A stretch of DNA of 64,000 nucleotides, taken from NCBI GenBank assembly GCA_964479005.1, contig CAYZJA010000001.1, forward strand, positions 250,225 to 314,224, written 5' to 3'. This stretch comes from an uncultured Candidatus Saccharibacteria bacterium. GTDB lineage: Bacteria; Patescibacteriota; Minisyncoccia; UBA6257. The translations under genes and the position numbers were made by a program. This document shows positions 1 to 64,000 of this stretch, one piece after another; within the stretch, counting starts at the first letter, position 1, and each line of letters starts with the position of its first letter. The notes under the pieces were generated by a model. That model made no database searches. It had not been told where the DNA came from and was given only the letters and a program-made list of their open reading frames with translations.

Positions 1-628
1 ACGGCATATAGAAAAGCTGAAAAACAGAACCTAATAAATTATTAACCGAGTCTAAAATAAAAAATATAAGACTAAAAACAATATTTAGTGAGATTAATCT
101 ACCAAATACTTTCCACCAATTACCTTCTACTAATTTCCAACTATGTTTTAATGCTTTCATGCCCCTTTTCCCTTCAACAATAAAAATATAAGAATAAAGG
201 GTTAAATAGGTTCCCACTATAATACCTGGAATAACGAAAAAAAGACTGGATAAAACAACAAAAAAACCTACTAATATTACAAGCCAAAGATACTGGCCAA
301 ATTTTTTCCAGGCCTCCTGAAAAATCTCTTTTAATTTAGTTCCAACAGGTTTTACTGTCAATATTATAAAGGTAAGTCCGATAAATATTGTCCACAATAC
401 TATAGCTGAGAACATTCCAATAACTAATGGTGAGAAAAATAAAGCTTTCGCAGTTTCTGTAGCAGCGACGTCTTTTAATTTCAAAACCGAAAACATCATA
501 CTTCCTCCTAAGGACACTCCAAGAATTGTCATTACGACTCCAGAGATAAGCAAGATAAGTAAAATTGGTATTATCTTTTGCTTATAAACTCCAAAACTTT
601 CTTTTATTAACGTAGTAAAATTTTTCAT
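1..628 (-). CDS. hypothetical polytopic membrane protein (partial, continues beyond window start)
   Basis: Manual minus-strand translation from ATG at 628 gives MKNFTTLIKESFGVYKQKIIPILLILLISGVVMTILGVSLGG..., hydrophobic throughout; not in ORF track because it runs off the window edge. Confidence 0.4.
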   Translation of the reverse strand, partial: MKNFTTLIKESFGVYKQKIIPILLILLISGVVMTILGVSLGGSMMFSVLKLKDVAATETAKALFFSPLVIGMFSAIVLWTIFIGLTFIILTVKPVGTKLKEIFQEAWKKFGQYLWLVILVGFFVVLSSLFFVIPGIIVGTYLTLYSYIFIVEGKRGMKALKHSWKLVEGNWWKVFGRLISLNIVFSLIFFILDSVNNLLGSVFQLFYMP

Positions 629-707
629 TATTTTATTATTTTTAATCTTTTTTGTATTCTCTTGACCTTGTTTAGAGAATAATTACTAATTACTTATTAT
701 AACAAAA

Positions 708-2450
708 TTATGATTCATTTTGAAGAGCAGATTGTAATTCCCAAAATTCCCTATATACTCCATTCGGTTTTTTAATTAGCTCTTCGTGTTTTCCCATTTC
801 AACTATTCTCCCTTTTTTCAAAACCAAAATCTTATCTGCATTTTTAATAGTACTAAGACGATGAGCAATAATAAAACATGTTCTATCTTTCATTAAATTA
901 TTTAATCCTCCCTGAATCAACTTTTCTGAAACTGAATCTAAAGCTGATGTAGCCTCATCTAAAATTAAAATTTTTGGATTTCTCAACAAAGCCCTAGCAA
1001 TAGCTACTCTTTGTTTTTGACCAGTGGAAAGTTTAATCCCTCTTTCCCCTACTAGTTGATTATATTTTCCAGGAAATTTTTCTATAAACTCTGACGCATT
1101 AGCTATTTCTGCAGCTTTTTTAATTTCTTCATCAGTAGCATTAAATTTACCATAACGAATATTCTGTTTAATAGTATTATTAAATAAAACCACTTCTTGA
1201 GGAACAATTGATATCTGGCTACGTAAACTCTTTAATTTTATCTTTTTAATATTTACTCCGTTAATAAAAATCCCGCCCCGTCGAGGTAGATAGAATCGCT
1301 CTATTAAATCAATCAAGGTAGTCTTTCCTACCCCACTCTCACCAACAAGGGCAATCTTTTCTCCATCCTTAGCCTCAAACGAAATGTCTTTTAATATTGG
1401 CGTGGTTTTTTTGTAATAAAAATCAACATTACGAAATTCTACATTTCCTTTGATATCTAAATCTTTAGCTCCAAAAAAATCTTTCTCCTCCCCTATTTTA
1501 TAGTAACCTATAGCCCTCCGAAAAGCAGTTAAAGATGTACGCAATTGACGGTATTGAGATGCAAGCCTATTAAGAGGCCTTGAAAGAAGTGAAATATACC
1601 CTATAAACATTACTAATTTACCTGGTGATAATTGTCCATTTCTTAACATTATTATTCCTAATCCTAAAACAGAACTAAAACTTAATACATTAATAACTTT
1701 TTGCCAAAAACCCATTCTAATCCAAATAGAACGCCAGTTTTTATCAATACGACCAGCTGAATTAAACCTTCTCGTATTATCCTTCCTTTCTAAGTCTTCA
1801 CTGGTATTTGATTTAATTGTATGAGCATTAACTATTGAATCATATAAATAACCATACGCTCGTTCATAAGCTTGATGAACTGATATTTGAGCTTTAATAA
1901 TCTTTTTTGTATAAGCAATGGTTACTATGATGAAAATTACCATAGCAACTAATAAAATTGTACTTAACCGCCATTCTGCCCAGAAAAGAATTGATAGAGC
2001 AAGAAAAAAGGAAATGATAGTAGGGGCAAAAGAAAACAAAACATTCTCAATTAAGTTGTAAAGGCTTGAAACACCTCTGTTAATTTTCCGTAAAACCTTT
2101 CCTGTCTTTTGTTCTTTATGAAAAGAGATTGGTAAATTAATAATGTAAGCATAAAGATCAGTAGTCAAATAATTAGCTAAATCAACAGTGATTTCATAGC
2201 TATTTTTTGTACTATACCTTTCTAAAACATTTGCTATTAAATTAATGCCTGTCCAAAGAAAAATTAATTGTATTATAAAAACAAGTGAAGAATTAGGATC
2301 AATTGCCAAGTCAACCAAACTTCCATAAATATAAGGAACAATTGTAATTAAAATACTTGATATTAAGATAGCAAAAATTCCCCAATAAAATTTTGAAGGA
2401 TGTTTTATTCGGCTTAAAATAAATTTTAAATCCTGTTTAATTTGAGTCAT
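708..2450 (-). CDS. ABC exporter, fused permease/ATP-binding protein (MsbA-like)
   Basis: N-terminal 6-TM region; Walker A GESGVGKTT; ABC signature LSTGQKQRVAIARALL; Walker B ILILDEATSALD. Confidence 0.85.
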   Translation of the reverse strand: MTQIKQDLKFILSRIKHPSKFYWGIFAILISSILITIVPYIYGSLVDLAIDPNSSLVFIIQLIFLWTGINLIANVLERYSTKNSYEITVDLANYLTTDLYAYIINLPISFHKEQKTGKVLRKINRGVSSLYNLIENVLFSFAPTIISFFLALSILFWAEWRLSTILLVAMVIFIIVTIAYTKKIIKAQISVHQAYERAYGYLYDSIVNAHTIKSNTSEDLERKDNTRRFNSAGRIDKNWRSIWIRMGFWQKVINVLSFSSVLGLGIIMLRNGQLSPGKLVMFIGYISLLSRPLNRLASQYRQLRTSLTAFRRAIGYYKIGEEKDFFGAKDLDIKGNVEFRNVDFYYKKTTPILKDISFEAKDGEKIALVGESGVGKTTLIDLIERFYLPRRGGIFINGVNIKKIKLKSLRSQISIVPQEVVLFNNTIKQNIRYGKFNATDEEIKKAAEIANASEFIEKFPGKYNQLVGERGIKLSTGQKQRVAIARALLRNPKILILDEATSALDSVSEKLIQGGLNNLMKDRTCFIIAHRLSTIKNADKILVLKKGRIVEMGKHEELIKKPNGVYREFWELQSALQNES

Positions 2451-2456
2451 TAAAAA

Positions 2457-3584
2457 TTACTCCTCGATTTCCTTTTGCAGTTTTTCCAAAAGTTCTTTTG
2501 CCTGCGCAGAAACTTTCTTAGGAGTCCTAATCCTTATTTTAACATATAAATCCCCTTGGCCTGGAGCGTCAAAATGTTTAACCCCGTTTCCTCTGATACG
2601 AAAGATTTCTCCAGATTCTGTTCCAGAAGGAATTTTTAAAAGAATCTTTTTCTCTCTATCTTTTAATGAACTAAGAATTTTTACCTCTTTTTTAGTTCCA
2701 AGCACTGCCTCGGTAAAACTTATGTACAAAGTCGTATGCAAATCATCGCCCTTTCTTTCAAATGCCAAGTGTCGCCTAATTATTATTCTAATGTATAAAT
2801 CCCCGCTTAATCCATCCAATATCCCAACTTCCCCTTCTTTTCTTATCCTGATTGTTTCTCCATCTCTTATTCCAACAGGAATATCCACTTTGATCTCTTT
2901 GTTGCCATAATAACGGCCATCACCTCCGCAAGTTTTACATGGCTTTTCTGGAATTTTTCCTCTTCCTTTACATTTTGGGCATTCAATTATTTGAGTAAAC
3001 TCTCCTAAAAAGGTCCTGCGTAATTCTCTAATCACCCCTTCTCCTTTACAATTTGAACATTCTTTTAACTTGGAATTTGGTTCATATCCTTTGCCATTAC
3101 AATGTTCGCAAACAAGATAAGTTTTAAAGGAAATATCCTGTCTTGCTCCAAAAGCCGCTTCTTCTAAATCTATTTCTAGATTAACCTCAATGTCTCTCCC
3201 CTTATTTTGATATGCGCTTTTCCTTTTTCTTGTAGAAGTAGCTGCTTCTTTGAAAAAATCAGAAAAAATGTCCCCAATATCAAAGTTTCCAGAAAAACCA
3301 AATGGCGATTGGGATCCGCCTTCTTGCCATTCAAATCCGGGAAATCCCTGTTGAAATCCAGCTCCTGCTCCCTCAAATACACGGCCAAATTTATCATACT
3401 GGGTTCTTTTCTCTTTATTAGATAAAACCTGATATGCTTCGTTTATCTCTTTAAATTTTTCTGAACTACCTCCTTTATCTGGATGATGCTTATGAGCTAA
3501 TTTATAAAAAGCTTTTTTGATTTCTTCTGGAGAAGCTGAGCGCGAAACACCTAAAATATCATAATAATCTTTCATATTTATCAA
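2457..3584 (-). CDS. dnaJ: molecular chaperone DnaJ
   Basis: J domain with HPD (YYDILGV...HHPDKGG); Gly/Phe-rich linker; four CxxCxGxG zinc-finger repeats; C-terminal substrate domain. Confidence 0.9.
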
Positions 3585-4552
3585 CTAATAATAATTTCTT
3601 GTTTTTCTACTCCAATACGTTTAATTTTTAAGTATTTAAGAGATAAAAGAATTTGAAGAAAAATCCAACTAACTGCAATTAAAATAATAGAGAATATAAT
3701 ATTAAAAAATCTTAAGAAACTTATCATAAATAAAAATACCAAAGCGCCAACTCCAATTTTTAATAAAGGAGAAAAAGTTTGCCAACGGGATTTTAATACT
3801 TCTATTATCAAAGACGACAATTTTTCCTTACCAGAGACAGGATATTTTAAAAATTCAGAAAGCTTTGATTTCGTTTGTTGTAAAAGAGGTTGATTAACTA
3901 TTGAATTAAAAACTCCTAAATCTGGCGTTTGTTGTTCAATATATTTTCCTAAGATATCATCAATTGTTCCAGATAGCTGTAAATTAGAAAAAGGTTGTAT
4001 AGCTCCTGCTTGAGAAAACATAGAATCCAAAGCTTTAGTTCCTTCTTGTTCTATTAATGTCGTATTTTTCTGAAAATAAGCCAAACTAGATAAAGATATT
4101 ACCAAAACTAAAAGAATATAAAAAGAACTTTTACCAACTATACGCATCCATTGAAGATTTATTAAGGAGTTATATTCAGTTTTTATTCTTATTCTTGATA
4201 ATAAAAAGAGGACAAAAATACCTCCCCAAATAAGCCAGATAATTTTACCAAATTGATGGCTAAGAAATAATGGAATGAATGCGCTTGCGCTAATAATTAA
4301 ATTCCAAAACAGAAAATCTTTAATCGGAAGTATTAAAAAGAATATTGGAAGTATACCTAACCCCATAATCCAAAAAACACAAAATCCAATTAAATTAGCG
4401 TTGCTAACCCCTTGTAATAATCCAATAAAAAAAAGAGACCCTAAAGCAAAACAAGCTACAATTAAAATACCTATGATAGAATTTTTAAAGAAAATTGTTC
4501 TATCTTGATAAGCTAATTTGTAACTGTTTAAAAAATTAGGGTTCTTAGCCAT
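3581..4552 (-). CDS. hypothetical polytopic membrane protein embedded in the dnaK operon
   Basis: Long ORF, multiple hydrophobic helices; start overlaps dnaJ by 4 nt; no recognizable motif. Confidence 0.45.
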
Positions 4553-4587
4553 TGAAATTAAAATTTTCTTGCTTCAATCATACCATA

Positions 4588-6501
4588 TCATTGTTTCTCC
4601 TCAAAATCAGCATCTTTAGCATCTTTATCTTCCTTATCATCCTTGTCATTCTTATCTGTTTCTTTTTCTTCTGATTTAGTTTTTTCCTCTTCTTGCTTTT
4701 GTTGTTGGTAAAGATGAGTTCCTACTTCTTGTAATGATTGCGACAATTCTTCGGTTTTTGTCTTTATAACATCAAAGTCATCATTTTTCAGCACTTCTTT
4801 TAATTCTTTGGCTTTATCTTCTATTTTAGCTTTTAAATCTGCTGGAACTTTTTTACCTGCGTCTTTTAAGGTTTTTTCTGTAGTATAAACCAATGATTCT
4901 GCATTATTTCTTATTTCAATATTTCCCTTTTTCTTTTCATCTTCTTCTCTATGTAATTCTGCTTCTTTTTTTAGTTTTTCTACTTCTTCTTTTGACAAAC
5001 CTGAAGATCCCTCAATGTGAATGGATTGCTCTTTTCCAGTAGCTTTATCTTTAGCAGTAACATTTAAAATACCATTAGCATCAATATCAAAAGTTACTTC
5101 AATTTGAGGAATACCGCGAGGAGCAGGAGGAATGCCATCTAATATAAATCGCCCAAGAGATTTGTTATCAGCAGACATTGGTCTTTCTCCTTGAAGCACG
5201 TGGATTTCTACTGATGTTTGATTTTCTGCTGCAGTGGAAAATATCTGGCTTTTAGCAACCGGAACAGTAGTATTTTTGGAAATTAAAACAGTATTCACTC
5301 CACCCAACGTTTCTATGCCCAAAGAAAGAGGAGTAACATCTAAAAGTAAAACGTCCTTCATTTCGCCACCTATAATGCCGGCTTGAACAGCTGCCCCAAT
5401 TGCAACTACTTCATCTGGATTAATTTCTTTATTTGGTTCTTTGTCAAATAATTTTTTCACTTCTTCTTGAATTTTAGGCATTCTTGTTTGCCCACCAACT
5501 AAAACTATCTCTTCTATATCAGAAACCTTCAGTTTACACTCTTTCATCGTTTTTTTAGTTAAATCAATTGATTTTTTAATATAATCATCAACTAATTCTT
5601 CTAATTTGGAACGGCTTAGACTATAAGAGAGGTGCTTTGGACCAGAAACGCCAGAAGTGATAAACGGCAAGTTAATTTCCACTTGCATTGTTGAAGATAA
5701 TTCTTTCTTTGCTTTTTCAGCCGCTTCTTTAATTCTTTGTAAAGCCAAAGGGTCTTTATGTAAATCTATATTTTCATCACGTTTAAAACTTTCTATAACC
5801 CAATCCATTATTTTTTGGTCAAAATCATCTCCCCCTAAATGCGTATCTCCACCCGTTCCTTTAACTTCAATGGTCTCAGGAGTAACATCAAGAATAGAGA
5901 TATCAAAAGTTCCTCCTCCAAAGTCATAAACAACTATCTGATGATCTTTCTTTTTATCCAAGCCATAAGCTAAAGCAGCTGCTGTTGGCTCATTTATTAC
6001 TCTCTTTACATTAAAACCAGCTATTTCTCCAGCGTCCTTTGTCGCTTTTCTTTGGCTATCATCAAAATAAGCGGGACATGTTATTACTGCGTCTGTAATT
6101 TTTTCTCCTAATTTTGCTTCAGCGTCTGTCTTTAATTTCTGTAAAATCATAGCTGAAATTTCCTGAGGTTTATACCAACGTTCGCCCATTTTTATTTCTA
6201 CTCCGTTATTGGCACCTTCTTTAATTTCGTAGGAAAGAAGATCCTTGTCTTTTTGAACAATTGAATCAGAAAACTTCCTTCCAATTAATCTTTTAACAGA
6301 ATAAACCGTATTTTGAGGATTTGTAATAGCTTGGCGGCGAGCCAATATCCCAGTTAATCTTTCACCTGTCTTAGAAAAAGCTGCTACTGATGGAGTAGTT
6401 CTTTCACCTTCAGCATTTTCAATAATTTTGGGTTGGCCACCTTCTATAGTAGCCATTGCTGAAAAAGTTGTTCCTAAGTCTATACCTAATACTTTTGCCA
6501 T
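4588..6501 (-). CDS. dnaK: molecular chaperone DnaK (Hsp70)
   Basis: N-terminus [14 protein letters not shown]; DxGGGTFD; acidic K/E/D-rich C-terminal tail. Confidence 0.95.
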
Positions 6502-6544
6502 AATATTTGTTTATTATTTATTATTAATTATTAATTGTTACTTA

Positions 6545-7039
6545 TTATTTATTCTTTGCCTTTGCCACTATCACCCGACAAGGGCGAATTACTTTACCAT
6601 TAAGAATGTATCCTTTTTCTAAAATTTCTGTAATTGTATCAGGAGAAAATTTCTTATTTTCTGTTACTGCTACCACTTCGTGAAAAGCTGGATTTAATGA
6701 ATCGCCTAATTTAACTTTAATTTTCTCAATACCCTCCTTATCTAAAATATCCTCTAATTGACTTTTTATTAAATAAATTCCTTTAAGATAATGTTCATTT
6801 TCTTTTTTATCTTTTTTTTGTTTTAAAAAACTTTCAATGGCTAAATCAAATCCATCCAAGACAGCAATTAATGATTTGATAATTCTCTCATTAGAGAACC
6901 TTACAATCTCTTTAAATCTTTCTTTTTCGTCTTTCTTATAATTAATAAAATTAGCTCTTTCTTTTTGCCATCCTTTTAAATACTCGCCTTTTTCTTTTTT
7001 TAATTTTTCAAATTCTTTTTGTTTTTTGTCATCAGTCAT
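6545..7039 (-). CDS. grpE: nucleotide exchange factor GrpE
   Basis: Coiled-coil N-terminus; RxxAEFENYKKR-like motif (ERANFINYKKDEKER); C-terminal GKVIRPCRVIV; sits between hrcA and dnaK. Confidence 0.8.
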   Translation of the reverse strand: MTDDKKQKEFEKLKKEKGEYLKGWQKERANFINYKKDEKERFKEIVRFSNERIIKSLIAVLDGFDLAIESFLKQKKDKKENEHYLKGIYLIKSQLEDILDKEGIEKIKVKLGDSLNPAFHEVVAVTENKKFSPDTITEILEKGYILNGKVIRPCRVIVAKAKNK

Positions 7040-7050
7040 ATTTTTTAAAA

Positions 7051-7815
7051 TTATGATGTTAAATTAGTAATTGCCCTTAAAATAGCTATATTTCTTTTAT
7101 AAGGCATCCTTTTAGGGCCTAATATTCCTAAAATCGCCCTTGGTCTGGAAACAACGCTAAGTAAAGAACTGAATTGATCAGACCGCACAAAAGGATTCTC
7201 TTTCCCTATTAGGATAAGCGGATTTTCATCAATCTTTATGTTTTTTAACTTTTCATCCAATTTTTCCAAAGATTCGGCTATCTGTTGAAAAAATCTACAA
7301 GTTAATAATTCTTCTTCAAGCATTTCCGCAAACATATACTTAAACCCTTGTTTGATTATTTCATCTTCTTCAAATAAATAACAAAAACAAAACGAATGGC
7401 TCTCTTCTGATATCACATCTAATAATTTCTTTATTTCTTTTATAAAATCGATATGCTCTTTTGGCTTAGGTTTAATTTTTAATACCTGACTCTTTAATTT
7501 TTCTTCCCATTCTTCTAAAGAATCGTTTTCGTCCTCAAAGACATTATCAATAAAAAATTTCCAGGCCTTGTCTGTTGGTATACGCCCGCTTGAAATATAA
7601 GGTTTATATAAATAACCTTCTTGAGTAAGTATTACAAAATCATTTCTAATTGTTGCTGAACTTACGCCGAGACGATATTTAGCATTCAAAATTTCAGAAG
7701 CAACAGGTTCACCAGTACGGGTATATTCTTTAATTAAAACTTTTAGAATATAACTGTTTCTATCTTTTAATTTTATTACCATATTATTTTCATTCTCTAT
7801 TTTACTCATTAGCAA
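7051..7815 (-). CDS. hrcA: heat-inducible transcriptional repressor HrcA
   Basis: N-terminal winged HTH (RNSYILKVLIKEYTRTGEPVASEIL...SSATIRNDFVILTQEGYLYKPYISSGRIPTD); first gene of hrcA-grpE-dnaK-dnaJ; true start may be the internal Met (MVIKLK...) at ~7782. Confidence 0.8.
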   Translation of the reverse strand: MLMSKIENENNMVIKLKDRNSYILKVLIKEYTRTGEPVASEILNAKYRLGVSSATIRNDFVILTQEGYLYKPYISSGRIPTDKAWKFFIDNVFEDENDSLEEWEEKLKSQVLKIKPKPKEHIDFIKEIKKLLDVISEESHSFCFCYLFEEDEIIKQGFKYMFAEMLEEELLTCRFFQQIAESLEKLDEKLKNIKIDENPLILIGKENPFVRSDQFSSLLSVVSRPRAILGILGPKRMPYKRNIAILRAITNLTS

Positions 7816-7835
7816 TCAAATGTCAAGAGTGCTAA
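7809..7835 (-). promoter_or_regulatory. CIRCE operator (HrcA binding site)
   Basis: TTAGCAATC-N9-GAGTGCTAA versus consensus TTAGCACTC-N9-GAGTGCTAA (1 mismatch); immediately at/upstream of the hrcA start. Confidence 0.85.
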
Positions 7836-7846
7836 GCGAGATAAAG

Positions 7847-7913
7847 GTTCGGAATATTGTTTCAAAAACACGCTAATCGCTATCGTTTTTTTCCACAACA
7901 TTCCGAACCTTCT
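7847..7913. repeat. 17-bp inverted repeat (AAGGTTCGGAATATTGT ... ACAACATTCCGAACCTT, 1 mismatch) with 33-nt spacer in the divergent hrcA/corA intergenic region
   Basis: Read directly from sequence; function unknown (large hairpin or dimeric regulator site). Confidence 0.6.
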
Positions 7914-8188
7914 TTTATATTTATTAAGAAGCAAGTATTTGTTCCTGAACGACATTAATGGAAGCAGAAGTACAAACAAATGAAACGAACGAAAAGGAAA
8001 GCCGGAACGAGCGAAGCCACGTTAGAAGTAAACTTCTAACGTGGCGAAGCGGATTCCGGAAGGCTTCCAGAGTGAGTGAATATTGTTTGTCTCTGTTGGA
8101 ATGTAGGAGTGAAGGAAAAATACTTGCTGAATTGTTGTCCCCTGTTTTTCCACGATTGAGTTTGCCTGACTTTATACGTCATGATAAA

Positions 8189-9124
8189 ATGAAGCTGTTG
8201 AATAATTTAAAACATATGAGACAAATATTTAAAGGAAAAATTACTTGGGTAGATATTACCTGCCCTGTTCAAGAAGACATTGAATATCTTCGCAAAAACT
8301 ATCGTTTTCACCCTATTATCTTGGAGGAGCTTAAAACGCCTTCCCAGAGAAATAAAACCGAAGCGCACGATGGCTATATTTTTTTAGTAACTCATTTCCC
8401 ATGTTGGAACGCTGTTGAAAAAAAATCTTCCCCATGGGAACTGGATATTATATTAGATAAAAATACTCTTATTACGATTTGTTATGAAAAAAGCACGACG
8501 ATGCGTGAAGAACTTATGGAAAAAGTTTATACAAAAGATTTTGAGAATTTATATCTTAGCGACACTATAAAACTTCTTTATTTTATTATTGAATATTTTT
8601 TGGATTTTGCCATACGGCAAATTTATCACATTCAGAAAAAGATTAATGATGTGGAAAAAGACATATTCCAAGGAAAAGCAGAAGACGCAATTCCTAATAT
8701 CTCCTTCGTAAAAAGAGATGTTCTGAATTTTCAAAGAATATTTAGGTATTTAAAAGAAACTCTATGTTCTTTATCCAGGCAAGGACCACGAATTTTTGGA
8801 GAAAATAAACGTATTTATTTTGACGATTTAGTCGGTGATAGCACTAAAGTAGAAAATCTTATTGATAATTTCAAGGACACTATAGAATCATTGGAAAATA
8901 CAAATAATTCCTTGATGGAACATAAAATCAATCTCTTAACCAGAATTTATACAATTCTTTCTCTTGTAACCTGGCCTACTATATTAGTCACTAGTATTTA
9001 TCAAATGAATACTAGTTATTTACCTTTTACGGGTTATCCTTATGATTTTTGGCTTATCCTATTAATTGCTTTTATACCATCAATATTAATCTTTTCTTAC
9101 CTTAAAAAAAGAAAGTTTCTATAA
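8189..9124 (+). CDS. corA: CorA-family divalent cation (Mg2+/Co2+) transporter
   Basis: Two C-terminal TM helices preceded by YQMNTSYLPF (variant of CorA YGMNF motif); acidic soluble N-domain. ORF-track start 7958 gives a 77-aa R/S-rich N-extension with atypical composition, so start is placed at Met 8189 (MKLLNNLKHMRQIF). Confidence 0.7.
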   Translation: MKLLNNLKHMRQIFKGKITWVDITCPVQEDIEYLRKNYRFHPIILEELKTPSQRNKTEAHDGYIFLVTHFPCWNAVEKKSSPWELDIILDKNTLITICYEKSTTMREELMEKVYTKDFENLYLSDTIKLLYFIIEYFLDFAIRQIYHIQKKINDVEKDIFQGKAEDAIPNISFVKRDVLNFQRIFRYLKETLCSLSRQGPRIFGENKRIYFDDLVGDSTKVENLIDNFKDTIESLENTNNSLMEHKINLLTRIYTILSLVTWPTILVTSIYQMNTSYLPFTGYPYDFWLILLIAFIPSILIFSYLKKRKFL

Positions 9125-9178
9125 GAACCTGCCTTGTTTCACTCGGCAGAACCTTGTTTTTCACTACACTCAAAATAA

Positions 9179-10642
9179 ATGATTTATTTTTACAATACCC
9201 TCACTAAAAAGAAGCAGGTTTTTAAACCAATAAAAAATAAGCAAGTTGGGCTTTATACTTGCGGTCCCACTGTTTATTCAACAGCGCATATTGGGAATTT
9301 AAGAACATACATCTTTGGGGATATTTTAAAAAGAGTTTTATTGTATCAAGGGTACAAAGTTAAACACGTAATGAACATTACTGATGTCGGACATTTAACT
9401 TCTGACGCTGATACAGGTGAAGACAAAATAGAAAAAGCGGCAAAAAAAACAAAAAAATCCGCTTTTGAAATAGCCGAATTTTATACTAAATCTTTCTTTG
9501 TTGATTGTAAAAAATTAAACATTCTCACTCCAGATATAATAGCCAAGGCAACAGATCATATTAAAGAAGACATTGAGCTCATTAAATCTTTAGAAAAAAA
9601 TAACTTCACTTATCAAACTAGTGACGGAATCTATTTTGATACTTCTAAATTGAAAGATTATGGAAAGTTAACCGGAATGAATTTTAAAAAACTTAATAAA
9701 ACATTAAAGGCTGGCGCAAGAATAGAATTATCTCCAGAGAAAAAGAATATTACTGATTTTTCCCTTTGGAAATTCTCTCCTAAAAATTCCAAAAGACAAA
9801 TGGAATGGGAATCACCTTGGGGACGTGGTTTTCCAGGATGGCATATTGAATGCTCTGTCATTAATTTAAAATATTTAGGCAAAGCTTTTAAAGGAAAAAA
9901 ACTTTTTCCAAAAAAAGCACAAACAATTGATATACATACTGGAGGAACAGATTTAATACCAATTCATCATACAAATGAAATAGCCCAAGTAGAGGCTGTA
10001 ACAAATAAAAAATTTGTAAATTTCTGGCTTCATGGAGAATTCCTTGTTTTAAAAGACGCACGAATGGGAAAATCTGAAAGTAATGCAATTTTAATTAAAA
10101 ACATTGAAGAATCCGTTTTTTCTCCCCTAGCATTTCGTTATTTAGCTCTAAATAGCCATTACAGAACATTATTGGAATTTTCTCAAAAAGCATTGGAAAA
10201 TGCCCAAGAAAGTCTGAATAATATTCATAATTTTATTCTAGATTGCTTAATTGATAAGAAAAGAATTCAAAAAAAGAAAACGCCAACTTTTTCATTAAAT
10301 CAAATCAAAAAAGAATTTGAAAAATCAATTAATGACGATCTTAATACTCCAAGGGCTTTGGCTGCTTTCTGGAAACTAATAAAAGATTATTATCAAATTA
10401 GAAGCAATCCAAAAGAAATCTACCAAATAGCCCTGAGTTTTGATAAAGTATTAGGGTTAGGATTAGATAAAATCAAACTCGTTATTCCGCCAAAAAAGAT
10501 AAAAGAATTAGCAAAAAAAAGGGAACAATTAAGAGAAATGAGAAAATGGGCAGAAGCCGATAAAATAAGAAAAATTATAGAAAAAGCTGGATTTTTGCTA
10601 GAAGACACAAAAAAAGGTACAATTATAAAACCAAAACTTTAA
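9179..10642 (+). CDS. cysS: cysteinyl-tRNA synthetase
   Basis: [17 protein letters not shown] (HIGH region), PGWHIECS zinc-binding motif, RMGKS (KMSKS-like). Confidence 0.85.
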
Positions 10643-10652
10643 TATCTAATAT

Positions 10653-12029
10653 ATGGCCGAGAAAAATATTACTGAAGGAAAACTTCCACCTCAAAATATA
10701 GAGGCAGAAGAATCAACATTAGGATCTCTTATGATAGATAAGGACGCGATTGTTAAAATTGCTGATGTTTTATTCCCTGAAGACTTTTATCAACCCCAAC
10801 ATCGCATTATCTATAAAGCCATTTTAAACTTATACCAACAAAATGCCCCAATTGATGTTCTTTCATTGTCTAATCGCCTAAAAGAAAAAAAACAATTGGG
10901 TGAAATAGGAGGAGCAAGTTTTTTAACGTCTTTGGTCAATAAAACGCCTACAAGCGCCCATGTGGTTCATTATGCAAATATTGTTCACGAAAAAAGAGTA
11001 TTGCGTGATTTAATCGCCGCTTCTTATAAAATTGCTGAGTTAGGATGGCAAGAATCAGAAAATATAAATGAGGTTTTAGACAACGCAGAACAAATCATTT
11101 TCTCTATTTCTGAAAAATCTATAGCGCATGAATTTGTGGCTTTAAAAGGAGAACTGGTTAAAGCTTTTGAGAGAATAGACCAATTGCATAAAGGTGGTGA
11201 TAAATTACGGGGAATAGCTACAGGATTTCATGATTTAGATCATTATCTTGGAGGTTTACAAAAATCTGATTTAATTATTTTGGGAGGAAGACCTTCTTTA
11301 GGAAAAACATCTCTCGCTTTAGATATTGCGCGTCATGTAGCTTTAAAAGAAAAAGTTCCCGTAGGAATATTCAGTATAGAAATGTCAAAAGATCAAGTAG
11401 TTGACAGATTAATAGCAGCTGAATCTACAGTTGGTTTATGGAAAATAAGGACGGGGCGCCTTTCTACTGATGAAGATATTAATGATTTTACCCTTATTCA
11501 GGATTCTTTATCTCGCTTGTCCGAAGCCCCAATATTTATTGATGACGCTGCTTCACCCACAGTAATGCAAATTCGAACAATGGCGCGTCGACTACAGGCA
11601 GAAACAAATTTAGGATTAATCATTGTGGACTATATCCAACTAATTAGCCCTTCACTTTCTCGTGAAAGCACCGTCCAGCAATATTCTGAAATTTCGCGTT
11701 CCTTAAAAGCTTTATCAAGGGAATTAAAAATACCTGTATTAGCCATTTCACAGCTTAATCGTGCTGTTGAAGCAAGGCCATTATGTATTCCCAAACTCTC
11801 TGACTTAAGGGAAACTGGTAGTTTAGAACAAGATGCTGATGTAGTCCTTTTTGTCTACCGTGAAGACCGTTATAAAGAAGATTCTGAGAATAAAAATATT
11901 GCTAAAATTATAATTGCAAAACATCGTAATGGTCCTTTAGGTCATGCAAATCTGTTCTTTAATGAACAATTGGCAAGTTTCCGCAACCTGGAAAAAGATG
12001 AAAAGTTTCCTGGCCTAGAAGGAGAATAA
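10653..12029 (+). CDS. dnaB: replicative DNA helicase DnaB
   Basis: Walker A GGRPSLGKTSLALDIA; full-length DnaB N- and C-domains (LSDLRETGSLEQDADVVLF). Confidence 0.9.
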   Translation: MAEKNITEGKLPPQNIEAEESTLGSLMIDKDAIVKIADVLFPEDFYQPQHRIIYKAILNLYQQNAPIDVLSLSNRLKEKKQLGEIGGASFLTSLVNKTPTSAHVVHYANIVHEKRVLRDLIAASYKIAELGWQESENINEVLDNAEQIIFSISEKSIAHEFVALKGELVKAFERIDQLHKGGDKLRGIATGFHDLDHYLGGLQKSDLIILGGRPSLGKTSLALDIARHVALKEKVPVGIFSIEMSKDQVVDRLIAAESTVGLWKIRTGRLSTDEDINDFTLIQDSLSRLSEAPIFIDDAASPTVMQIRTMARRLQAETNLGLIIVDYIQLISPSLSRESTVQQYSEISRSLKALSRELKIPVLAISQLNRAVEARPLCIPKLSDLRETGSLEQDADVVLFVYREDRYKEDSENKNIAKIIIAKHRNGPLGHANLFFNEQLASFRNLEKDEKFPGLEGE

Positions 12030-12034
12030 CAAAA

Positions 12035-12673
12035 ATGGATTTACCAAAACCAATAAAAGATTTTGTAAATATATTTTCAAAACTCCCGGGCATGGGACCA
12101 CGCCAGACTGCGCGTTTGGCTTTTTGGTTATTGCATCAAAAAAAAGAATCGCAAAATAATTTTTATCATGCATTTATTGATTTATTTTCTAAAACGCAGG
12201 TATGCCCAAATTGTTTTTTCATCACAGAAATAGAACAAGGAAAAAAATCTTTAAGTAATAAATTATGTAAAATTTGTAATAATCCACGAAGAGACAAATC
12301 AGTTATATGTGTTGTGGAGAAAGAAACTGATCTTTTGTCTATAGAAAAAACAAACAAATATCATGGCCTTTATCACGTCTTGGGAAGATTGTTATCAGAA
12401 ATTGATGAAAATAAAAAACTGAGGATAACTATTCCTCAGCTTTTACTTCGTATTAAAAACGCTCAATCCTCGAATAATCCAGTAAAAGAAATAATCCTAG
12501 CCCTCAGCCCCACATCAGAAGGTAATTTAACCACCTACTCTTTGGAAAAATCTATTAAAGATTTGGATGACAAAATTAAAATAACAAGATTGGCTCGCGG
12601 ACTTCCACAGGGAGGGGAAGTGGAATTTGCCGATGCAGAAACTTTAATAAATGCTTTGGAAGGAAGAAAATAA
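12035..12673 (+). CDS. recR: recombination protein RecR
   Basis: HhH (KLPGMGPRQTARLAFWLL), C4 zinc finger (CPNC...CKIC), Toprim, C-terminal TRLARGLPQGGEVEFAD. Confidence 0.85.
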   Translation: MDLPKPIKDFVNIFSKLPGMGPRQTARLAFWLLHQKKESQNNFYHAFIDLFSKTQVCPNCFFITEIEQGKKSLSNKLCKICNNPRRDKSVICVVEKETDLLSIEKTNKYHGLYHVLGRLLSEIDENKKLRITIPQLLLRIKNAQSSNNPVKEIILALSPTSEGNLTTYSLEKSIKDLDDKIKITRLARGLPQGGEVEFADAETLINALEGRK

Positions 12674-12675
12674 AA

Positions 12676-12990
12676 CTATTTAGTTTTTTTAATCAATACT
12701 TTCATAAAGGGCTGTCTATGTCCTTTTTTCTTTTTGTAGCGGGTTTTATGGCGATAGCGGAAAACAATAATCTTTTTAGACCTTCCTGATTCTTCACATT
12801 TTGCAATAATTTTTGTGCCTGAAATATAGGGCTGACCTATTTTTACATTGCCTTTATCATCAATCATAAGAAGAACTTTATCAAAAATTATTTCATCTCC
12901 TTCTTTTACGTCTTTTATTTTTTCTATTTTAATTTTTTGTTTCGGAGAAATTAAATATTGTTTTCCTCCTGTCTCAATAACTGCCAACAT
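12676..12990 (-). CDS. rplU: 50S ribosomal protein L21
   Basis: MLAVIETGGKQYLISPKQ..., GHRQPF motif, size 104 aa. Confidence 0.85.
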   Translation of the reverse strand: MLAVIETGGKQYLISPKQKIKIEKIKDVKEGDEIIFDKVLLMIDDKGNVKIGQPYISGTKIIAKCEESGRSKKIIVFRYRHKTRYKKKKGHRQPFMKVLIKKTK

Positions 12991-13009
12991 AATAATATGA
13001 TTTTAGATT

Positions 13010-13339
13010 TTATCGGTTTAAAAAATAAATTTGCGCGCTAATTAAAAATACTAGAACAGCAACTCCTATATTAGCAAAAAAAAGTAATTTACTCAAGTTT
13101 TTATGAGAACTTTGGAATAGTTGTGAAAGCCAATAATTTATATAAACAAAAATGATACCCAAAACCGGAATTTGCCAAAGCAGATTTCTATTACCTAAAA
13201 AATTAATGCCAAAATCATTAGAACGAAAAATTACTGGAAAATTAGGTCCGGTTTTCCTATAGACCAGCCAATTTAAAAAGATTGATATAATAAAGCCCGT
13301 ACCCAATAATAGCCAACTTTTTTGCGATATCTTTTTCAT
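13010..13339 (-). CDS. hypothetical small membrane protein
   Basis: Hydrophobic ORF; upstream portion of ORF-track entry overlaps the tRNA so start placed at internal Met (MKKISQKSW...). Confidence 0.35.
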   Translation of the reverse strand: MKKISQKSWLLLGTGFIISIFLNWLVYRKTGPNFPVIFRSNDFGINFLGNRNLLWQIPVLGIIFVYINYWLSQLFQSSHKNLSKLLFFANIGVAVLVFLISAQIYFLNR

Positions 13340-13342
13340 ATG

Positions 13343-13417
13343 TGCCGTCACCGGGATTTGAACCCGGGTTACATGGATGAGAACCATGCGTCCTAAGCCG
13401 AACTAGACGATGACGGC
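13343..13417 (-). tRNA. tRNA-Glu (anticodon CUC), CCA not encoded
   Basis: Minus strand GCCGTCATCGTCTAGTTCGGCTTAGGACGCATGGTTCTCATCCATGTAACCCGGGTTCAAATCCCGGTGACGGCA: 7-bp acceptor, anticodon stem CATGG/CCATG with loop TTCTCAT, T-arm CCGGG-TTCAAAT-CCCGG. Confidence 0.8.
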
Positions 13418-13458
13418 AAGTAGAAAAAATATAACATAAAGCCAAATTTTGGGCAAAT

Positions 13459-14682
13459 CTACTTTCTTAATTCCTCGGTAATCTTCTCCATTTCCATTGA
13501 ATGAGAACCTTTAATCAATACCAAATCACCTTTTTTTATTATTTTTTTAATTGATGTTTTTGCTTCTTGGCTATCTTTAAACCAAAAAGTTTCTATATTA
13601 GAATATTCATCATCAATTATTTGCTTTGCAAAAACCATTTCTTCCCCAACAGCAATAAAAACTTGAGCTATATTTGCTATGTCTTTTCCAATTTCTATAT
13701 GAGCCTGATTTGAATTTACTCCTAATTCTTTCATATCCCCTAAAATAACGATTTTTCTTTTTGCAGGAACTTCTTTAAGTAAATCAAGCGCAACACGAAC
13801 TGAATCTGGACAAGCGTTATAAGAATCATCTAATAGCCAGCTGTTATTTATCCCACGCATAAATTTTGTTCTGCCTTTCATTATTTTATAATTTTTCATT
13901 GCTTCGCTAATCTCTACCAAATTCATGTCTAAAGATAGCCCCACAGTAGCGGCGGCGGCTAAAGCATAAATTTGTCCTTTTCCAAAAACACCTTCAATCC
14001 TCACTGGCACAAAACTACCACTAGATTCTAAGCGAAAATTCATTCCTATATTTTCTAAATCCTCTGTGTTAATTAATTTATATTCTGTTATTTTAACATC
14101 AGAATTTTCAGAAAAACCGTAAGAAAAAACTTTAGCAACGGTTTTGTCTTTTAAATTTAAAACTAACGGGTTATCGGCGTTTAAAACAATCGCATCATCC
14201 AAAGATAAACTTTGGGGCAAATAACTTATTTCTTCAATCAACTGATTAATATTTCTATAATACTCTAAATGAACAGGCGGATCTCCAATACTAGTAACTA
14301 CACCTATTTTAGGCTGAGCTAAATTAACTAAATATTTTATCATGCCAGGAGCATCTTCAGACATCTCAAGAATTAATATTTCTGGATATGTTTTTGTTTT
14401 AAAAATAAACAGCCAAAAAGTATGAAAAAAATTATAAAACCAAAGCAAAATATTTCGTTTAGCATCTTTGCCCCTAATTATAGTAAGAGGCATTCCTATC
14501 TCTGTATTTAAATTAAAAATATTTCTTTCGACTCTAAATCTTTTTCTCAGAACAGTATAAATTGTTTCTTTTGTGGAAGTTTTTCCAACGCTTCCTGTTA
14601 CGCCAATAATAAGAGGCTTATAGCGCCACAAAATAAGCTTTGCAAGATATTTAAGTATGTATTGAATAAATTTTCTTTTCAT
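13459..14682 (-). CDS. murF: Mur ligase family protein, most likely MurF
   Basis: ATP-binding GVTGSVGKTSTKE; middle and C-terminal Mur ligase domains; located after ftsI in dcw cluster; MurE cannot be excluded. Confidence 0.65.
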   Translation of the reverse strand: MKRKFIQYILKYLAKLILWRYKPLIIGVTGSVGKTSTKETIYTVLRKRFRVERNIFNLNTEIGMPLTIIRGKDAKRNILLWFYNFFHTFWLFIFKTKTYPEILILEMSEDAPGMIKYLVNLAQPKIGVVTSIGDPPVHLEYYRNINQLIEEISYLPQSLSLDDAIVLNADNPLVLNLKDKTVAKVFSYGFSENSDVKITEYKLINTEDLENIGMNFRLESSGSFVPVRIEGVFGKGQIYALAAAATVGLSLDMNLVEISEAMKNYKIMKGRTKFMRGINNSWLLDDSYNACPDSVRVALDLLKEVPAKRKIVILGDMKELGVNSNQAHIEIGKDIANIAQVFIAVGEEMVFAKQIIDDEYSNIETFWFKDSQEAKTSIKKIIKKGDLVLIKGSHSMEMEKITEELRK

Positions 14683-14777
14683 AATCTATAGCTCGTCTGA
14701 TGGAATATTATATTAATTTATTGTTCCTCATCTGGAGGAACATTATATTAATTTATCAAAATTTGATAAATTAATTA

Positions 14778-16556
14778 TTATTCCTCGTCCGGAGGAATAT
14801 TATAATAATTTATTAAAAATTGTTCAACTTCTCTAAAAGCTAAAGTTACTGTATAACTAGCAGCTTCTTTGCCCCATTGTGGTCTATCCATTTTTACTAA
14901 AACAATATATTTGGGATTTGAAGCTGGAAAGAACCCCACAAAGGTGTGAATAACATCATCAGAATACCCTTTTTTATCTTTTAGAGCCACAAAAGAAGTC
15001 CCTGTCTTGCCAGCAAGGCTATAGCCTTTAACTTTAGCATTCCCACCAAAACCATTTTCAATTACTCCGATTAACATTGAGGTTAAGGTTTCTGCGGTTT
15101 CCTGTTTTATTACTTGAGGAAAATCTGATAAAGATTCAGTTAACATTAGAGTAGTGCGATTACCGGCTTTGTCTCTTGTACTTTCCACTAAATATGGAGT
15201 AACTAAATGTCCTTTATTCGCTATTGCCGTATAAGCTTTAAGTAATTCCATAGGCGTAACAGATATTCCAACTCCATAAGAAGCAGTTGCAGAATATGTG
15301 GGATTGGATTTTGGATATTCTAAATTAGATAAATCACCACTGACTTCTAAAGGTAAATCTATTCCCGTTGTATCTGCAAAACCAAATTTTTTAAAATATT
15401 TTCTTAAATTCTCACTTCCTACTTTCTCAGATACAAAAATTGCTCCGGTATTTATAGAACGCTCTAAAACATCGCGCATTGTAGACTTTCCATGAACTTC
15501 ATTTCGATAATTAGTCAAATGAAAACCACCCACTTCATAATACCCTTTATCAATATAAGTAGTATCTGGAGTAACTTTATCAATATCAAGACCAACTGCC
15601 ATAGTAAAAGGTTTTATCACTGAGCCAGGTTCGTATCTTTCTTCTGTAGCAAAATTTCTAAAAATTGAATAATTCTCTATATCAGAAAAATCATTAAGAT
15701 TAAATGTTGGTATATTGGCTAACGCTAAAATTCTTCCTGTTTTTACTTCCATTACAATAATTGTACCTTTACTTGCTTCCCTGTACTTTATCAAATCCTC
15801 CAAAATTCTGTCAGTAGCAAATTGAATATTTTTATCTATAGTGGTTTCAATTGAAAGTCCTTGAATAGTTTTTTCTTCTTCAGAAAAGTTGGAACGAACT
15901 AAACGCCCCAAGGCATCTTTAATGCCCATAAAAATGCCTTTCTTGCCAGAAAGAATAGTATCATAATAAGATTCCAATCCATAACGCCCTTTAATTAATC
16001 CGTCGTCCGTCTCTCCTACAAATCCAATTACTTGGGCAGCAGAAGAACCTAATGGATAATAGCGATAACTCTCCTCTTCAAGATAAATACCTTTTATCTG
16101 CGCGTTCTGAATATTATCAATCAAATCATCGTCTTCAATTTTTTTAAGAAGTGGCTCATATGGATCATCTGCTTTATTTAAACGTGAAAATATCTGCTCA
16201 TAAGACAAAGGAATTATTTTTGATAAAAGCTCACTTGCTTCTTCTGGGTTTTCTATTTCTTTTGGAATGGCGTAAAGAGAATCATATTTTTTATTAATGG
16301 CAACAGGAATATATTCCTTATTTTTATCCTGAAAATAAATTAAACCCCTATTAGGGGGTAAAATTGTAGTTGTATCATGAAGAGCTTCTGCCTGATTTAC
16401 AAACTTTAAATTCTCTTTTACCTGAATGTTATAAAGCCGATAACCTAAAAATAGAAAAAGAATAATAAATAAAAAATGAATAACGGAAATTTTTCCTTGA
16501 AAAGATTGGCTATTTCTACGAGTCCTTTTAAAAAAATTCTTATTTTTTCTTCTCAT
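14778..16556 (-). CDS. ftsI: peptidoglycan D,D-transpeptidase FtsI (PBP3-type class B PBP)
   Basis: N-terminal TM anchor; SxxK (GSVIKPF), SxN (RSINTG), KTG (AGKTGTS); dcw-cluster position. Confidence 0.8.
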   Translation of the reverse strand: MRRKNKNFFKRTRRNSQSFQGKISVIHFLFIILFLFLGYRLYNIQVKENLKFVNQAEALHDTTTILPPNRGLIYFQDKNKEYIPVAINKKYDSLYAIPKEIENPEEASELLSKIIPLSYEQIFSRLNKADDPYEPLLKKIEDDDLIDNIQNAQIKGIYLEEESYRYYPLGSSAAQVIGFVGETDDGLIKGRYGLESYYDTILSGKKGIFMGIKDALGRLVRSNFSEEEKTIQGLSIETTIDKNIQFATDRILEDLIKYREASKGTIIVMEVKTGRILALANIPTFNLNDFSDIENYSIFRNFATEERYEPGSVIKPFTMAVGLDIDKVTPDTTYIDKGYYEVGGFHLTNYRNEVHGKSTMRDVLERSINTGAIFVSEKVGSENLRKYFKKFGFADTTGIDLPLEVSGDLSNLEYPKSNPTYSATASYGVGISVTPMELLKAYTAIANKGHLVTPYLVESTRDKAGNRTTLMLTESLSDFPQVIKQETAETLTSMLIGVIENGFGGNAKVKGYSLAGKTGTSFVALKDKKGYSDDVIHTFVGFFPASNPKYIVLVKMDRPQWGKEAASYTVTLAFREVEQFLINYYNIPPDEE

Positions 16557-16615
16557 AGAAAACTTATTATGAGTAAAACGAATAACAAGGTTCTGCGAGC
16601 AAAGCGAGTAGGTTC

Positions 16616-17083
16616 TTATTTTTGGGCTAAATTATCATTCATCAGATTTAAGTAAGAAATATGCCCTACTTTTATAAAACCATTGTCTTTAGCCCATTCT
16701 TCTATTTCTTGAGAAGAAGTGATAAATGCAGATTTTTCTGTTAAATAATCAAGTTCTTCTTGATTCTGGCTGATCTCATTTTTTAAATTATGAATCATGT
16801 AATTAAGAGAGATATTTTTCCCAAAAAGCACTAGCCAACAACTTCCAATCATTAAAAATGGAATTAAAAGAAGAATAACTAATTTAATATGTCCTATATA
16901 CTCCCCTGCTTCATTTATAAAACATTGCAATTTTCTTTTTTTGCGAGAGCTATACTTTCTAGCAGAGCGCAAAACAATTGCATGTTTTCTATTATTTTTG
17001 TTGCAATTATAGATAGTTGTCATGAATGAGATTAAATAATTAATAGTAATTAAGTAATTTTGTAACTCATAATTTACAATCAT
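16616..17083 (-). CDS. FtsL-like cell division protein (single TM + coiled coil)
   Basis: Position between rsmH and ftsI; one TM helix followed by heptad-like region (NLKNEISQNQEELDYLTEK); sequence itself not diagnostic. Confidence 0.4.
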   Translation of the reverse strand: MIVNYELQNYLITINYLISFMTTIYNCNKNNRKHAIVLRSARKYSSRKKRKLQCFINEAGEYIGHIKLVILLLIPFLMIGSCWLVLFGKNISLNYMIHNLKNEISQNQEELDYLTEKSAFITSSQEIEEWAKDNGFIKVGHISYLNLMNDNLAQK

Positions 17084-17977
17084 TCATAATCTTTCAGCAA
17101 CGCGCAGTTTAGCAGAACGAGAACGTGGATTATTTCTAATTTCTTCTGGGCAAGGATTTATTGGTTTTTTAGTGAGTATACTCAATTCTCCAATTTTAGC
17201 TTTTTCTCTAAAGATATTTTTTATAATTCTATCTTCTAAAGAATGAAATGAAATTACTGCAATTCTTCCTCCTGGTTCTAATATTTTAATAGCCTGCTTA
17301 ATTCCACTTTCTATTATTTGCAATTCATTATTTACAGCAATACGCAAAGCTTGAAATGTACGTGTGGCAAAATGTATTCTTTTCTTGTCATAATTCTTTG
17401 GGAGGGTTCTTTTTAAAATATCTACCAACTGTTGAGTTCCAACAATCCTTTCTTTTTTCCTCACTTCTTTAATCGCTAAAGAAATACGACGCGCATACCT
17501 TTCTTCTCCAAATTCTTTTAAAATTTCTTCTATTTTCTCTATATCCCAAAAATTTATAATCTCTGCAGCTGTTAAATCATTCTTAGGATTAAAGCGCATA
17601 TCCAATGGTTCATCTTTCAAATAAGAAAATCCCTTTCCTGATGCTTCTAAGTGCCATGAACACATTCCTAAATCAAATAAAATTCCGTGAACTGGCTTAA
17701 AATCATTTTCCTTAACAATCTTTTCCAAATTAGCGTAAGAATCATTTACTAAAATCAATCTATCTTTTAATTTTTCATTTTTACTTTTTATTTCAGCGAT
17801 TTTTCCTATAACTTCTTTTGATAAATCTATGCCTAATAATTTTCCATCTGGTTCGATCAATTTAAGAATAGTTAACGCATGCCCTCCTTGACCTACTGTC
17901 GTATCAATAAAATTTTCGTTTGCTTGCGGGTCCAGATAATCAATTACTTCTTTTAGAAGGACTGGAACATGCGCCAT
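17084..17977 (-). CDS. rsmH: 16S rRNA (cytosine1402-N4)-methyltransferase RsmH (MraW)
   Basis: MAHVPVLLKEVIDYL...DTTVGQGGHA SAM-binding motif; follows mraZ. Confidence 0.9.
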   Translation of the reverse strand: MAHVPVLLKEVIDYLDPQANENFIDTTVGQGGHALTILKLIEPDGKLLGIDLSKEVIGKIAEIKSKNEKLKDRLILVNDSYANLEKIVKENDFKPVHGILFDLGMCSWHLEASGKGFSYLKDEPLDMRFNPKNDLTAAEIINFWDIEKIEEILKEFGEERYARRISLAIKEVRKKERIVGTQQLVDILKRTLPKNYDKKRIHFATRTFQALRIAVNNELQIIESGIKQAIKILEPGGRIAVISFHSLEDRIIKNIFREKAKIGELSILTKKPINPCPEEIRNNPRSRSAKLRVAERL

Positions 17978-17981
17978 AATT

Positions 17982-18413
17982 TTATATTCCTAAATCTCCT
18001 AATTTTTCCGCTATATCACCAGATTCTTTTTCTGTTCTCTTTTTGTATTTTTCCCATTCTTTTTCATCCCAAACTTCTAAACGATTATAAACACCTGCCA
18101 AAACAATTTTCTTTTTTAACCCCACATATCTTCTTAAATAATCTGGAACAAGAATCCTCCCTTGGCTGTCTAACTTAATACCCATTGCACCAGCAAGCAT
18201 TAGCCTGGAAAAAGCCCGAGAATTAGATTGGCTCAAAGGTAATCCTTTAATTTTTTCTGCCATTTGTTGCCAATCTTTTGAAGAGAAAATAAAAAGACAA
18301 TTATCTAATCCTTTTGTAATAACTCCCCCTCTAGAAAGAACCTTCCTCAGCTTAGAGGGAATAGCTATTCTTCCTTTTGGATCTATTGTGTAATAATATT
18401 CTCCAATAAACAT
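17982..18413 (-). CDS. mraZ: transcriptional regulator MraZ
   Basis: MFIGEYYYTIDPKGRIAIPSKLR and second DxxGRxxxP repeat (LDSQGRILVPDYLR); ORF-track N-extension (to 18470) covers DnaA boxes and is considered spurious. Confidence 0.85.
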   Translation of the reverse strand: MFIGEYYYTIDPKGRIAIPSKLRKVLSRGGVITKGLDNCLFIFSSKDWQQMAEKIKGLPLSQSNSRAFSRLMLAGAMGIKLDSQGRILVPDYLRRYVGLKKKIVLAGVYNRLEVWDEKEWEKYKKRTEKESGDIAEKLGDLGI

Positions 18414-18431
18414 AATAAATAAATTCAAAAG

Positions 18432-18481
18432 TTTTCCACAAAAAACATATTTATCCCCACACTTATCCACATCTATCCACT
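18432..18481 (+). promoter_or_regulatory. cluster of four DnaA-box-like 9-mers (TTTTCCACA, TTATCCCCA, TTATCCACA, CTATCCACT) in direct orientation upstream of mraZ
   Basis: Matches to TTATCCACA consensus (0-2 mismatches) at ~18432, 18451, 18463, 18473. Confidence 0.55.
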
Positions 18482-18609
18482 TTCTTCCATTTTACTCCCC
18501 ATTGACCCATAAAGTCAAGGAGGAAAAATAAAAAATCCTCTATTTTTAATAGAAGATTTTTCCGCTTAAATAAAGCAAAAGCTACAATATATTAATTAAA
18601 ACCTAAAAA

Positions 18610-18629
18610 CTATCCCCATATTATCCACA
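18610..18629 (+). promoter_or_regulatory. two further DnaA-box-like 9-mers (CTATCCCCA, TTATCCACA) flanking an AT-rich stretch
   Basis: Read from sequence; second box overlaps stop of DUF134 gene. Confidence 0.45.
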
Positions 18630-18899
18630 AATTATTTTTATAGCTTTACCATTTATCAAAGCATCTGATATTTTCTTATATGCTGATAATAATATTCTTT
18701 GAAAAGTGCTTTGTGATGTATTCATCTTTTTAGCTGCTCCATGTTGGTCTAGATCTTTTATATTTTTCAATCTTAAAGCTTCTACTTCTTCAGCAGTTAA
18801 TTCTACGATTTCTAAAAACCTCATTGGTATACCTTGGGGTTTAAAATAAGTTATATTTGTATTAAATCTAATTCTTCGACAAAGTCTTGGTCTTGGCAT
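18621..18899 (-). CDS. DUF134/UPF0251-family putative DNA-binding protein
   Basis: MPRPRLCRRIRF...YFKPQGIPMR...ELTAEEVEALRLKNI...AAKKMNTSQSTFQRILLSAYKKISDALINGKAIKI matches the remembered UPF0251 pattern (MPRPRK.R.V...FKP.G.P...L.LDE.EA.RL.D......AA..M.VSR.TF.R....AR.KVADALV.GKA); start moved to internal Met. Confidence 0.7.
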   Translation of the reverse strand: MPRPRLCRRIRFNTNITYFKPQGIPMRFLEIVELTAEEVEALRLKNIKDLDQHGAAKKMNTSQSTFQRILLSAYKKISDALINGKAIKIICG

Positions 18900-18979
18900 A
18901 GTTAAATTATTAAAATAATTGAGTAAGGCTATTCCAGCCCTTTTCAGTAAAAAGGGCTGGATCATAACCTTTTTTGTCC

Positions 18980-19243
18980 TTATTTTTGGCTCTTTAGTTC
19001 AGCGAGGCGTTCTTTAATAGCCTTTAATTCATCTTCTAAAGCTTCGGTTTCATCAATCAACATCTCAGTTTCTTCTTTTTTTGTAATACGGGTTGAATAT
19101 GGTGAATTATAGCCCCAGGATCTACCAAATCCACGTCCAAATCCGCGACCTCTTCCCCATCCCATTCCAGCGCCACATGGACCCATACCCCAGCCAGTTC
19201 CAGGACCGAAGCCTGAAGGACCAGTTCCATCAAATCTTGGCAT
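18980..19243 (-). CDS. DUF5320-family protein (Gly-rich N-terminus, C-terminal coiled coil)
   Basis: MPRFDGTGPSGFGPGTGWGMGPCGAG...RGRGFGRGFG then acidic coiled coil; this family commonly neighbours DUF134. Confidence 0.6.
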   Translation of the reverse strand: MPRFDGTGPSGFGPGTGWGMGPCGAGMGWGRGRGFGRGFGRSWGYNSPYSTRITKKEETEMLIDETEALEDELKAIKERLAELKSQK

Positions 19244-19406
19244 ATTTTTATCTTTTAATTTTAATTTATCGTTATAAGATAGTCCGACCTTTGTACTAAC
19301 TATCTGTTATGAGTATATACCCATAATTATCAAAAGTCAAGGGCTAATCTCTATAATAAAAATACAAGGAATTACTCCCTGTATTTTTAACTTTTTATAA
19401 TTGATT

Positions 19407-19718
19407 CTAAAATTTTACTGCTGTTCCATAAACAAGAAGTTCAGCTGACCCTGCCATAATTGCAGAAGTTGTAAAACGCACACCAATAATTGCATCAGCG
19501 CCTATTTCCTCAGCGCTTTTTACCATCCGCCTTAAAGCTTCTTCTCTCGCTTCATTAAGCGCTTCGGTATATTCTTTTATCTCTCCGCCAACAATGTTTC
19601 TTAAACCAGCAAGAATGTCTTTACCTATATGTTTAGCTCTAATAGTATTACCTTTTACTAAACCAAGAGTTTCTTTAATCTCTTGGCCAAAAATTTGATC
19701 AGAAGTAACAATAATCAT
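19407..19718 (-). CDS. YbjQ/UPF0145 family protein
   Basis: ...AGLRNIVGGEIKEYTEALNEAREEALRRMVKSAEEIGADAIIGVRF...YGTAVKF matches YbjQ pattern. Confidence 0.8.
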   Translation of the reverse strand: MIIVTSDQIFGQEIKETLGLVKGNTIRAKHIGKDILAGLRNIVGGEIKEYTEALNEAREEALRRMVKSAEEIGADAIIGVRFTTSAIMAGSAELLVYGTAVKF

Positions 19719-19725
19719 GCTTTTA

Positions 19726-19932
19726 TTATATTTTATTATTTTTATTATCTTTAACCTTTTCTATAATTAAAGAAACTATCATCATAACCATTCCTAAAAT
19801 TAAACCAATTATCCCCCATTTTATTAAAAAAGGAACAGTAGAATCTTCTATAAATTTATACATACCAAATCCTATTAATACTAAGAAGCATAAACAAAAA
19901 ATTGATAATCCTAAAATTTTTAATATTTTCAT
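19726..19932 (-). CDS. hypothetical small 2-TM membrane protein
   Basis: 68-aa hydrophobic ORF. Confidence 0.3.
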   Translation of the reverse strand: MKILKILGLSIFCLCFLVLIGFGMYKFIEDSTVPFLIKWGIIGLILGMVMMIVSLIIEKVKDNKNNKI

Positions 19933-19996
19933 TCTTATACAGTTTTATTTTTACTGTAATAATTATAACACATAAATAATTATAACGCATAGCAGT

Positions 19997-20038
19997 CTGA
20001 ATACAAAAAGAGCCTTTTCGGGCTCTTTTCGTATTCAG
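19997..20038. terminator. bidirectional rho-independent terminator (18-bp near-perfect palindrome CTGAATACAAAAAGAGCC-TTTTCG-GGCTCTTTTCGTATTCAG)
   Basis: GC-containing stem with T-runs on both strands; downstream of the RRM gene on minus strand. Confidence 0.8.
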
Positions 20039-20050
20039 AAGAAAATTTAA

Positions 20051-20311
20051 TTAAAAACTTTTCTTCATTGGCTTTGCTTCATCAACTATGATAGTTCTTC
20101 CGTCTAATTCTTTACCATTGAACATTTCAACGGCTTTTTTTGCATCTGCTTCAGATGACATTTCTACAAAACCAAAACCTTTTGATCTTCCAGAAAATTT
20201 ATCTGTGATAACAGCTGCGGATTCTACTTTTCCAGCTTCAGAAAATAATTTCTCTAAGCTCTCTTGAGTAGTATCATAGGAAAGACTGCCTACATAAAGT
20301 TTGTTACTCAT
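20051..20311 (-). CDS. RNA-binding protein (single RRM domain)
   Basis: RNP-2 KLYVGSL and RNP-1 KGFGFVEM motifs. Confidence 0.85.
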   Translation of the reverse strand: MSNKLYVGSLSYDTTQESLEKLFSEAGKVESAAVITDKFSGRSKGFGFVEMSSEADAKKAVEMFNGKELDGRTIIVDEAKPMKKSF

Positions 20312-20485
20312 CTTTTGAACTTTTACTTAGCTTAACTTAATTTACGACCTCTTAAAGTATACATCCAATATCCTAATATGTCAAATCAATGCCAAATAAA
20401 AGAGATGCCATTATCCCTGAAAATTAGTAATATTTTCGAATAACAGCACCCCCATTATAAAACATCTGGTTCTTTATTTCACACT

Positions 20486-20725
20486 CTAACCCTTATGCTC
20501 CCTTGGGTCATCTCCATAGGTATATTCTGTTTGAATCTGACCGTCTTCCCGATGAATTATTATCTGACTGGGTTCATTTGCTTTCGCTATTTCCTTTGCT
20601 CTCTCAATTGCTTCTTCTTTATTGCTAAATAAGCCCACGGGTTCGTCTATATTTTCTTCTTTGATTTTCCAATCCTTTTCTTGTCCAGGATTGGGAACTA
20701 TGTGATAGACTTTTCTTGCAGCCAT
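20486..20725 (-). CDS. DUF2188-family protein
   Basis: YHIVP...WKIK...EAIERAKEIAK...IIIHREDGQIQTEYTYGDDP fits remembered DUF2188 pattern. Confidence 0.55.
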   Translation of the reverse strand: MAARKVYHIVPNPGQEKDWKIKEENIDEPVGLFSNKEEAIERAKEIAKANEPSQIIIHREDGQIQTEYTYGDDPREHKG

Positions 20726-20816
20726 AAATAATATTTAAATTATTAAGATTTTTAATTTAATTAATTAGCTCTCAGTCGACCTATTGAAAGAAATAAGAGC
20801 TCTTGGTCTATTTTTA

Positions 20817-21311
20817 TTATAACATATCAAGCCCCTCTCTGACACCAAAACGGAGTAATTGAGAAAAAATAGTCGGATCTAAGGCGTATACAACGGCAAG
20901 AGCGGTAACAAAGATAATTATTGCTAACCATTTAGTATAGCGACCCCTGGTGCGAACAAATAATATTAACGCCAAAACAGCCATAAGACCCGAGCCAACG
21001 ACTTTAATATCGCCAAGTGGAATAGTATACCCAGCCACACTCTCTTGTGTAGTCCCTAAAAATGCTGCCAAATCAAAATTAATGTTAAAAGCAATAAAAA
21101 TTACCTCAGCAATAAAAACGATTAAAAGCCCCCAAGAAGCCCATTTGGTTGACTTCCCCTCTGTTCGATAAACCTCATAAATCACTGCGGGTAATAAGAA
21201 TAGAATTGTTATAAGGGGATTTGATTTAATAATCCCAATTATAATCCCTAATAAAGCAAAAGCGCTAAGGATAAGACAAATTAAGGTAGCATGTTTGTAA
21301 GCTTTAGCCAT
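20817..21311 (-). CDS. hypothetical membrane protein
   Basis: Multiple predicted TM helices; no motif. Confidence 0.4.
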   Translation of the reverse strand: MAKAYKHATLICLILSAFALLGIIIGIIKSNPLITILFLLPAVIYEVYRTEGKSTKWASWGLLIVFIAEVIFIAFNINFDLAAFLGTTQESVAGYTIPLGDIKVVGSGLMAVLALILFVRTRGRYTKWLAIIIFVTALAVVYALDPTIFSQLLRFGVREGLDML

Positions 21312-21437
21312 TTTATTGATATTTTAAAAAATTAATTTATCTCGACCTTTCAATTATTCTAATTATAGCAAATTTTTAATCAATAAGAAAACAAAAGAGA
21401 GATCCAATTTGAACCTCTCTTCTCTTATATGCCTGAA

Positions 21438-21821
21438 TTAAATATCTAATCTAAATTCAATTCCATGATCTTCGAAACCAAGGTATTTATACAATCTATG
21501 GACTTCGGGCCTGGAATGTCTACTTGTTGCAATTATTTTATAACATCCCTTTTTCTTTGCCTCATTAATCACTTCATTAAGTAATTGAGTGCCTATACCT
21601 TGCCTTCTTAAACTTTCATTAATATACACATCTTCCAAAAAACCAAATGGTTCTTCATGAAGATTGTTTGAAAGAATGAATAAAGAAGCCCTTCCTATTT
21701 CCTTACCATCAACTTCTGTAGAAAATCTTATGCCTTTAACCTTAATTTCTTTCTTTCTAACTTTCGTATTAACTTTCATAATCTCACCTTCTTTCTTCAG
21801 TATTTTATACAATGTTTTCAA
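21438..21821 (-). CDS. GNAT family N-acetyltransferase
   Basis: Acetyl-CoA binding motif RRQGIGTQLLNEVINEAKKKG. Confidence 0.75.
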   Translation of the reverse strand: MKTLYKILKKEGEIMKVNTKVRKKEIKVKGIRFSTEVDGKEIGRASLFILSNNLHEEPFGFLEDVYINESLRRQGIGTQLLNEVINEAKKKGCYKIIATSRHSRPEVHRLYKYLGFEDHGIEFRLDI

Positions 21822-22258
21822 AGAACAAAATCTCCTTTTTTCTTTTTAATAAATATTACAATAGTCCCTATGATACCAATTACAAACCCTAAAGGACAAA
21901 CAAAAATTGCAATAATGAAAAATGCTATATGAAGAATTTCCATAAGCAAACTTAAAACACTAATTTGGCTAGTTATGATAGCTAAAGCATAAAAAACATT
22001 ATGTAAAAAAACAAAAACAAAAAACCCTGTCGCTGAAATTCCTGTTAGCATTAAAAACCTTTTAAGCACTCCGCCTACCTTTTGTTTTAAGGTCAAAAAT
22101 ATCAAAGCAATACCCAACAAAGAAAAGATAATAAACGGCAATAAAAAAATAATGGAACCACTAATTAATTCTCCAACTACTGGAATAAAAAATTGACTTA
22201 CTATTAAAAGGAAAACTCCTATTAATGCCCAAAATGTTAATACTATAGATTTTTTCAT
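21818..22258 (-). CDS. hypothetical membrane protein
   Basis: 4 predicted TM helices. Confidence 0.4.
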   Translation of the reverse strand: MKKSIVLTFWALIGVFLLIVSQFFIPVVGELISGSIIFLLPFIIFSLLGIALIFLTLKQKVGGVLKRFLMLTGISATGFFVFVFLHNVFYALAIITSQISVLSLLMEILHIAFFIIAIFVCPLGFVIGIIGTIVIFIKKKKGDFVL

Positions 22259-22272
22259 TCTGTATTCTGTTT

Positions 22273-22776
22273 TTATAATTTTTCTTTTATTAGCTTATTT
22301 ATTATAACACCTTGGCTAATAGATGCCATAATCATAATTAAAGCCAAGATTAAAATATATTTCCAGCCAAAATAATAAATAGCAGCCGGCAAAATAGGTA
22401 ATTTGATAGCCCGGTTATATAAAAAACAAGCAACAAAACCATAATCAAACCCTTTCTTCCTTAAATCTGCCAATAAAGGATACCATATATAAATTGGGCC
22501 CTCTGATAGAATTCCCCCTATAACAGCAAAAAACCATTTGTTTACACCCCTTTTATCAAAATACTTAAAAACAAATTTTGGAGTAATAAAATAATTTGTT
22601 AGCACCATTAAAATCCAAACAAGGAAAAATATAGGAATAATCTTTATTAAAATCTGGCGAAAGAAAATTAAGCTGGAAATATATAGGTTTGGATTAACAA
22701 AAAATAAAAGGAGATAAAGCATCACCATAAACATAAAGAAAAACCAAGTTCCTGAAATCTTTTTAAATTGCAACAT
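22273..22776 (-). CDS. putative two-component membrane permease, subunit B (DUF318/ArsP-like half)
   Basis: Polytopic half-size permease whose start overlaps (1 nt) the upstream half; architecture like split DUF318 permeases (e.g. SMU_746c/747c). Confidence 0.5.
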   Translation of the reverse strand: MLQFKKISGTWFFFMFMVMLYLLLFFVNPNLYISSLIFFRQILIKIIPIFFLVWILMVLTNYFITPKFVFKYFDKRGVNKWFFAVIGGILSEGPIYIWYPLLADLRKKGFDYGFVACFLYNRAIKLPILPAAIYYFGWKYILILALIMIMASISQGVIINKLIKEKL

Positions 22777-23186
22777 CAGACCAGATTTAATATTAAAACC
22801 GTAGTAAAAGCTACAATTATTGATAAAACAAAAGCGCTAAGATTGCGCCAAATAGCGAATCTTCTTCCTAAAATTATAGATTCAGCAGGAATTTGAATAA
22901 AACCGACAGTTACCCATGCAACTAAGAAAGCAGTAACTGCAATTAAACTAATCCCCTGTTTAAGCATTTCCCCTCCTAAAATATAGCTAATAATAGGAGT
23001 GCCAGCAGAAATACTACCAATAATACTGCCGATAAAAGAATCAAAAATAATATTTTTGTTAAAAAATTTTGTATAAAATGATTCAGGCACAACTGTTGTT
23101 AATAGGCTAACAAGTAAAATTGTCCCTAAAATTAAGGGTAAAACTTTTCCTAATGATTCAGTTGCTTTAATAATAGATTTTTTCAT
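22776..23186 (-). CDS. putative two-component membrane permease, subunit A (DUF318/ArsP-like half)
   Basis: 136-aa polytopic protein; translationally coupled to downstream half; adjacent to thioredoxin-fold redox protein as is typical for DUF318. Confidence 0.5.
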   Translation of the reverse strand: MKKSIIKATESLGKVLPLILGTILLVSLLTTVVPESFYTKFFNKNIIFDSFIGSIIGSISAGTPIISYILGGEMLKQGISLIAVTAFLVAWVTVGFIQIPAESIILGRRFAIWRNLSAFVLSIIVAFTTVLILNLV

Positions 23187-23208
23187 TTTACCTAAATTAT
23201 ACTTTAAT

Positions 23209-24651
23209 CTATACCCATCCTAACACCATTGCCAATCCCAAAACAAATATAATTAAACCAGTAATTAAGTGCAAATACCTTATGTTTTTATCTTTCCACC
23301 CACTAACATCTTCAATTTTTGCAAAACCAACATATATTATTAATGTTATCAGAATCATAGGTAAGATAAAAATCAAATTATACAAAAGTAAGAAAGGTAT
23401 TGTTTTAATTAACTCTAAAGTAGATAAAATACCACCTGCTATAACATAAGGACCTATTGTGCAAGGCAAAAGAAAAACAGTTACGAAAAGACCAGTAATA
23501 AAAGCTCCCTTGGGACTAGTTATACCTGAAATTATTTTTTTAACTTTTGGTCTTATGCTAAGAGGCATTTCTGTTAAAAAACTACCAGCCTTGTATCTTA
23601 TAGCATCTTTTATGTTTAAAATTCCTAAAATAATAGCGGCATAACCAAGAATCTTGTACAACAATACCCTAACATTAGTTAACGCTTCAATAAGTTGAAA
23701 AGATTTTATAATAACTAATCCATAAAATAAATACATAATAAAAACTGAACAAGCAAAGGCAAATCCAGCAAGTAGTACATCTCTTTTTTTCTTTGGATTA
23801 TAGGTTAAAATCGCTACTAACATTAAAGCCAAAACAGCCAAAGCGCAAGGATTTATCGCATCAACAACCGCAAGAGAAAGAATTTTTGTTAATGTGAGCT
23901 TTTTCCCCGGGACACTTTTGGAAGATATATCTATAACTGTAGATGTAGTATCTTTTTGTATATTCGCTTGTTGCACATCTCTATCTATCTCTTCTCCATT
24001 CCATTGAAAAATCCAACCATCTAATTGAATAGCATTATCAAAATATATCTTTTTTCCAGAAAGAAGAACTGGCCTTGGTTCTATAATCTCATAATTAATC
24101 TCTTCTGTATCTATAACAGAAGTAATATCGTCTATCGTTAATAATTCTTTTAATATCTCACTATCACCTTTTCCACTAATCTTTATCAAAATCTTCTGAT
24201 TTTTCCATATTTTTGGTTGGCCCTCCAAAGAAGTTATATCAAGATTATTAAAATCAACCGAAGAACCGTCTATTAAAGGACAGTTATTATTATCAAATTT
24301 ATTAATTGTTCCGTTTATATTTTCAATAATTGGAGCGCCTCCAATAAGATAGTTGTCCTGATTAAATATTATTAAAGGTATACCTAGCCCAGAATGATAT
24401 TCAGAATCGTATTCAAAAAGTAAAGGCGCATTTACTTGTTGCTGATAAATTTCATATTCTATTATAACTAAGTCAGGATATTCCCTTAATAAATCAATAA
24501 GAACAACTGGATCTGTTTTAGCGCAATACGAGCATCCAATCCCTGTAAAATAAACAGCGCAAATAGCGTTTTGCTCATCTTTTGCTAAAGCAACTGGCAA
24601 TAAGCTGCCAATAAATAATAACGTAAATACAATAAATAATAACTTCCTCAT
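23209..24651 (-). CDS. thioredoxin-like domain fused to CcdA/DsbD-family membrane thiol-disulfide transporter
   Basis: Signal peptide; CxxC (GIGCSYCAK) in N-terminal domain; C-terminal polytopic domain with conserved TM cysteines (INPCALAVL, LLPCTIGPYV) typical of CcdA/DsbD-beta. Confidence 0.7.
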   Translation of the reverse strand: MRKLLFIVFTLLFIGSLLPVALAKDEQNAICAVYFTGIGCSYCAKTDPVVLIDLLREYPDLVIIEYEIYQQQVNAPLLFEYDSEYHSGLGIPLIIFNQDNYLIGGAPIIENINGTINKFDNNNCPLIDGSSVDFNNLDITSLEGQPKIWKNQKILIKISGKGDSEILKELLTIDDITSVIDTEEINYEIIEPRPVLLSGKKIYFDNAIQLDGWIFQWNGEEIDRDVQQANIQKDTTSTVIDISSKSVPGKKLTLTKILSLAVVDAINPCALAVLALMLVAILTYNPKKKRDVLLAGFAFACSVFIMYLFYGLVIIKSFQLIEALTNVRVLLYKILGYAAIILGILNIKDAIRYKAGSFLTEMPLSIRPKVKKIISGITSPKGAFITGLFVTVFLLPCTIGPYVIAGGILSTLELIKTIPFLLLYNLIFILPMILITLIIYVGFAKIEDVSGWKDKNIRYLHLITGLIIFVLGLAMVLGWV

Positions 24652-24655
24652 TTTT

Positions 24656-24898
24656 TTAATTTCTTCTGTTAGAAAATATTAATTTATAAACTGCAAAAGA
24701 TATCCAAATAGCTTGAAGAATTAAAAAAGGAATACTGTTTAAAGCATAAGCATAATAAGCTAAAAGCCCTGCGCCAATAATATTAAAGATGTTATAAATC
24801 AACGAATCTTGCGTAACTTTCTTAAATAAGTTTAGGGCAAAAGCAGTTAACAAAAATATCATTCCAATGGCTCCAACTATGACAGCAAAATTAATCAT
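24656..24898 (-). CDS. hypothetical small membrane protein
   Basis: 80-aa, 2-3 TM. Confidence 0.3.
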   Translation of the reverse strand: MINFAVIVGAIGMIFLLTAFALNLFKKVTQDSLIYNIFNIIGAGLLAYYAYALNSIPFLILQAIWISFAVYKLIFSNRRN

Positions 24899-24903
24899 CC
24901 AAA

Positions 24904-25362
24904 TTAATCTTCATCTTCATTAACTTTTTCTTTTTCCTTTTCCTCGGTTTCCTTCTTTATAATCCGCCAGTGAAAAAGGTACAATGGTAAACCAATTAAA
25001 ATCAGGGATAAGTTCAAAGACGCATCTCGATGTCTTCGTGCCGTAATTGGATCAACTTTTGATCTACTTTCCTTCCAAGTATTATAATCAGCTAACCAAC
25101 TTTCAATACCAGTCTTCTCTTCCTCAGAAAGACAGATATCTTTTCCTTCTTCTATATCCTGTTGTATATTTTCAATTTTTAGAACTGAAAAAGGAGCTGG
25201 CATTTGTTTACTAAGAATTCTACTTTCTTCATCGGCTTGAGTAAAAATAAAAGCCTTAAGGCCCATGTTAAGAAAATTAACACTACCAATAATCAAAAGG
25301 ACTAAACCCAATAAAGCAAAAATATAAAGATAAATTGTTCTAACCAAGGTATATTTTTTCAT
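24904..25362 (-). CDS. hypothetical membrane protein with acidic C-terminal tail
   Basis: ORF with TM helices, EEKEKEKVNEDED tail. Confidence 0.35.
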   Translation of the reverse strand: MKKYTLVRTIYLYIFALLGLVLLIIGSVNFLNMGLKAFIFTQADEESRILSKQMPAPFSVLKIENIQQDIEEGKDICLSEEEKTGIESWLADYNTWKESRSKVDPITARRHRDASLNLSLILIGLPLYLFHWRIIKKETEEKEKEKVNEDED

Positions 25363-25366
25363 ATAT

Positions 25367-25858
25367 TTAATCTATCGCCCCCATGCATCTCCAATTTATT
25401 GATGCTTCTTTTGTTATAACATCAATAACACACGCAGGATTACAACCTTCTTTTTCAATATCCAAATCTATCCACCAAGTCCCAGTATCTTGATTACATA
25501 TACTAGGTTCTTTAAGCCTATCGCCGCATTCACTATTTATAGCAATTTGTTTGGCATCAGCCAAAGTTAATAATTCTTGTGTGTCTTTTTTGCTGCAAAA
25601 TTCTTCTATGAATGTCCTGCCGCCAGATGTTTCACATTGGCGAGGATAAGATTCAAGAATAGGATTACCGGCCTCTACACATTCTTTAAAAGTAATTAAT
25701 TCGTCCACAGTATGATCATCATTAATAACAGAATCATTATTTCCTTCTGGTACTGTCCCAACATCAGGTGTTGATGTTGAATTATAAACCCAATAACCTA
25801 ATATTGCGATTATTATTATGGCAAGAACCATGATTATTGTTTTATATGTTTTAGGCAT
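25367..25858 (-). CDS. hypothetical membrane-anchored Cys-rich extracytoplasmic protein
   Basis: N-terminal TM anchor, 10 Cys in soluble part. Confidence 0.4.
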   Translation of the reverse strand: MPKTYKTIIMVLAIIIIAILGYWVYNSTSTPDVGTVPEGNNDSVINDDHTVDELITFKECVEAGNPILESYPRQCETSGGRTFIEEFCSKKDTQELLTLADAKQIAINSECGDRLKEPSICNQDTGTWWIDLDIEKEGCNPACVIDVITKEASINWRCMGAID

Positions 25859-25893
25859 AGTATTTTAGTTTATTAATTTTAACCCTTTATCTA

Positions 25894-26658
25894 TTATTTA
25901 TCTTTTTCTCCTCTTAGTAAACTTTTACCAAATCCCTCAAAAGATCTCAAAATTTCTAAAGGTACGGCAAAAATAATGGTATTTGACTGATCAGAGCTCA
26001 AATCATTAATTGATTGAAGGGTTCTTAAATGAAGAGCGCCATTAGCTGATGATAATACGCCAGCAGCTTTAGCCATATTGTTTGCGGCAATTACCTCCCC
26101 TTCTGCTTTAATAATTATCGCCCTTTTCTCTCTTTCTGCTTCAGCTTGTTTACCAATTACTCTCTTCATTTCTTCTGGTAAGGTTATGTCTTTTAACTCA
26201 ACGTTATTAACTTGAATCCCCCAAGGATCAGAAGCTTTATCAATAATACTTCTTATGTTTTCTGAAACTCTATCTCTTTGAGAAAGAAGTCCGTCTAAAT
26301 CCACTTGACCTACAGCATCCCGCATTGTTGTTTGAGCTAATTGAGAAATAGCATAGTAAAAATTCTCTACCTCTAAAATTGCTTTATCAGCTTCTCTAAC
26401 TTTATAATAAATAACTGCGTTTACACTAACTGAAATATTGTCTTTTGTAATCGCCTCTTGATTTGGCACATCCACTGCTTTTACTCTTAAATCTACTTTC
26501 TTGTAAGACTGAACAATTGGCCAAACCAATCTCCAACCAGGATTCATTAAACCAGCATATTTTCCGAACATAAACCTAATCCCTCTTTCATATTGGTTTA
26601 TCTGCCTAATTGAAGATAAAAAGATAATAACGATTGCTACAATAATTATATTTGCCAT
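25894..26658 (-). CDS. SPFH/band-7 (stomatin-like) membrane protein
   Basis: N-terminal TM then SPFH core (YERGIRFMFGKYAG...VDLRVKAVDVPNQEAITKDNISV...). Confidence 0.85.
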   Translation of the reverse strand: MANIIIVAIVIIFLSSIRQINQYERGIRFMFGKYAGLMNPGWRLVWPIVQSYKKVDLRVKAVDVPNQEAITKDNISVSVNAVIYYKVREADKAILEVENFYYAISQLAQTTMRDAVGQVDLDGLLSQRDRVSENIRSIIDKASDPWGIQVNNVELKDITLPEEMKRVIGKQAEAEREKRAIIIKAEGEVIAANNMAKAAGVLSSANGALHLRTLQSINDLSSDQSNTIIFAVPLEILRSFEGFGKSLLRGEKDK

Positions 26659-26867
26659 ATTTTTTAAATTAATTTAATGTTTAGACCTTTCATATATTCT
26701 ACCCCTTCGGCAGGCTCAGGGCAAGCAAAAAATCTATGTTTATGGAAATTAAAAATCTTAAATAGTATTAGTCCTATCCAAGAACTCGGTCCCCAATGGA
26801 ATGGTGTAAATGGCATACTTTTTCCTTTATTTTATTAAATGCTACCAAAAAAAAACTGGTAGATAAT

Positions 26868-27548
26868 TTAATCTGTGTATCGTTTTTTAATATAACTTAA
26901 AATCTCTAAAGCCCCATGACGATTGCCTCTCCCAACTGGAAAGTAACAAGGCAAAACTTTGTATATCTTACCTAAAACATTAACTGATTGAATGGGCTGA
27001 TAAGAATTACCTCTGATTCTTTCCAAACAATCTTTTAGACGAATGTCTTTGCCTGCTATCATCCTTACAGGAAGCTTTCCAAAGGCAATAATATATTTTG
27101 GCAGAACTATATTTATTTCTTTTTGTAATAAGAGAAAATCTTGCTTCATTATATCTTTACTGGGGCTATCTGGATTATATTTAGTACATTTAACTAAATT
27201 AGTGATATAGACATTATTATTTATCAAACTTTGCTCAATCCTACTTTCATCATGAATCTGCCATCCTTTTTTGTAAATATCATCTATTATTTTTTTATCT
27301 AAAAAACCTGCTTCTGATAAAAAACGGTAGAAATAACGAACTCCTATAAAAGGATATCTTCTCTTTCCTTTATAATCTTTATGACTTGATAGATTAAGAT
27401 GGGTTGGATTAATAAAAAGAAAAAGAAATTGGGGATTTTGGAATTTACCACCACCTAAAATATGTAAAAGTGGATTATTTTCCTTTTTACACCTCTTACA
27501 ATTATCAAATTCCTTATAAATCTTTGATAACTTTTGTGGAATTTTCAT
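26868..27548 (-). CDS. divergent UDG-superfamily protein (family-4-like fold with altered motif A)
   Basis: Collinear with the canonical family-4 UDG at 28187: CKRCKK Cys pair, FLFLFINPT in place of GEAPG, VYITNLVKC, AFGKLP. Confidence 0.5.
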   Translation of the reverse strand: MKIPQKLSKIYKEFDNCKRCKKENNPLLHILGGGKFQNPQFLFLFINPTHLNLSSHKDYKGKRRYPFIGVRYFYRFLSEAGFLDKKIIDDIYKKGWQIHDESRIEQSLINNNVYITNLVKCTKYNPDSPSKDIMKQDFLLLQKEINIVLPKYIIAFGKLPVRMIAGKDIRLKDCLERIRGNSYQPIQSVNVLGKIYKVLPCYFPVGRGNRHGALEILSYIKKRYTD

Positions 27549-27564
27549 ATTATTTGTATTCTAT

Positions 27565-27592
27565 CAAAAAATCGCCTTTAAGGCGATTTTTG
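27565..27592. terminator. bidirectional rho-independent terminator AAAAAATCGCCTTTAAGGCGATTTTTG
   Basis: 8-bp GC-containing stem flanked by A/T runs. Confidence 0.8.
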
Positions 27593-27609
27593 TTAACTTG
27601 AGTTACTAT

Positions 27610-27852
27610 CTATCTCTTTTTATAAATTTTACTGCTTCTATGTTCTATGCTTAAAATCTTTATAGAGTCATCTGTTTTGTAAATAATAATACGCATATCG
27701 CCTTTACGAATACGAAAAATATCCTTTCTTCCTTTTAATTTTTTCAAGTCTAAATTGCGAAAGTTATTTCTTTCTATCCGAAGAAGAATACTCTTGAGTT
27801 TTTGTCTTTCTTTAAACCCTAATTTATTTAATGCTTTCTCAATCTTATCCAT
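27610..27852 (-). CDS. RelE/ParE-family type II toxin
   Basis: 80 aa; ...KKLKGRKDIFRIRKGDMRIIIYKTDDSIKILSIEHRSSKIY matches RelE/ParE C-terminal pattern (yRiRvGdyRiiY...i..i.hRkdvY). Confidence 0.6.
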   Translation of the reverse strand: MDKIEKALNKLGFKERQKLKSILLRIERNNFRNLDLKKLKGRKDIFRIRKGDMRIIIYKTDDSIKILSIEHRSSKIYKKR

Positions 27853-27861
27853 GAAGTATAG

Positions 27862-28074
27862 TTATAGGCGTTGAAGCAATTCTTTCAGACTAATTCCTCC
27901 TTTTTTAATTTTAGTAAAGTCTATCACTTCTTCCCAATACTCTTCGTCAATTGGAGAAATTTTAAATAATGGTTTTGACTTTTTAAAAACCATAAAAGAG
28001 TGCCCTCTTTTAACTTTTTGGGCATATTCTTGCATATTTTCTCTCAAACTTTTAAGATTAATGATATTTTCCAT
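27862..28074 (-). CDS. Phd/YefM-like antitoxin (partner of the RelE/ParE toxin)
   Basis: 70-aa protein immediately upstream with 9-nt gap; size, position and pattern (...RGHSFMVFKKSKPLFKISPIDEEYWEE) consistent. Confidence 0.5.
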   Translation of the reverse strand: MENIINLKSLRENMQEYAQKVKRGHSFMVFKKSKPLFKISPIDEEYWEEVIDFTKIKKGGISLKELLQRL

Positions 28075-28186
28075 AATTATAAGTTAAACTTAAACTTACC
28101 TTAAGTTTACCTTATTAAAATGCTTTGTCAAGTTTTTATTATTAAGTGTATTGAACTATAAAATGTACAAATTAAATTGTCTGGCA

Positions 28187-28783
28187 TTATTTAAATTTTT
28201 TTAAAATTTGAAAATCCTTTTGTAAAACTTCTTTCATATTTGGATTGTAAGTTGCTACAGCTGGATGGTAGAATGGAATAATTTTTATACTTTGGAAAAG
28301 AATTTTTGCTTCAAAAACTTTTCCGTGAATTTTGCTAATTGGTTCAATTACATCCTTCAAGCCAAACTTCTCCATTAAAAATTCCATTGAATATCTACCC
28401 AAAGAACAAATAACTTTTGGCTTAATCATTTCAATTTGTCTTTCTATATAAGGAACACAAGCTTCAATTTCTTCTTTCTGAGGGTCACGATTTTCAGGAG
28501 GTCTGTCTTTTAAAATATTGGTAATGTAAACATTTCCTCTTTTGATACTGACTGAATCCAAAAGGTCATCCAAAATTCTTCCTGCTGCTCCACAGAAAGG
28601 TCGGCCAGTTTTAGCCTCCTGGAGTCCTGGCGCTTCACCAATAAATATTATTTTTGCTTGATGATTTCCTTCCCCAATTACTGGATAGAATCCACTTTTA
28701 ATCCGTTCTTCATAAAGAGAGCATTTTTTGCAATTTATAACCTCGTCCCTAATTTTTCTAAGCTCTGTTTCTAAATCTTTCAT
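28187..28783 (-). CDS. uracil-DNA glycosylase, family 4
   Basis: CKKCSLYE + GEAPG (FIGEAPGLQEAKTGRPFCGAAGRILD), VYITNILKDRPPENRDP, HP motif near C-terminus. Confidence 0.85.
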   Translation of the reverse strand: MKDLETELRKIRDEVINCKKCSLYEERIKSGFYPVIGEGNHQAKIIFIGEAPGLQEAKTGRPFCGAAGRILDDLLDSVSIKRGNVYITNILKDRPPENRDPQKEEIEACVPYIERQIEMIKPKVICSLGRYSMEFLMEKFGLKDVIEPISKIHGKVFEAKILFQSIKIIPFYHPAVATYNPNMKEVLQKDFQILKKFK

Positions 28784-28818
28784 AATTTAATTAAACTTTA
28801 ATTGTTTCTCCTGCTTTT

Positions 28819-29007
28819 TTATTGACTCCTCTTTTTGCCAATAGAAATGCCTAACCAGATACCAAGACCAAATAGTTCAATACCACCTAATATGGCATCG
28901 ATTGTTGGTGAAAAAAAGTAACCTGTGTCGGACATTAAAAATCCAATTAATTGGACAATAACTATAACCACTATAATTGCTATTATGATGCATGTTTGTT
29001 TTTTCAT
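28819..29007 (-). CDS. hypothetical small 2-TM protein
   Basis: 62-aa hydrophobic ORF preceded by the island repeat motif. Confidence 0.35.
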   Translation of the reverse strand: MKKQTCIIIAIIVVIVIVQLIGFLMSDTGYFFSPTIDAILGGIELFGLGIWLGISIGKKRSQ

Positions 29008-29057
29008 AACTAAATTATATCACAAATTTGGGTCGGCGACCGAATTAGATAGCTCCG

Positions 29058-29086
29058 GGAACTGGACGATGTTAGAACCTGTTTTA
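29058..29086 (-). repeat. island repeat motif copy 1 (GGGAACTGGACGATGTTAGAACCTGTTTT)
   Basis: Identical 29-mer also at 31399-31427; partial copies at 30777-30794 and 32250-32265; ~50 nt upstream of start of ORF 28819..29007. Confidence 0.85.
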
Positions 29087-29151
29087 TGTAGAAAAACGGG
29101 ACCACCAAATTTCGTGCCAGCGAAACTAGCACGCTGCAGTTCCCCACTAAA

Positions 29152-29928
29152 TCACTTAATTATAAGAGGACCAATTTCTTCAGTAATGAACGGCGTTGAC
29201 TCACTGAAATTATCTCTATTTATTAAAAGGAATGAGTTAGCAACTCTTTTACTTTCTCTGTCAAACTCAATTACTATCAAATTTTGACTGTAAATTCTGA
29301 TAACAGTTTTATTTGAGTTTAGTCCCAATAAAACGAAGGATTTCTGATTTAATGCTTCGCTCCTCCCCATATTGAACGCAATTGAAAGTAAAACAAGAGA
29401 TAGAAATAAGAATTGAAAAATTGAACGACCTATTTTTTCAATTATTCTACTGAACAAATCATTGGATATAACTTCTCTTTCAATTTTTTCTTGTGCTAAA
29501 AATTTTTCTTCCAATGTTTTTTTATCTTTTTGGAAAATAAATGGCCACAAAAACTCAATCATTAAAAGAACTGCTGCCACAATTAAAAGCCATAACGATT
29601 GTTTCCATGCTGTTTTGTAGATTAAAACCATAATAACTGCGTACGCCGTATACATTAAAGCAAAATTTCTACTTCTGCCAAGAGCCGTTTTAGTATTTAA
29701 TAATCCCATTTGTGAAAAGATATTAAGCACAGTCAATAATAAAAACATCATTCCTAAGGTTGCTACCGCAGCAATTAAGATATTTGTTAAATTTAACTCT
29801 ATTAATTGTGTAGGAATATGAAAATAACTTAAATATCCATACTCATAAAAGAAGGCCATCAAATAACCAAGTAATGAAGAGATTGCGACTAAGACAGCAC
29901 CTGAAATAAAATTATAATTTTTATTCAT
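29152..29928 (-). CDS. hypothetical membrane protein (N-terminal TM domain, C-terminal soluble domain)
   Basis: ORF only. Confidence 0.4.
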   Translation of the reverse strand: MNKNYNFISGAVLVAISSLLGYLMAFFYEYGYLSYFHIPTQLIELNLTNILIAAVATLGMMFLLLTVLNIFSQMGLLNTKTALGRSRNFALMYTAYAVIMVLIYKTAWKQSLWLLIVAAVLLMIEFLWPFIFQKDKKTLEEKFLAQEKIEREVISNDLFSRIIEKIGRSIFQFLFLSLVLLSIAFNMGRSEALNQKSFVLLGLNSNKTVIRIYSQNLIVIEFDRESKRVANSFLLINRDNFSESTPFITEEIGPLIIK

Positions 29929-30016
29929 TGTCTAAGATTGAATATTGGATAATTTTTTAACTAGCCTATCATTTAATAAAAATCTTCAAATTATAGTTAT
30001 GTATTTAACCAATTAA

Positions 30017-30721
30017 CTATATAAATAGAATTCCGGATAAATATTGAGCTAGCATGAACAATAAACAAGAGATCAAAATCATTATATTTAATACCTTAAT
30101 CGTTTTTATTATATTCAGACTAAATAATATACTAAGAAAAGTATAATAAGACATGTAAAGCATGACTAATAGAGAATAAAAAGGTTTACCGAGTATAAGG
30201 ATTGTAAATATGTAGCCTAAGACGCCAGCCATTATGTCTAAAAGTATCAAAATTAGTTTTTTCTTTTGTGGATACGCTAGTTGTAATTTAAGAGCGAAGT
30301 ATACAAGAAAATAAACAGTTATAATAGCTATAGCAACTGAATTATAAAGGAAAATTAATCTTAATTCATTAGCAAAAACACTCTTTATAAATGAAAACAA
30401 ACTACCTAAGAATATAATAATTCCAATACTTAATATTATGCCACCGATTGCATTCTCAAAAAGATTATCGACTGAGGTTTTGGCATATCTAATCCAGAAA
30501 TCAATAATGCAGTAGCCAATAAGTAACCCAAAAATTAACAGCAACAGGCATTGCAACATTCTCAGCGATTCAGTTTGATACTGATTTATTTGTAGAAATA
30601 AACTAGCTATGATGCCTGTAAATCCAATTATATCTATTAGCCATTTTCTATCAGAATAATATAATTTGAAGATTTCTTTTGGTCTAGATATTATTTCTCC
30701 CATTTTCTCATCACGTCTCAT
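30017..30721 (-). CDS. hypothetical polytopic membrane protein
   Basis: ORF only; preceded by island repeat. Confidence 0.4.
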   Translation of the reverse strand: MRRDEKMGEIISRPKEIFKLYYSDRKWLIDIIGFTGIIASLFLQINQYQTESLRMLQCLLLLIFGLLIGYCIIDFWIRYAKTSVDNLFENAIGGIILSIGIIIFLGSLFSFIKSVFANELRLIFLYNSVAIAIITVYFLVYFALKLQLAYPQKKKLILILLDIMAGVLGYIFTILILGKPFYSLLVMLYMSYYTFLSILFSLNIIKTIKVLNIMILISCLLFMLAQYLSGILFI

Positions 30722-30776
30722 ATAATTTATATTAATTGATTAAAATCATTCTAATTTCTTATTTATAATCACCTAT

Positions 30777-30794
30777 TGGAATAAACAATGTTAG
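30777..30794 (-). repeat. island repeat motif copy 2 (partial: AATGTTAGAACCTGTTTA)
   Basis: Shares core GTTAGAACCTGTTT with copies 1 and 3; ~58 nt upstream of ORF 30017..30721 start. Confidence 0.7.
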
Positions 30795-30810
30795 AACCTG
30801 TTTAGTGGAT

Positions 30811-31341
30811 TCAATTTAAAATTTGTCCTAAACCTTTCCAGGCTTTCAGTAAAAAATTAATTAATCCTAAATAATATTCACTCAAAAGAAAACCAAAAAG
30901 AACACTGAGAATTGCGACTTTAATTATTAAGTGAATATTCTTAAGTTCTTGCTCTTGTTTTTCTGTCTTATATCCTCTTTTTTTATAATCAAATAACTCC
31001 GGCTTCACTTTTAACATTAGTCCGTAAATTTTTTCAAATTCTTCTTCTATCCAGTTAAACCTATCAATATCTTTCTGCACTTCTCCAAAATCAGGTATAG
31101 CTACTGAATGTTTAGTTATTTTTTCCACTAATTCCTGGTCAATAAGAAACTTAACTGTATAAACAACATCCTCTAATGGCTCTAACGAATTTTTATTATA
31201 TTTGTGAAGAGGAAGTCCCTCTTTTAATTCTTTTTCTACAAAATAATTTAAACCTTCTTCATTCAATAAACGATAAACAAGGGCTTCTCTTTTTTCTAAT
31301 AATAAATTAATAAAATCTTCGTTTATCTTCATATTATCCAT
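30811..31341 (-). CDS. hypothetical protein with C-terminal TM anchor
   Basis: ORF only; preceded by island repeat. Confidence 0.4.
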   Translation of the reverse strand: MDNMKINEDFINLLLEKREALVYRLLNEEGLNYFVEKELKEGLPLHKYNKNSLEPLEDVVYTVKFLIDQELVEKITKHSVAIPDFGEVQKDIDRFNWIEEEFEKIYGLMLKVKPELFDYKKRGYKTEKQEQELKNIHLIIKVAILSVLFGFLLSEYYLGLINFLLKAWKGLGQILN

Positions 31342-31398
31342 ATTCTACCAAAAAACCGCCTCTTTTACGAGACGATTCTTCTTAAAAAAATCCGCTCT

Positions 31399-31427
31399 GG
31401 GAACTGGACGATGTTAGAACCTGTTTT
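31399..31427 (-). repeat. island repeat motif copy 3 (GGGAACTGGACGATGTTAGAACCTGTTTT)
   Basis: Identical to copy 1; ~57 nt upstream of ORF 30811..31341 start. Confidence 0.85.
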
Positions 31428-31460
31428 GGATAATAAAAATCTACAACATATAGTAAATCT

Positions 31461-31778
31461 TCAATTATCTTTGGGAATTTTTATTGTCTTTTTCCCTCTT
31501 TCCTTTCTCTTTTTTTTTGACTTTCTTCCACTCAATGCCCATTCAAGCCATTCTTTTTTCTCTATTCCAGACTGCCTGATCATTGTTCTAAGAGTTAATT
31601 CTGGATAAGACTTCGCATTTGTATTAAAATTTATTTCTACTATTTTATCATCTCCACTACTAATCCAAACCTTCCAATCATCATGAGAACCATCTTTAGA
31701 TTTAAAAAAACTAAAACCGTGAGATTTTAGAAAATTAATAACATCTTTATATGACCAATTACGAAATCTTCTTGGCAT
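31461..31778 (-). CDS. HicA-family toxin (YcfA-like mRNA interferase) with K-rich C-terminal tail
   Basis: ...FLKSHGFSFFKSKDGSHDDWKV... (GSH motif) and ...TLRTMIRQSGI match HicA pattern. Confidence 0.6.
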   Translation of the reverse strand: MPRRFRNWSYKDVINFLKSHGFSFFKSKDGSHDDWKVWISSGDDKIVEINFNTNAKSYPELTLRTMIRQSGIEKKEWLEWALSGRKSKKKRKERGKKTIKIPKDN

Positions 31779-31787
31779 AACTTAAAA

Positions 31788-32150
31788 TTAAGCCAAACAA
31801 CCAACCAAAGCAGGAATGGAGTTAGGGTTGTATTTAAGTTGCTTAGCCGATTCCAACCTGACTCGTGTAAGCTTTTGTTCTTTAATCTTTTTCTGAAATT
31901 CAAAATATTTATCCCAAAACTCTTGGGGTGCATAACGATTTAGTAAATCATCAGAAAGTTGTTTTCTGCAAACAGTTTTAAGATGAAGAATAGCTGCCTC
32001 TTCTACACTTTTCATTACTTCAATTGAGTTGTCACCTTCTTCAATAATATCAAAAGTAAGACAGACTCCAACGAATTTATCTCCACTTGAATAACCAAAA
32101 AATTCCATTAAACCTCTTCGTTTAGTGTTTTTAGGTCTCAATATTTTCAT
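31788..32150 (-). CDS. HicB-like antitoxin candidate
   Basis: Adjacent upstream of HicA; FVGVCLTFDIIEEGDNSIEVMKSVEEAAILHLK resembles HicB N-terminal (RNase H-like) pattern; weak. Confidence 0.4.
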   Translation of the reverse strand: MKILRPKNTKRRGLMEFFGYSSGDKFVGVCLTFDIIEEGDNSIEVMKSVEEAAILHLKTVCRKQLSDDLLNRYAPQEFWDKYFEFQKKIKEQKLTRVRLESAKQLKYNPNSIPALVGCLA

Positions 32151-32249
32151 TTTTAAAAATTAATTAAAATAGATTGTTTAAAGTATAACAATACAAGTCA
32201 ATAAGTCAATATCTGATAAATCGTCAGAAAATGTCCTTAAGAAGGTATG

Positions 32250-32265
32250 GCTGGACGAAGTTAGA
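32250..32265 (-). repeat. island repeat motif copy 4 (partial: CTGGACGAAGTTAGAA)
   Basis: Partial match to copies 1/3; ~97 nt upstream of HicB-like ORF start. Confidence 0.5.
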
Positions 32266-32323
32266 ATTCATATTTCTTTAGGATTCCAATTTCCATCTTT
32301 ATCGAAATCACTTGTTCAAATAT

Positions 32324-33565
32324 TTACAAAATGGGATTTTTCTTTTCTAGTAAATCCTTAACTGTGATTAGCCTTATTTCTAACTCCTTCTTATTTTTAA
32401 TCCTTGCTACTTCCTCGTAAGCACCCTTAGTAAAACTAAAAGCTACAATATAACCCTTTTTATAATTTGCCCTTTTTAGGGCAGTCTCAAAATTATCTAT
32501 AACATTACGCCCTACTTTATCAGACTGCTTTACCTGTATTCCTGCTTCTTCAGTTAAAACACTCCTTGGGTAATAACCATCTAGCCCCATATCCCCAACT
32601 TTCTTTCTGCTCGCATTAGCCCTCATTTTGTCTATCACTACCCAGTTTTGAAACTCAAAAGGTTCTAATTTTTTTACTTCCTCTATTGTAGTCGGCATAC
32701 CAATCACTTCATAATCAATACCCTCTATCGTTCCTAAAGTTTTTCCTAATCTTCGTTGCATTATCTTGATTGCTGTTGGTGAAATATCTATTCCTATCCA
32801 CCTTCTACCCAATCGTTGAGCTACAGCTACTGTTGTTCCGCAACCACAAAAAGCGTCTAAAACTATATCATTTTTGTTTGAGGACGCCTCTATTATTCTT
32901 TTTAAAAGTGCTTCTGGTTTTTGGGTGGGATAACCTACTCGCTCTTCTGCCATTGGATTTATTACGGGTATATTCCATACATCTTCCACCATTTTCCCTA
33001 ACGGATTACCTTCCCACTTATAGACTTTCTTTTTTCCACCTGGTCTTCTAATAGCGACTTCGTCTTTTAGTTCTCGGCAGTATTCTTCCTTAAGACTCGG
33101 TTCATTATAATTAAAAGTCCAATTATCTCCTTTTGTATAAAAATAAATTGTATCGTGTTTTCTTGGAAACCTTGTTTTACTTTGTCCGCCGCCCTTATAA
33201 GCCCAAATAATCTCATTTCTAAAATTTTCTACCCCAAATATCTCATCTAACATAATTCTTATATGAGCGTTGGCATGCCAATCGCAATGTATGTAAAAAG
33301 AGCCTGTAGATTTCAATATCTCATACAATGCTTGAACTCTTGGTTTAAGCCAACTAATATAATTTTCTGTTCCGCCCTCCCATCTATCTTTAAAACTTCT
33401 AATCTCCGCCTCATCGCCAAATACAACTTCATACTGTTTATGAGTAAAAAATGGCGGGTCAATATAAATCAGATCTATACTCTCTTTAGGAAGTTTAGCT
33501 AACTCTTCTAAATTATCGCCGCAAATAAGTTTGTTAATCTGCCAAAGTTTATTCTGATTAGACAT
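32324..33565 (-). CDS. beta-class N6-adenine/N4-cytosine DNA methyltransferase (orphan, no adjacent restriction enzyme)
   Basis: Motif IV IYIDPPFF near N-terminus; motif I VLDAFCGCGTTVAVAQRLGRRWIGIDIS near C-terminal half. Confidence 0.85.
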   Translation of the reverse strand: MSNQNKLWQINKLICGDNLEELAKLPKESIDLIYIDPPFFTHKQYEVVFGDEAEIRSFKDRWEGGTENYISWLKPRVQALYEILKSTGSFYIHCDWHANAHIRIMLDEIFGVENFRNEIIWAYKGGGQSKTRFPRKHDTIYFYTKGDNWTFNYNEPSLKEEYCRELKDEVAIRRPGGKKKVYKWEGNPLGKMVEDVWNIPVINPMAEERVGYPTQKPEALLKRIIEASSNKNDIVLDAFCGCGTTVAVAQRLGRRWIGIDISPTAIKIMQRRLGKTLGTIEGIDYEVIGMPTTIEEVKKLEPFEFQNWVVIDKMRANASRKKVGDMGLDGYYPRSVLTEEAGIQVKQSDKVGRNVIDNFETALKRANYKKGYIVAFSFTKGAYEEVARIKNKKELEIRLITVKDLLEKKNPIL

Positions 33566-33568
33566 AGT

Positions 33569-33718
33569 AGGGATGGGTTTTAATTTTTATGCTTATATTT
33601 ACTGGCTGGAAACACAAAGCTCCCCGCCAACGACAACCTTTCGGTCGCCCTATACCTTTCGGTATAGACCCATCCCTGAGCTCTGACGAGGAGCTTAATA
33701 TCAGGGATGGGTTTTTTA
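33569..33718. other. GC-rich structured element: AGGGATGGGT (x2, direct) with intervening ACCCATCCCT, nested hairpin CTATACC-TTTC-GGTATAG, ending in stem + T6
   Basis: 12-bp perfect stem ACCCATCCCTGA/TCAGGGATGGGT (33668-33712) followed by TTTTTT; upstream copy at 33569-33578 could pair alternatively. Confidence 0.55.
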
Positions 33719-33910
33719 TGCCATATCCTATATTAGAACTTAGGCAACTTTGATTATTTAGTTTTTACAATTAAAGAATAACATAAATTGATAAAAAGGG
33801 AAGCAGAATTGTACCCTCGTTAATTATATTAATCAATCACCATTTTAGCTTTATTTAGTCATATTTTATTGCTAAAATAGGGTTGAATAAGACATAATTA
33901 TATTATTTAT

Positions 33911-34744
33911 ATGACTGACAAAAAAATGCAAGGATGGCTCTCAGAGGCTAAAAATCCTAAAATAGAGCAAACAATAAGACTTCTAAAAATTAATAAAGAA
34001 TTTTTAAAGGATGTAGCTGTTTTACGAAAAAAATGGCCTAGTTTTATAGAAAAACATAAAACAGCAATAGATAAAATTATAATAGAACTAATAAAAATGG
34101 CTTATCAAGGATTCTTGAAGAAAGAAAAACCTTCCGATGTCGTTGAAAAAGCAAAAAAAAAGAATTTATTTCGCTCTGAAGAGCCAACTAAAGAAAATCT
34201 CTTTACCGCCAACACTAAATTTAATCAAGATATATTAGATCTATGTGAAAAATACAAACTCTATCCTATTAGTCTTTGGCGATATAGGGTAGCTATTTTT
34301 ATTGTAACTAATGATTTTTCTATTTCTAATAAATTAGCAGGAATGGATTTAGCAAAATATTTATCTCCAGAAGAAATAAGCCAAATTCCTGAAGATATGA
34401 ATTTTAGTCTTAAAATCGAAAAAAATAAAGATACCAAGGAACTAGAGTTATTCATTCAAGTATATGAAACTACATCTTTACGAGATTTGAAAAAATATTG
34501 GCATATGGTAAAACATTCTCAAGATAAGCTAAAAAAGGCCAAAAAGATAGACAAAAGATACTATCCTAAAAAAGGTCTAGAAACTGCAGAAAAGTTATTC
34601 ACATTAGATAAAACTAAATCAAAGTCTGATTGGGAAAAACATGATGCTATATATGGAGAACCTACTTCTTCTAGTAAAAAAGACGGGGAAAAAGAAACCA
34701 AAAAAACTAAAAATTTAAAAAGAATTAGGTATCGATATAAATAG
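33911..34744 (+). CDS. hypothetical Lys-rich protein
   Basis: ORF only; terminated by hairpin at 34808-34832. Confidence 0.4.
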   Translation: MTDKKMQGWLSEAKNPKIEQTIRLLKINKEFLKDVAVLRKKWPSFIEKHKTAIDKIIIELIKMAYQGFLKKEKPSDVVEKAKKKNLFRSEEPTKENLFTANTKFNQDILDLCEKYKLYPISLWRYRVAIFIVTNDFSISNKLAGMDLAKYLSPEEISQIPEDMNFSLKIEKNKDTKELELFIQVYETTSLRDLKKYWHMVKHSQDKLKKAKKIDKRYYPKKGLETAEKLFTLDKTKSKSDWEKHDAIYGEPTSSSKKDGEKETKKTKNLKRIRYRYK

Positions 34745-34807
34745 ATTTTTAAATTCGTAATTTGGGCTCATATCTTGAGACCAGTTTAAATTAGCAATTT
34801 TGTATAA

Positions 34808-34837
34808 TAACTCCAGAGATAATCTGGAGTTTTATGT
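34808..34837 (+). terminator. rho-independent terminator AACTCCAGA-GATAA-TCTGGAGTTTTAT
   Basis: 9-bp stem + T-run downstream of ORF 33911..34744. Confidence 0.7.
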
Positions 34838-35001
34838 TATTAAGCAAAAAAGCAATTAAGGAATTTAAAACGATCTATACCCGAAAATTTCATCAGGATA
34901 TAGATGACAAAACTGCTCAGGAAATGGCTAAAAGGCTCCTCCTGCTCTTTAAAATTGTCTATAAGCCCCCAACTAATAAACAATCAACTAAATATGACTA
35001 A
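34834..35001 (+). CDS. hypothetical 55-aa protein (MLLSKKAIKEFKTIYTRKFHQDIDDKTAQEMAKRLLLLFKIVYKPPTNKQSTKYD)
   Basis: Manual translation; below ORF-track cutoff; stop overlaps ATG of next ORF in ATGACTAA arrangement. Confidence 0.25.
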   Translation: MLLSKKAIKEFKTIYTRKFHQDIDDKTAQEMAKRLLLLFKIVYKPPTNKQSTKYD

Positions 35002-35290
35002 CGATAAATCTTATAATAATCTTAAAAAATGCCCTCGTTTTGATAGGTGCAATCAAAATTTATGTCCTCTTGATATAAGGCTTTCATTAAGAATCGGAGG
35101 ATCTGCTGAAAAATGTCGCTGGATGAGACCCCCTTCGAAGAAAACTATTCATGGTAAGGTCTTTATATCAGGAGGGCAGGTTATGCCAGATGGTTTATTG
35201 AATTTTGTGCCTGAGAGCAATTTAGAGTGGCTTAATACCCCCTCTAAAAAAAGATGGTTAGAAATTAAAAAAAATGAAACAAAATCCTAA
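34994..35290 (+). CDS. hypothetical Cys-rich small protein (CPRFDRCNQNLCPLD...)
   Basis: ORF-track entry 34904..35290 trimmed to internal Met that overlaps the preceding stop. Confidence 0.35.
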   Translation: MTNDKSYNNLKKCPRFDRCNQNLCPLDIRLSLRIGGSAEKCRWMRPPSKKTIHGKVFISGGQVMPDGLLNFVPESNLEWLNTPSKKRWLEIKKNETKS

Positions 35291-35795
35291 TACTAAATTG
35301 AAGCTTAGACCTTTACGTCTCAGGGGTGTCCCTTTTGCTTGGCAGGATACTAGATTAATCCCAAAAATCCGAGAGCATTTTCATAAAGAAAAGCTTACAA
35401 CTGCCCTTGCTTTATACTTTGTTTTAACAGAACTTGCTAGTATTGAAGGAAAAGGACAAGGAAAACATATAAATTGTTTAAAGGCATATCTAAAAACAAT
35501 AGCAGATCGTTGTGGTAAATCGGTATCAACAACCAAAAGATATCTCAAGGATTTTAAAAAATACAAAATTATATCCTGGAACAATCGTCGTAAAGGATTG
35601 ATGAATTTATCAAATGAATGGTTATTACTTCATTATTACCAGCCCACTAATGAACGTACCTCTATTCATAATGATAAACCTGTTATAAAGAATTATATAA
35701 AAAGAAGTTTTATTAATAATAAAAGGAATTATAAAAATGATAAAGATAAAGGGTTCGTTCCTATTAAGGAAATCATTGGCCGGAAGTATAAATAA
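35274..35795 (+). CDS. hypothetical basic protein with probable winged-helix DNA-binding region
   Basis: ORF only; ...TTALALYFVLTELAS...KSVSTTKRYLKDFKKYKII looks HTH-like. Confidence 0.35.
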   Translation: MKQNPNTKLKLRPLRLRGVPFAWQDTRLIPKIREHFHKEKLTTALALYFVLTELASIEGKGQGKHINCLKAYLKTIADRCGKSVSTTKRYLKDFKKYKIISWNNRRKGLMNLSNEWLLLHYYQPTNERTSIHNDKPVIKNYIKRSFINNKRNYKNDKDKGFVPIKEIIGRKYK

Positions 35796-35805
35796 GCTTG
35801 TAAAT

Positions 35806-36030
35806 TTAAGGGGGGGTATAGGGGGGTTCGCGCGCGCGAGGAATAATAAAAGATTTGCATAACAGTTGCAGTTGATTTTCATAAAGCAAAAGAGATATAA
35901 TAAAATATTGACCCAGATACCTCACAGGGAATCAATCTAGCGATAATGTCCTTAAAGGGGCGGTCTATACCAGTATTGCTGGATCCTTGTGAAACAGTGG
36001 GGCTGGGTCAATTATAGGCCGTCCCTTTAA
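35806..36030. other. GC-rich non-coding region upstream of recombinase: G7-TATA-G6, (CG)5 tract, and interleaved inverted repeats (TTAAAGGGGCGGTCTATA/TATAGGCCGTCCCTTTAA; TTGACCCAG/CTGGGTCAA)
   Basis: Read from sequence; right arm of the 18-bp imperfect dyad ends 10 nt before the recombinase ATG. Confidence 0.5.
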
Positions 36031-36040
36031 TTCTAAATTT

Positions 36041-37636
36041 ATGGAACAAATAACATCAAAAATTAAATATTTTCTTTATGCAAGAAAATCATCTGAATCT
36101 GAAGATAGACAGGTAGCTTCAATTGATTCACAAATAAAAGAATTAACTGGGGTAGCTAAGAAAGAAAAGCTAAAAATCATTGATGTTCTCACTGAATCTC
36201 AGTCAGCAAAGGCACCAGGAAGAAGCCAGTTTAATGATATGATCCAGAGAATCTCCAAAGGAGAAGCCCAGGGAATTTTATGTTGGAAGCTGGATAGATT
36301 AGCCAGAAACCCTATCGATGGCGGAAATATCATGTGGTTACTTCAGAGTAATACAATAAAACATATCAAAACATACAATAGGGATTATTATCCTACTGAT
36401 AATGTTTTGATGATGAGTGTAGAATTTGGCATGGCAAATCAGTTTATAAGAGATCTGAGTGAAAATACAAAGAGAGGGCTAAGAGCAAAGGCAGAAAAAG
36501 GATGGTATCCTACCTATGCCTCTTTAGGTTATATGCATAATCCTTTAAAAAGAAAAGGAGAAAAAGAAATTATTAAAGACCCGGAAAGGTTTGATCTTAT
36601 AAGAAAGATATTTGATTTAATGCTTACTGGTTGCTATACACCGCCTAAAATTTTAAAAATCGCTACTGAGAAATGGGGATTAAAAAATAAGCAAGGAGGA
36701 AAAGTTGCCAGAAGTACTGTTTATAGAATACTAACTGATCCATTTTATTATGGTCAATTTGAATATCCAAAAGAAAGTGGAAATTGGTATAAGGGCAAAC
36801 ATAAACTTATGATAACTCTAGAAGAATATGACAAAATTCAAATTTTACTTGGGAGAAAAGGTAAACCTCGATCTAAAACGCATACTTTCGCTTTTACCGG
36901 AATGATTAGATGTAGCGAATGCGAAGCAATGATTACAGCCGAAGAAAAAATTAAAATACAAAAAAACGGAAATATTCATAAATATATTTATTATCATTGC
37001 ACCAAGAAAAAAGATTCTCATTGCTCCCAAAAATCTATAGAACAAAAAGAATTAGAAAAACAAATCCTGGATATTTTGGGTGGAATTGAAATTCCTCCAG
37101 AATTTCATCAATGGGCAATGAAGTGGATACAAATTGAAAATAAAAAAGAAAGTAAAGCAAGGAACCAAATTATAGTAAACCATCAAGAAAGCTATAAAAA
37201 ATGTTTAAAGAGAATTGATAATCTTATTGATATGAGATCTGCTGAGGATATAACGAAAAAAGAATTTCTGAGAAAAAAATCGGAGTTAAGTCAGGAAAAG
37301 ATTCGATTAGAAGAATTACTCGCGGATACAGGAAACAGAATTAATAAACAATTAGAGAAAGCTGAGGAAGCATTTTTATTTGCTGAAAAAGCTAAAGAAA
37401 GATTTGAAAATGGAGACATCAAAGACAAAAAAGAAATTCTAACAGCCCTAGGTTCGAACCTCATTTTAAAAGATAAAAAGCTAAGTATAACAATACAAAA
37501 ACCACTTTTCCTTATTGAAAAAGTGGCCAAACAGGTTAAAGCAATTAATCAAAGGTTAGAACCTCTGAAAAACCGCATAACAAATAACGAATTGGAGGAA
37601 ATCTATCTTCAAAATCCTACGTTGCTCCGCGGGTAG
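36041..37636 (+). CDS. large serine recombinase (integrase-type)
   Basis: Resolvase catalytic domain with active-site Ser (YARKSSESEDRQVASIDSQ), recombinase domain, zinc ribbon (CSEC...YYHCTKK), C-terminal coiled coil; 3' end overlaps tRNA-Asn. Confidence 0.9.
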   Translation: MEQITSKIKYFLYARKSSESEDRQVASIDSQIKELTGVAKKEKLKIIDVLTESQSAKAPGRSQFNDMIQRISKGEAQGILCWKLDRLARNPIDGGNIMWLLQSNTIKHIKTYNRDYYPTDNVLMMSVEFGMANQFIRDLSENTKRGLRAKAEKGWYPTYASLGYMHNPLKRKGEKEIIKDPERFDLIRKIFDLMLTGCYTPPKILKIATEKWGLKNKQGGKVARSTVYRILTDPFYYGQFEYPKESGNWYKGKHKLMITLEEYDKIQILLGRKGKPRSKTHTFAFTGMIRCSECEAMITAEEKIKIQKNGNIHKYIYYHCTKKKDSHCSQKSIEQKELEKQILDILGGIEIPPEFHQWAMKWIQIENKKESKARNQIIVNHQESYKKCLKRIDNLIDMRSAEDITKKEFLRKKSELSQEKIRLEELLADTGNRINKQLEKAEEAFLFAEKAKERFENGDIKDKKEILTALGSNLILKDKKLSITIQKPLFLIEKVAKQVKAINQRLEPLKNRITNNELEEIYLQNPTLLRG

Positions 37637-37920
37637 GATTCGAACCTACAACCTACTGGTTACACCTAATCTCTAAGTTTCCTTAAAGGGTGGACTATAT
37701 CTTCACCTTGTCTGTTTAAAACAGATTTAGGTGTCTCGGTATCTAGTCTCTACGGCGCCCCCGTGTTATAACACAAGGTTCCCACGGTATTAGCATAGTT
37801 TGATATTATCAAACTTTAGCCTTCACCGTTATCCCGAGATGTTCATTCCAAGGTTTCCCCTGAAAGCTGCGAAATAGGAATCATCCACAGCCAGACGCTC
37901 TACCATTGAGCTACCGCGGA
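37625..37920 (-). tRNA. tRNA-Asn (anticodon GUU) interrupted by a ~224-nt group I-like intron in the anticodon loop; CCA not encoded
   Basis: 5' exon TCCGCGGTAGCTCAATGGTAGAGCGTCTGGCTGT (37887-37920) + 3' exon TAACCAGTAGGTTGTAGGTTCGAATCCTACCCGCGGAG (37625-37662) give cloverleaf with U1-A72, G73, loop CUGUUAA, T-loop GGTTCGAATCC. Confidence 0.7.
37663..37886 (-). other. group I (IC3-like) intron within tRNA-Asn
   Basis: Begins after exon U and ends with G; internal guide GCAGCU 17 nt in can pair exon GGCUGU (U.G at splice site); contains GUAGAGACUAGA...CACCUAA matching the J8/7-P7-P9.0 segment of Azoarcus/cyanobacterial tRNA group I introns; GGGGAAACC near 5' end. Confidence 0.6.
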
Positions 37921-37937
37921 ATGTTTTGATTATACTA

Positions 37938-38555
37938 TTATTTTTTTGATTTATCAAATAGATTATTGGTTTTGGCAACTATTGGGCCTTTTGATTTGGA
38001 ATAAAGTGATTTTTTCCGTTTATTATATGGAACTTCTGCTGGCGAAGATAAAAATTCTACTGCTATCTGACAAATATGCATATCAGGGTATAAAGCCACT
38101 GGCAAATTAGATTGATTGCTAATTTCCAATGTCAAAGTCCCCTCAAATCCTGGATCTACAAAACCAGCTGTATGCACTAAAATTCCCATTCTGGCTAAAG
38201 TGCTTTTGCCTTCTATCTTTAAAACCATATCATCTGGCACTTTTACATATTCTTTAGTGCTAACTAAAATAAAATCATTGGGATGTAAAATAAAAGATTC
38301 CCCTATCTTTACTTTTTTAGTAATAATAAAATCTTCGTCTGGCAACCTTTTTTTAGTATCTAAAAGGCATTGCTTGGTAACATTAAATTTTTTAAAAATC
38401 GGCCCTAATTTCAAATCAATAGAAGCAGGGCCTATTTGACCCTTACTTAAACTCGGTTTAAAAATTAACTTTTTACTTTTTATTACCTTTTTTATATCTC
38501 TGTCTGAAAGAATCATATTATTTTTAATTTTACCTTTATATTTAGAAATTATCAA
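37938..38555 (-). CDS. dcd: dCTP deaminase
   Basis: MILSDRDIKK...GQIGPASIDLKLG... trimeric dUTPase-fold Dcd signature. Confidence 0.85.
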   Translation of the reverse strand: MIISKYKGKIKNNMILSDRDIKKVIKSKKLIFKPSLSKGQIGPASIDLKLGPIFKKFNVTKQCLLDTKKRLPDEDFIITKKVKIGESFILHPNDFILVSTKEYVKVPDDMVLKIEGKSTLARMGILVHTAGFVDPGFEGTLTLEISNQSNLPVALYPDMHICQIAVEFLSSPAEVPYNKRKKSLYSKSKGPIVAKTNNLFDKSKK

Positions 38556-38562
38556 CCTATAT

Positions 38563-38628
38563 AAATAAAGACAGCGCAGATAGATATTATCTTTATTGAT
38601 TGATAATTCTATCTGCGCCCTTAGTCTT
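38563..38628 (-). terminator. hairpin GCGCAGATAGA..TCTATCTGCGC followed (minus strand) by T-rich tract
   Basis: 11+6 bp inverted repeat; lies between tRNA-Gln and dcd. Confidence 0.5.
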
Positions 38629-38949
38629 AGGTAGATATAGGTATGGGTATTACTTTTAAATTTCCTGAAAATACTCCCCTTTTTGCTGTTCTCATATTTC
38701 TTATTATTACCCTATTTTCACAATCACCATATTTAGTTCCTGTTTTGTATACATCATTATATTTACTTATACCACCAAAAACCCTAAACATTGTTCCCTG
38801 TTTTAATTCAAGCAGTTTCATTTTCATTTCCTCCTTTATATTTATTTAATATACCTAAATCTTCTATTTTTTAAGATAAATTTCAATGTGCAATCTTTCA
38901 CTAATCCTAGTATCATTAGGATAGCACATTGGTAATACATTGTCAATAG

Positions 38950-39020
38950 CTGCGGGACCTGGATTCGAACCAGGATATCATTCTCCAGAGGAATGCGTCC
39001 TACCATTAGACGATCCCGCA
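38950..39020 (-). tRNA. tRNA-Gln (anticodon CUG), CCA not encoded
   Basis: Minus strand TGCGGGATCGTCTAATGGTAGGACGCATTCCTCTGGAGAATGATATCCTGGTTCGAATCCAGGTCCCGCAG: U1-A72 and G73 as in bacterial tRNA-Gln, anticodon loop CUCUGGA, T-arm CCTGG-TTCGAAT-CCAGG. Confidence 0.8.
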
Positions 39021-39028
39021 ATAATTTC

Positions 39029-40120
39029 TTAAAGCTCTTGGCTAATGCATATTTCAAAAGGCAATGTTGGGATTGGTGTTCGCCTAAGTTGTACCTGAAT
39101 TTCAATAAATCTTCCTAATAATTTCTCAAGATAAGGAGTATTAAAAAACTCTGCCTGCTTAAATAAAGTTGTCATTTCCTCAGAAGTTGTATCCTTTTCC
39201 AATAATTTCCCCAGTGTTGGAGAAATTTTAAGCAATAAAACTTTTCTTAAATAATTCAACACTTCTTTGTTAAAAACCTCCAAATCATAGCCTTCATCGT
39301 AAATCTTGCTAATAAATTCCAATGCTTTTTCTTTATTCTTCTTTGCCAAGCAATCAATAAATCTTTTTATTTTTTCAAAATTAATAGCCCCTACTAATTC
39401 CTCTACCGCTTTTTTTGTAATATTTTTTTCTGTTACTAAAGATATTTGTCCTAATAATGATTCTGCATCACGTAGATCCCCTTCAGAATAAAGAGTTATT
39501 AATCTTAATGCTTCCTCTTCAAATTTTATTTTTTCCTGTTTGCAGATATAAATGAGACGTTTAATCGTATCATTTAAATTTAATTTTTTAAAATCATAGC
39601 GTTGAACTCGAGAAAGAATAGTCGCAAGTAGTTTATCTGGTTCTGTCGTAGCTAAGATGAAAATTACGTACTCTGGCGGTTCTTCCAGGGTTTTTAACAA
39701 AGCATTAAAACCTTCTTTGGTTATTTGATGCGCTTCATCTATTATAAAAATTTTATATTTGGAATTAATTGGTGGAAATTTGATATTTTCCCTTAAAGAA
39801 CGAGCATCTTCAATCCCACGATTAGAAGCAGCATCTATTTCTATCAAGTCCAAAGAATGTCCAGCATTAATCGCTTGACAGGACTCACATTTATTACAAG
39901 GCTCAAATTCATTGGATTTTCGGTTTTGGCAATTTAAGGCCTTAGCTAATAAACGAGCTACTGTTGTCTTTCCTACTCCACGGGGTCCGGAAAAAAGATA
40001 GGCATGAGCAATTTGCCCTTGTATAAGGGCATTAGATAAGGTCTTGATCGTATTTTTTTGATTGATTACTTCAGCAAAAACCTTGGGACGATATTTGCGA
40101 GAAAAAACAAGTTGAGCCAT
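39029..40120 (-). CDS. dnaX: DNA polymerase III subunit gamma/tau (short form)
   Basis: Walker A GPRGVGKTT, zinc module CQNRKSNEFEPCNKCESC, DEAH (IIDEAHQIT), SRVQ sensor. Confidence 0.85.
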   Translation of the reverse strand: MAQLVFSRKYRPKVFAEVINQKNTIKTLSNALIQGQIAHAYLFSGPRGVGKTTVARLLAKALNCQNRKSNEFEPCNKCESCQAINAGHSLDLIEIDAASNRGIEDARSLRENIKFPPINSKYKIFIIDEAHQITKEGFNALLKTLEEPPEYVIFILATTEPDKLLATILSRVQRYDFKKLNLNDTIKRLIYICKQEKIKFEEEALRLITLYSEGDLRDAESLLGQISLVTEKNITKKAVEELVGAINFEKIKRFIDCLAKKNKEKALEFISKIYDEGYDLEVFNKEVLNYLRKVLLLKISPTLGKLLEKDTTSEEMTTLFKQAEFFNTPYLEKLLGRFIEIQVQLRRTPIPTLPFEICISQEL

Positions 40121-40169
40121 AATTTGTATATTGTAGCAGAAAATAGAGGAGTTTAAAAGAGATCCTTCG

Positions 40170-40595
40170 CTAATGCTCAGGATGACGGGAGAAAACCAAG
40201 TATTTATAACCGAAAAAGTTGATTAAAGTAGTAAAGCTAGCAGCAGCTAATGCGCTGATATTAGCCCAAATATAAGAAGAAATTCCGCAAATTGGTCCAA
40301 CAAGATTCACTAATGCAGAAGCCAAAACTATATTAAGACCAAAGGTGATTAAAGTAATTGTAAAAAACTTGGAAAATTCTTTTTTTTCAAGTTTGTTTCC
40401 TCTCTTAAAAGTCCATCTTTTATTCCAGATATAACTATTTATAACGGCACAGGCAAAGGAAATCGCTATAAATATTGAATAATAAAAACCAGAGGTAATT
40501 CCTGTTAAAAACATTAATAAATTTAGAATACCGAAGGCAATGACAAAATTAGAGAGTCCAACTAAAATAAATTTTATAAATTGGATAGAAAACAC
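40170..40595 (-). CDS. GtrA-family membrane protein
   Basis: 4-TM 141-aa protein; FIKFILVGLSNFVIAFGILNLLMF pattern typical of GtrA. Confidence 0.65.
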   Translation of the reverse strand: MFSIQFIKFILVGLSNFVIAFGILNLLMFLTGITSGFYYSIFIAISFACAVINSYIWNKRWTFKRGNKLEKKEFSKFFTITLITFGLNIVLASALVNLVGPICGISSYIWANISALAAASFTTLINFFGYKYLVFSRHPEH

Positions 40596-40601
40596 AATAA
40601 A

Positions 40602-42965
40602 TTATTTATATCCTTTGCGGATTTCTTCTTCAATTTCATTACGAGGACGAGCATATTTGGAAGAAGAAAGTTGTTTTAATGATTCTTGTTTCTTTGTATC
40701 AGAATCTATTGGTTTATTTATTTTTACATTAAATGCCCGTGAAACCTGACCTTGAATTGTTAATTTAATATAAGCATCAAAATTATCAAGATTGATTAAA
40801 TCATAAGCACTGAAGACCGGAGCAAAATATTTAGCCAAAAACTCAGAATCTTCATTTCCTATCCGAAAAGAAATAATCGTTCCCACATTACCAAAAACAG
40901 ATTTAAGAATTGGCTCTTTTAATTGTCCCAAAAACTGATTGGCAACCGTTAAGTTAAGGCGATATTTTCTAGCTTCTGAAAAAATTGTGGAAATTGTATC
41001 AGTAGTAATATTCTGAAATTCATCAATGTAGAGATAAAAATCTTTCCTCTGTTCTTCTGGAATGTCAACGCGGGAAAATGATGCCATCATTAATTTTCCT
41101 ACAATTATCATTCCTAAAAGATAACTATTTATATCCCCTAATAATCCCTTGGAAAGATTAATAATTAAAATCTTTTGTTCATCCATAGCTTTTCGAAAAT
41201 CAATGGATGATTTCTTCTGGCTGATAATAGGCCTGACTAAATCATTAGCCAAAAAAGGATTAAGTTTGGAATTGATATAAGGCGCAACATTAGCCAAAGC
41301 TAATTCCCCACCGGCTTTTTCCGCTTCTTTTTCCCAAAATTCCTTTACCATTGGATTGGGTGTTTTTTCTAATAATGATTTGCGAAAATCAGGATTTATT
41401 AGAATACGCGGAACATCATTCAAAGTATGAGTTTGTTCAGTGTCATCAAGTAGAAGAAGCAACGCATTACGAAAATACTGTTCAAAAACAGGGCCCCCTA
41501 CTGTTTTTAAATCATAGAGTTTATCTAAAATCTCAAGAAGTTCATTAGTCACAAAAGATTTTTGAAAAGGATATTGCCTATCCCATTCAAGCATATTTAA
41601 ACCAAATGATCTTTCAAAATCCCCAGGATTAAAATATATAACATCTTTGTGCCTGGATTCTGGTATCAATCCCATTAAATACTCAGCAGTATCACCGTGA
41701 GGATCAATATAACAGGCACCCTTTCCAGCAACAATATCCTGAATAAACATATTCCTCATTAAAGAAGTTTTACCTGTTCCTGTTTGACCTATTATGTAAA
41801 TATGGCGTTGTCTGTCTTCGTCTAGAATTTTAACTTCTTTTTCTTCCCTCTGAAAGATATTTTTTCCTAAGATTGTCCCCTCTTTTGGTAAATTCAAAGG
41901 CACTGGAGCACTACGAGCGCTTAACCATTTTAAGCGGGAATTTTCCAAAAAAGGATGCGGAAAATGAAATAAAGTAGCAATTTCTAAAGAATTCAATAAA
42001 ACCGCTTTTTTCCTCCTAAAAAGCCGAAAAGAAAAATCATAAACTAATTTCTTTAATCCTTGTTTTGTCTTTATTTTTCTAATTGTCAAACTATTACCAG
42101 TAGGATTAGAGAGAGAGCTAAACGAAGCCTCTAAATGGGATAATAGTTCTTCAGCGCGTTCTTTAGTAGGCGCTGACGCCAACAAACGAACATTAAGAAA
42201 GAAAAGTGGATATTGAGATTTTTCATCTATTAACTTGATTAGATTTTCATCAACGGGTTTGGGTTTTTGTTCTTCAGATGATTCCTTTTTTAATGACCCT
42301 TTTATTAATGAAGAAGATTTTAATATTGCTTCGTCTAAGCTCTTGCCTTCTAAAAGAGCCTTTTTAATTCCAGTAAATTTCTTTTTCGTTCCAATAGTAT
42401 CTGGTTTTATTACTATCTGGAAAGCCGCTCCCTCGCCCCGTGGAATTATTTTAGTAAAGGCGTTAACAACAGTTGATAATGGGTCCTGGTCAAAAGACTT
42501 AAAAGTTTTAATTGGTAAAACAAATGGTTCTTTCAAAGTAAAATCTGACCCGACAACTTTCCCCTCAGGAGAAAAGATTGTATAGTCGTCTACCGGTTCG
42601 ATTTTCGCCGTTGGGAACAGGGACGAAAGAGTTTTTTCAAAAAATTGCGTGTCTTTTTTCAAACAAGCCGCGTAAAAACAAATTTCTTGGGAACTATTAT
42701 GAACTGCTATTTCAAAAATAAATTCTTTTTTATATTTGCTTAAGCTTTCCAATGCTTGCTCGAAAACAGAAACAAAATCAACAAAAGTTTTTTGTTTCCC
42801 CTGTTCTGCTCCGCCAGCTGGAGGAGGAAAATCTCGTGGAATCATTATTAAAAACAATTGGTAATTCAAGCTTTTTTTAATCTCCAAATGAAAAAATCTT
42901 TTTCTGATAAAGAAAAACAAGAAAATTGATAAAACTAAAACAAATAATATCCAAAACAAAAACAT
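40602..42965 (-). CDS. TraG/TraD/VirD4-family (AAA_10-type) P-loop ATPase with N-terminal TM anchor
   Basis: N-terminal TM; Walker A IIGQTGTGKTS followed by ...YIDPHGD; Walker B-like LYIDEFQNI in C-terminal half; overall size and layout like type IV coupling proteins. Confidence 0.5.
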   Translation of the reverse strand: MFLFWILFVLVLSIFLFFFIRKRFFHLEIKKSLNYQLFLIMIPRDFPPPAGGAEQGKQKTFVDFVSVFEQALESLSKYKKEFIFEIAVHNSSQEICFYAACLKKDTQFFEKTLSSLFPTAKIEPVDDYTIFSPEGKVVGSDFTLKEPFVLPIKTFKSFDQDPLSTVVNAFTKIIPRGEGAAFQIVIKPDTIGTKKKFTGIKKALLEGKSLDEAILKSSSLIKGSLKKESSEEQKPKPVDENLIKLIDEKSQYPLFFLNVRLLASAPTKERAEELLSHLEASFSSLSNPTGNSLTIRKIKTKQGLKKLVYDFSFRLFRRKKAVLLNSLEIATLFHFPHPFLENSRLKWLSARSAPVPLNLPKEGTILGKNIFQREEKEVKILDEDRQRHIYIIGQTGTGKTSLMRNMFIQDIVAGKGACYIDPHGDTAEYLMGLIPESRHKDVIYFNPGDFERSFGLNMLEWDRQYPFQKSFVTNELLEILDKLYDLKTVGGPVFEQYFRNALLLLLDDTEQTHTLNDVPRILINPDFRKSLLEKTPNPMVKEFWEKEAEKAGGELALANVAPYINSKLNPFLANDLVRPIISQKKSSIDFRKAMDEQKILIINLSKGLLGDINSYLLGMIIVGKLMMASFSRVDIPEEQRKDFYLYIDEFQNITTDTISTIFSEARKYRLNLTVANQFLGQLKEPILKSVFGNVGTIISFRIGNEDSEFLAKYFAPVFSAYDLINLDNFDAYIKLTIQGQVSRAFNVKINKPIDSDTKKQESLKQLSSSKYARPRNEIEEEIRKGYK

Positions 42966-42968
42966 TTT

Positions 42969-43394
42969 TTAAATTAACTTTTTAGCTTTTAATACTTGGT
43001 AATATCTATCTGCCAAAGAATCGCGTAATTTATCAATTAAAAAAGCATTTCCGCTTTTTAAGGCAGTGCTAACAGCTTTACCAATACTTTCTTCTACTGC
43101 TATGCCTATAAGCTCAGAAAGCTTAATATTGGCTTCTTCTATAACCGAATCAGAAGATTCATCAGATTCATCAGTCTGAGAAACAATTTTAGAAGGAAAA
43201 GGTACCTTCATTTCTGTATCAGGCTTTAAAACATCCATACCAGGAGGCATTTCTTTTAAAGAATCTTCCATTATTTCTTCAATGGTTTCAGCAACTAATT
43301 CTTTTTCCTCGGGAATAGGCAACTCTTGCCGAGTTAATTGCTCTTTTTTAACTTGTATTCGCTTTTTAATTAAATCTATTTCTGTTTTTTCCAT
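42969..43394 (-). CDS. hypothetical acidic protein
   Basis: ORF only, translationally adjacent to the ATPase. Confidence 0.35.
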   Translation of the reverse strand: MEKTEIDLIKKRIQVKKEQLTRQELPIPEEKELVAETIEEIMEDSLKEMPPGMDVLKPDTEMKVPFPSKIVSQTDESDESSDSVIEEANIKLSELIGIAVEESIGKAVSTALKSGNAFLIDKLRDSLADRYYQVLKAKKLI

Positions 43395-43494
43395 TGAATA
43401 TATTATAACAAACTTTCGTTATCACTCAAGAATGTTGAAATTAAAATGTAACCATTTTAATTATAGCAAAAGAACTGAATAATTTCACTGCGTC

Positions 43495-44364
43495 TCACTG
43501 CATTTGAAGGTAGACTTTTGGAAGGTATCGGCAATCTATGTATTCTAAATTACTAAAATCATCCTTCAGCTTTTGCTTTTTTATTTCCATTACTATCTTA
43601 AGCACTTCTGAAAAATCATCGGTTAAGCTATAAAGGACATGAAAACCCTCGTTAACAACTATCTTTATGCTTGAAAAATTCTCTTCTTTAATTTCCAAAA
43701 AATCAATTGAGATTGGACTTTCTTTATCCCCGGCAAGAATAAATATTTTATCAATCTTTTCTAATTTATCTTGAGAAATAACTTTATCGCCCAAAAATCT
43801 TTTTTTTGTATCAAGAATTACTATTTTTTTTAGAAAAGAACCCTGTATTTCCAGAGCTTTTTCAAAAATCACCCCGTTTTTATCCATATAATAACAATTA
43901 TCCTTAATACACCATAAAAAATCGATTGTTCTTTGTTGAATATCAACAGCCAAAGTCGCTTTTCTAATATCTGGCCTTATATCTATTTTTTCTATTTCTG
44001 GATATTGCTTTAAAAGAAGGCCTTCTAAATCAGAGAAAAAGAAGGCTGCATAGCTTTTGTTGTTTTCAAGATATTGCGGAAAAATCTCATAAACCAAAAA
44101 GGGCGTAAAATATCGATTATTTTGTTGAAGAATTAATTCGATTCTTCTGGAAAATGACTGATTAAATCCCTCAATAATTATCTTCTTTATCTGAAAATAC
44201 GGAGAAAGAAAAATAAACCAATAAACAAGGCTAAAAAAAGAAATAGTAAAAAGGATAATAAAAAATATTTTAATTCTCAACCAGTAAATTCTTGAAGCGC
44301 GGCGATTCTTCCTCATAAAATTTGTTATTAAGAAATAACTTTTATTCTGTTCATGTAGGGCCAA
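43495..44364 (-). CDS. FtsQ/DivIB-like cell division protein (TM + POTRA)
   Basis: Cytoplasmic basic N-terminus, single TM, then IKKIIIEGFNQSFSRRIELIL reminiscent of POTRA start of FtsQ; weak. Confidence 0.4.
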   Translation of the reverse strand: MALHEQNKSYFLITNFMRKNRRASRIYWLRIKIFFIILFTISFFSLVYWFIFLSPYFQIKKIIIEGFNQSFSRRIELILQQNNRYFTPFLVYEIFPQYLENNKSYAAFFFSDLEGLLLKQYPEIEKIDIRPDIRKATLAVDIQQRTIDFLWCIKDNCYYMDKNGVIFEKALEIQGSFLKKIVILDTKKRFLGDKVISQDKLEKIDKIFILAGDKESPISIDFLEIKEENFSSIKIVVNEGFHVLYSLTDDFSEVLKIVMEIKKQKLKDDFSNLEYIDCRYLPKVYLQMQ

Positions 44365-45596
44365 AGAACTTTAGGAATCTTTATCTTTCCTTCTTTGGTT
44401 TGATAATTCTCAATAATTGCTATTATTGGTCTTCCAGATAAAGCAGTACCGTTTATAGTATGGACTAATTCATTTTTACCTGTATTTTTATTTTTAAACT
44501 TAATATTCAATCGTCTAGCCTGAAAATCAGTGCAGTTGGAAGTGGAATGAGTTTCTCGATATTGGCCCTTGCCATCATTCTGCCCTGGAAGCCATGCTTC
44601 TATATCATATTTAGCTACAGCAGGATCACCTAAATCACCAGAGCAAATTTGTAATACCTGATAAGGAATTTTTAAATCTTTCATTATTTCCTCTTCTATA
44701 GAAAGCAAAAAATCATGTTCTTTTCTTGAATTCTCTGGTTTAGAAAAAACAAACATTTCTGTTTTATCAAATTGATGAACTCGTAAAATTCCTTTTGTAT
44801 CTTTGCCATAAGAACCAGCCTCCCTTCTAAAGCAAGAAGAAAAAGCTACGTAGCGACGAGGTAAATCTTCTTCTTTAAAAACCTCGTCCATATGCATCGG
44901 TCCAATCATCTGTTCTGATGTACCTACTAAATAAAGATCGTCTTTAGGCAGATAATAGACTTCCTCTGCTCCCCTGTCCAAATAACCCATCCCCCAAAAA
45001 GGACGAGGCTTTATTAAAACAGGAGGAATTATTGGAATGAACCCTTTTTTAGTTAATTTATCAAAAACAAATCTAATTAAAGCAATCTCCAAAATAGCTG
45101 CTCCCCCTTTTAAAATACCAAAACGAGAGCCTGATATTTTTGAAGCTCTTTTTGTATCTATAATATCTAATTTTTCCCCTAATGAAAGATAGTCTTGCGG
45201 AGTAAAGTTAAATTTTGGCTTTTTTCCTATTTGTCTGATAACTACATTTCCTCCCTCGTCTTTTCCTTCAGGAACATAATCTAAAGGGGGGTTAGGAATA
45301 AGAGCCATTGTTTTTTTATATTCTTCTTCTACCTGCTCAAATTCTTTTTCTTTGCCAGTTAAAAAAATTTTTGCTTCTTTTAAAACTTTCATTATCGCAT
45401 CCCTGTCTTTTTCTTTCATAATCTTTTTTTCAGCAGTATTCTTTTTTGCTCTGACTGTTTCTATTTCTTGTAATAAATCTCTCTTTTTTTTATCTAAGTC
45501 AAGAACTTTATCCACTAAAGAAACATCAGCACCTTTTTTTCTGATGCCCTCTTTAATTTTTTCTGGCTGCTCTCTGATGAATTTGATATCTAACAT
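44328..45596 (-). CDS. serS: seryl-tRNA synthetase
   Basis: N-terminal coiled-coil arm (MLDIKFIREQPEKIKEGIRKKG), class II motifs (FRRE..., GSGxxxxR-like GTALSGRPIIAIIEN). Confidence 0.9.
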   Translation of the reverse strand: MLDIKFIREQPEKIKEGIRKKGADVSLVDKVLDLDKKKRDLLQEIETVRAKKNTAEKKIMKEKDRDAIMKVLKEAKIFLTGKEKEFEQVEEEYKKTMALIPNPPLDYVPEGKDEGGNVVIRQIGKKPKFNFTPQDYLSLGEKLDIIDTKRASKISGSRFGILKGGAAILEIALIRFVFDKLTKKGFIPIIPPVLIKPRPFWGMGYLDRGAEEVYYLPKDDLYLVGTSEQMIGPMHMDEVFKEEDLPRRYVAFSSCFRREAGSYGKDTKGILRVHQFDKTEMFVFSKPENSRKEHDFLLSIEEEIMKDLKIPYQVLQICSGDLGDPAVAKYDIEAWLPGQNDGKGQYRETHSTSNCTDFQARRLNIKFKNKNTGKNELVHTINGTALSGRPIIAIIENYQTKEGKIKIPKVLWPYMNRIKVIS

Positions 45597-45620
45597 ATTT
45601 AAAATTTACTTTTTGGTTTC

Positions 45621-45745
45621 ACCCCGTTAGAAATTCTTGGCAAAAATAATTTTTAAAATTATTTTTGCAATCATCTAAATATCTCTAAATATTATATCTT
45701 TTACTATAGATTACTTTTACTTATAAGACTAATTTCTAACGGGGT
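45621..45745. repeat. 15-bp perfect inverted repeat ACCCCGTTAGAAATT/AATTTCTAACGGGGT separated by 95 nt, enclosing a 14-bp AT palindrome (45640-45668)
   Basis: Right arm encodes the last codons and stop of lysS; left arm is ~20 nt upstream of serS start. Confidence 0.7.
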
Positions 45746-47175
45746 TTCATAAATGGAAAAAGAATTACTTCTTTTAATGAAGATGAGCGGGTTAGAACTG
45801 CTATTAATCTGTCAATGCCTATGCCCAAGCCAGCTGTTGGCGGCATACCATATTCTAATGCCTCAATATAATCTATATCCTGTGGATGAGCTTCAATATC
45901 CCCTTTTTTCTTCATTCCTGTCTGCTTTTTAAACCTCTCTTTTTGATCTATTGGATCATTTAATTCAGAAAAACCATTTACTATCTCAGAGCCAAAAACA
46001 ATAAATTGGAAACGCGCTGTTTTTTCAAGATCATCAATCTTTTTCTTTGCCAAAGGAGATATTTCTAAAGGATGATCAATGATAAAAGTTGGTTTAATAA
46101 TCTTCCCGCGTAATTTTTTAAAAATAATGTCTGCTATTTTTTCTTTTGAATCTATCCTATCTACAAAAACACCCAATGATTTTGCTTTCTTTAACCATTT
46201 ATCTTTATTATCACGAAGATTTAATCCTATTTCTTTCTCTAAAAATTCTTCAAAACCAACCTTTCTCCATATTTTTTTAAGAAAAACTTTTGCATCAGGA
46301 ATATCTTTTTTAAATTTCTTCACCAAAAATTTAAATAATTCTTCGATTAATTTCATTAAATCTTCTCTGGTCTTATAGGCGCTATATAATTCCAACATAG
46401 TAAACTCAGGATTATGTTCCCTATCAATGCCCTCATTTCTAAAGCATTTTCCAATCTCATAGACGTTTTCAAATCCACCGACAATGAGACGTTTTAAATA
46501 AAGTTCTGGCGCTATCCTTAAATAGATTTTCATTTTTAAAGTTTCCAAGTGTGTAACAAAAGGATTGGCAAATGCGCCACCATATAAAGGCTGTAAAATT
46601 GGTGTTTCTACTTCTTGATATTCTTTTTTATTCAAAAATTCCCTTATTGAAGAAATAATTTGACTACGAAGAATAAATCTTTTCTTCACCTCCTCATTTT
46701 CCAATAAATCAAGATAACGCCTGCGAAAACGTTCCTCTGCGTTCTCTAATCCATACCACTCCTTTGGTAGCGCCCTCAAGCTTTTAGATAATAATTTAAA
46801 ATTTTTTACTTCTAAGGTTTTTTCTCCCCTTTTTGTTTTAAAAAGAATGCCTTGCGCTTCTAAAAAATCGCCTAAATCAAAAAAATCCTGAAAGAATTTC
46901 ATCTTGTCCTGACCTATCTTGTCTTGTTTAAATAAAAGCTGAATTTTTTCAGTTTGGTCTTTAATATCTACAAAAACAGCGCCACCATGTCCCCTAATTC
47001 CCCAAATTCTTCCTGCTAAAATAATTTTCTTTTTATTGCGAGACCAAATAGAAAAATTATCTAATGCCTGAATAATAGAAAATTGACGATGAGTTTTTTC
47101 AGGGTAAGGATCAATACCTAATTTCCTCAGCTTTTTTATCTTTTTTATTCGTTCTTTTATTAAATCAGATAACAT
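45736..47175 (-). CDS. lysS: lysyl-tRNA synthetase (class II)
   Basis: N-terminal OB anticodon-binding domain, class II motifs (FRNEG, GLGIGIDRL). Confidence 0.9.
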   Translation of the reverse strand: MLSDLIKERIKKIKKLRKLGIDPYPEKTHRQFSIIQALDNFSIWSRNKKKIILAGRIWGIRGHGGAVFVDIKDQTEKIQLLFKQDKIGQDKMKFFQDFFDLGDFLEAQGILFKTKRGEKTLEVKNFKLLSKSLRALPKEWYGLENAEERFRRRYLDLLENEEVKKRFILRSQIISSIREFLNKKEYQEVETPILQPLYGGAFANPFVTHLETLKMKIYLRIAPELYLKRLIVGGFENVYEIGKCFRNEGIDREHNPEFTMLELYSAYKTREDLMKLIEELFKFLVKKFKKDIPDAKVFLKKIWRKVGFEEFLEKEIGLNLRDNKDKWLKKAKSLGVFVDRIDSKEKIADIIFKKLRGKIIKPTFIIDHPLEISPLAKKKIDDLEKTARFQFIVFGSEIVNGFSELNDPIDQKERFKKQTGMKKKGDIEAHPQDIDYIEALEYGMPPTAGLGIGIDRLIAVLTRSSSLKEVILFPFMKPR

Positions 47176-47259
47176 AAATTCAAGATACCTTTAGTATCTT
47201 ATATTTTACCGCATGAAAGGAGGTAAAATTCAAGATACCTTTAGTATCTTATATTTTAC
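47176..47259. repeat. tandem direct repeat: 35-bp unit AAATTCAAGATACCTTTAGTATCTTATATTTTACC x2 (period 49), each with hairpin AGATAC-CTTTAG-GTATCT + T-run
   Basis: Perfect duplication read from sequence; copy 1 abuts lysS start codon, copy 2 overlaps greA stop; act as terminators. Confidence 0.85.
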
Positions 47260-47706
47260 CTCACCTTGAGGGGTATTTACAAGTACTATCTCTCCTTTTT
47301 TACAACTTAAAAACGCCCTGCCTAAAGGTGATTCATTAGAAATTTTACCTTCAATTGGCTTAGCTTCATGGGACCCAACAATAGTGAGCACCTTTTTATT
47401 TCTAGGTTTGGTTAAACTTTTTACCTCGATTGTTGAACCTAATTCTATAATAGAATTATTAGAAGCATGACGAATAATTGAAACATTTTTAAGAAACATC
47501 TCTAATTGCAAAATTCGCGTCTCTAAAACCGATTGCGCGTCTTTTGCCTCCTGATAGGCTGCGTTCTCTGACAAATCTCCAAGCTCTTTTGCATCCTGAA
47601 TTATTTCAGCTATTTCCTTTCTTTTTTTAGTTTTTAATTCTTCCAATTCTTTCTTGAGAACTTTATATGCCTGAGACGTAACATAGTTCTTACTCATATT
47701 CTTCAT
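47230..47706 (-). CDS. greA: transcription elongation factor GreA
   Basis: N-terminal coiled coil with acidic tip (ELGDLSENAAYQEAKD), C-terminal FKBP-like domain. Confidence 0.85.
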   Translation of the reverse strand: MKNMSKNYVTSQAYKVLKKELEELKTKKRKEIAEIIQDAKELGDLSENAAYQEAKDAQSVLETRILQLEMFLKNVSIIRHASNNSIIELGSTIEVKSLTKPRNKKVLTIVGSHEAKPIEGKISNESPLGRAFLSCKKGEIVLVNTPQGEVKYKILKVS

Positions 47707-49621
47707 TATTTATTATTGTCTGCTTGTTTATTCTATTGTCCCAGTACCACTGCAAAACATCTTCAATTATCGGCAAAGTGGCAACTACTTGACTTGGTGG
47801 GCTTTCTATTAAGACAAAAACGGTAATTTCAGGATCTTCATAAGGAGCATATGCTCCAAAAAGAGCGTGATATTTTTCTTCCCCTTTAGAAATAAATTTA
47901 GGAGATCCACTCTTCCCTGCTACCTGAAAAGGAAGATATTTTAAAGACATAGCCGTTCCTGAGTTTATAACTTCTTTCATCCCCTCTTGGACCACTTTTA
48001 GATTTTCTTGGGAAACATTTAATTTTGCTAATTCAAAATTGTTTGTTTCCTTTACTAAATGCGGTTGCATTAAAATACCGTCATTGGCAATAGTAGATAT
48101 ATAAGCAGCCATTTGTAATGGTGTCAAGGCAACACCACCTTCTCCAATTGAGATATTGTAAGTATCCCCTAATTTCCAAGACGGATCATTGGGTCGATGT
48201 TTTTTTAACCATTCAATATCAGGCAATACTGATTTGGCCTCTCCAAATAAATCAATCCCTAATTCTTTATTAAGATTAAATGCTAACCAATATTTTTTAA
48301 TTTTTGCCAAACCTAAACCGGAAATCTCTTCCCAACCACCTCCTACTGCCCAAAAATAAACATTACAGGATACAGCGATTGCTTTTCTCATATCCACCCA
48401 TCCATGATTCTTCCAATCATTAAAAACATATTTTTGTTGCGGGTCATAAGGACTTGTGACAACAATTTTGCCATCAGTAAATATTTCTCTATCAGGGTCA
48501 ATAATATTTTCCTCTAAGGCGGCCAAAGCCATAAGTGGTTTAATTACAGACCCAGGAGGATAAAGACCGCTAATAGCGCGATTGAAAAGCGGGAGTGAGG
48601 AACTTTGAAGATATCGGTTTATTAACTCACTAGGCGAACCTTTTGTAAAAATATTTGGATCAAAGCTTGGCACACTTACTAAAGATAAAATTTCCCCTGT
48701 TTTAGTATCTAAAATAATACCGGCAGCGCCTTGAACACCTAACGTTTCAACCCTTTCTTTTAAAGTATTGTAAAATACTATTTGTAAATCTTTATCTATG
48801 GTGGTTATAATGTCCTCACCTTTTTTAGGCTCAATAGAACCCAAATCTTTTTGGATATTAAAATTAGCGTCAACCTCAATTATTCTCTTTCCTGCTTTGC
48901 CCTGTAAAGTTCTTTCATAATAAGCTTCCAAACCATCCTTGCCAACCATACTGGCTAAAGGATAATCTTTGTATTTAAAAATATCTTTCGGAGAAATCTT
49001 ACCAATATACCCCAAGATATGGGCAAATGCATCTTTAAACGGATAATGTCGGCTATAATCAGAAATAACACTAAACCCTAAATTACTTTTTATTGTTGTT
49101 TCAAAGCGCCGCACTTCTTCTATATCCAAATTTGATTTAATCAAAATGGGTTGAAAAGAATAAATTGTTTGATAATCCTTGAGCAATACATCAATTTCCG
49201 CTTTTTCTATATTAAAAACGTCAATAACCTTTTCTATAATATCTACCCTTTCTTGTTCTTTTTTTGGTAAATTTAATGGAATCATTACTAAACTAAAAGA
49301 TGGGCTATTAAAAACTAATGGTTCTCCATACCTGTCATAAATTATTCCGCGAGGAGCGCTAATAATATAATAATGGGTACGATTATTTTCCGCTCTTCGC
49401 TGATAATTTTCTCCTTCAACTATTTGGAGATAAAAAAGCCGCAAAAGAATAATTGAAAAAAGAACCAGGCATATTCCAAAAACTGCCTTTATTAAAAAGG
49501 AGGAAATTGGAAACTCTAACCTCTCTAAGTTTTTTTCTCTCGCTTCTTCGGCTTTTCTATCTAAGAGGACTTCTTCGGGGTCAAGGAGGTGTTTTTCTCT
49601 TTTTATGTAAAAATCTTTCAT
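47690..49621 (-). CDS. mrdA: peptidoglycan D,D-transpeptidase MrdA (PBP2)
   Basis: SxxK (GSVIKPL), SxN (SCNVYF), KSG (AGKSGSP); follows mreBCD. Confidence 0.8.
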   Translation of the reverse strand: MKDFYIKREKHLLDPEEVLLDRKAEEAREKNLERLEFPISSFLIKAVFGICLVLFSIILLRLFYLQIVEGENYQRRAENNRTHYYIISAPRGIIYDRYGEPLVFNSPSFSLVMIPLNLPKKEQERVDIIEKVIDVFNIEKAEIDVLLKDYQTIYSFQPILIKSNLDIEEVRRFETTIKSNLGFSVISDYSRHYPFKDAFAHILGYIGKISPKDIFKYKDYPLASMVGKDGLEAYYERTLQGKAGKRIIEVDANFNIQKDLGSIEPKKGEDIITTIDKDLQIVFYNTLKERVETLGVQGAAGIILDTKTGEILSLVSVPSFDPNIFTKGSPSELINRYLQSSSLPLFNRAISGLYPPGSVIKPLMALAALEENIIDPDREIFTDGKIVVTSPYDPQQKYVFNDWKNHGWVDMRKAIAVSCNVYFWAVGGGWEEISGLGLAKIKKYWLAFNLNKELGIDLFGEAKSVLPDIEWLKKHRPNDPSWKLGDTYNISIGEGGVALTPLQMAAYISTIANDGILMQPHLVKETNNFELAKLNVSQENLKVVQEGMKEVINSGTAMSLKYLPFQVAGKSGSPKFISKGEEKYHALFGAYAPYEDPEITVFVLIESPPSQVVATLPIIEDVLQWYWDNRINKQTIINNEEYE

Positions 49622-50076
49622 TTAATTTTTTTAAACAAAAAGGATAAAAGAAAGTAAAATGTTGATGTGATTAGAAACTGTTGGAAAATAATAAAGCTAA
49701 TATACGGAGTTTTTAAAACTAAATTTGTTATTAAAAGACATAAAAAATATATAAAGATTATTGATTCACCAATAATTAATCGTGAGAAGAAATGAGATTT
49801 TTCCAAAAATCGAGTTAATAATACGCCTGCGCCCAAAGAAATCAAGAGAACAATAAGATTCATTCCCCAAAACAATCCAGAGAGGGTATCAAGAACCATT
49901 GCGGTTAAAAAGATTAGAAAAAATAGATAAAGTAATGGAAAATAAAAAAGAAAAAAAATTAAAAAAATTAAAGCAATATTTAAAACCGGGGAAAGGAAAA
50001 GAACCATTCCAAAATATACTTGAACAAAGATAACAATGAGGAATAAGAGAAAATTTAATAGATAACGCTGAATCAT
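49618..50076 (-). CDS. mreD: rod shape-determining protein MreD (by position)
   Basis: Small polytopic membrane protein between mreC and mrdA. Confidence 0.5.
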   Translation of the reverse strand: MIQRYLLNFLLFLIVIFVQVYFGMVLFLSPVLNIALIFLIFFLFYFPLLYLFFLIFLTAMVLDTLSGLFWGMNLIVLLISLGAGVLLTRFLEKSHFFSRLIIGESIIFIYFLCLLITNLVLKTPYISFIIFQQFLITSTFYFLLSFLFKKIK

Positions 50077-50146
50077 TGTGATAAAGGAATAATATTGGTA
50101 ATAATTAAAATATGTTTATTTTAAAACAAGTAAACATATTTTAATT

Positions 50147-50971
50147 TCAACGTTCTTGAGCGAAGGGAAAGGTTGTTATAATTAAAATTGAAGATATTTG
50201 GGAAAAATTTAATAAAGGCTCCAAAATAAACTCTTTCAAAGAACTGACATCAGAAGACGAGCCGAATTCTTTAACTTTAGCCACTAAAAGGCCTTTAAAA
50301 AAATTAGCATTTTCAGAAGATGTGATTAAAATATCCCCAATTTTAATATCTGATTCATATGGAACTAATTTTAAACGAAAATTTCCTTTTATATCTTTTT
50401 CTGCTATCGCCAATGTAGACGAACGCAAGTCTTCCACACTAATTTTCGTTTCAGGACTAAATATTGATTCCCCGCGACAATAATTATTAAAACATTCAAT
50501 TAGTCTCCCGATTAGAATTTTATCTTCCAGAATCACGTTCATCCCCTCTTTCAATCCTGTTTCAGTTCCTTTGTTTATCCAAAAAGAACCGGTCAATCCA
50601 GAGGGATCCATTAAAATAATTTTGGCTGACACTAATGACCAGCCTGTTTCATCTTTAATTTTTAAGGCGTTTTTTAAAAGAATGTTCTCTTCCTCTGTCT
50701 CCTTAAAATTTTGCAGTTGATTAATAAGTTTAATATTTTGATATTCAAGCCCTGATAATTGTTTTCTTAAACTATTAAAATGTAAAAGGTCATTCGTCCA
50801 ATTTTTAAAATTAAAAAGATAATTTCCAATTAATCCTCCCCTTTCCAAGCCATACACTAATTGAGGTTTTAAAGTTTTTTCCTGAGAAAAATAGAATTTG
50901 AACAACAAAATACTAGTGATTATTAAAATCACTAGTAAAAGTAGAAAATGAAAATTATTCTTTTGTTTCAT
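50147..50971 (-). CDS. mreC: rod shape-determining protein MreC
   Basis: N-terminal TM, coiled coil, beta-rich C-domain; position after mreB. Confidence 0.6.
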   Translation of the reverse strand: MKQKNNFHFLLLLVILIITSILLFKFYFSQEKTLKPQLVYGLERGGLIGNYLFNFKNWTNDLLHFNSLRKQLSGLEYQNIKLINQLQNFKETEEENILLKNALKIKDETGWSLVSAKIILMDPSGLTGSFWINKGTETGLKEGMNVILEDKILIGRLIECFNNYCRGESIFSPETKISVEDLRSSTLAIAEKDIKGNFRLKLVPYESDIKIGDILITSSENANFFKGLLVAKVKEFGSSSDVSSLKEFILEPLLNFSQISSILIITTFPFAQER

Positions 50972-50975
50972 AATA

Positions 50976-52034
50976 TCACAAAGGCGGTTTTTCTCTGCTA
51001 ATCGTAGTTAAAATATCTTTTGACCCTTCTAAATCTTCCAAAATTATTCCAATACCTCTGATTACTGAAGTTATAGGGTCATCAATGATTTTTACCGGTA
51101 AATCAATGGATTCTTCAATTAATTTATCAATTCCGCGGAGCAAACTCGTTCCTCCTGACAAAATAATACCAGTCTCCATAATATCACCGATTAATTCTGG
51201 AGGAGTAATTTCTACCGTGCTTTTAATCGCATCAATGATTTTAATCAAAGACGGGGTAATGGCTTCCCGAATATCATCTTCTTTAACCTTAATTTCTTTT
51301 GGCAAACCGCGAGTAAGATCACGTCCTTTTATTTTCATTTCCTGATTACTGCCTAAATCCAAAGCAGAACCTATAAAAATTTTAATCCTTTCAGCGGTTT
51401 TCTCTCCAATAGATAATTTAAATTTATCCCTAAAATAATGAATGATATCATCGTCTAATTTATTTCCTGCTATGCGCAAGCTTTTTGATACAACTATACC
51501 ACCCAAAGAAATAACTGCCACTTCTGTTGTTCCACCACCAATATCCACAACAAAAATACCTTGTGATTCTTTAACTGATAATTGGGCGCCCAAGGCAACG
51601 GCAATCGGTTCTTCAATCAAATAAACTTCTTTACCTCCAGCGCTTCTGACAACATCTTCCACTGCCCGTTTTTCTACCTCAGTACCGCCTGTAGGAACTC
51701 CTACCACCAAACGAGGCCAATCTAAAAACTGCCCAAAGAATCCTTTTTTCTTAGATTTATCCAAAAAATAATTAAGCATCTTTTCCGCTACTTCAAAATC
51801 AGAAATTACTCCATTATTAAGAGGCTTGATGGCGCTAATATGCGAAGGGGTTTTTCCAATCATTTCTTCTGCTTCGTGGCCAACAGCTAAAATTTGATTA
51901 GTCTTATTATTCATAGCCACTACTGTCGGTTCATTAATTACAATACCCTTCCCTTTTACATAAATTAAAGTTTTGGAAGTCCCTAAATCAACCCCAATAT
52001 TGCGAAAAAAATTTTCTTTAAAACCTTTAGCCAT
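50976..52034 (-). CDS. mreB: rod shape-determining protein MreB
   Basis: IGVDLGTSKTLIYVKGKGIVINEPTVVA, actin-fold phosphate motifs (DIGGGTTEVAV); start set at ATG 52034 (MAKGFKENFF), ORF-track start is TTG extension. Confidence 0.9.
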   Translation of the reverse strand: MAKGFKENFFRNIGVDLGTSKTLIYVKGKGIVINEPTVVAMNNKTNQILAVGHEAEEMIGKTPSHISAIKPLNNGVISDFEVAEKMLNYFLDKSKKKGFFGQFLDWPRLVVGVPTGGTEVEKRAVEDVVRSAGGKEVYLIEEPIAVALGAQLSVKESQGIFVVDIGGGTTEVAVISLGGIVVSKSLRIAGNKLDDDIIHYFRDKFKLSIGEKTAERIKIFIGSALDLGSNQEMKIKGRDLTRGLPKEIKVKEDDIREAITPSLIKIIDAIKSTVEITPPELIGDIMETGIILSGGTSLLRGIDKLIEESIDLPVKIIDDPITSVIRGIGIILEDLEGSKDILTTISREKPPL

Positions 52035-52083
52035 AATAAATAACAATTAGCAATAAACAATTAACAAAAGCATTTATTATTAC

Positions 52084-52120
52084 TAATAGTTAGTTGTTAG
52101 TTGTTAGTTGTTAGTTGTTT
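52084..52120. repeat. heptanucleotide tandem repeat (TAGTTGT)x~5
   Basis: tagttagttgttagttgttagttgttagttgtttt between proS stop and mreB start. Confidence 0.85.
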
Positions 52121-52127
52121 TATCAGT

Positions 52128-53381
52128 TTACTTTCTTTTAATTATTTTGTCAAAATCATTTAATTTTAATAATTTCACTTTACAATTTCTTCTTTCTCTC
52201 AATTCAAACTTGCGATTCTTCATTGTTTTTTCGCTAATTACTACCCTGTAAGGCAAACCTAATAAATCTGCATCAACTAATTTTTCTCCACTTGAAACAC
52301 CATCCCTGTCATCATAAAGCACCTCAATTCCTCTATCTATCATCTTCTTATAAAATAAATCCGCCTGTTTTTTAACTATCCTATCTGTTCTTGCATTTCC
52401 ACTGGATAAACTTAATAAATGATAAACAAATGGGGATACTTCTTTAGGCCAAATAATTCCATTTTTATCATAATTTTCCTCAACTATTACTCCTAATAAA
52501 CGGCTAATTCCAATACCGTAACAACCCATCATAACATTTTTATTTTTTCCATCCTTATCCCTGAATTTTAAATCAAATGCCTGAGAATATTTATCTTTTA
52601 ACTTAAATATATTACCTACTTCAGAACCTTTAAACATTTTTAGAACATTACCACATTCAGGGCATTTTTTAATATTTTCTGCAATTTCTTTATTGCGGCA
52701 AAATTTGCAGGAAGAGCAATAATAAAATTGGTCTTCGCCTGCCGGTGTTATAACCTGAAATTCATGGGAAAAACGTGAAAAAGTCCCTCCTGACGCTTCT
52801 ACAACAAAAGTCTTTAACCCACATCTTTTAAAAATCCGCTGGTATGCTTTTTTGACTTTTTCATAATACTTTTCTAAATCTTTCTCATTAGTATGAAAAC
52901 TATACAAATCTTTCATTATAAACTCTTTCCCTCTTAATATTCCCGATTTGGAACGTGGTTCATCGCGAAATTTATCAGAGATATGAAACAAATATAATGG
53001 CAAGTCTTTGTAAGAAAAGATAAAATTCTTTACCATTGGCGTTATTATTTCTTCATGAGTAGGAGCAAGAGCAAACCATTGTCCATATTTGGATTGCGTT
53101 TTAAATAAAGCCTTGAATGTATCCCAACGCCCAGTTTGTTCCCAATTTCTTTTTGGATTTAAAAGCGCCATCAATATTTCTTGGCCTCCAATAACTTCCA
53201 TTTCCTCTCTAACAATTCCCTCTATTTTTTTTATTGTCCGCAAACCTAAAGGTAAAAAATTATAAATACCACTTGTTAATTTTTCTATGAAATTAGTTCT
53301 TATTAACAAGGAAGCACTGATTGCTATTTCCTCTTTAGAAATCTCTTTTCTTGTTTTAAAATAAAATTGTGATTGCTTCAT
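52128..53381 (-). CDS. proS: prolyl-tRNA synthetase (compact form lacking INS editing domain, with C4 zinc ribbon insertion)
   Basis: SGIYNFLPLG motif, class II core, CSSCKFC...CPECG, C-terminal anticodon-binding domain. Confidence 0.85.
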   Translation of the reverse strand: MKQSQFYFKTRKEISKEEIAISASLLIRTNFIEKLTSGIYNFLPLGLRTIKKIEGIVREEMEVIGGQEILMALLNPKRNWEQTGRWDTFKALFKTQSKYGQWFALAPTHEEIITPMVKNFIFSYKDLPLYLFHISDKFRDEPRSKSGILRGKEFIMKDLYSFHTNEKDLEKYYEKVKKAYQRIFKRCGLKTFVVEASGGTFSRFSHEFQVITPAGEDQFYYCSSCKFCRNKEIAENIKKCPECGNVLKMFKGSEVGNIFKLKDKYSQAFDLKFRDKDGKNKNVMMGCYGIGISRLLGVIVEENYDKNGIIWPKEVSPFVYHLLSLSSGNARTDRIVKKQADLFYKKMIDRGIEVLYDDRDGVSSGEKLVDADLLGLPYRVVISEKTMKNRKFELRERRNCKVKLLKLNDFDKIIKRK

Positions 53382-53384
53382 GAT

Positions 53385-54509
53385 TTACCTATTTAAAATA
53401 AAGAAATTAATATCTTTAATAGTAACAATAAAAAGAAGAACAATTAACAAAGAAAAACAAATATTATTTACTATGATCTCCGTACGCTGGGCTATAGGTC
53501 TTCGTCTTATTTTTTCTATTATTAAGAATAAAATTCTTCCACCATCCACAGCAGGAATAGGAAAAAGATTAAAAATCGCAAAAGCGTAAGAAATAAGCCC
53601 TAGAATATACAAGCCATATTTCCATCCCCATTGAAATCCTCTGGTGGTTATTGCCATAATTCCAACAGGCCCTGTGAGTTCTTCTATATTACCATGTTTA
53701 AATAAATTAACAAAAACCCTGCCAAGACCAGTAAATGTTTCCTGAGTAATAAATCCCATAAAACGAATAGCCTGCCATGGGGCCTCAAATAAAGAATATT
53801 TTAGAATTCCATCATCAGTAAGGATTACGCCTAAATAACCTTTTCCTTCTGGGGGAGATTCTCTTGGTATAATCCCTATTTGCATGGTTTCCACGCCTCT
53901 TTTAATAATCAACTGAATCTCTTGTCCGTGAAACTCTTTTGTCCTATTCTGCACGTCTTCGATGCCTTCAACTTCATAATAAGAACCTTCGCTTCGCTCA
54001 GAACCTTGTTTCTCACTTTGCTCGAAATAATCGTCTAAATGCTCAATTCCTAAAATAATATCGCCAGACTCTAATCCAGCTAAAAATGCCGGGGAATCTT
54101 TCTCTATTTCCCTTATGGTTATCATTGAAGGAACATCCTGTTTATAGGTTTTTGGTAAAGCAAATGTTGGCATTCCAATAGAAAAAAGAATCGTAAAAAG
54201 TAAAAAAGCTATCAAAATATTATTAATCACTCCTGCTAAAAGTATCAGTGATCTCTTGCTTAAACTTTTTGATGAAAAACTATCAGGGCCATTATGCTCT
54301 ACAATTTTTACAAATCCACCAAATGGAATAGAATTAATGGAATAAACCACCTCATTCTTTTTAAAACTAAAAATTCGTGGAGGATAACCAAGGCCAAATT
54401 CTTCTACTTTAACGCCAAAACGCCTTGCTAATAAAAAATGCCCCACTTCATGCAATATGATTATGATGCTTAAACTAAATAAACTAATGAGAAAATAAAA
54501 CATTGCCAA
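53385..54509 (-). CDS. rseP: RIP metalloprotease RseP (site-2 protease)
   Basis: HEVGHFLLARRFGV (HExxH in TM1), PDZ domain, C-terminal TM with DGG-like motif. Confidence 0.85.
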   Translation of the reverse strand: MAMFYFLISLFSLSIIIILHEVGHFLLARRFGVKVEEFGLGYPPRIFSFKKNEVVYSINSIPFGGFVKIVEHNGPDSFSSKSLSKRSLILLAGVINNILIAFLLFTILFSIGMPTFALPKTYKQDVPSMITIREIEKDSPAFLAGLESGDIILGIEHLDDYFEQSEKQGSERSEGSYYEVEGIEDVQNRTKEFHGQEIQLIIKRGVETMQIGIIPRESPPEGKGYLGVILTDDGILKYSLFEAPWQAIRFMGFITQETFTGLGRVFVNLFKHGNIEELTGPVGIMAITTRGFQWGWKYGLYILGLISYAFAIFNLFPIPAVDGGRILFLIIEKIRRRPIAQRTEIIVNNICFSLLIVLLFIVTIKDINFFILNR

Positions 54510-54539
54510 TTAATTTTATACGCGATACGCAATACGGAT

Positions 54540-55094
54540 TTAAGAGTTGAGAATTTCGTCTGTTTTCTGTTTTTCTTGATTATCTAAAATTTTATTAGTC
54601 TGCTCAATAACTTTTTCTATTTCTTCTTTCAAACGGAACTTTTCATCTTCTGATATTTCTTTTTTATCAAATCCTTCCTTAATCTCCCCAAGCAATTTAT
54701 CCCTTATCTCCCTTAATTTAACCCGGAATTCTTCTTTTTTTGCGCCAATAAGCTTTACTAATTCGTCTTTTCTTTCCCTGCTTAAAGGTGGCAAAAATAA
54801 CTTTATCTGTTTTCCATCTTGAGACGGCGTAAGTCCTAAATTTGAGGTTTCTAATGCTTTTTTAACAGAAACCATTAATCCTTCATCCCAAGGCTCAATA
54901 ATAATAACATTAGGAAGTTTAATTGATACTGAAGCAATATGCTTTAATGGGGATAATGAACCATAACAATCAACTTTAATATCATCCACTAAAGCGGTGG
55001 TGGGACGGGAAGTGCGAAAACACAAAATTTCGCTAAAGAAATCCTCTGATAATTTTTTAGTTTGTTCTTTAAATTTTTCTATTAGCATTTTCAC
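54540..55094 (-). CDS. frr: ribosome recycling factor
   Basis: 184 aa, typical RRF arm/body pattern (LGLTPSQDGKQIKLFLPPLSRERKDELVK). Confidence 0.9.
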   Translation of the reverse strand: MKMLIEKFKEQTKKLSEDFFSEILCFRTSRPTTALVDDIKVDCYGSLSPLKHIASVSIKLPNVIIIEPWDEGLMVSVKKALETSNLGLTPSQDGKQIKLFLPPLSRERKDELVKLIGAKKEEFRVKLREIRDKLLGEIKEGFDKKEISEDEKFRLKEEIEKVIEQTNKILDNQEKQKTDEILNS

Positions 55095-56020
55095 AATTGG
55101 AGAAAAATATTCTCCATTAAAAGTTGCTTATTAATATTGGTATCTGTTATTAAATAAATAGCTTTTAAAATACTGCTCATTAATTTTATTTTCTTCTCAG
55201 GTGTTATATCTAATTCCTTTGAATACTTATCAGACCTCAATACTCTTAGCCATTCTTCCAAAGTACTCCTTAATTTTCCGTTATTTTCCGTTATTTTTTG
55301 GAAATAAACCGATTGTTTGGCAAAATCCTGATTAAGGATCTCTATTAAATCTTTTCTCTTTTGATCTAATTCCTTTTTATAATCTTTATCTAACAGCTTT
55401 ATAACTTTTCCAATTTTTCCATCAGCTCTTTCTGTAATTTCTTCTGCTTCGGTTATGGATAAAGAATAATGTTTTTGTAAAAAATCAACAATTTCTTTAT
55501 TTGCCGCCATTGTAAATCTTAAAGGTAAAACCCTGGATCGTATTGTTTCCAAAAGCCTCTTTGGAGCGCTTGAAACTAAAATAATAATATTATTATCTCG
55601 TGGCTCTTCTAGTGTTTTTAAAAGAGCATTTTGGCAATCTTCTGTCATTTTATCAGCCTCGTTGATAATAAGAATTTTCAAAGAAGAAATTTGTGGATGA
55701 TAAAATAAGAATTTTAAACCATCACGAATCTGCTCTATCTTTACGCTATTCTCTTCGGGCTCAATAACCATTAAATCAGGATGATATCCTTTTTTAACCA
55801 TCTCACAACTGCTACATTTTTCACATCTTTCCCAACCATTTCTATTGCTACAAAGCAATGTTTTACTAAACACTTCAGCTGTTGTCATTTTCCCAACTGA
55901 TTCTTCCCCCCAAAAAAGAAGATTCTGAACCAATCTTTTGTCAGAATCAAAAAATCTCTCCAAAAAAGTTATCACACCATCATTCCTAAAAAAAACCATA
56001 AAACAAATAACAATTAGCAA
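55091..56020 (-). CDS. holB: DNA polymerase III delta' subunit-like clamp-loader protein
   Basis: Degenerate Walker A (WGEESVGKMTTA), zinc module CEKCSSCEMV, SRV sensor (RSRVLPL). Confidence 0.7.
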   Translation of the reverse strand: MLIVICFMVFFRNDGVITFLERFFDSDKRLVQNLLFWGEESVGKMTTAEVFSKTLLCSNRNGWERCEKCSSCEMVKKGYHPDLMVIEPEENSVKIEQIRDGLKFLFYHPQISSLKILIINEADKMTEDCQNALLKTLEEPRDNNIIILVSSAPKRLLETIRSRVLPLRFTMAANKEIVDFLQKHYSLSITEAEEITERADGKIGKVIKLLDKDYKKELDQKRKDLIEILNQDFAKQSVYFQKITENNGKLRSTLEEWLRVLRSDKYSKELDITPEKKIKLMSSILKAIYLITDTNINKQLLMENIFLQL

Positions 56021-56074
56021 TTAGCAAATAACAAAACACGTAAAAGCTTAAAGGTTCGGGAATGTTTGCGAACC

Positions 56075-57082
56075 TTATCTGTAGGTAGTAATACTTTTTT
56101 TGTAAAGATCTAAATTATCCAAAATAACTCCTGTACCTTTAGCCACAGAATAAAGAGGCTCATCAGCAGTATAACTTGGTACCCCTGTTATTTTTGTAAT
56201 TAATTCATTAATATTATTTAATAATGCCCCTCCGCCAGCTACAATCATTCCCCTTTCCATAATATCAGCAGCTAATTCTGGCGGGGTTTCTGATAAAACA
56301 GACCTTATGGTTTGAACTATTTCTTTCAAGGGACTATCTATTGCCTCGGCAATTTCATTGGAATTAATTATAATATTCTTTGGTAATCCTTCTGTCAAAT
56401 CCAATCCTCTAATTTCCAGCTCGTTTTTATTTTTTGTGGATAAAGCTGATCCAATTTTAATTTTTATTTCCTCTGCTGTTCTTTCTCCAATTGCTAAATT
56501 ATATTTTTTCTTTATATAATCAGCAATAGCTTCATCCATTTTATTCCCAGCCACTCTTACCGATGACCAAGCTACTATACCGCCCAAAGAAATCACTGCA
56601 ACTTCTGTAGTGCCTCCTCCAATATTTACCAACATATTACCTCCTGCAGAATTTATCGGAACCCCTGTTCCTAAAGCCGCTAAAATAGGTTCTCTGGCAA
56701 CATACGCTTCTTTGGCGCCAGCTTGCCTTGCCGCTCCAATAACAGCTCGCCTTTCTGTGGATGTAATACCTACTGGAACAGAAATAATAAGATCTGGCTT
56801 AAATAATTTCCAAGGCCCTATAACTTTATCCATAAAATATTTTAACATCGCCGCTGTAACCTGATAATCAGCAATTACCCCGTCTTTTAATGGCTTGTAT
56901 ATTTTAATAACACCTGGCGTTCTTCCCAGCATTTCACGGGCTTCTGCGCCTATAGCTAATATCTTATTATCATCAACAGCAATAGCCACCACTGATGGCT
57001 CATCTATCACTATTCCTTTTTGTGGAATAAATACTAAAGTATTTGCTGTTCCTAAATCTATTCCTATTTTACGAATAACCAT
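56075..57082 (-). CDS. mreB: MreB/Mbl-family actin homolog (second paralog)
   Basis: IGIDLGTANTLVFIPQKGIVIDEPSVVA, NIGGGTTEVAVISLGG. Confidence 0.85.
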   Translation of the reverse strand: MVIRKIGIDLGTANTLVFIPQKGIVIDEPSVVAIAVDDNKILAIGAEAREMLGRTPGVIKIYKPLKDGVIADYQVTAAMLKYFMDKVIGPWKLFKPDLIISVPVGITSTERRAVIGAARQAGAKEAYVAREPILAALGTGVPINSAGGNMLVNIGGGTTEVAVISLGGIVAWSSVRVAGNKMDEAIADYIKKKYNLAIGERTAEEIKIKIGSALSTKNKNELEIRGLDLTEGLPKNIIINSNEIAEAIDSPLKEIVQTIRSVLSETPPELAADIMERGMIVAGGGALLNNINELITKITGVPSYTADEPLYSVAKGTGVILDNLDLYKKSITTYR

Positions 57083-57091
57083 ATTATTAAA

Positions 57092-58366
57092 TTATTGTTC
57101 TATTCTTTTTATTGCTGCCCCTAATCTTTTTAATCTTTCATCAATCCTTTCATACCCCCTGTCAATTTGGTAAGCATCTTTAATTACTGTTTTTCCTTTG
57201 GCTAAAAGCGCGGCTATAACTAAACTGATGCCTGACCTAATATCCAAAGAATTAATATCCTGCGCATATAATGGAGTTGGTCCGGTAATCAATGCTCTGT
57301 GTGGATCTGCTATAATAGCATTTGCGCCCATTTTAATCAACTCGTCAATATATTTTAACCTACCATCAAACATTGTATCAAATATTAAACTTGTGCCATT
57401 GAGCTGAGTTGCCAAAACTCCAAAAGGAGACTGCAAATCTGTAGGAATACCAGGATATGGCTGTGTTTGAATCCTTATCCCATTCAAATTATATGAGGGA
57501 AGCATTAATATATCAAAATATAATCCCCTGCTAAAGCGTATATTTATTCTCACTCCAATCTCCTCTAATTTCTTAATTACTAAATCCAAGTGATCTAAGC
57601 GAACATTTTTAATTAAAATCTTACTTCGTAGAGCAGCTGCTAAAATCATAAATGTTCCAGCTTCAATAGGATCTGGAATGATTTTATGAGAGACACCGGA
57701 AAGTTTCTTTTTTCCTGTTATTTTATAAACATGTGGTGAAATAACTTTAATCTTAGCGCCCATTTTTTTCAAAAAAACAACTAAATCTTCTACGTGAGGC
57801 TCTAAAGCCCCAACTTTTAATATAGTTTTTCCAGGTGTTAAAGATGCTAACATCAATATATTTTCGGTGGCAGTAACGCTAAATTCTTTTAAAATAACTT
57901 CGGCATTATGAATATTCGCGCCATTGTAATAATAAAATGTTGAAGTTTTTCTTACTTTTACTCCTAACTGTGAAAGAGCGTCCAAATGAGCGTCAATAGA
58001 ACGGACTCCAATCAAACAACCTCCTGGTTGGGCTAATTTAAATTTTTTAAAACGATGCAATAAAGAAGGAATTAAAAGAACAGAAGCCCTTAGTTTTTTT
58101 ACTGAAGATTGGTCAATTTTCTTTAAATTTAAATTTTTCGGATTTATCCTCACCTTCCTTTTTGCTAACCATTCTACTTTACACCCTAAACTTTGAATAA
58201 TTTCCAAAAACCTTTTCACGTCTTCTATCAAAGGAATATTATTAATAACAGAGGATTCTTTAGTTAAAAGAGCAGCTGCTAAAATAGGCAATGCTGCATT
58301 TTTTGAACCCCTAACTTCTATCTCACCTTTTAATGATTTGCCTCCTTGTATAACAAAACACTCCAT
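57092..58366 (-). CDS. murA: UDP-N-acetylglucosamine 1-carboxyvinyltransferase
   Basis: EVRGSKNAALPILAAALL N-terminus, EPT fold throughout. Confidence 0.9.
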   Translation of the reverse strand: MECFVIQGGKSLKGEIEVRGSKNAALPILAAALLTKESSVINNIPLIEDVKRFLEIIQSLGCKVEWLAKRKVRINPKNLNLKKIDQSSVKKLRASVLLIPSLLHRFKKFKLAQPGGCLIGVRSIDAHLDALSQLGVKVRKTSTFYYYNGANIHNAEVILKEFSVTATENILMLASLTPGKTILKVGALEPHVEDLVVFLKKMGAKIKVISPHVYKITGKKKLSGVSHKIIPDPIEAGTFMILAAALRSKILIKNVRLDHLDLVIKKLEEIGVRINIRFSRGLYFDILMLPSYNLNGIRIQTQPYPGIPTDLQSPFGVLATQLNGTSLIFDTMFDGRLKYIDELIKMGANAIIADPHRALITGPTPLYAQDINSLDIRSGISLVIAALLAKGKTVIKDAYQIDRGYERIDERLKRLGAAIKRIEQ

Positions 58367-58375
58367 AAGATTAAG

Positions 58376-59944
58376 TTATTTTCTTATTGTTTTTCCATAT
58401 CTCTCTTCTGTCAATATTCCTTTATGATAAGCTAATCCTCCATTAATGATCACTGTCTCTATGCCATCAGGATACTGAAAAGGATTTTTTAATGTGGATT
58501 TATCATTAATCTTTTCAGGATTGAAAACAACAACATCAGCCCAAAAATCTTTTTTTAATAACCCTCTATTATTCAATCCTACTTTTTTTGCTACCTTTCC
58601 AGTAATTTTATGAATTCCTTCTTCCCAAGATAAAAGCTCTTTTTCTCTCACATAGTACCCAAGAAACTTAGGAAAAGTACCAAAAGTCCGTGGATGAACC
58701 CAAATTCCCCTTTTTCCACTCTCTATATCACTAAAACCGCTACTAGAAGAAACTAAAGAATATGAAGATTTTAATCCATGTTCAATATTCTTTTCTAAAA
58801 GATTTTTTGTAAAAATAACTATTCTATCCTCGCATATCTCAATAACTTTTAACAAAGATTCTTCCAAGGCCGTATTGAACCCATTAGCGATTTCTTCCAA
58901 TGTCTTGCCAGAAAACCACCAACGCTTACCACTATCAGCTATAAGAATATCTTTATAAAGATATTTTTTTCTTTTAATATCCTGAATAATTTTTTTTCTC
59001 ATAACTTCGTCATTAATGTTTTTCAAAAGAACCTCTCTGCCCCCTATTGCTGCCCATTCTGGAAGAATTAAATAAAGTATTTTAGTATTACTATCATAAG
59101 GGAATAAATCAAAATTAATTAACTCAGTTCCTTTATTTGCTTTTTTTATTATTTTCAAAGCCTCTGCAAAATGCTCAAAATTAGGCTTGCCTTCAGCAAA
59201 GAAGTGGGATATCTCTACTGGCAATTGCCCTTTTTCTGCAACCTCAACTATTTCTTGAACGCTAATTAAAAAATCTTCGGCTTGATTGCGAAGATGAAAA
59301 GCTAAATATCCATTTTTGTCTTTTACTGCTTTTGCTACTTCTAAAATCTCGCTAATGCCAACCATCTGTTCTGATGCATACCCCAAACCAAAAGACACAC
59401 CCAAAGCGCCTTGTTCAATACCCTGACTAACTACTAATTTTAGTTGTTCTAATTCTTCTTTAGTTAAATTTCTAAATTCCCCCTGAGTAAATTCTGAACG
59501 TAAAGTCCCCCATCCTATTAAAGTGGCAAAATTAACTGCCAACTTTTTTTCATCTAAAAAACTTAGAAAATCTTTGATTTCTCTCCAGTTTATATTTATA
59601 CGATTTGGATCAGCCCATCTTCGTATAGAAGCCAAAGAACCAGAAATTAAAGGCGCTAACGATGCTCCGCTGTTTCCACATATAATTGTACATATGCCCT
59701 GACGAATTAAATTGTCTGCGCTAGGCAAAGTAAAAATATCTAAATAATGATCCGCCTCATTATCAATATCTATAAAACCTGGGCAGACGAATCTATCTTC
59801 TGCATTAATTTCAGTTTTTGCTATTTCATTTTTTAAATCGCCAAATTCTACAATCTTTCCATTTTTAATTCCAATATCAACGCTTTTGGCAGTCGCCCCA
59901 CTCCCGTCAAACACTTTTCCATTTTTAATTAAAATATCAAACAT
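58376..59944 (-). CDS. amidohydrolase-superfamily protein (D-aminoacylase-like) with non-canonical metal site
   Basis: N-terminal beta-sandwich (ILIKNGKVFDGSG...) and PGFIDID where HxH is normally found (PGFIDxHxH); TIM-barrel body. Confidence 0.65.
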   Translation of the reverse strand: MFDILIKNGKVFDGSGATAKSVDIGIKNGKIVEFGDLKNEIAKTEINAEDRFVCPGFIDIDNEADHYLDIFTLPSADNLIRQGICTIICGNSGASLAPLISGSLASIRRWADPNRININWREIKDFLSFLDEKKLAVNFATLIGWGTLRSEFTQGEFRNLTKEELEQLKLVVSQGIEQGALGVSFGLGYASEQMVGISEILEVAKAVKDKNGYLAFHLRNQAEDFLISVQEIVEVAEKGQLPVEISHFFAEGKPNFEHFAEALKIIKKANKGTELINFDLFPYDSNTKILYLILPEWAAIGGREVLLKNINDEVMRKKIIQDIKRKKYLYKDILIADSGKRWWFSGKTLEEIANGFNTALEESLLKVIEICEDRIVIFTKNLLEKNIEHGLKSSYSLVSSSSGFSDIESGKRGIWVHPRTFGTFPKFLGYYVREKELLSWEEGIHKITGKVAKKVGLNNRGLLKKDFWADVVVFNPEKINDKSTLKNPFQYPDGIETVIINGGLAYHKGILTEERYGKTIRK

Positions 59945-59987
59945 AAATATATTTTACAATAAAGTAACCTTAAAGTCCATTTAGTGC

Positions 59988-60815
59988 TTAATCTTGATTT
60001 TTTACTAATTCCAAAAGATTTTTAAATAAAAAGGCCACGCATAAAGGCCCTATTCCACCAGGAACAGGAGTAATAAATCCTGCTTTGTCTTTTACTGAAT
60101 TAAAATCACAATCGCCTTTTAATTTACCATTTTCAGAAACAACTGCAGCATCAAAAATAACCGCTCCCTTTTTTATCAAATCGCCAGTTATTAACCCCGG
60201 TTTTCCAGCGCTGGAAACAATAATATCTGCTTTACTTATAAATTCTTCTAAATCTTTTGTTTTGCTATTAGCCATTATTACTGTTGCCCTTTGGCTGATA
60301 AACCATAAATTGACTGGCTTTCCAACCAAACGCCCTCGCCCAATAATCAAAACGTTTTTGCCTTCTATTTCAATTTGATATTTTTCCAATAGAAATTTAA
60401 TACTAGCAAGTACTGGCGGCAATATTTCTAATCTTCCAGTATAAAAAGTTCCTAAATTTCTTTCACATAAAACATCTGGGTCTTTTTGGGACAAAACCGC
60501 ATTTAAAACAACTTGCGTGTTGATTGAAGATGGTAAAGGTAACTGTATTACTACTCCCCGGTTAAAAGTAACACGACAAATTTCCCCAACTTTTTTTCTT
60601 AAATCTTTTGTTTTAATAGAATCCTCATATTGATACATCCTCGTATCAATGCCTATTTCTTTAGCTACTCTTTCTTTTTGTTTGATAAAAGATAAAGAAG
60701 CAGGATTATCCCCTACTAAAACAACAGCTAAGCGGATTTTTTTAGGAATCTTTTTCCGCTCCTCCTTTAATTCCTCTATCATCTCTTGAGCTAATTTCTT
60801 ACCATCAATAACCAT
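59988..60815 (-). CDS. folD: bifunctional methylenetetrahydrofolate dehydrogenase/cyclohydrolase
   Basis: IDGKKLAQE..., VVLVGDNPASLSFIKQKERVAKEIGI, GRGRLVGKPV, PVPGGIGPL. Confidence 0.9.
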   Translation of the reverse strand: MVIDGKKLAQEMIEELKEERKKIPKKIRLAVVLVGDNPASLSFIKQKERVAKEIGIDTRMYQYEDSIKTKDLRKKVGEICRVTFNRGVVIQLPLPSSINTQVVLNAVLSQKDPDVLCERNLGTFYTGRLEILPPVLASIKFLLEKYQIEIEGKNVLIIGRGRLVGKPVNLWFISQRATVIMANSKTKDLEEFISKADIIVSSAGKPGLITGDLIKKGAVIFDAAVVSENGKLKGDCDFNSVKDKAGFITPVPGGIGPLCVAFLFKNLLELVKNQD

Positions 60816-60820
60816 AAAAA

Positions 60821-62275
60821 TTAAAAAATTAAAGTTTCTCCTTTCTCTACAATTTTCACCTTTTTATGTATTTTTTTAAATTCTTCTGGGAATTCAACAT
60901 GAATAGGAATTACTATTTCTGCTTGAATTTCTTTTATAAATTCAGCTAATTCTTTCCCGCTAATATGGCCTGAAATATGAGCTCTTTCAAAAACTTTTTT
61001 TATTATACCATTTTCATCTTCTTCATTTTTCAATCCTTGCATATTAAAATGCTTAATCCAATTAACAAATCTTTCTTCTGAAATCTCCATTTCCTCATTA
61101 TGAGGCTCTGTAATAGCCCTTAAATAATAGCTTTCTTTGCCTGGTTTAATATCAATTAATTCCTGGACCTGATAAAAATTTAAAACAAGCATAAACTTTT
61201 TTTTATTCTTCTTTATGTCCTCGCTATTGCAAGTTTTATAATTCTTTAACAAATCTCTTTCCCATTTCTTAAAAGTGATTTTTCTTTTAGCATAAAGCAT
61301 AACATTCTGTAAATCTGCTTTTTTTATACCCTTTTCTCTTAATACTCCTTCTTTTTCTAACACAGCAAGGTAATTAAAGTAATTATAAGGAAGAGCGATT
61401 ATACGTTTAGTTTTTTTTGCTATTTTTAATAAAGTTTTAAAACGAATAACGTCTCCTATTGAATAATCAACGACTACCAATCCTTTTATTTTCTTAATAT
61501 TTTCCAATGCCTTTTTATACACTTCTTTTTCCCTTAAGATTGATTGTTCTTTAATTCTTGTACCTTCACAGATAAACGCTTTTATTTTACATTTTTTAAG
61601 AAAAGAATAAATCTTTTTCTTCTCATTTTGTTTAATCTCTGATAAACGAAAATCACCTGAATATAAAATATTACCTTTGGAAGTTTTTATTAGAAACATA
61701 CAAGCTCCTGGCACTGAATGGTCAATTTCTATAGGAATAATTTCCAGATTTTTAATAAAAAATGATTCTTGATTAATAATAATTTTAAACTTTCTTCTTC
61801 TTTTTTTTCTTTTTCTTGGGTTTTCTACATCGCGTAAAGATAATTCTAATATCTCATTTTCCAAGCTTTTGGGACGGGAAATATAAAATGCCTTTAAAAC
61901 AGCCATTGTATCTTTACTAGTATAAACAGGAATTTGAGGATCTAAAAAAGAAATATATCCAGCATGGTCTAAATGCCCATGCGATAAAAGAACTCCATCA
62001 ACTTTTGGCTTTGAATAATAAATTTGATTTTCTCCCTCTTTCTTTAAAATTCTGATTAAATCCTCACGATAAATGCCTTGTTTCCTAGGCAATAGACCTA
62101 ATTCCAAATAATCTTTTAAACCATGAACAACGCGGGGATTTAAAAATTCCTCAAAGTATTTTGAAGATTCATGATAGCTTTTCCCAAAATCTAAAAAAAT
62201 AGCGGTATTTTTGTCTTGTAAAAGAACTTTGCTACCGCCAATTTCTCTTATCCCGCCATAAAAGGTTAACTTCAT
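60821..62275 (-). CDS. beta-CASP/MBL-fold ribonuclease (RNase J-like)
   Basis: LTFYGGIREIGGSKVLL...FLDFG, HxHxDH (LSHGHLDHAG), beta-CASP region, C-terminal His. Confidence 0.6.
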   Translation of the reverse strand: MKLTFYGGIREIGGSKVLLQDKNTAIFLDFGKSYHESSKYFEEFLNPRVVHGLKDYLELGLLPRKQGIYREDLIRILKKEGENQIYYSKPKVDGVLLSHGHLDHAGYISFLDPQIPVYTSKDTMAVLKAFYISRPKSLENEILELSLRDVENPRKRKKRRRKFKIIINQESFFIKNLEIIPIEIDHSVPGACMFLIKTSKGNILYSGDFRLSEIKQNEKKKIYSFLKKCKIKAFICEGTRIKEQSILREKEVYKKALENIKKIKGLVVVDYSIGDVIRFKTLLKIAKKTKRIIALPYNYFNYLAVLEKEGVLREKGIKKADLQNVMLYAKRKITFKKWERDLLKNYKTCNSEDIKKNKKKFMLVLNFYQVQELIDIKPGKESYYLRAITEPHNEEMEISEERFVNWIKHFNMQGLKNEEDENGIIKKVFERAHISGHISGKELAEFIKEIQAEIVIPIHVEFPEEFKKIHKKVKIVEKGETLIF

Positions 62276-63786
62276 ATCTTAATGCTTAAATTAAATGTTA
62301 CTCCTTGTGGTGTATCTATTAACGCGGAAAGAGGCAAAGAAATATCTGTAAAAAGTTGAGATTTATCCAGCACATTTTTAAAATCTACTATGAGAGCTTT
62401 CTTACTAGCCCCCCCCTGAATAGTAATATTGTTTGCCGGAGCTGCGCTTACTAAAATTCTTTTGATATTAACTGATAAAAGACCAGCTTCTTTAAAAATA
62501 ACCTCTAATTTTTCTTTCCAATCCACTTCATATTTTTGAATTTGAATAAATTTGGTAATAAGATTGTTAAATTCATTTGCCCCTTGAACCAAATTTGATT
62601 CTTTTCCTCTGATTTTTGGATCCAAAGGACTAGCTGTGGATTGATAATATTGCTCTTGGATATCTCGAAAAAAAGTATTGTTTAATAACCCAAGTAAAAA
62701 AACCATAACCAATCCAACAGTTATTATAATTTTACTCCATAAAGAAATAATACTTAAAAGATGGTTTTGTTGATATTCTCTTTCTGTACCAACTGGAGCT
62801 AAACTTACTATAGTATCCTCATTACGGGAAATAAGCCCCCTAAGGGCAGCCCCTATTACTCCAAACCAATCCCGGCTTGCCTTGGAAAGATATGAAGGTA
62901 ATTTAATCTGTTTTGAATTAAGTTGATACTGAACCTGAATCCATTTAATTAAAACATTCACCAACTGAGTATTAAAACCAAGGAAAACAAATTGTTGAAT
63001 TATCTTCTTCCTTTTAAGAGAATAGAAATTCAATAGCATTGGTATTTCAACACCCATATGTTTTTTCAATAAATCTGTAGTAATTTTAGAAGGAATATCT
63101 TTTCCAAAAATCTCATGCCAAGAATCAAAATCAAAAAAGATTAATTTCTTGCCTTCAGCAATAATAAACTCTATTCCTTCTCTCCTTAAATCTATTATTA
63201 ATGTTGGCTTTTCTTTTTCTACAAATTCATAATTAAATCGCGCCAATGATAAAGCTAATGGTTCTATTGCCACTATATTAAATCCAACTTCCTTTAAAAT
63301 TTCTAAATATGGATCAATCTGTTTTTTAATGCCCAACGCAATAAAGATCTCTTTTTCTCCTTCTTTGCCTGATACACCCCAATCTTCCCAATCAAAATAT
63401 GACTCTTCCATTGGTAAAGGCGCTATCATTTGAGTATTAAAAACAATCGCCTCATAAAAACGATCCCTATCTAACTCGGGTAAACTAAGAATATTTGTAA
63501 AAAAATTAACTGAAGGAAGAGATAAAACAATCCAAACATTTTTTTCTTTTGGCCAAAGTTTGTTTTTTAGAGAATTAAAAAATGATTTTAATTGTTCTGG
63601 TTTTTTTAAAATCCCCTCTTCTATAATGCCTTTTGGTAAAGCGTATTTTCCTGCTTTTGTAATTCTATTAATTTTTTTATCAAAACAAAAAACCCGCACC
63701 ATTCTATCTTCTATACAAATAGCGCTAATAGTAAATTCAGGAACCAACAACTTCTGCCAATCTTTTAGATTAAACTTCGTCCTCAT
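62272..63786 (-). CDS. type IV pilus assembly PilM-like (actin-fold) protein fused to a TM + PilN-like C-terminal region
   Basis: N-terminal region follows PilM pattern (…LSLPSVNFFTNILSLPELDRDRFYEAIVFNTQMIAPLPMEESYFDWEDW), central TM helix, C-terminal periplasmic part. Confidence 0.45.
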   Translation of the reverse strand: MRTKFNLKDWQKLLVPEFTISAICIEDRMVRVFCFDKKINRITKAGKYALPKGIIEEGILKKPEQLKSFFNSLKNKLWPKEKNVWIVLSLPSVNFFTNILSLPELDRDRFYEAIVFNTQMIAPLPMEESYFDWEDWGVSGKEGEKEIFIALGIKKQIDPYLEILKEVGFNIVAIEPLALSLARFNYEFVEKEKPTLIIDLRREGIEFIIAEGKKLIFFDFDSWHEIFGKDIPSKITTDLLKKHMGVEIPMLLNFYSLKRKKIIQQFVFLGFNTQLVNVLIKWIQVQYQLNSKQIKLPSYLSKASRDWFGVIGAALRGLISRNEDTIVSLAPVGTEREYQQNHLLSIISLWSKIIITVGLVMVFLLGLLNNTFFRDIQEQYYQSTASPLDPKIRGKESNLVQGANEFNNLITKFIQIQKYEVDWKEKLEVIFKEAGLLSVNIKRILVSAAPANNITIQGGASKKALIVDFKNVLDKSQLFTDISLPLSALIDTPQGVTFNLSIKI

Positions 63787-63910
63787 ATTTTTTATTATAT
63801 CATCTACTAAAATCTAAAACAATATAATAGAAAATCAAAATTCAAAAACCAAAAATCAAAATTTCAAGTTAAAAATCAAAAATAACTATTTTCCGAGCTT
63901 ATCAAAAAAC

Positions 63911-64000
63911 TTAATATATATCTTTCTGATTCCAACTTCTCAGTTCTAATCTTCCTGCGCCAATAAATGCGGGCATTGATCCACAAACAAAAGAAGGGAA
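63911..64000 (-). CDS. hypothetical protein, C-terminal fragment (gene continues beyond window end)
   Basis: Open minus-strand frame ending ...FPSFVCGSMPAFIGAGRLELRSWNQKDIY* with stop at 63911-63913. Confidence 0.3.
   Translation of the reverse strand, partial: FPSFVCGSMPAFIGAGRLELRSWNQKDIY

Follow-up and report, generated by a model that had tools for sequence, protein, structure and literature searches.

A predicted MraZ operator probably accounts for a cluster of DnaA-box-like sites upstream of mraZ in a Patescibacteria bacterium

The region analyzed here, which lies within a stretch of 64 kb of DNA (called the window for simplicity), is best explained as the region controlling the dcw operon (mraZ-rsmH-ftsL-ftsI-mur) in a bacterium of the Patescibacteria (CPR). 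Its six DnaA-box-like 9-mers most likely serve MraZ, the product of the next gene, as GTGG docking sites. With a probability of roughly 0.8, the element would function as an MraZ autorepression operator on the dcw promoter, with binding and repression deduced by homology from the sequence. The proximal four sites are assigned to the MraZ autoregulatory operator of Pmra because they fit the architecture found across the clade and because their cores are conserved. The initial annotation had interpreted the same sites as a means by which DnaA couples the dcw operon to the state of replication initiation; its view that they are non-random and tied to mraZ/dcw control is borne out, whereas DnaA coupling is not the best-supported reading and the MraZ operator had been missed.

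Genes, promoter and boxes in the window

MraZ homologues place the organism within Patescibacteria/CPR, close to Paceibacterota. The genes and the predicted control elements are as follows:

17982-18413, minus strand: mraZ, encoding 143 aa from the conserved ATG at 18413 (Pfam MraZ, E=4.8e-40)
13459-17977, minus strand: operon genes downstream of mraZ, contiguous and co-oriented (Pfam)
17977-17084, minus strand: rsmH (Pfam, operon order)
17083-16616, minus strand: small ORF at the ftsL position (operon position)
16556-14778, minus strand: ftsI/PBP (Pfam)
14682-13459, minus strand: Mur ligase gene (Pfam)
18432-18440, minus strand: 5'-UTR box, TGTGGAAAA, with GTGG at 18439-18436, 21 bp downstream of box 3
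18451-18460, minus strand: predicted MraZ box 3, GTGGGGATAA, with GTGG at 18460-18457 and also the 9-mer TGGGGATAA at 18459-18451
18463-18471, minus strand: predicted MraZ box 2, TGTGGATAA, with GTGG at 18470-18467; a perfect DnaA-consensus 9-mer
18473-18481, minus strand: predicted MraZ box 1, AGTGGATAG, with GTGG at 18480-18477
18487-18510, minus strand: three degenerate boxes in the 10-bp register of the array, overlapping the -10 and the promoter spacer
18489-18518, minus strand: predicted sigma-70-type promoter of the mraZ operon (10/12 in a consensus scan; elements invariant in aligned relatives)
18520-18562, minus strand: intrinsic-terminator-like hairpin and U tract (RNA fold; 15-bp stem at 18562-18530)
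18610-18629, minus strand: distal pair TGTGGATAA-ta-TGGGGATAG (spacer of 2 bp), located 148 bp upstream of box 1
18621-18965, minus strand: upstream DUF134 gene, outside the control element (Pfam DUF134, E=7e-19)

All close MraZ homologues are 143 aa long and begin with MFIGEY. The 162-aa, GTG-started ORF proposed by the ORF tool was rejected as mraZ, as it runs through the operator and its start is not the conserved one. Both DXXXR motifs are found in the MraZ of the window (D11PKGR15 and D82SQGR86), and in 18 aligned MraZ homologues K13, R15 and R86 as well as D11xxxR15 and D82xxxR86 are invariant. In the MraZ-DNA complex of M. genitalium, K13, R15 and R86 contact bases (PMC12957436).

The predicted promoter consists of a -35 element TTGACT (18518-18513), an 18-nt spacer and a -10 element TAAAAT (18494-18489), so that the mraZ sense strand reads TTGACT-18 nt-TAAAAT-ggaagaaa-GTGGatagatGTGGataagtGTGGggataa-atatgttttttGTGGaaaac...ATG. 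CTTGAC and TAAAATGG are invariant in the aligned close relatives. A reading of TGTGGATAAT as an extended -10 was discarded, the base after the 9-mer being mostly C and not T. Further upstream, the stem of the hairpin is kept in relatives despite changes on both arms (TCTTCTAT/ATAGAGGA versus TCCTCTAT/ATAGGGGA, with a shifted G-U wobble). The hairpin is a predicted intrinsic terminator insulating the mraZ promoter from upstream transcription, and a similar terminator-like stem-loop lies 5' of PmraZ in S. aureus (PMC11796246). A structured RNA element was also considered and rejected: an Rfam search of the region matched no known RNA family, and the terminator was the sole stable structure.

The mraZ strand carries GTGG-N6-GTGG-N6-GTGG at 18480-18457 (GTGGATAGATGTGGATAAGTGTGG), a pattern that occurs once in 64 kb compared to 0.00 expected occurrences, and GTGG-N6-GTGG occurs three times in the window (0.2 expected). 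The array thus contains at least three direct GTG(G/T) repeats at six-nucleotide spacing, in line with the MraZ box rule of a GTG(G/T) core and a 6-nt spacer, which was derived in M. genitalium by EMSA, reporter assays and cryo-EM (PMC12957436) and used likewise for B. subtilis MraZ (GTGGNNNNNNGTGG; bioRxiv 10.1101/2022.02.09.479790). The three GTGG boxes are located 44-67 bp 5' of the mraZ ATG, ahead of rsmH, the ORF at the ftsL position, ftsI and the Mur ligase gene. Some 8 nt past the -10, box 1 starts at the inferred transcription start or right beside it, and in close relatives only its GTGGA is conserved, while the remainder of the 9-mer varies. Box 2 is invariant in 10 of 11 aligned sequences (the window and ten relatives), the exception (locus L091) reading GGTGGATAA, and forms with box 3 a tandem pair with a 3-bp spacer. 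The degenerate boxes read ATGG (18490-18487), GGGG (18500-18497) and ATGG (18510-18507). The 5'-UTR box keeps the 10.5-bp phase of the array and corresponds to the "downstream box" seen in other Patescibacteria.

The six 9-mers named in the initial annotation were all found, on the plus strand and at the places given there. Relative to TTATCCACA, the proximal four are TTTTCCACA at 18432-18440 (one mismatch), TTATCCCCA at 18451-18459 (one mismatch), the perfect TTATCCACA at 18463-18471 and CTATCCACT at 18473-18481 (two mismatches), and the distal two are CTATCCCCA at 18610-18618 (two mismatches) and a second perfect TTATCCACA at 18621-18629. Only three of the six (those at 18432, 18463 and 18621) fit TTWTNCACA. 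The proximal four are located 19-68 bp 5' of the conserved mraZ start on the minus strand, and their start-to-start distances are 19, 12 and 10 bp; a spacing of 10-12 bp, as had been described for all four, therefore applies to three of them, the first distance being 19 bp.

The cluster is non-random and far beyond chance. In the 64-kb window (background GC of about 31%), the perfect TTATCCACA occurs three times compared to 0.47 expected occurrences, with two of the three in this cluster, and 9-mers with at most one mismatch number 31 compared to 18.5 expected. Six same-strand sites with at most two mismatches within at most 200 bp were seen in none of 100 Markov-1 simulations, where the maximum was five. 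Shuffles and simulations of the window thus rule out chance occurrence of the 9-mer in AT-rich DNA as the cause of the cluster, which had been named at the outset as what could refute it. The window holds one other dense patch of 9-mers (24035-24235), made up of weak matches within a coding ORF. Tandem 9-mer pairs with a 2-3 bp spacer occur three times in the window (0.23 expected). Two of them belong to the cluster, namely 18629-18610 with a 2-bp spacer and the core pair 18471-18451 with a 3-bp spacer (TGTGGATAA-gtg-TGGGGATAA); the third "double box" at 31342-31323 was dismissed as a weak match which overlaps a start codon and coding sequence.

Conservation of the array across Patescibacteria

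We compared the mraZ loci of 80 Patescibacteria species (390 kb) and nine loci of close relatives. The sense-strand pattern GTGG-N6-GTGG occurs 91 times in the 390 kb, with 88 of the 91 occurrences within 400 bp upstream of mraZ; 70 of the 80 loci carry it within 300 bp upstream of the gene, and antisense matches amount to just three. Distances from GTGG to GTGG show a sharp peak at 10 bp (87 pairs), followed by 20/21 and then 30/31 bp. Relative to the box adjacent to the -10, the slots of the array are found at -42, -21, 0, 10, 20/21, 30/31, 40/41 and 62-64. These slots keep a 10.5-bp phase over about 105 bp, which places all boxes on one face of the helix and fits a multi-subunit MraZ complex.

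The architecture of the clade can be written as (G)TGTTGAC (-35)...GTGGtgTAtAATGG...aaaGTGGataaaaGTGGggA(t/a)AA...21-23 bp...cTGTGGATAAct, and the window matches it at each slot. The slot directly 5' of the -10 reads GTGG (GTGGtgTAtAATGG) in other Patescibacteria, and this anchor motif is present in 63 of 81 upstream regions. Boxes within the runs are preceded by AAA (AAAGTGG), similar to the AAAGTG(T/G) of Mollicutes, and the last box of a run has the consensus GTGGGGA(a/t)AA (74 cases). Counted from the last in-run box, about 33 of the 80 loci have a further box at a distance of +21 to +23, and 18 of these boxes are perfect TGTGGATAA. In this downstream box A6, A8 and A9 are invariant, the positions corresponding to W and N of TTWTNCACA vary, and variants of the TGGGGATAA type (GGGG, T3-to-G; equal to TTATCCCCA on the other strand) are common. 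Among the close relatives, changes affect the bases around the promoter elements and GTGG cores and also the upstream gene, but the elements and cores themselves do not vary.

The perfect 9-mer follows the same gene. The 80 loci contain 77 copies (55 sense TGTGGATAA and 22 antisense), all located within 500 bp upstream of mraZ, with none elsewhere in the 390 kb. Taking the best 9-mer in the 300 bp upstream, 49 of 75 loci have a perfect match and 74 of 75 one with no more than a single mismatch, compared to 0 of 1013 control windows with a perfect TTATCCACA; the enrichment includes genomes of 51-68% GC. Sense 9-mers are in helical phase with the array (mean 0.0 bp upstream and 0.3 bp downstream for a 10.5-bp period, uncorrected for species relatedness), and antisense 9-mers are unphased and adjoin terminators. 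The flanks, y-TGTGGATAA-c-T, are common to the two orientation classes. Boxes outside the runs read tGTGGATAA and those inside read aAAGTGGngAAAA, the first box of a run being DnaA-like in only about one third of the loci. Pairs of 9-mers spaced by 2-3 bp number 43, all of them upstream of mraZ. Neighboring 9-mers are most often 12 or 11 bp apart and GTGG cores 10 bp, so that the common core, (A/T)GTGGATAA-AAG-TGGGGATAA, can be read in both geometries. A single conserved upstream gene as the source of the antisense 9-mers was rejected because the genes differ (beta-CASP RNase, PGA_cap/Memo, nucleotidyl transferase, PD-(D/E)XK nuclease).

The distal pair is maintained in relatives irrespective of whether DUF134, a tRNA-like sequence, or an RRM gene with a terminator lies upstream. 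Both of its 9-mers are conserved around a spacer that can be TA, TG, AA or CT, its distance to the core is 142-151 bp in relatives and not phase-locked, and its period is 11 bp instead of 10 bp. In the window, the last DUF134 codons (tgt gga taa) overlap the first distal box, the stop codon lying inside the distal TTATCCACA. A DUF5320 gene is also found upstream (Pfam). Conservation of the pair next to different neighbors and with a free spacer shows that coding constraint does not explain it, and the possibility that the distal box is a by-product of the DUF134 stop codon was dropped, as the pair is kept where the neighbor differs. DUF134, a predicted DNA-binding protein, was likewise rejected as the reader of the boxes, since it is not conserved as the upstream neighbor among relatives and the boxes are.

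Taken as an MraZ operator, the region would consist of a sigma-70-type promoter and, superimposed on it, phased MraZ boxes that lie on the sense (minus) strand. The three perfect GTGG boxes (18480-18457) would start approximately at the transcription start, the degenerate boxes would cover the -10 and the promoter spacer, and a further box would be located two helical turns downstream in the 5' UTR. By homology, an MraZ oligomer is expected to dock along a single face of the DNA, each box taking one subunit, and may thereby occlude the promoter and start site and repress its own operon. The distal pair might act in an auxiliary way, taking up a second MraZ ring or another factor; we infer both this role and the position of the transcription start.

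Alternative readings of the 9-mers

Some observations are in tension with the MraZ operator. The documented base contacts of MraZ cover only GTG(G/T) (PMC12957436), whereas in boxes outside the runs conservation spans the full 9-mer and its flanks (yTGTGGATAAcT). A head-to-tail MraZ array does not easily accommodate the 22 antisense perfect 9-mers, and a model with MraZ only leaves unexplained both the unphased antisense 9-mers and the 11-bp distal pairs at 142-151 bp.

One alternative is co-regulation through DnaA, possibly alongside MraZ, which we regard as doubtful yet worth weighing. DnaA dimers would bind the tandem pairs 18629-18610 and 18471-18451, so that dcw transcription would be coupled to the status of DnaA, and the two proteins might compete for the overlapping GTGG cores. 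The confinement of all 77 perfect 9-mers to the 500 bp upstream of mraZ and their presence in 49 of 75 upstream regions but in none of the controls, high-GC lineages included, speak for DnaA. So do the shared flanks, which occur in both orientations and resemble those of R1 and R4 of E. coli oriC (CTGTGGATAAC), and the difference between boxes outside and inside the runs. The 2-3 bp spacing of the 43 pairs is the one preferred by E. coli DnaA (PMC11317965); the 12- and 11-bp peaks of the 9-mer distances, the distal spacer that varies between conserved 9-mers, and the downstream site, in which A6, A8 and A9 are invariant and the W and N positions of the consensus vary, argue in the same direction.

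Against DnaA stand the 10.5-bp phasing of the sense 9-mers with the array and the rigid distance of 21-23 bp to the downstream box, which are expected for members of one MraZ complex. The frequent T3-to-G variants break TTWTNCACA and fit the GTGGG-type MraZ boxes of E. coli, and DnaA of E. coli tolerates this change poorly. Box 1, for which the close relatives conserve just GTGGA, and the first run box, DnaA-like in a minority of loci, also disagree with DnaA. We know of no mraZ promoter at which DnaA binds; our literature searches for a described DnaA-mraZ link or for regulation of mraZ in CPR bacteria returned nothing relevant, and neither the paper on DnaA ChIP-seq in E. coli (PMC11317965) nor the one on in vitro DnaA binding in B. 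subtilis names mraZ in its text. At the E. coli mioC promoter, MraZ is reported to bind a site overlapping a DnaA box (PMC4446571), so that MraZ alone could account for the 9-mers. We therefore rank MraZ above DnaA for the 9-mers as well and consider co-binding of DnaA a minority possibility.

A tentative extension would see the mraZ control region of Patescibacteria as a dual-coded operator, in which GTGG every 10 bp is superimposed on 9-mers arranged in tandem at 2-3 bp spacing. The ends of the array would then be marked by consensus DnaA boxes whose flanks are like those of R1 and R4, with further copies upstream by the terminator in either orientation. In tiny genomes with few regulators, DnaA and MraZ might compete or cooperate at one promoter, and transcription of the operon for division and cell-wall functions would thereby be tied directly to replication initiation.

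A titration or reservoir site similar to datA or to the DnaA-box clusters of B. subtilis, which would buffer free DnaA, appears very improbable to us. The cluster does contain six DnaA-like sites, two of them perfect, and is conserved in relatives, but these two are the only consensus boxes, no comparable cluster is found elsewhere in the window, and in 80 species the position of the boxes is fixed to one promoter, where they overlap the -10 and the predicted start site. Such a fixed position argues for promoter control rather than for a generic sink. Titration, which the initial annotation had offered as its second reading, thus finds no specific support.

Slightly less probable still is a G-quadruplex formed by the non-template G runs downstream of PmraZ, which would modulate transcription as proposed for S. 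aureus PmraZ, where a G4 in the mraZ promoter region was reported and its conservation claimed (PMC11796246). The sense strand indeed carries runs of GGGG, GG, GG, GG, GGGG and GG, but most of them are just GG and would yield at best a weak two-tetrad G4 in a context of about 31% GC, and what is conserved is GTGG repeated exactly every 10 bp between A-rich spacers and not the length of the G tracts.

A chromosomal replication origin or its remnant, suggested by DnaA-like boxes on either side of an AT-rich stretch, can be practically dismissed: GC skew is negative in nearly every 2-kb bin of the 64-kb window and its cumulative curve falls steadily without a turn at 18.4 kb, the flanking genes are co-oriented on the minus strand on both sides, six-frame translations of the window and of related loci contain no DnaA signature motif, and all boxes are direct, on the mraZ sense strand and in a 10-bp register. 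The AT-rich tract, taken earlier for oriC-like architecture, holds the terminator (18562-18520) and the mraZ -35 and -10 and is not a DNA-unwinding element. The skew profile, a check proposed beforehand, shows no polarity switch, and the judgment that this is not an origin was correct.

Implications and comparison with known systems

As an MraZ operator, the element would be ordinary, extending a well-characterized autoregulatory switch to the Candidate Phyla Radiation. Unusual in Patescibacteria is how closely these sites follow the DnaA consensus. By itself, a "DnaA-box cluster" ahead of mraZ is no evidence of an origin or of control by DnaA, and origin-prediction tools relying on DnaA-box clusters call for caution here. 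In the 390 kb sampled across the clade (80 species), perfect DnaA 9-mers, flanked as in oriC and spaced as DnaA pairs are, do not occur outside the region upstream of mraZ. If DnaA binds them, replication initiation and division-gene expression would be directly linked in organisms that are not yet genetically manipulable; if it does not, MraZ would have an extended sequence preference beyond the current four-base model.

The closest counterpart is Pmra of E. coli (TAAACT-cctttca-GTGGGaaattGTGGGgcaaaGTGGG-...ATG), whose MraZ operator consists of three direct repeats downstream of the -10, as credited to Eraso et al. (2014) in PMC4446571 and PMC12957436. Both promoters have three sense-strand boxes with a 10-bp period starting 7-8 nt after the -10 (GTGGGaaattGTGGGgcaaaGTGGG in E. 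coli, GTGGatagatGTGGataagtGTGG in the window), and in both the operator lies directly 5' of mraZ, with which the dcw cluster begins. In contrast to the window, the boxes of E. coli are GTGGG, none resembles a DnaA 9-mer, and both the distal pair and the extra 5'-UTR box are absent.

With the four-box operator of M. genitalium (PMC12957436) and the repeats of B. subtilis (bioRxiv 10.1101/2022.02.09.479790), the window shares the GTG(G/T) core and 6-nt spacers, the A-rich bases before the boxes (AAAGTGG), the overlap with the transcription start (predicted in the window) and the conserved K13, R15, R86 and DXXXR motifs of MraZ. The array of Patescibacteria differs in that it appears longer, with up to about eight slots over about 105 bp, in that boxes also lie over the -35 and -10, and in that its end boxes read TGTGGATAA.

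In vivo, E. coli DnaA binds almost exclusively to box pairs with a 2-3 bp spacer (Stringer, Fitzgerald and Wade, 2024, PMC11317965). The pairs of the window resemble these double boxes in that the 9-mers are 2 or 3 bp apart and one perfect box is combined with one matching at 7-8 of 9 positions, as at purH; they differ in being located in or next to the MraZ array and in the TTATCCCCA change of the weaker box. The DnaA box of E. coli mioC, TTTTCCACA (equal to TGTGGAAAA on the other strand), contains GTGG, with ATGG/TGGG 10 bp further on. This 9-mer is identical to the 5'-UTR box of the window, although mioC is another gene, adjoins oriC and has two boxes only.

Start codon and 5' untranslated region of mraZ

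The mechanically called mraZ ORF spans 17982-18470 of the window on the minus strand (162 aa), and its GTG start at 18470 lies within box 2 (18463..18471, minus strand) of the operator, i.e. the phased GTGG array of putative MraZ sites in the mraZ/dcw promoter. The conserved mraZ start is the ATG at 18413, which yields a protein of 143 aa. A comparable N-terminal extension was found in several database homologues, namely P0010, P0027 (162 aa), P0013 (153 aa) and P0026 (152 aa), and these longer gene calls therefore probably read through the operator. In the 85%-identical relative (L001), approximately 70 nt are inserted in the 5' UTR between the downstream box, the 9-mer that follows the GTGG run, and the mraZ start (L001 2385-2480), and this insertion holds a GC-rich hairpin (gccaccgtcc...gggcggggc). 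Another long insertion, different from that of L001, is located at the same point of the mraZ 5' UTR in L091. The length of the mraZ 5' UTR is thus free to vary while the spacing between the boxes is not.

Terminators and genes upstream of the promoter

Two features of the window precede the mraZ promoter:
18520-18562, minus strand: terminator between the distal tandem pair of DnaA-like 9-mers and the mraZ promoter
18621-19243, minus strand: paired DUF134 and DUF5320 genes, immediately adjoining the mraZ region on its upstream side

Comparison of the terminator with the relatives L083-L089 showed that its stem is kept even though bases in each arm change. Directly upstream of the terminator, the window and L083-L089 share a short conserved sequence, gctttatt(t/c)aagcg. 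In seven Magasanikbacteria-like loci (L011, L028, L038, L062, L063, L075 and L079) the mraZ promoter is preceded by a conserved intergenic module, which lies about 95-210 bp further upstream than the -10-adjacent box (the array slot beside the promoter -10) and consists, in this order, of an antisense TTATCCACA, a terminator hairpin with T tract and a conserved gttttattttagccaaaa stretch. The 5' arm of the hairpin is the 9-mer itself in L075 and L064. Alongside the pairing of box and terminator, tagccaaaa is a conserved element of this module.

The DUF134/DUF5320 pair was found in the closest relatives only. The DUF134 gene of the window has a predicted HTH, the DUF134 product of a relative gives an additional weak match to sigma-70 region 4, and the DUF5320 gene of the window is glycine-rich. 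In L090, a sequence that is tRNA-like by appearance (2710-2795) lies directly upstream of the distal tandem pair, in the position that DUF134 has in the window.

GC skew, further 9-mers and other genes

GC skew is positive only at 8001-12000 and 34001-38000 of the window, stretches that may correspond to plus-strand genes, and is uniformly negative in the remainder. Several DnaA-like 9-mers with one mismatch are present at 55.4-56.8 kb, nearly all within ORFs; one falls in a 54-bp gap between two ORFs.

Pfam searches identified three further genes:
32324-33565, minus strand: N6/N4 DNA methylase domain and C-terminal Mrr_cat restriction-endonuclease domain in a single fused ORF
50976-52046, minus strand: full-length MreB/Mbl paralogue (E about 1e-130)
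56075-57082, minus strand: full-length MreB/Mbl paralogue (E about 1e-130)

Two small ORFs adjoining the methylase/Mrr_cat ORF (31461-32150) gave no Pfam match. The two MreB/Mbl paralogues are 4 kb apart, each within a co-oriented gene run.

Follow-up and report, generated by a model that had tools for sequence, protein, structure and literature searches.

A 64-kb window (the whole stretch of DNA analysed) from a tiny CPR/Patescibacteria genome carries, between the SPFH and dcd genes, a large serine recombinase (LSR), two UDG genes and as many toxin-like genes, in addition to orphan ORFs and a motif that is repeated. The original prediction was of a single compact element integrated at the tRNA-Asn/LSR junction. 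Mobile DNA is indeed integrated there, and the flanking genes are as predicted, but the region is composite, consisting of a current LSR element of 6.23 kb (31394-37624) and older LSR-less cassettes at 27.6-31.4 kb that share its half-site (Table 1). We consider it likely that the region is an accretion island on the tRNA-Asn 3' end, in which the tRNA-proximal 6.23 kb corresponds to an intact integrative element belonging to a family found across Patescibacteria and the rest represents earlier LSR-less arrivals. The island's left boundary can be placed only roughly, at 26.8-27.6 kb. A shift in composition was not borne out, GC being 0.313 for the island against 0.315 for the window, and composition is no island marker. 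The predicted GC-rich non-coding elements are present, with peaks at 29031-29150, 33591-33730 (LOOT RNA, RF03000, 72 bits), 35911-36020 (LSR gene leader) and 37821-37930 (tRNA exon 1 and the intron start).

Table 1. Features of the island, in window coordinates. A slash marks a junction.
Feature	Position	Strand	Remarks
UDG-like gene (26868-27548) and B'-type leader remnant (27546-27577)	26868-27577	-	UDG-like 36 bits, divergent
Variable block without terminal motif: 62-aa membrane ORF, UDG-superfamily (PF03167) gene 28187-28783, 70-aa ORF, RelE/ParE-like ORF 27610-27852	27578-29007	-	
Older cassette: membrane ORFs of 234 aa (30017-30721) and 258 aa (29152-29928), GC-rich spacer, perfect P-type half-site (29052-29083)	29052-30721	-	
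Older cassette: 176-aa ORF (30811-31341) and degenerate motif copy (30782-30802)	30782-31341	-	
B'-type sequence, former tRNA-Asn downstream region	31342-31393	-	Aligned to L040 post-tRNA sequence
attL, P-type half-site AACAGGTTCTAACATCGTCCA GTTCCCAG AGC	31394-31425	-	Distal end of LSR element
120-aa ORF (31788-32150) and HicA-like 105-aa ORF (31461-31778)	31461-32150	-	
Beta-class N6/N4 DNA methyltransferase fused to Mrr_cat nuclease domain	32324-33565	-	PF01555 193 bits, PF04471 36 bits
LOOT RNA	33632-33746	-	RF03000 72.1 bits, GA 46.4
277-aa first core-module gene	33911-34744	+	38-42% identical to L005_276 and L021_295, 28% to L009_253
55-aa protein	34834-35001	+	Homologue beside LSR in 8/9 other LSR loci compared
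98-aa core-module protein	34994-35290	+	74% identical to L005_97, 60% to L146_99, 41% to L009_106
173-aa winged-HTH protein, replication-initiator-like	35274-35795	+	phrog_270 and phrog_186 at ~1e-4
Conserved hairpin (RNAalifold)	35954-36028	+	Ends 12 nt upstream of LSR start codon
LSR, 531 aa	36041-37636	+	Resolvase, Recombinase and Zn_ribbon_recom domains
attR junction, tRNA 3' end ...GGTTCGAATCCTACCCGCGGAGC / AACGTAGG...	37619-37646	-	Shared core GAGC 37624-37627
tRNA-Asn(GUU), integration target: exon 1 37887-37920, group I intron 37663-37886, exon 2 37625-37662	37625-37920	-	Joined exons give a 72-nt tRNA

Neither ARAGORN nor Rfam at its gathering score detected the target gene, as it is split after anticodon nucleotide 35 by a group I intron of 224 nt (RF00028, 46.8 bits, E 1.8e-9, GA 50); the 35/36 site is a known tRNA intron position in Patescibacteria (PMC13011429). 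Once joined, the exons match the intron-less tRNA-Asn of L011, L013, L016-L018 and L022. The tRNA-Asn of L145 also contains an intron, and tRNA plus intron are common to the window, L040 and L072 at 93-94% identity, the latter two, like L107, being close relatives that have no LSR element. The last 12 nt of the LSR gene, including its stop codon, lie within the minus-strand tRNA-Asn, confirming the predicted overlap. There is no classical duplicated tRNA fragment, the 22-nt tRNA end occurring just once at ≤3 mismatches, and this was counted against accretion.

The far end of the element is a 32-nt site, AACAGGTTCTAACATCGTCCA-N8-AGC, and four junction types could be compared: an attB-like junction in L040 (tRNA..GGAGC/GGATATTTTTAAGAAAAATCG..), attL (motif..AGAGC/GGATTTTTTTAAGAAGAATCG..) and attR (tRNA..GGAGC/AACGTAGGATTTTG..) in the window, and an attP-like junction in L025 (motif..GGAGC/ATCGTTGGACTTTG..). 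Matching sides agree at 46/46, 47/62, 36/47 and 44/65 aligned columns (gapped), against ~50% for non-matching sides. Specifically, the left side of attR is identical to the L040 tRNA end (46/46) and its right side aligns with the L025 P' arm (44/65, gapped), while attL gives way to sequence homologous to that following the L040 tRNA (47/62). This B'-type sequence, which comprises a T-run hairpin and the promoter-like TAGAAT, runs into the 176-aa gene; L107 has a homologous stretch at 6656-6746, ahead of the UDG-like gene. The Gln type follows the same pattern: in L066 and L101 the flank common to both begins directly beyond the last motif copy. The distance GGTTC..AGC is 28 nt in the motif versus 23 nt in the tRNA, an offset of 5 bp with the motif the longer. 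Serine integrases have an outer motif common to attP and attB half-sites with a 5-bp offset (PMC3783163); the 32-nt site shows this attP-versus-attB geometry, mimicking the tRNA 3' end with five extra bases. As predicted, the repeat is confined to the island: its 21-nt core occurs three times (31405-31425 and 29063-29083 with 0 mismatches, 30782-30802 with 3 mismatches and loss of N8-AGC) and nowhere else in the 64 kb, the chance expectation being 0.00.

We infer that the LSR recombined an element attP with a tRNA-based attB, inserting 6.23 kb. The attP would comprise a P arm, AACAGGTTCTAACATCGTCCA-N8-AGC, and a P' arm inside the 3' end of the LSR gene (predicted ..CATCGTCCAGTTCCCAGAGC/AACGTAGGATTTTGAAG..), and the attB would comprise the tRNA T-loop, the acceptor 3' strand and the downstream terminator (predicted ..TCCTACCCGCGGAGC/GGATTTTTTTAAGAAGAATCG..). 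Crossover would fall in or adjoin the shared GAGC; the tRNA would remain intact, the LSR frame would then end inside it, and the P arm would become attL at the far end. Such an element could be mobile at present. The DNA at 27.6-31.4 kb would represent earlier arrivals, delimited by P-arm copies, that lost the LSR or never carried one. Not every member of the family has a P arm: around the LSR elements of L007 and L145-L148, no motif could be recognised within 10 kb. As the P' arm coincides with conserved codons, coding could account for its conservation.

The recombinase (PF00239, 76 bits; PF07508, 37 bits; PF13408, 42 bits; phrog_95 integrase, 2.4e-67) has an N-terminal YARKSSESEDRQ holding the expected catalytic serine. 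Its 5992 relatives are mostly from Patescibacteria. It is not a conserved chromosomal gene: the LSR and the same gene module recur at 57-90% identity in different, unrelated chromosomal neighbourhoods, always converging on a tRNA and overlapping its 3' end, namely tRNA-Asn in the window, L007, L022, L146, L147 and L148, and tRNA-Gln in L005. Among 120 family representatives, ~93 have a C-terminus that is the translated reverse complement of a tRNA end (..LLRG.DSN..), and in another 18 it is the reverse-complement translation of the motif (..DDVRTC..); the excised form of the window LSR is predicted to end in ..LLWELDDVRTCFG. The leader hairpin (19 pairs) is kept in L021, L022, L005 and L009, with compensatory changes in two pairs, and possibly controls LSR expression.

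Alongside the LSR, the element encodes a small core module, made up of the 277-, 55-, 98- and 173-aa proteins, a LOOT RNA and cargo. The 277-aa protein has no family match in Pfam, PADLOC or PHROGs, nor has the 55-aa protein in searches that included PHROGs; the latter, with homologues in L005, L007, L009, L145, L146, L147, L148 and L149, is a candidate directionality factor or regulator. The 173-aa protein is 62% identical to a 202-aa protein of L005, and primase and helicase genes occupy the same place in relatives. The LOOT RNA lies between core module and cargo, 66 nt upstream of the methyltransferase start codon, and L145 has one in the equivalent place (83.8 bits). The methyltransferase (PADLOC MTase_II, 261 bits) was originally described as an orphan without a partner nuclease; at its C-terminus it is fused to an Mrr_cat domain (36.1 bits against a cut-off of 21; residues GDMGLDG...IQVKQ) and is therefore not one. 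Together with the HicA-like pair, this fusion constitutes defence or addiction cargo. Of the proposed toxin-antitoxin modules, the toxins match PHROG families, the HicA-like ORF phrog_353 (1.9e-6) and the RelE/ParE-like ORF phrog_1213 (RelE-like, 3.7e-9), but both fall below Pfam cut-offs (HicA_toxin 20.3 bits, GA 27). The HicB-like and Phd-like antitoxin calls are unsupported, neither having a significant match; the 120-aa ORF upstream of the HicA-like gene gave only a non-significant hit to the unannotated phrog_12841 (E 0.004).

Within the older units, the 176-aa ORF and the other small and membrane ORFs have no family match in Pfam, PADLOC or PHROGs, in keeping with their description as orphans, and the fold of the GC-rich spacer is not significant (z = -1.4). 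The variable block is wholly absent from L107, which has a 5.4-kb array where the window has 10.8 kb. Both UDG assignments stand: the gene at 28187-28783 scores 115 bits and has a counterpart after the last motif in L120, and its divergent paralog scores 36 bits. The latter is probably backbone or the oldest unit because it is kept beside SPFH in L045 and L107 (84% amino acid identity); a motif remnant precedes its leader in L107, and in L045 a motif copy separates it from SPFH.

A prophage or prophage remnant at tRNA-Asn, as also proposed originally, might account for a serine integrase beside a tRNA, small unknown ORFs and toxin-like genes matching PHROG families. We regard it as extremely improbable: PHROGs matches are limited to integrase, replication-initiator-like and toxin families, neither PHROGs nor Pfam yields a capsid, terminase, portal, tail or lysis match, the element measures 6.2 kb, IMG/VR contains no LSR relative and one motif copy only, and relatives carry primase/helicase genes and R-M cargo with no virion genes. 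An ordinary variable region, with a domesticated recombinase and a 32-nt repeat acting as a terminator-associated or REP-like transcription or RNA signal, would fit the lack of a compositional shift, the many arrays without a nearby LSR, and a motif situated shortly after gene ends, frequently with T-run hairpins and promoter-like hexamers behind it. However, the closest relatives lack the LSR, which is found in unrelated neighbourhoods; the motif is island-only within 64 kb, lacks self-complementarity, has no Rfam match, and itself makes up the exact distal boundary at which homology to an LSR-free relative resumes. Moreover, 18 LSR genes run into the motif, and N8 tracks the upstream tRNA species: GGAG versus GCAG in 17 and 3 cases behind tRNA-Asn, GCAG or CCAG versus GGAG in 19 and 1 behind tRNA-Gln, and ..GACCC behind tRNA-His. 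Such a region is accordingly very unlikely.

A stronger competitor is an integron-like system, in which the LSR of a resident or visiting element moves single promoter-bearing cassettes. A circular cassette with one P-type half-site and a terminator-promoter leader would recombine either with another P site or with the end of the tRNA. The counterpart of attI would be the tRNA 3' end and that of attC the 32-nt site, and 27.6-31.4 kb would be a cassette array instead of decayed elements. Integrons employ the tyrosine recombinase IntI, and their sites are folded imperfect palindromes. Here there is no IntI, the site has a conserved sequence, arrays are anchored on a tRNA gene and, unlike in integrons, each cassette seems to come with a promoter and terminator of its own; nevertheless, both systems display a one-orientation recombination site and arrays, built from a fixed site, of mostly single, co-oriented, functionally diverse cassettes shuffled between arrays. 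At least 120 metagenome contigs contain the 32-nt site (121 motif loci with as many as 10 copies each); it lies in arrays of cassettes that share one orientation, mostly hold a single gene and follow tRNA-Asn, tRNA-Gln or tRNA-His. Internal cassettes are small and uniform (n = 144, median 752 nt, IQR 505-1061), with the longest ORF co-oriented with the site in 127/139 and a median stop-to-site distance of 58 nt. Site orientation is never mixed in the 121 loci, and most copies have the 21-nt core at 0-2 mismatches while the cassettes are mutually unrelated. Cassette contents vary widely, with 55 Pfam families in 40 proteins. The same cassette can recur in different arrays with non-homologous neighbours (L117_1/L009_4, L028_1/L091_2, L075_3/L125_0, L043_2/L082_1/L099_1), 16 arrays start ≤1.8 kb after a tRNA without an LSR, and post-core leader types are common to tRNA ends and motif copies. 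On the other side, canonical serine integrases recombine attP with attB only, each requiring two specific half-sites (PMC3783163), the sequence after the AGC core is not conserved, no circular cassette was seen, and an LSR homologue lies within the fetched flanks of only 3/121 motif loci; full-element integration and excision cycles with deletion could leave similar scars. We give this mechanism somewhat less than an even chance.

Returning to the accretion island, the tRNA-anchored cassette arrays, of which we found no description in the literature searched, are apparently an undescribed way of collecting accessory genes. Classical tyrosine-integrase islands at tRNA genes (Islander, PMC4383910) likewise insert site-specifically at the 3' part of a tRNA that stays intact, with the integrase at the tRNA-proximal end; the enzyme here is a serine recombinase and there is no displaced tRNA fragment (22-nt tRNA end, ≤3 mismatches). 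The closest analogues are SCC composite islands and tycheposon islands. SCC/SCCmec islands use the large serine recombinases CcrAB/CcrC (PMC3900703, PMC5964201) and share insertion at the 3' end of a single conserved housekeeping gene that is not inactivated, tandem units, some recombinase-free, each bracketed by the same short integration-site repeat, R-M cargo, and a helicase or replication gene adjoining the recombinase. In contrast, the elements here target tRNA genes (for Asn, Gln or His) rather than rlmH, a single, only distantly related LSR gene replaces the ccrA/ccrB pair, the repeat consists of a P-type half-site of 32 nt whose 21-nt core is invariant, most units hold one gene and measure ~0.75 kb versus 10-60 kb, and the hosts are Patescibacteria. 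Tycheposons of the streamlined Prochlorococcus are also small, cargo-carrying integrative elements with a replication module at tRNA genes, where repeated integration pushes older units into the island and leaves degenerate units and att remnants; 910/937 rely on tyrosine recombinases, and the repeats are genuine partial tRNAs (10.1101/2020.12.28.424599), whereas here the enzyme is an LSR and the repeat a 5-nt-longer mimic, not a tRNA fragment. Phage serine integrases (Listeria A118/LI, phiC31, Bxb1) share the resolvase, recombinase and zinc-ribbon domains, an outer motif 5 bp further out in attP, a very short common core and an integrase gene abutting attP (PMC3783163). The window LSR is ≤28% identical to the phage integrases in the collection and differs in targeting a tRNA 3' end, in an ORF that crosses the crossover point and in P-type half-sites arranged in arrays, and some LSR genes of the family adjoin a P site on large contigs.

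Comparison of the junctions flanking the large serine recombinase (LSR) with contigs from related genomes and metagenomes (designated by L-numbers) recovers all four types of attachment site and thereby delimits an element of 6.23 kb, running from 31394 to 37624. One of these contigs, L040, has no LSR but shares the tRNA-Asn and its intron (94% identical); it reads tRNA..GGAGC|GGATATTTTTAAGAAAAATCG.., an attB-like arrangement. At window position 31394 (attL), the sequence reads motif..AGAGC|GGATTTTTTTAAGAAGAATCG.., its right side being identical to L040 at 47 of 62 positions, and at 37624 (attR) it reads tRNA..GGAGC|AACGTAGGATTTTG.., with 46 of 46 positions on the left side identical to the same contig. 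The attP-like arrangement occurs in L025, where motif..GGAGC|ATCGTTGGACTTTG.. runs into an LSR gene. The predicted attB junction is GTAACCAGTAGGTTGTAGGTTCGAATCCTACCCGCGGAGC|GGATTTTTTTAAGAAGAATCGTCTCGTAAAAGAGGCGGTT and the predicted attP junction TTATCCAAAACAGGTTCTAACATCGTCCAGTTCCCAGAGC|AACGTAGGATTTTGAAGATAGATTTCCTCCAATTCGTTAT; in the predicted excised form, the LSR C-terminus would become ..LLWELDDVRTCFG, the ending found in 18 motif-type relatives. The element comprises a HicA-like pair, a methyltransferase (MTase)-Mrr fusion, a LOOT RNA, four core genes and the LSR. Present here and absent from close relatives, with defined boundaries, it is an integrated mobile element.

Coordinates of the features discussed (window positions)
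Feature	Position	Strand	Remark
163-aa ORF	25367-25858	-	cysteine-rich, secreted-looking
GC-rich spacer	29031-29150
32-nt site	29052-29083	-	window scan
32-nt site, degenerate	30782-30802	-	window scan
32-nt site	31394-31425	-	window scan; attL
Delimited element	31394-37624
LOOT RNA (RF03000)	33632-33746	-	72.1 bits vs Rfam GA 46.4
55-aa helical protein	34834-35001	+	candidate directionality factor or regulator
G7-TATA-G6-TT-(CG)5 tract	35810-35841	+
Long hairpin	35954-36028	+	ends 12 nt before the LSR start codon
LSR	36041-37636	+	531 aa
Block AGGTTAGAACCTCT	~37553-37567	+	in the LSR 3' coding region
tRNA-Asn(GUU)	37625-37920	-	overlaps the LSR 3' end; contains intron
35-nt direct repeat, copy 1	47176-47210
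35-nt direct repeat, copy 2	47226-47260		50-nt spacing

The left end is formed by a 32-nt site, AACAGGTTCTAACATCGTCCA-N8-AGC, lying on the same strand as the tRNA; the repeated 29-bp motif of the original prediction is real but constitutes only part of it. Beyond the tabulated copies, the 64-kb window contains no further match, and none is expected by chance. The same site is found in L005, 9.3 kb from the LSR, and in six copies in L009. GGTTC.AA and ..CCCG.GAGC are common to the motif and the tRNA end, the distance between the two blocks being 5 nt greater in the motif (28 nt from GGTTC to AGC, versus 23 nt in tRNA-Asn). [quoted passage not shown] On this basis, the motif can be read as a putative P-type half-site and the T-loop and acceptor strand of the tRNA as a B-type half-site. 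Crossover would take place in or beside the shared GAGC, a placement drawn from sequence only, and the four junction types are consistent with it.

The catalytic domain of the recombinase (PF00239, 76.1 bits; N-terminus YARKSSESEDRQ; match to the 3g13 recombinase catalytic domain at E 2e-9) is followed C-terminally by PF07508 (36.9 bits) and PF13408 (41.8 bits), both above their cut-offs, and by these domain matches the protein is a large serine recombinase, catalytic serine included. Its relatives number in the thousands, mostly in Patescibacteria, and the lineage shares at most 28% identity with phage integrases. On long contigs, a plus-strand module recurs in unrelated neighbourhoods, encoding proteins of ~277, ~55 and ~98 aa, an HTH/replication protein and then the LSR, every time convergent with a tRNA, the 3' end of which it overlaps. 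This tRNA is tRNA-Asn in the window, L007, L022, L146, L147 and L148, an intron-containing tRNA-Asn in L145, and tRNA-Gln in L005. Among the best 120 cluster representatives, the LSR C-terminus is of the tRNA type in about 93 (..LLRG.DSN.., the translated reverse complement of the tRNA acceptor and T-loop), ..DDVRTC.. in 18 (the reverse-complement translation of the motif) and of another kind in 9; an automatic tally had given 86/25/9, with 7 of the 25 matching an internal KVRTS block only and having tRNA-type ends. The LSR-tRNA junction is thus a family trait, with a family-wide signature, an LSR reading frame that stops within a tRNA or a P site.

The cargo left of the module is transcribed divergently, differs between loci and consists mostly of restriction-modification genes; some modules also include primase and helicase genes. 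The 173-aa protein of the window weakly resembles replication initiators. Of nine further LSR loci compared, eight have a homologue of the 55-aa protein (53-73 aa) next to the LSR, and a homologue search returned 13 close relatives only, with no family annotation. The LOOT RNA is also present in L145 (5375-5501, minus strand) at the same relative place, and in none of seven other LSR loci searched; in both elements, the first core gene follows immediately on its right, and the first minus-strand cargo gene starts 50-66 nt downstream of it. The long hairpin ahead of the LSR is kept in L021, L022, L005 and L009, and the G-rich tract upstream of it in L021 and L022. At the DNA level, the block within the 3' coding sequence of the LSR is conserved, but the family translates it in two different frames (RLEPL versus KVRTS). 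On the minus strand it is AGGTTCTAAC, the 10-mer also present in the P site, here ~65-75 nt beyond the crossover, and it may serve as an accessory binding site.

Used as an exact probe, the 21-nt core of the site finds flexible gene arrays behind tRNA genes on at least 120 metagenome contigs; these 120 and one IMG/VR match (L024) make up the 121 loci listed. Two to ten motif copies are present in 60 of them, in mixed orientation in none. Across the listed loci, conservation covers positions 0-21 and the AGC at 30-32 and does not extend beyond, and a tRNA found upstream within 9 kb always shares the strand of the site and is, with few exceptions, Asn or Gln. The N8 stretch follows this tRNA: it reads GGAG where the tRNA is Asn and GCAG or CCAG where it is Gln, and two His-linked loci show ..GACCC. 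In practical terms, the LSR family offers new tRNA-targeting serine integrases whose site rules are readable because N8 varies with the target. The two His-linked arrays (L036 and L112) lie behind tRNA-His, whose acceptor end their GACCC resembles, and tRNA-His may represent a third target class.

The internal units of the listed arrays (n = 144) have a median length of 752 nt. Their longest ORF is co-oriented with the site in 127 of 139 units, and the site starts a median of 58 nt past the stop codon. Units homologous to one another recur in separate arrays next to unrelated neighbours, contents are diverse (55 Pfam families in 40 proteins), and 16 arrays start within 1.8 kb behind a tRNA and have no LSR. 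The flanks of L066 and L101 are 91-95% identical on both sides; their islands measure 3.5 and 11.3 kb, and the shared flank begins right after the last motif copy in L101.

The original prediction suggested looking in related genomes for an empty site, with tRNA-Asn followed directly by dcd. Among GTDB relatives located through dcd, synteny stops at tRNA-Asn in all ten loci, with no simple empty site, and the sequence downstream of the tRNA in those loci has no match to the window, even by tblastx. The motif-based metagenome scan supplied relatives free of the LSR element: L040 and L072, in which tRNA and intron are 93-94% identical to the window, and L107. All three, together with L120 from the same population as L072, have motif-separated short cassettes directly behind the tRNA, and homology to L040 picks up right after the window attL. 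The L107 array spans 5.4 kb; at its end, a motif remnant and the same leader immediately precede the UDG-like gene and SPFH, and the block of UDG, 70-aa and RelE-like genes is lacking; in L120, UDG follows the last motif copy, and L045 carries a motif copy between the UDG-like gene and SPFH. These arrangements place the variable region between the tRNA and ~27.6 kb, the UDG-like gene being either backbone or the oldest unit. A left limit at 26868, as initially proposed, is therefore roughly right for the whole island and wrong for the element; likewise, the core idea of an integrated element at tRNA-Asn was right, although the live element is smaller and the array more structured than envisaged.

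Serine integrases catalyse conservative recombination between attP and attB around a 2-bp core, and reversal occurs only with a directionality factor. The LSR element would have been integrated in this manner, producing the attL and attR of the window. The LSR-less units could have arisen by repeated integration at the tRNA or at existing sites followed by loss of recombinase parts; on the large contigs L025, L009 and L149, the LSR adjoins a P site, which is what nested integration would give. Alternatively, the cassettes themselves could be mobile through P|leader sites, a reaction that is not known for canonical serine integrases. The units are small and uniform in size, their cores are preserved and their leaders recurrent, all of which favours such mobility; against it count the absence of a second half-site that is conserved and the fact that no circle has been observed. 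Circular junctions, suggested earlier as a sign of excision, did not appear: the IMG/VR search for viral forms yielded one motif copy but no attP-type junction and no LSR relative, and L021 and L149 show no terminal redundancy. The single viral-contig copy, in L024, is followed by a GC-rich, possibly structured stretch in the last 260 nt, with neither LSR nor tRNA on the contig. Two Logan contigs (L002/L003, ends at 33631 and 37650) were considered as a discrete 4-kb unit and rejected, there being no terminal overlap; the break at 37650 falls in the tRNA 3' half common to co-occurring relatives and is thus uninformative on excision. At the distal ends of L007 and L145-L148, no motif was found within 10 kb at up to 6 mismatches, and a looser regular expression was uninformative.

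Several known systems were weighed against this arrangement. A classical tRNA-gene island would carry a displaced direct repeat of the tRNA 3' end; the window contains no second match to the 22-nt tRNA end at up to 3 mismatches, which eliminates a duplicated tRNA end as the att repeat, and the far end is instead a mimic longer by 5 nt. A prophage was rejected in that neither PHROGs nor Pfam identified virion, packaging or lysis genes and IMG/VR holds no relative. Like integrons, the arrays consist of mostly single, co-oriented cassettes of diverse function. Integron attC sites, however, are imperfect palindromes conserved in structure rather than sequence, whereas the 21-nt core is conserved in sequence and has no dyad symmetry; moreover, the sole recombinase is the LSR rather than an IntI-type tyrosine recombinase, and arrays begin at tRNA genes rather than attI. 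By analogy, the architecture is closest to that of SCC composite islands. These insert by means of an LSR at the end of a single housekeeping gene and are built of units in tandem, not all of which encode a recombinase; the integration-site sequence is repeated, and genes for R-M and a helicase are present (PMC3900703). In these respects the island is of the composite kind. Tycheposon islands at tRNA genes also show a resemblance. The present arrays differ in target, enzyme lineage and integron-like cassette size, and their repeat is a lengthened tRNA-end mimic, not a tRNA fragment.

We tentatively propose, as a possibility rather than the probable outcome, that Patescibacteria capture cassettes in an integron-like manner driven by a large serine recombinase. 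The fixed acceptor would be the 3' end of tRNA-Asn, tRNA-Gln or tRNA-His, and a cassette would be a terminator-promoter-gene unit ending in the 32-nt attP-type half-site, whose inner 8 nt would be tuned to the target tRNA. The recombinase itself would move as one cassette, and the window would be a live example, with the LSR unit and three or four resident cassettes. If the recombinase does act on single half-site cassettes, this would widen the known abilities of serine integrases and provide cassette capture with a second and independent solution. In CPR/Patescibacteria, neither mobile elements nor the routes by which genes are gained have been well mapped; the analysis adds an integrative element with precise limits, together with its predicted attP and attB, as well as a reason why assemblies of these genomes break at tRNA-Asn. 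The literature searched, which was incomplete, contained no description of the element family, the motif or LSR/tRNA islands in Patescibacteria, and a prior description is possible; the one match to the motif was an unrelated mycobacterial operator.

A 224-nt group I intron interrupts the tRNA-Asn behind anticodon nucleotide 35, and ARAGORN and Rfam at gathering score reported no tRNA beside the recombinase. The intron scores 46.8 bits against RF00028 (below the GA of 50; E 1.8e-9). Exon 1 ends ..CTGT, the intron ends ..AGGTG, the joined exons equal intron-less homologues, and exon 2 ends at 37625, 12 nt within the recombinase ORF. Group I introns at tRNA-Asn 35/36 have already been described for Patescibacteria; they adopt a group I fold, follow a 5' exon whose last base is U, terminate in G and leave exons that join to a normal tRNA-Asn (PMC13011429); by its predicted ends and joined product, the insert is such an intron. 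L040 carries the same intron with ~300 extra nt, L015 a different insert at the same tRNA-Asn site, and L014 a small GIY-YIG ORF and a duplicated 5' tRNA piece upstream of the intact copy. A different large serine recombinase with another C-terminal sequence also converges on tRNA-Asn in L013 (10250-10692), and this may be a hotspot used by two or more LSR lineages.

The nearest relatives of the window in GTDB are Paceibacterota-type Patescibacteria MAGs, and 21.6 kb of it matches a 551,616-bp JGI metagenome contig with one mismatch only. The anticipated composition shift is not seen, the GC contents of the island (0.313), the LSR element (0.323) and the low-GC window (0.315) all lying inside the spread of equal-sized windows. 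The genes listed in the original prediction are present, including the flanking SPFH and dcd genes, the Resolvase/Recombinase/Zn_ribbon_recom protein, UDG and a weaker UDG-like gene, and several island ORFs without any family match. The two proposed toxins fall below Pfam cut-offs (ParE_toxin, 17 bits versus 23; HicA_toxin, 20.3 versus 27) yet match PHROG toxin families (3.7e-9 for the RelE/ParE-like and 1.9e-6 for the HicA-like protein), while neither antitoxin has a significant match (PhdYeFM at E 0.085 only; HicB none). The MTase, described as an orphan, contains a C-terminal Mrr_cat domain above the Pfam cut-off (36.1 bits versus 21) and hence is not nuclease-less, being fused to a putative Mrr-type nuclease domain; it is the sole match of a PADLOC run on the island. 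GC-rich non-coding spots correspond to the LOOT RNA, the LSR-gene leader, tRNA exon 1 with the intron start, and a spacer whose fold (29008-29151) is not significant (z = -1.4). Generic scans of the island gave 69 promoter-like sites against 51.7 in shuffles and 7 terminator-like sites against 6.0, neither above background.

Outside the island, the 163-aa ORF between SPFH and a 152-aa gene is missing from L107, a second small indel. The 35-nt direct repeat is exact and lies ~15 nt past the GreA stop codon, just upstream of an Asp/Asn-type tRNA-synthetase (tRNA-synt_2) gene.

Follow-up and report, generated by a model that had tools for sequence, protein, structure and literature searches.

LOOT RNAs were first described from metagenomes (Weinberg et al, 2017, PMC5737381) and are drawn in Fig 1 of the Rfam 14 paper (PMC7779021). 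Rfam types the family, RF03000, as "Gene; sRNA" with its function not known, and its model ends at helix P5. Our literature search, which covered publications other than the original supplementary description of LOOT, found neither a functional study of this RNA nor an RNA leader for restriction-modification (RM) genes, and, as far as we found, nothing in print on the gene association and mechanism for which comparative evidence is given below.

The expression of RM genes is controlled by C (controller) proteins, by autorepression of the DNA methyltransferase (MTase), and by antisense RNAs. As the leader proposed here would, these controls act on the gene that is first or critical in RM systems, which move between hosts; they are, however, DNA-binding proteins or antisense transcripts, whereas LOOT is a large structured leader in cis that is found across type I-, II-, and III-like systems. 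Translational riboswitch platforms and three-segment switches resemble the proposed leader in that one strand has two exclusive partners, by which the start is hidden or freed, and that a complex conserved structured domain lies upstream. In contrast to translational riboswitches, LOOT has no known ligand, its hidden segment is a locus-specific "address" instead of a Shine-Dalgarno (SD) sequence, and its downstream genes are DNA MTases and not metabolic genes. Similarly, in the translational attenuation of erm, an rRNA methylase, alternative hairpins (1:2, 2:3, and 3:4) set the access to the start codon; this system, however, uses a conserved leader peptide and ribosome stalling, whereas the candidate short ORF that begins at a NUG in the tail of LOOT is not conserved. 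Finally, synthetic toehold switches gate a start codon with a programmable stem on a constant scaffold. LOOT is alike in that the sequence of its P3 helix is freely changeable on a constant scaffold and would gate a start codon, but it is natural, its competitor strand is built into the molecule itself, and a trigger RNA is not known.

The window, i.e., the whole 64,000-nucleotide stretch of DNA analysed here, belongs to a metagenomic contig of 551,616 bp. It holds a GC-rich element (GC 0.53 at 33600–33699 vs 0.22–0.36 in the flanks and ~0.25–0.35 in the genome) for which a sequence-only reading had reported direct repeats, a stem followed by T6, and a hairpin, all of which we find in place. 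AGGGATGGGT occurs exactly at 33569–33578(+) and 33703–33712(+), with an exact complement at 33668–33677, and these are the only three exact copies of the 10-mer in the entire 64 kb (~0.1 by chance). Moreover, ACCCATCCCTGA (33668–33679) and TCAGGGATGGGT (33701–33712) form a perfect 12-bp stem with TTTTTT next to it at 33713–33718, and a perfect CTATACC-TTTC-GGTATAG hairpin lies at 33650–33667.

Scanning with cmscan identifies the element as a member of the known RNA family LOOT, on the strand opposite to the one that had been emphasized. The minus strand matches RF03000 over its full length (model positions 1–121 of 121) with 72.1 bits (E 5.1e-13; gathering score 46.4), no match occurs on the plus strand, and no riboswitch family in Rfam is matched. 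The suggestion that the element is a structured RNA is borne out by this match, and the minus-strand fold of −69.5 kcal/mol is far below that of shuffled sequence (z −5.7). The window copy shares with the family its origin in uncultivated bacteria and metagenomes, the conserved elements CCUAA, AUGG, and the A-run, and its helices: the cmscan alignment and the MFE fold both contain P1-P2, a long two-part P3, and two adjacent hairpins capped by GAAA. The hairpin previously described as nested is real, yet it is not nested but corresponds to P4, the neighbour of P5. Likewise, the extent of 33569–33718 given earlier holds the features named for it but is too small, since the LOOT core reaches 33746 and a promoter-like −10 element lies at ~33775–33783. 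Whereas the Rfam model stops at P5, the RNA here runs on into a tail with a covarying pairing to the tip of P3, and in 26 loci it extends further, to a second copy of the P3 5′ arm at the start site of MTase or RM genes. The parts of the leader are listed in Table 1.

Table 1. Elements of the LOOT leader and its downstream gene in the window, ordered 5′ to 3′ on the minus strand.
Element	Sequence	Position	Strand	Basis and remarks
Promoter-like extended −10	TGTTATTCT	33775..33783	-	Conserved motif; putative function
LOOT core (P1, P2, long P3, P4, P5)		33632..33746	-	RF03000 match
P3 5′ arm, "X"; proposed decoy for the start-site copy	ACCCAUCCCUGA	33701..33712	-	12 bp perfect with 33668-33679
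P3 apical segment, "a"; partner of the 3′ tail	GCUCCUCGUCAG	33683..33694	-	Covariation; duplex −19.7 kcal/mol
P3 3′ arm, "X-prime"; strand common to both pairings (X or start-site copy)	UCAGGGAUGGGU	33668..33679	-	Complementarity
P4 hairpin, GAAA tetraloop	CUAUACC-GAAA-GGUAUAG	33650..33667	-	Sequence, cmscan, MFE fold
P5 hairpin, GAAA tetraloop	GGCGACC-GAAA-GGUUGUC	33632..33649	-	Sequence, cmscan, MFE fold
3′ tail, "t"; pairs with the P3 apical segment	UUGGCGGGGAGC	33619..33630	-	Covariation; outside the Rfam model; in all loci
U-rich tract right after the tail	UUUGUGUUU	33610..33618	-	Possible partial terminator
t-prime; alternative tail partner, giving hairpin P6	CCAGCCAG	33602..33609	-	Pairing count; in MFE fold
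Start-site copy of X, 3 nt before the MTase AUG	ACCCAUCCCU	33569..33578	-	Identical to P3 5′ arm; 9-10 bp with X-prime
DNA methyltransferase gene, 413 aa		32324..33565	-	ORF; Pfam domains; no Shine-Dalgarno

The strand assignment bears directly on the transcript that the sequence-only reading had put first, a small RNA or attenuator of ~150 nt on the plus strand that ends in the 12-bp stem and T6 as an intrinsic terminator. The plus strand does have such a stem and T6, and it too folds better than shuffled sequence (−60.8 kcal/mol, z −3.7), albeit more weakly than the minus strand. Against such an RNA, the Rfam match and both GAAA tetraloops exist on the minus strand only, and so do the frequent U-G pairs: two positions of the pseudoknot between a and t are U-G in 72 of 90 and 84 of 89 sequences, pairs that a plus-strand RNA would have as A-C mismatches. 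Because U-G dominates these two positions, we assign the RNA to the minus strand. Further, no plus-strand gene or conserved promoter leads into the element, the loop of the plus-strand stem measures 21 nt, whereas the short GC-rich hairpin of an intrinsic terminator has a loop of 3–8 nt, and a terminator scan of 33400–33950 on both strands called no site. The T6 is the complement of the conserved A-run of LOOT; the plus-strand "12-bp stem plus T6" is P3 together with the preceding A-run, read backwards, and a functional RNA of this polarity is highly improbable. A 54-aa ORF at 33589–33753(+) lies opposite LOOT along its whole length and is almost certainly no gene.

On the minus strand, transcription is predicted to start near 33767, ~20 nt before P1. 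The extended −10 motif (TGnTATTYT, or TATAAT in other lineages) is kept 25–35 nt upstream of P1 in related loci, and an "ACAAYTTAAT"-like conserved segment is found just 5′ of P1; both are outside the Rfam model and lie within 33747–33783(−) in the window and in the corresponding flanks of L131–L318. LOOT would be transcribed from this promoter of its own and continue into the MTase mRNA, of which it would form the 5′ leader. In the U-rich tract, whose UUU-N-UG-UUU pattern is nearly invariant in loci with the start-site repeat, some transcripts may terminate, which could release an RNA of ~145 nt; the preceding tail helix encloses ~63 nt. No promoter-like site was detected between LOOT and the MTase gene, and we infer that the latter is transcribed by read-through. 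The gene begins 66 nt past the end of the Rfam match and encodes an N6_N4_Mtase domain (E 9.9e-57) followed by a C-terminal Mrr_cat domain (E 7.9e-09, both Pfam). The earlier description as an "orphan" MTase is therefore only partly apt, as a nuclease-type domain is contained in the same protein.

We propose, with a probability of roughly 0.6, that this RNA is a bistable translational leader that hides or exposes the start site of the MTase mRNA. In read-through transcripts, the MTase start lacks an SD sequence and positions −13 to −4 (ACCCAUCCCU) repeat the P3 5′ arm. Since the two are identical, the P3 3′ arm AGGGAUGGGU can pair with either copy, though with only one of them at a time. Pairing with the 5′ arm would complete the LOOT fold and leave the start region open, with translation on; pairing with the start-region copy would form a helix of 9–10 bp abutting the AUG and turn translation off. 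The 5′ arm would be a decoy within the leader itself, normally occupied with the 3′ arm; if an input of any kind weakened P3, the 3′ arm would shift to the start region and prevent initiation. Candidate triggers are a ligand or protein that binds the conserved core, formation of the pseudoknot, and folding kinetics. Helices over positions −15 to +5 block 30S binding, and on this rule pairing of the start region is expected to repress.

Relatives were gathered with a motif pattern derived from the LOOT core of the window. Among species-representative genomes, 90 pattern hits contained 29 true LOOTs, and 100 metagenomic contigs were matched. Parsing yielded 116 LOOT instances, 98 of them non-identical, and 89 non-identical loci could be analysed for the repeat. 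Twenty related loci were re-scanned with Rfam and all scored above the LOOT cut-off (68–100 bits). Viral sequences gave no LOOT: a first pattern scan of viral contigs returned 120 chance hits, mostly "ATGGCAAAAAA" gene starts, a stricter pattern gave eight hits of which none passes Rfam, and blastn found no match in phage genomes.

We then scored each locus for an exact complement of its P3 3′ arm, at least 8 nt long and 20–120 nt downstream. The locus's own P3 repeat, usually 9–11 nt, is present in 26 of 89 loci, a frequency of 29% that is not a population estimate because the loci were gathered with a pattern from this window. Non-cognate combinations of LOOT and downstream region match in only 22 of 7356 cases (0.3%), the upstream control in 1 of 82, and opposite-sense copies occur in none of the loci tested. 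In the loci with the repeat (class A, n = 26; class B, loci without), the start-site copy always ends 0–3 nt from the ATG of a long ORF, SD-like motifs are found in 0 of 26 start regions, and the spacing from P5 to the ATG is 50–67 nt, whereas LOOT-to-ATG distances overall vary between 15 and 117 nt. The start-site copy pairs with the 3′ arm over 9–12 bp in 26/26 loci (8 bp in L160). This match at three places is maintained by 12 different X addresses, e.g., CCCGCUACAGG, CCGUUCAGAGU, CCGACCAAGGC, and CUAUCCCUAGU; CCGTTCAGAGU is the X of another locus. Homologous MTases of the window and L299 carry different X at all three places. The 5′ arm and the start-site copy show three internal differences, and the 3′ arm pairing is kept in three of three cases as Watson-Crick or G-U pairs, which is weak evidence because most transitions are tolerated. 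Comparative sequence support for a two-state MTase switch, which the sequence-only reading had raised as one option, is strong: the three-way match is found in 26 loci with 12 sequences, nearly always before MTase or RM genes.

As an alternative, X could be the recognition site of the MTase. We rejected this candidate since MTases of different families can share one X, whereas homologous MTases are preceded by different X.

In ~21 of 26 class A loci, the gene behind the repeat encodes a DNA MTase or RM protein and may be the leading gene of an RM operon of type I, II, or III, with 17 of them confirmed by Pfam as N6_N4_Mtase with or without Mrr_cat, MethyltransfD12 (D12 MTase), or HSDR_N_2 plus N6_Mtase/Eco57I-like. 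The next gene, often with an overlap of 4 nt, encodes a type III res subunit (ResIII) in L144, L178, and L228; in L231 and L235 it is a gene for a PD-(D/E)XK nuclease, and in L284 one for a type I specificity subunit (Methylase_S). As res and the MTase gene share 4 or 17 nt, the proposed switch would act on the entire operon. In contrast, an MTase lies downstream in 0 of 44 class B loci checked, where the genes are heterogeneous. With ~21/26 against 0/44, the repeat is specific to the first gene of RM units from three enzyme families. Two class A loci, L160 (212–1073(+)) and L292 (107–972(+)), have the leader, the start-site copy, and the first ~7 codons (MPNQNKL and MLYQKKL) as in MTase loci, and then continue into a protein of 226–229 aa that is no MTase, contains an HExxH motif, and has no Pfam match; the recombination junction lies just within the ORF.

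A co-directional gene follows directly 3′ of LOOT in 23 of 23 class A and 54 of 56 class B loci (77/79). The placement of LOOT is that of a 5′ leader, unlike the Rfam label "sRNA". It argues against a different role for the same strand, in which LOOT would be a separate trans-acting sRNA of ~140–150 nt that ends at the tail and U-tract, and the start-site copy its antisense target on an MTase mRNA made independently or by occasional read-through, with adjacency reflecting co-inheritance of regulator and target. Besides the Rfam class, such an sRNA would be in keeping with the GC-rich long-range a:t helix followed by a conserved U-rich tract, a terminator-like arrangement, with the 63 LOOT loci that lack a cis target, and with L219 and L287, where the X at the MTase start matches the P3 of another LOOT type, that of L281, which would also explain why distinct X exist. 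However, neither a consensus terminator nor an internal promoter was detected, and the antisense strand is held in a perfect stem of 11–12 bp that is stronger than the intermolecular duplex (−22.5 vs −18.8 kcal/mol). Moreover, a search of all collected loci for trans targets of the form "AAA-X-ATG" turned up nothing beyond cis sites, duplicates, and a single chance match that lies within an ORF (L257). We consider the sRNA unlikely as the sole explanation, although it and the cis leader may both hold. As 63 of 89 loci are without the repeat, LOOT also has a repeat-independent function.

The comparison of paired segments across related loci reveals covariation. A first MAFFT alignment (A1) was out of structural register and was replaced by a segment-wise alignment in which a and t were each aligned from sequence alone, independently of each other. 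Over eight column pairs in 90 sequences, 96.4% of the a:t pairs are canonical, with compensatory changes in 8/8; shuffling reaches at most 85% and slid registers 43–68%. One of these pairs alone occurs as C-G (41), G-C (24), A-U (14), U-A (4), and U-G (6). P2 is 87.8% canonical in the 90 relatives with 6/6 pairs compensated, while the compensated variation of P3, P4, and P5 is not independent evidence because these helices were defined by pairing. The 12-nt 3′ tail would pair with the P3 tip as a pseudoknot or as an alternative helix, and its competing pairing with t-prime, hairpin P6, has at least five contiguous pairs in 26/26 class A loci (mean 6.5 vs 4.4 shuffled). Thus, a chain of helices is in competition: the P3 tip hairpin, tip:tail, the tail in P6, and the P3 3′ arm with the start-site copy. 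An additional start-codon helix "P7" (GRCAU:AUGYC), the loop of which would hold the start-site copy, can be drawn in many class A loci but is weakly indicated, with at least 5 bp in 42% of cognate vs 18% of permuted combinations. A leader-peptide attenuator initiated at the conserved tail NUG, with GGGGAG as a possible SD, was considered and rejected: the ORFs can be as short as 2 or longer than 20 codons, no end, frame, or peptide is conserved among them, and in-frame fusions of the NUG ORF to the downstream genes occur at about chance frequency.

Folding energies place the two states close to each other. The MFE of the window leader is −70.6 kcal/mol with P3 formed and the start region mostly open, compared with −68.6 kcal/mol when X-prime is forced onto the start-site copy. 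Across the 26 loci, the gap averages +2.9 kcal/mol (sd 3.5) at totals of −65 to −93. These energies fit a two-state design in balance, with a slight preference for the open state. As the states are nearly isoenergetic, a modest input could switch the RNA from one to the other. Since the local P3 forms first during transcription and is ~3 kcal/mol more stable on average, the RNA may seldom be "off" unless triggered.

The repeat runs past the part that pairs. GCAUAAAA and the A-run are also repeated, and the LOOT "GGCAUAAAAA-X" mirrors the start-site "GCAUAAAAAUUAAAA-X" (window 33713–33722 and 33579–33596, minus strand), which suggests a duplication. The three-way repeat could then be a DNA-level feature, in which the direct repeats of A-run and X are products or sites of duplication or recombination that places or exchanges a promoter–LOOT module ahead of different genes, possibly as phase variation, and the complementarity of the start site to the P3 3′ arm is a by-product only. 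Module movement itself is suggested by the recurrence of promoter, LOOT, and MTase (window 32337–33815) at 78–88% identity in L219, L223, L278, L281, L283, and L287, within otherwise unrelated flanks; homology extends from ~40–70 nt 5′ of P1 (~33785–33815 in the window) to the MTase stop. A DNA-level origin is also consistent with a serine recombinase gene 2.5 kb away, with the shared leader and ~7 codons of L160 and L292 that lead into a different protein, and with chimeric forms of P3. In L283 (~3190–3300, minus) and L253 (1401–1565, plus), the 5′ arm CCGTTCAGGG equals the start-site copy while the 3′ arm is CCTGCGAAGG, so that the copy is present without its complementary arm, as fits a DNA-level repeat. 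L219 and L287 have a matched P3 together with the same MTase and the same non-matching start-site copy as L283 and L253. L253 and L287 come from one sample (Ga0210018), in which both P3 forms occur together. The chimeric stems may result from recombination or phase variation between LOOT copies. All four loci carry the same MTase type, but their start-site copy finds no pairing partner in the adjacent P3 3′ arm; cis pairing is therefore not obligatory.

On the other hand, the repeats are only 10–14 nt long, always lie 0–3 nt from the ATG, and keep a fixed distance to P5. Without selection for pairing, 12 versions of X that match in three places would need repeated re-duplication, and the differences between copies keep the 3′ arm pairing, including G-U. 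In addition, the two RNA states are energetically balanced, and the link is to MTase and RM genes and not to genes of mobile elements. An exclusively DNA-level cause is thus quite improbable, while the four loci without cis pairing and the extension of the repeat keep it, as well as trans action by other LOOTs, alive.

Extending the bistable leader to the family, we tentatively suggest, at somewhat less than even odds, that LOOT is a modular addressable RM riboregulator in Patescibacteria. It would consist of a sensor core (P1-P2, P4, P5, and the pseudoknot) and a variable address helix P3, whose 3′ strand is antisense to an SD-less MTase start and whose 5′ strand is the decoy. If so, it would be the first structured-RNA controller of RM expression, and an orphan Rfam family labelled as sRNA would gain a function; distinct addresses would prevent cross-talk among several RM systems in one small genome, and LOOTs that lack a target in cis might regulate starts of this kind in trans. 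Potentially toxic RM genes in bacteria with tiny genomes would be under a new kind of control, a natural analogue of toehold-type switches. The data as they stand give LOOT a gene association with MTases and RM operons of three types, a 5′ leader position, and a three-way pairing at the start codon that can be tested by mutation. The covarying tail pairing would extend the Rfam model.

Many of the metagenome-assembled genomes (MAGs) that bear LOOT are labelled Patescibacteria/candidate phyla radiation (Nealsonbacteria, Levybacteria, Doudnabacteria, Moranbacteria, and others); several are labelled as other lineages, which MAG binning may explain. L295 is the sole contig with two LOOT copies, at 2895 and 7242(+), 4.3 kb apart on the same strand. 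They differ in P3 sequence, and a start-site copy accompanies neither. In the window, the LOOT–MTase unit lies in an apparent island at 30000–39100, together with a HicA/HicB-like pair (31461–32150(−)), ORFs without assigned function (33911–35795(+)), the large serine recombinase (36041–37636(+)), and a tRNA-Gln (38949–39020(−)).

Follow-up and report, generated by a model that had tools for sequence, protein, structure and literature searches.

A predicted structured RNA leader with a loop-tail pseudoknot upstream of a large serine recombinase gene of Patescibacteria mobile elements

The 64,000-nt stretch of uncultured Candidatus Saccharibacteria DNA analysed here (the window) contains a large serine recombinase gene (LSR, int) whose start codon is preceded by a promoter signal and a conserved RNA structure. 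Judged by comparative sequence analysis, this predicted leader RNA represents a new, well-supported and uncatalogued family. Its two interleaved inverted repeats are helices that covary among distantly related loci, and one of them joins the apical loop of a hairpin to the 3' tail of the same molecule, immediately upstream of the start codon.

Results

Interleaved repeats and predicted fold

The intergenic space 35796-36040 separates a 173-aa ORF (35274-35795; weak HTH and replication-initiator-like matches) from the 531-aa LSR. The original prediction, made from the DNA letters, had drawn attention to 35806-36040 as a GC-rich, dyad-symmetric region in a setting of about 30% GC. The setting is as described, with 31.5% GC in the window, 41.7% in 35806-36040 and 46.8% in 35907-36030. 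All of the pieces described were found, but they make up two objects rather than a single 230-nt region. The first is a G/CG block at 35810-35838 and the second is a promoter plus leader at 35872-36030.

The 18-nt dyad (35952-35969 and 36013-36030) was confirmed, with Watson-Crick complementarity at 16/18 positions. Both mismatches are G:T and would therefore be G-U pairs if the + strand is taken as RNA. The second repeat pair is present at 35907-35916 and 36003-36012 but is one base longer than originally reported; its arms, ATTGACCCAG and CTGGGTCAAT, are perfect complements (10/10). The repeats are interleaved as claimed, and the right arm of the dyad stops 10 nt short of the ATG at 36041.

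A sigma-70-type promoter on the + strand at 35872-35901 consists of TTGATT (35872-35877), an 18-nt spacer and TATAAT (35896-35901), matching the consensus at 10/12 positions. The predicted transcription start, at approximately 35907, is the first base of the outer stem P1. A structured leader RNA of about 125 nt was delimited on the + strand at 35907-36030 from a covariance model match (R1, below), covariation and constrained minimum free energy (MFE) folding. In this model, the interleaved repeats are a hairpin whose apical loop is predicted to be complementary to its own 3' tail. P1 pairs 35907-35916 with 36003-36012. P2 pairs 35920-35930 with 35984-35992 plus 35999-36000, and P3 pairs 35936-35945 plus 35947-35948 with 35971-35972 plus 35974-35983, all on the + strand. 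The apical loop of P3 contains the left dyad arm, which is the 5' arm of the pseudoknot (TTAAAGGGGCGGTCTATA, 35952-35969, + strand). The 3' arm (TATAGGCCGTCCCTTTAA, 36013-36030, + strand) abuts the 3' strand of P1 and is followed by 10 A/U-rich nucleotides and then the ATG. Constrained MFE values are -38.4 kcal/mol for the P1-P2-P3 hairpin and -28.6 kcal/mol for the loop-tail duplex. The RNA fold has a z-score of -3.57, and 0/200 shuffled sequences were equally stable.

Conservation and covariation

Around LSR genes, 163 loci were gathered and the sequence 5' of each start codon was inspected. The collection is LSR-centred, so the strength of the association with LSRs is biased by sampling. 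The same architecture, with differing sequences, was observed in approximately 35 loci. For covariance model R1, 10 loci with 52-66% LSR identity served as input, and the window and its close relatives were left out. R1 matched the window at 35905-36034 with 53.8 bits (E about 1e-10 to 2e-11), and with filters off it gave no other real match in the 64-kb window.

Since plain MAFFT did not align the inner helices well enough, we used a model-based alignment of 22 sequences, A5, to which the pseudoknot was added by hand. Pairing was observed in 92.6% of A5 cells versus 73.1% when shuffled, and 37/44 pairs have double-sided changes. The covariation score was 0.595 versus 0.236, a level reached by 0/500 shuffles. 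When partners were slid by 1-3 columns, pairing fell to 35-54%. The pseudoknot helix is 97% paired in A5 with 8 covarying pairs; because it was modelled as unpaired in R1, neither its pairing nor its covariation is a fitting artefact. The helix was also recovered by RNAalifold on a plain MAFFT alignment. One of its positions is a conserved wobble (GU 18, GC 3, AU 1). Close relatives with 89-90% LSR identity show a compensatory change in P1, GACCC/GGGTC to GATCC/GGATC (C-G to U-A), and a G-U to A-U change in the pseudoknot. Overall, G-U/U-G cells outnumber A-C/C-A cells 83 to 20, an excess of wobbles which argues that the folded molecule has the + strand sense.

The pseudoknot 5' arm has a nearly invariant core, AAAGGGGC, and its distal part covaries with the 3' arm. 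Dyad arms are 43 nt apart in the window and 24-47 nt apart in relatives, and the gap between P1 and the 3' arm is 0-2 nt in 28/30 copies examined. The distance from the 3' arm to the ATG ranges from 1 to 42 nt; this segment is A/U-rich and has no Shine-Dalgarno (SD) motif. Most family members have a U-rich internal loop that is missing from the window copy. Across 34 distinct copies a TATAAT-like -10 box (mean 5.3/6) lies 5-6 nt (range 3-10) before P1, and a -35 box (mean 4.1/6; TTGnnn) lies 16-19 nt upstream of the -10 box. The leader is oriented with its downstream gene in 38/38 copies, divergent second copies included. Neither of the two outcomes that would have counted against the original prediction was seen: the region is not coding in relatives, and its symmetry is conserved.

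No Rfam family covers the leader: a cmscan of 35000-37000 on both strands with Rfam 15 at E<=10 returned eight sub-threshold chance matches, none of which covers it; one of these, a 24-nt match to a CRISPR repeat at 36024-36047, touches its last bases. Over the whole window at gathering scores, Rfam reports LOOT and two tRNAs and nothing else. No account of this leader RNA turned up in literature searches, and GenBank phages gave no match with the 5.4-kb neighbourhood (megablast) or the 245-nt region (blastn).

Two other elements of this stretch were considered and set aside. A 23-codon ORF at 35946-36017 in the window lineage has a same-frame counterpart in one other locus, and a leader peptide or coding role was rejected as the substitutions are compensatory; in four further loci whose sequences were read by eye, no ATG was found in the corresponding stretch. 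A promoter-like site on the minus strand (36059-36030) is not conserved in other copies, also by eye.

Recombinase, 55-aa partner and gene association

The LSR (531 aa, 36041-37636, + strand) has Pfam Resolvase, Recombinase and Zn_ribbon_recom domains and matches a PHROG 'integrase' at 2e-67. More than 5,900 homologs were found, mostly in Patescibacteria MAGs, with thousands at 45-90% identity. The leader lies directly before the LSR ATG in about 33/144 loci of the LSR family. Approximately 35 leader copies precede LSRs (30-100% identical), the gene for a 55-aa partner, or operons with these; at L071, L101 and L043 the leader heads an operon in which the LSR is the last gene. Judging by these neighbourhoods, the leader family stands at the head of the integration module, made up of the 55-aa gene and/or the LSR, in inoviruses and small integrative elements of Patescibacteria.

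The 55-aa ORF (34834-35001, + strand) is the conserved partner of the LSR and a candidate trans-factor. In 108/144 loci a homolog precedes the LSR in the same orientation, and at three loci the leader directly precedes a member of this gene family. The 55-aa gene is equally common with the leader (26/33 loci) and without it (82/111), and no upstream gene family correlates with leader presence in the comparison of 33 loci with a leader against 111 without. AF2 predicts a two-helix hairpin (pLDDT 82.6). The protein has no Pfam or PHROG match and Foldseek found nothing in the PDB below E 0.8. A Rop-like RNA-binding role was considered and found no support.

A few copies have other neighbours. L005, L076, L106 and L067 each carry a second, opposite-strand copy 2.3-3.6 kb upstream, followed by a membrane-protein gene or another small ORF. 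Non-integration genes preceded by a leader encode small membrane proteins (L005, L076, L071) or YceG (L101, L043), and some copies are 48-333 nt from the next ORF. The few non-integration neighbours and the distant ORFs make a free-standing small RNA possible. A riboswitch was rejected, as conservation is concentrated in the helices and the downstream genes (recombinases, the 55-aa partner and a few membrane proteins) have no metabolic theme.

An SD-like motif was found in only 8/63 ORFs of the window, and many ORFs look leaderless, beginning a few bases past a TATAAT. Other LSR loci have leaderless-type promoters. The 47%-GC, 124-nt structured leader stands out against this SD-poor, leaderless background. 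A second, compact leader type, present in nine loci of the LSR family, looks unrelated and shares the loop-tail topology; the second of its hairpins forms a canonical terminator finishing 4 nt before the ATG.

Copies in inovirus-like contigs

When IMG/VR was searched with a single LSR protein, nothing was found, and an alignment query returned one distant locus. An exact DNA pattern of the pseudoknot found five contigs, whose leader copies score 60-71 bits. All five encode Zot and a G2P-type Rep and are thus inovirus-like. Here the leader precedes a homolog of the 55-aa ORF or LSRs 30-38% identical to that of the window. Published records include inoviruses in CPR hosts and inovirus gene sets with serine recombinases (PMC6813254). 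At BLAST sensitivity, no Zot or Rep homolog was found within +/-4 kb in the window element and most loci.

The G-tract and (CG)n block

The G7-TATA-G6 motif and the (CG)5 run are present as originally described and are compositional singletons in the 64-kb window. On the + strand, G7-TATA-G6 occupies 35810-35826 (G7 at 35810-35816, TATA, G6 at 35821-35826) and is followed by TT. The self-complementary, strand-neutral (CG)5 run at 35829-35838 is the sole (CG)>=3 run of the window, and two of the window's three G>=6 runs belong to this block. The block begins 15 nt past the stop codon of ORF 35274-35795 and lies about 34-62 nt upstream of the -35 box, outside the conserved RNA; its G7-TATA-G6 part is 46 nt from that box. 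G7-TATA-G6-(CG)n is restricted to the window lineage and two related ones (LSR 89-90% identical), and the G-tract motif was not found at a comparable position in distant loci. It resembles the pseudoknot 5' arm at 13/16 positions, and its duplex with the 3' arm is weak (-16.2 versus -28.6 kcal/mol).

The lengths of G7 and G6 are identical in 7/7 copies from 3 lineages despite diverged flanks, which argues for constraint or function and against free slippage. (CG)n has 5 units in three copies of the window lineage and 6 in four copies of the two related lineages. The suggestion of a slipped-strand or Z-DNA hotspot is weak: the G-tracts are invariant in the 7 copies, and the one-unit difference in (CG)n is a mild repeat polymorphism. 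Comparison of these copies suggests that G7-TATA-G6-(CG)5 is a separate, lineage-specific element under length constraint. The simplest guess is that it may serve the int promoter as an operator or as an upstream promoter element.

Location of the attachment region

The original prediction had offered the dyad as the recombinase's own att site, with a second partial copy elsewhere as its partner. With <=3 mismatches allowed, the 18-mer was found only at its two known sites in the 64-kb window (expected 0.04), so there is no second partial copy in these 64 kb and no partner for an att site. The arms are 43 nt apart, the wobbles occur on one strand only, and the host junction lies elsewhere. Furthermore, the arms do not flank a central crossover dinucleotide, as they would in an LSR att site (a repeat of ~40-50 bp is expected), and they are interleaved with the second repeat. 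The dyad was rejected as an att site on these grounds.

A tRNA-Asn(GUU) gene with a group I intron was found on the minus strand at 37624-37920, its 3' end overlapping the int stop codon. The 224-nt intron (37663-37886; RF00028, 64.4 bits) splits the anticodon, and for this reason the tRNA was missed by ARAGORN and by Rfam at gathering scores. Splicing in silico yields a perfect tRNA-Asn(GUU), with the int stop codon 13 nt inside its 3' end. This overlap places the host junction at the int 3' end and not at the leader. In at least 15 leader-bearing loci an opposite-strand tRNA (Asn, Ser, Gln, Lys or Trp) overlaps the last codons of the LSR. From these sequence relationships, the attachment region appears to be the int 3' end/tRNA-Asn, marking the right junction of the element. 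A search for the other end found no repeat of the tRNA 3' segment, no convincing bounding direct repeats and no second dyad.

Discussion

A putative cis-acting gate on the integrase

We favour, at slightly better than even confidence, the reading that 35872-36040 comprises the recombinase promoter and the 5' leader of its mRNA, a leader acting in cis to gate the integration module by start occlusion and/or attenuation. The original prediction had raised an RNA structure controlling int translation, and its structural half is borne out: both repeats are helices of a conserved, covarying leader with a promoter at fixed distance. The control itself is putative. We propose that the leader regulates, and the level of regulation and the switch considered below are likewise proposals.

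Transcription would start at approximately 35907 and the first 124 nt would fold into the three-segment hairpin P1-P2-P3. P1 and the loop-tail helix could stack to give a quasi-continuous helix that stops 10 nt short of the AUG. In this form the leader would hold integrase expression low or conditional. By start occlusion, the -28.6 kcal/mol helix would bury 15-18 nt upstream of the start region and block access of the 30S subunit. Since the host is SD-poor, with many starts that are leaderless or lie in unstructured A/U-rich sequence and with initiation via an open start region, a helix of this stability should be an effective block. About half of the copies have just 1-10 nt between the helix and the AUG. 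The full range of ATG spacing is 1-42 nt, so direct start occlusion cannot hold for all of them.

By attenuation, the loop-tail helix could stop transcription before the AUG. The A-tract, the GC-rich base (GGGGC/GYCCC) and the U-rich tail are the anatomy of a terminator, which makes attenuation possible. Across copies the helix base is invariant (AAAGGGGC / GYCCCUUU); in the window it reads GGGGC/GUCCC and is followed by UUUAAUUCU, and in many relatives by UUUUUGU. Against attenuation, the 'loop' between the arms is 43 nt long, and the U-run of the window is only UUU followed by AAUUCU. A terminator scan of the leader region gave 0 terminators. The ~22-nt loop closed by P3 probably cannot easily wind 15-18 bp around a tail held by polymerase. 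From general RNA geometry rather than computation, P3 and the full loop-tail helix probably alternate, which would constitute a switch.

LSRs are workhorses of genome engineering, and to our knowledge little is known of the natural control of their expression. The leader travels with integration modules across LSRs only 30% identical, in hosts largely without SD initiation. It offers a way to test how integrases of CPR mobile elements and inoviruses are controlled, and is a well-supported addition to the catalogue of bacterial structured RNAs. A 15-18-bp loop-tail helix set against a 5'-terminal stem is an unusual architecture that could reveal pseudoknot-based attenuation.

Alternative explanations

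An alternative that we consider unlikely is a small trans-acting element RNA for immunity or copy control, like P4 CI or P1 c4, that ends at the U-rich tail. Its loop or tail would pair with transcripts of a second copy, and the covarying distal helix would set specificity. Some copies lie far from the next ORF (+333 nt at L062; +85 nt at L101, with a TTGACT promoter box between). The leader has its own promoter, many copies have the GC-rich helix plus the U-run CCCTTTTTGTTTT, and between elements the distal half of the helix changes in a covarying manner, with the proximal AAAGGGGC staying constant. However, an ATG within 10 nt in about half of the copies implies that, whatever else it does, the RNA serves as an mRNA leader. 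Rfam gave no match to c4/CI or any sRNA family, and no second target site was found in the 64-kb window.

Bolder, and a little harder to credit, is the idea that the leader goes beyond a passive brake and is an RNA-level specificity or immunity device. Through the loop-tail helix, with its constant proximal core and its covarying distal half that differs between elements, resident and incoming elements, CPR inoviruses included, might sense one another's transcripts, or the 55-aa protein or the LSR might read the RNA. If this were true, integration and excision would be switched by an RNA pseudoknot doubling as an unconventional pseudoknot-type terminator.

The copies in inovirus-like contigs raise the question of whether the fold belongs to single-stranded DNA of a filamentous phage, as a minus-strand origin, a packaging signal or a folded attachment site of the CTX phage/XerCD kind. 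These five copies, in contigs with Zot and G2P-Rep, have Rep on one side and the integration genes on the other, and they are on the coding (packaged-sense) strand. G:T wobbles are tolerated in ssDNA too, so the strand asymmetry cannot separate it from RNA; the authors of a 224-motif survey raise the same point (PMC5737381). We nevertheless regard an ssDNA element as improbable. The lack of a Zot or Rep homolog within +/-4 kb of the window element and most loci counts against it. The conserved TATAAT stays outside the fold, at a constant 5-6 nt from it, as expected of a duplex promoter with a transcript 5' end and not of an ssDNA hairpin. Opposite-strand second copies (L005, L076, L106, L067), each facing its own gene, are unexplained by a packaged strand. 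In addition, serine recombinases act on duplex sites.

Very improbable, in our estimation, is that the RNA works together with the recombinase itself as a partner, for instance a guide, scaffold or directionality factor of the IS110-bridge-RNA kind. Co-occurrence with LSRs across 30-100% identity, and a position directly 5' of the recombinase as for bridge RNAs, are what such a partner would display. Conversely, the longest matches between a leader and its own att/tRNA region average 7.75 nt, compared with 7.63 nt across loci, and the tRNA target (Asn, Ser, Gln, Lys, Trp) is not reflected in the pseudoknot or loop sequences. About three quarters of LSR-family loci lack this leader, with a different one or none in its place, so the enzyme does not need it. 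LSRs recognise att sites by protein alone.

Least credible of all are duplex-DNA protein-binding sites (attP or an operator), whose symmetry dimer binding would conserve: a place adjoining int is typical of phage attP and autoregulatory operators and the invariant core AAAGGGGC / GYCCCTTT could serve as a recognition sequence, but there are four separate covarying helices rather than one dyad, the wobble ratio is 83:20, a conserved G:T would be a conserved asymmetry within a dyad, arm spacing varies from 24 to 47 nt, no partner site was found, and int meets host DNA at its tRNA end.

Comparison with known systems

The proposed cis-acting leader resembles several known systems in part. In IncI-alpha/IncB repZ/repA mRNAs, pseudoknots of 4-8 bp activate translation, need a leader peptide and are blocked by antisense RNA. 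The likeness is that the loop of an upstream hairpin pairs just 5' of the start of a mobile-element gene, and there the helix decides translation. The present helix differs in being 15-18 bp long, with no conserved leader ORF or antisense promoter and no sequence relation.

Intrinsic terminators and attenuators share with the leader an A-tract and a GC-rich base next to a U-rich tail, between a promoter and a start codon. In contrast to these, the strands of the loop-tail helix are 24-47 nt apart and the intervening sequence is paired elsewhere, making it a pseudoknot that the scan does not report as a terminator. P4 CI and P1/P7 c4 (Rfam C4) are likewise leader RNAs of mobile elements with a loop complementary to a site further along the same leader. 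Their fold is different, Rfam gave no match at E<=10, and no targets flanking the RNA were found here.

The bridge RNA is encoded in the 5' UTR of the IS110 recombinase (preprint summary) and is also a structured non-coding RNA 5' of a mobile-element recombinase gene. That recombinase is of the DEDD type and the present one is a serine recombinase; in our case there is no target or donor complementarity, and most relatives of the recombinase lack the RNA. LOOT (RF03000), found 2.2 kb upstream in the window, is similarly known only from comparative analysis of uncultured organisms, and its four-hairpin architecture is unlike that of the leader RNA. Taken together, structured leaders that act in cis on a mobile-element gene are a known kind of element, whereas this family and its long loop-tail pseudoknot are uncatalogued.

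Recombinase genes overlap convergent tRNA genes

The large serine recombinase gene (LSR, or Int; 36041-37636, plus strand) runs into a convergent tRNA gene: at 37624-37636 its final codons, including the stop, lie within the 3' end of the tRNA gene. The same overlap was found at the LSR homologue loci L005, L008, L009, L012, L014, L017, L027, L033, L040, L045, L050, L068, L081, L083 and L106. The overlapped genes in the window and at these loci encode tRNA-Asn, Ser, Gln, Lys or Trp. These LSR elements therefore occupy tRNA 3' ends, with the coding sequence for the Int C-terminus spanning the junction. For the element in the window, a left end was looked for and not found.

In the window, the overlapped gene is a tRNA-Asn(GUU) gene (37624-37920, minus strand) split by a 224-nt group I intron (37663-37886, minus strand; RF00028, 64.4 bits). 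The intron is inserted in the anticodon, after U35, and its removal in silico restored a perfect 73-nt tRNA. The split gene was undetected by ARAGORN and by Rfam at the gathering threshold. The tRNA-Asn gene of L081, a close relative, has no intron. An 11-nt identity, TCCTTAAAGGG, was observed between the region of the pseudoknot 5' arm in the recombinase leader RNA (35948-35958) and the group I intron region of the intron-bearing tRNA (~37680). This identity is confined to the window locus and is probably due to chance.

Genes and RNAs upstream of the recombinase

The recombinase is the last gene of a ~4-kb plus-strand block whose left edge is marked by a LOOT RNA (Rfam RF03000) at 33632-33746 on the minus strand, which scores 72.1 bits (gathering score, 46.4). 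Immediately to the left of this RNA and the block lies a minus-strand gene (32324-33565) for a fusion of an N6/N4 DNA methylase with an Mrr-type restriction endonuclease domain. A second copy of an 18-nt piece of the LOOT RNA (33698-33715) is present at 33564-33581, where it overlaps the start of the methylase gene. The ORF listed at 33589-33753 is probably not a gene.

Within the window, a 55-aa ORF (34834-35001, plus strand) precedes the recombinase. It is conserved, lying upstream of the recombinase on the same strand in 108/144 loci, and is also present in inovirus contigs. Neither Pfam nor PHROG gave a match to the protein. Its AF2-predicted structure is a two-helix hairpin (pLDDT 82.6) that matches no PDB fold significantly. 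The 55-aa protein is a candidate for a role in directionality or regulation.

The leader RNA in inovirus-like contigs

Five related inovirus-like contigs from IMG/VR (L165-L169) each encode a Zot ATPase and a G2P-type Rep, and one of them also encodes a reverse transcriptase and a C5 methylase. In all five, the same leader RNA is found with Rep on one side and the integration genes on the other; example features of L169 lie at 5045-5746 and 6455-7228.

Translation starts in the window

Of the 63 window ORFs that are 100 aa or longer, only 8 have an upstream SD-like motif. Many ORFs in the window start 6-8 nt downstream of a TATAAT-like box, including those at 42969-43394 and 62272-63786 (both minus strand, with start codons at 43394 and 63786, respectively). 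This pattern suggests that leaderless mRNAs are widespread in the source organism.

A second, compact leader type

About 65 nt before the ATG of the LSR, homologue loci L001, L006, L007, L011, L088-L091 and L095 carry a compact leader of a second type. By inspection, differences between loci include compensatory and wobble changes. The second pairing of this leader forms a canonical GC-rich stem and U-run whose end is 4 nt upstream of the ATG, so the compact leader is likely to be a terminator/antiterminator pair. It shares the topology of the first leader type, being a hairpin whose loop, here 20 nt long, pairs with the sequence that immediately follows the hairpin.
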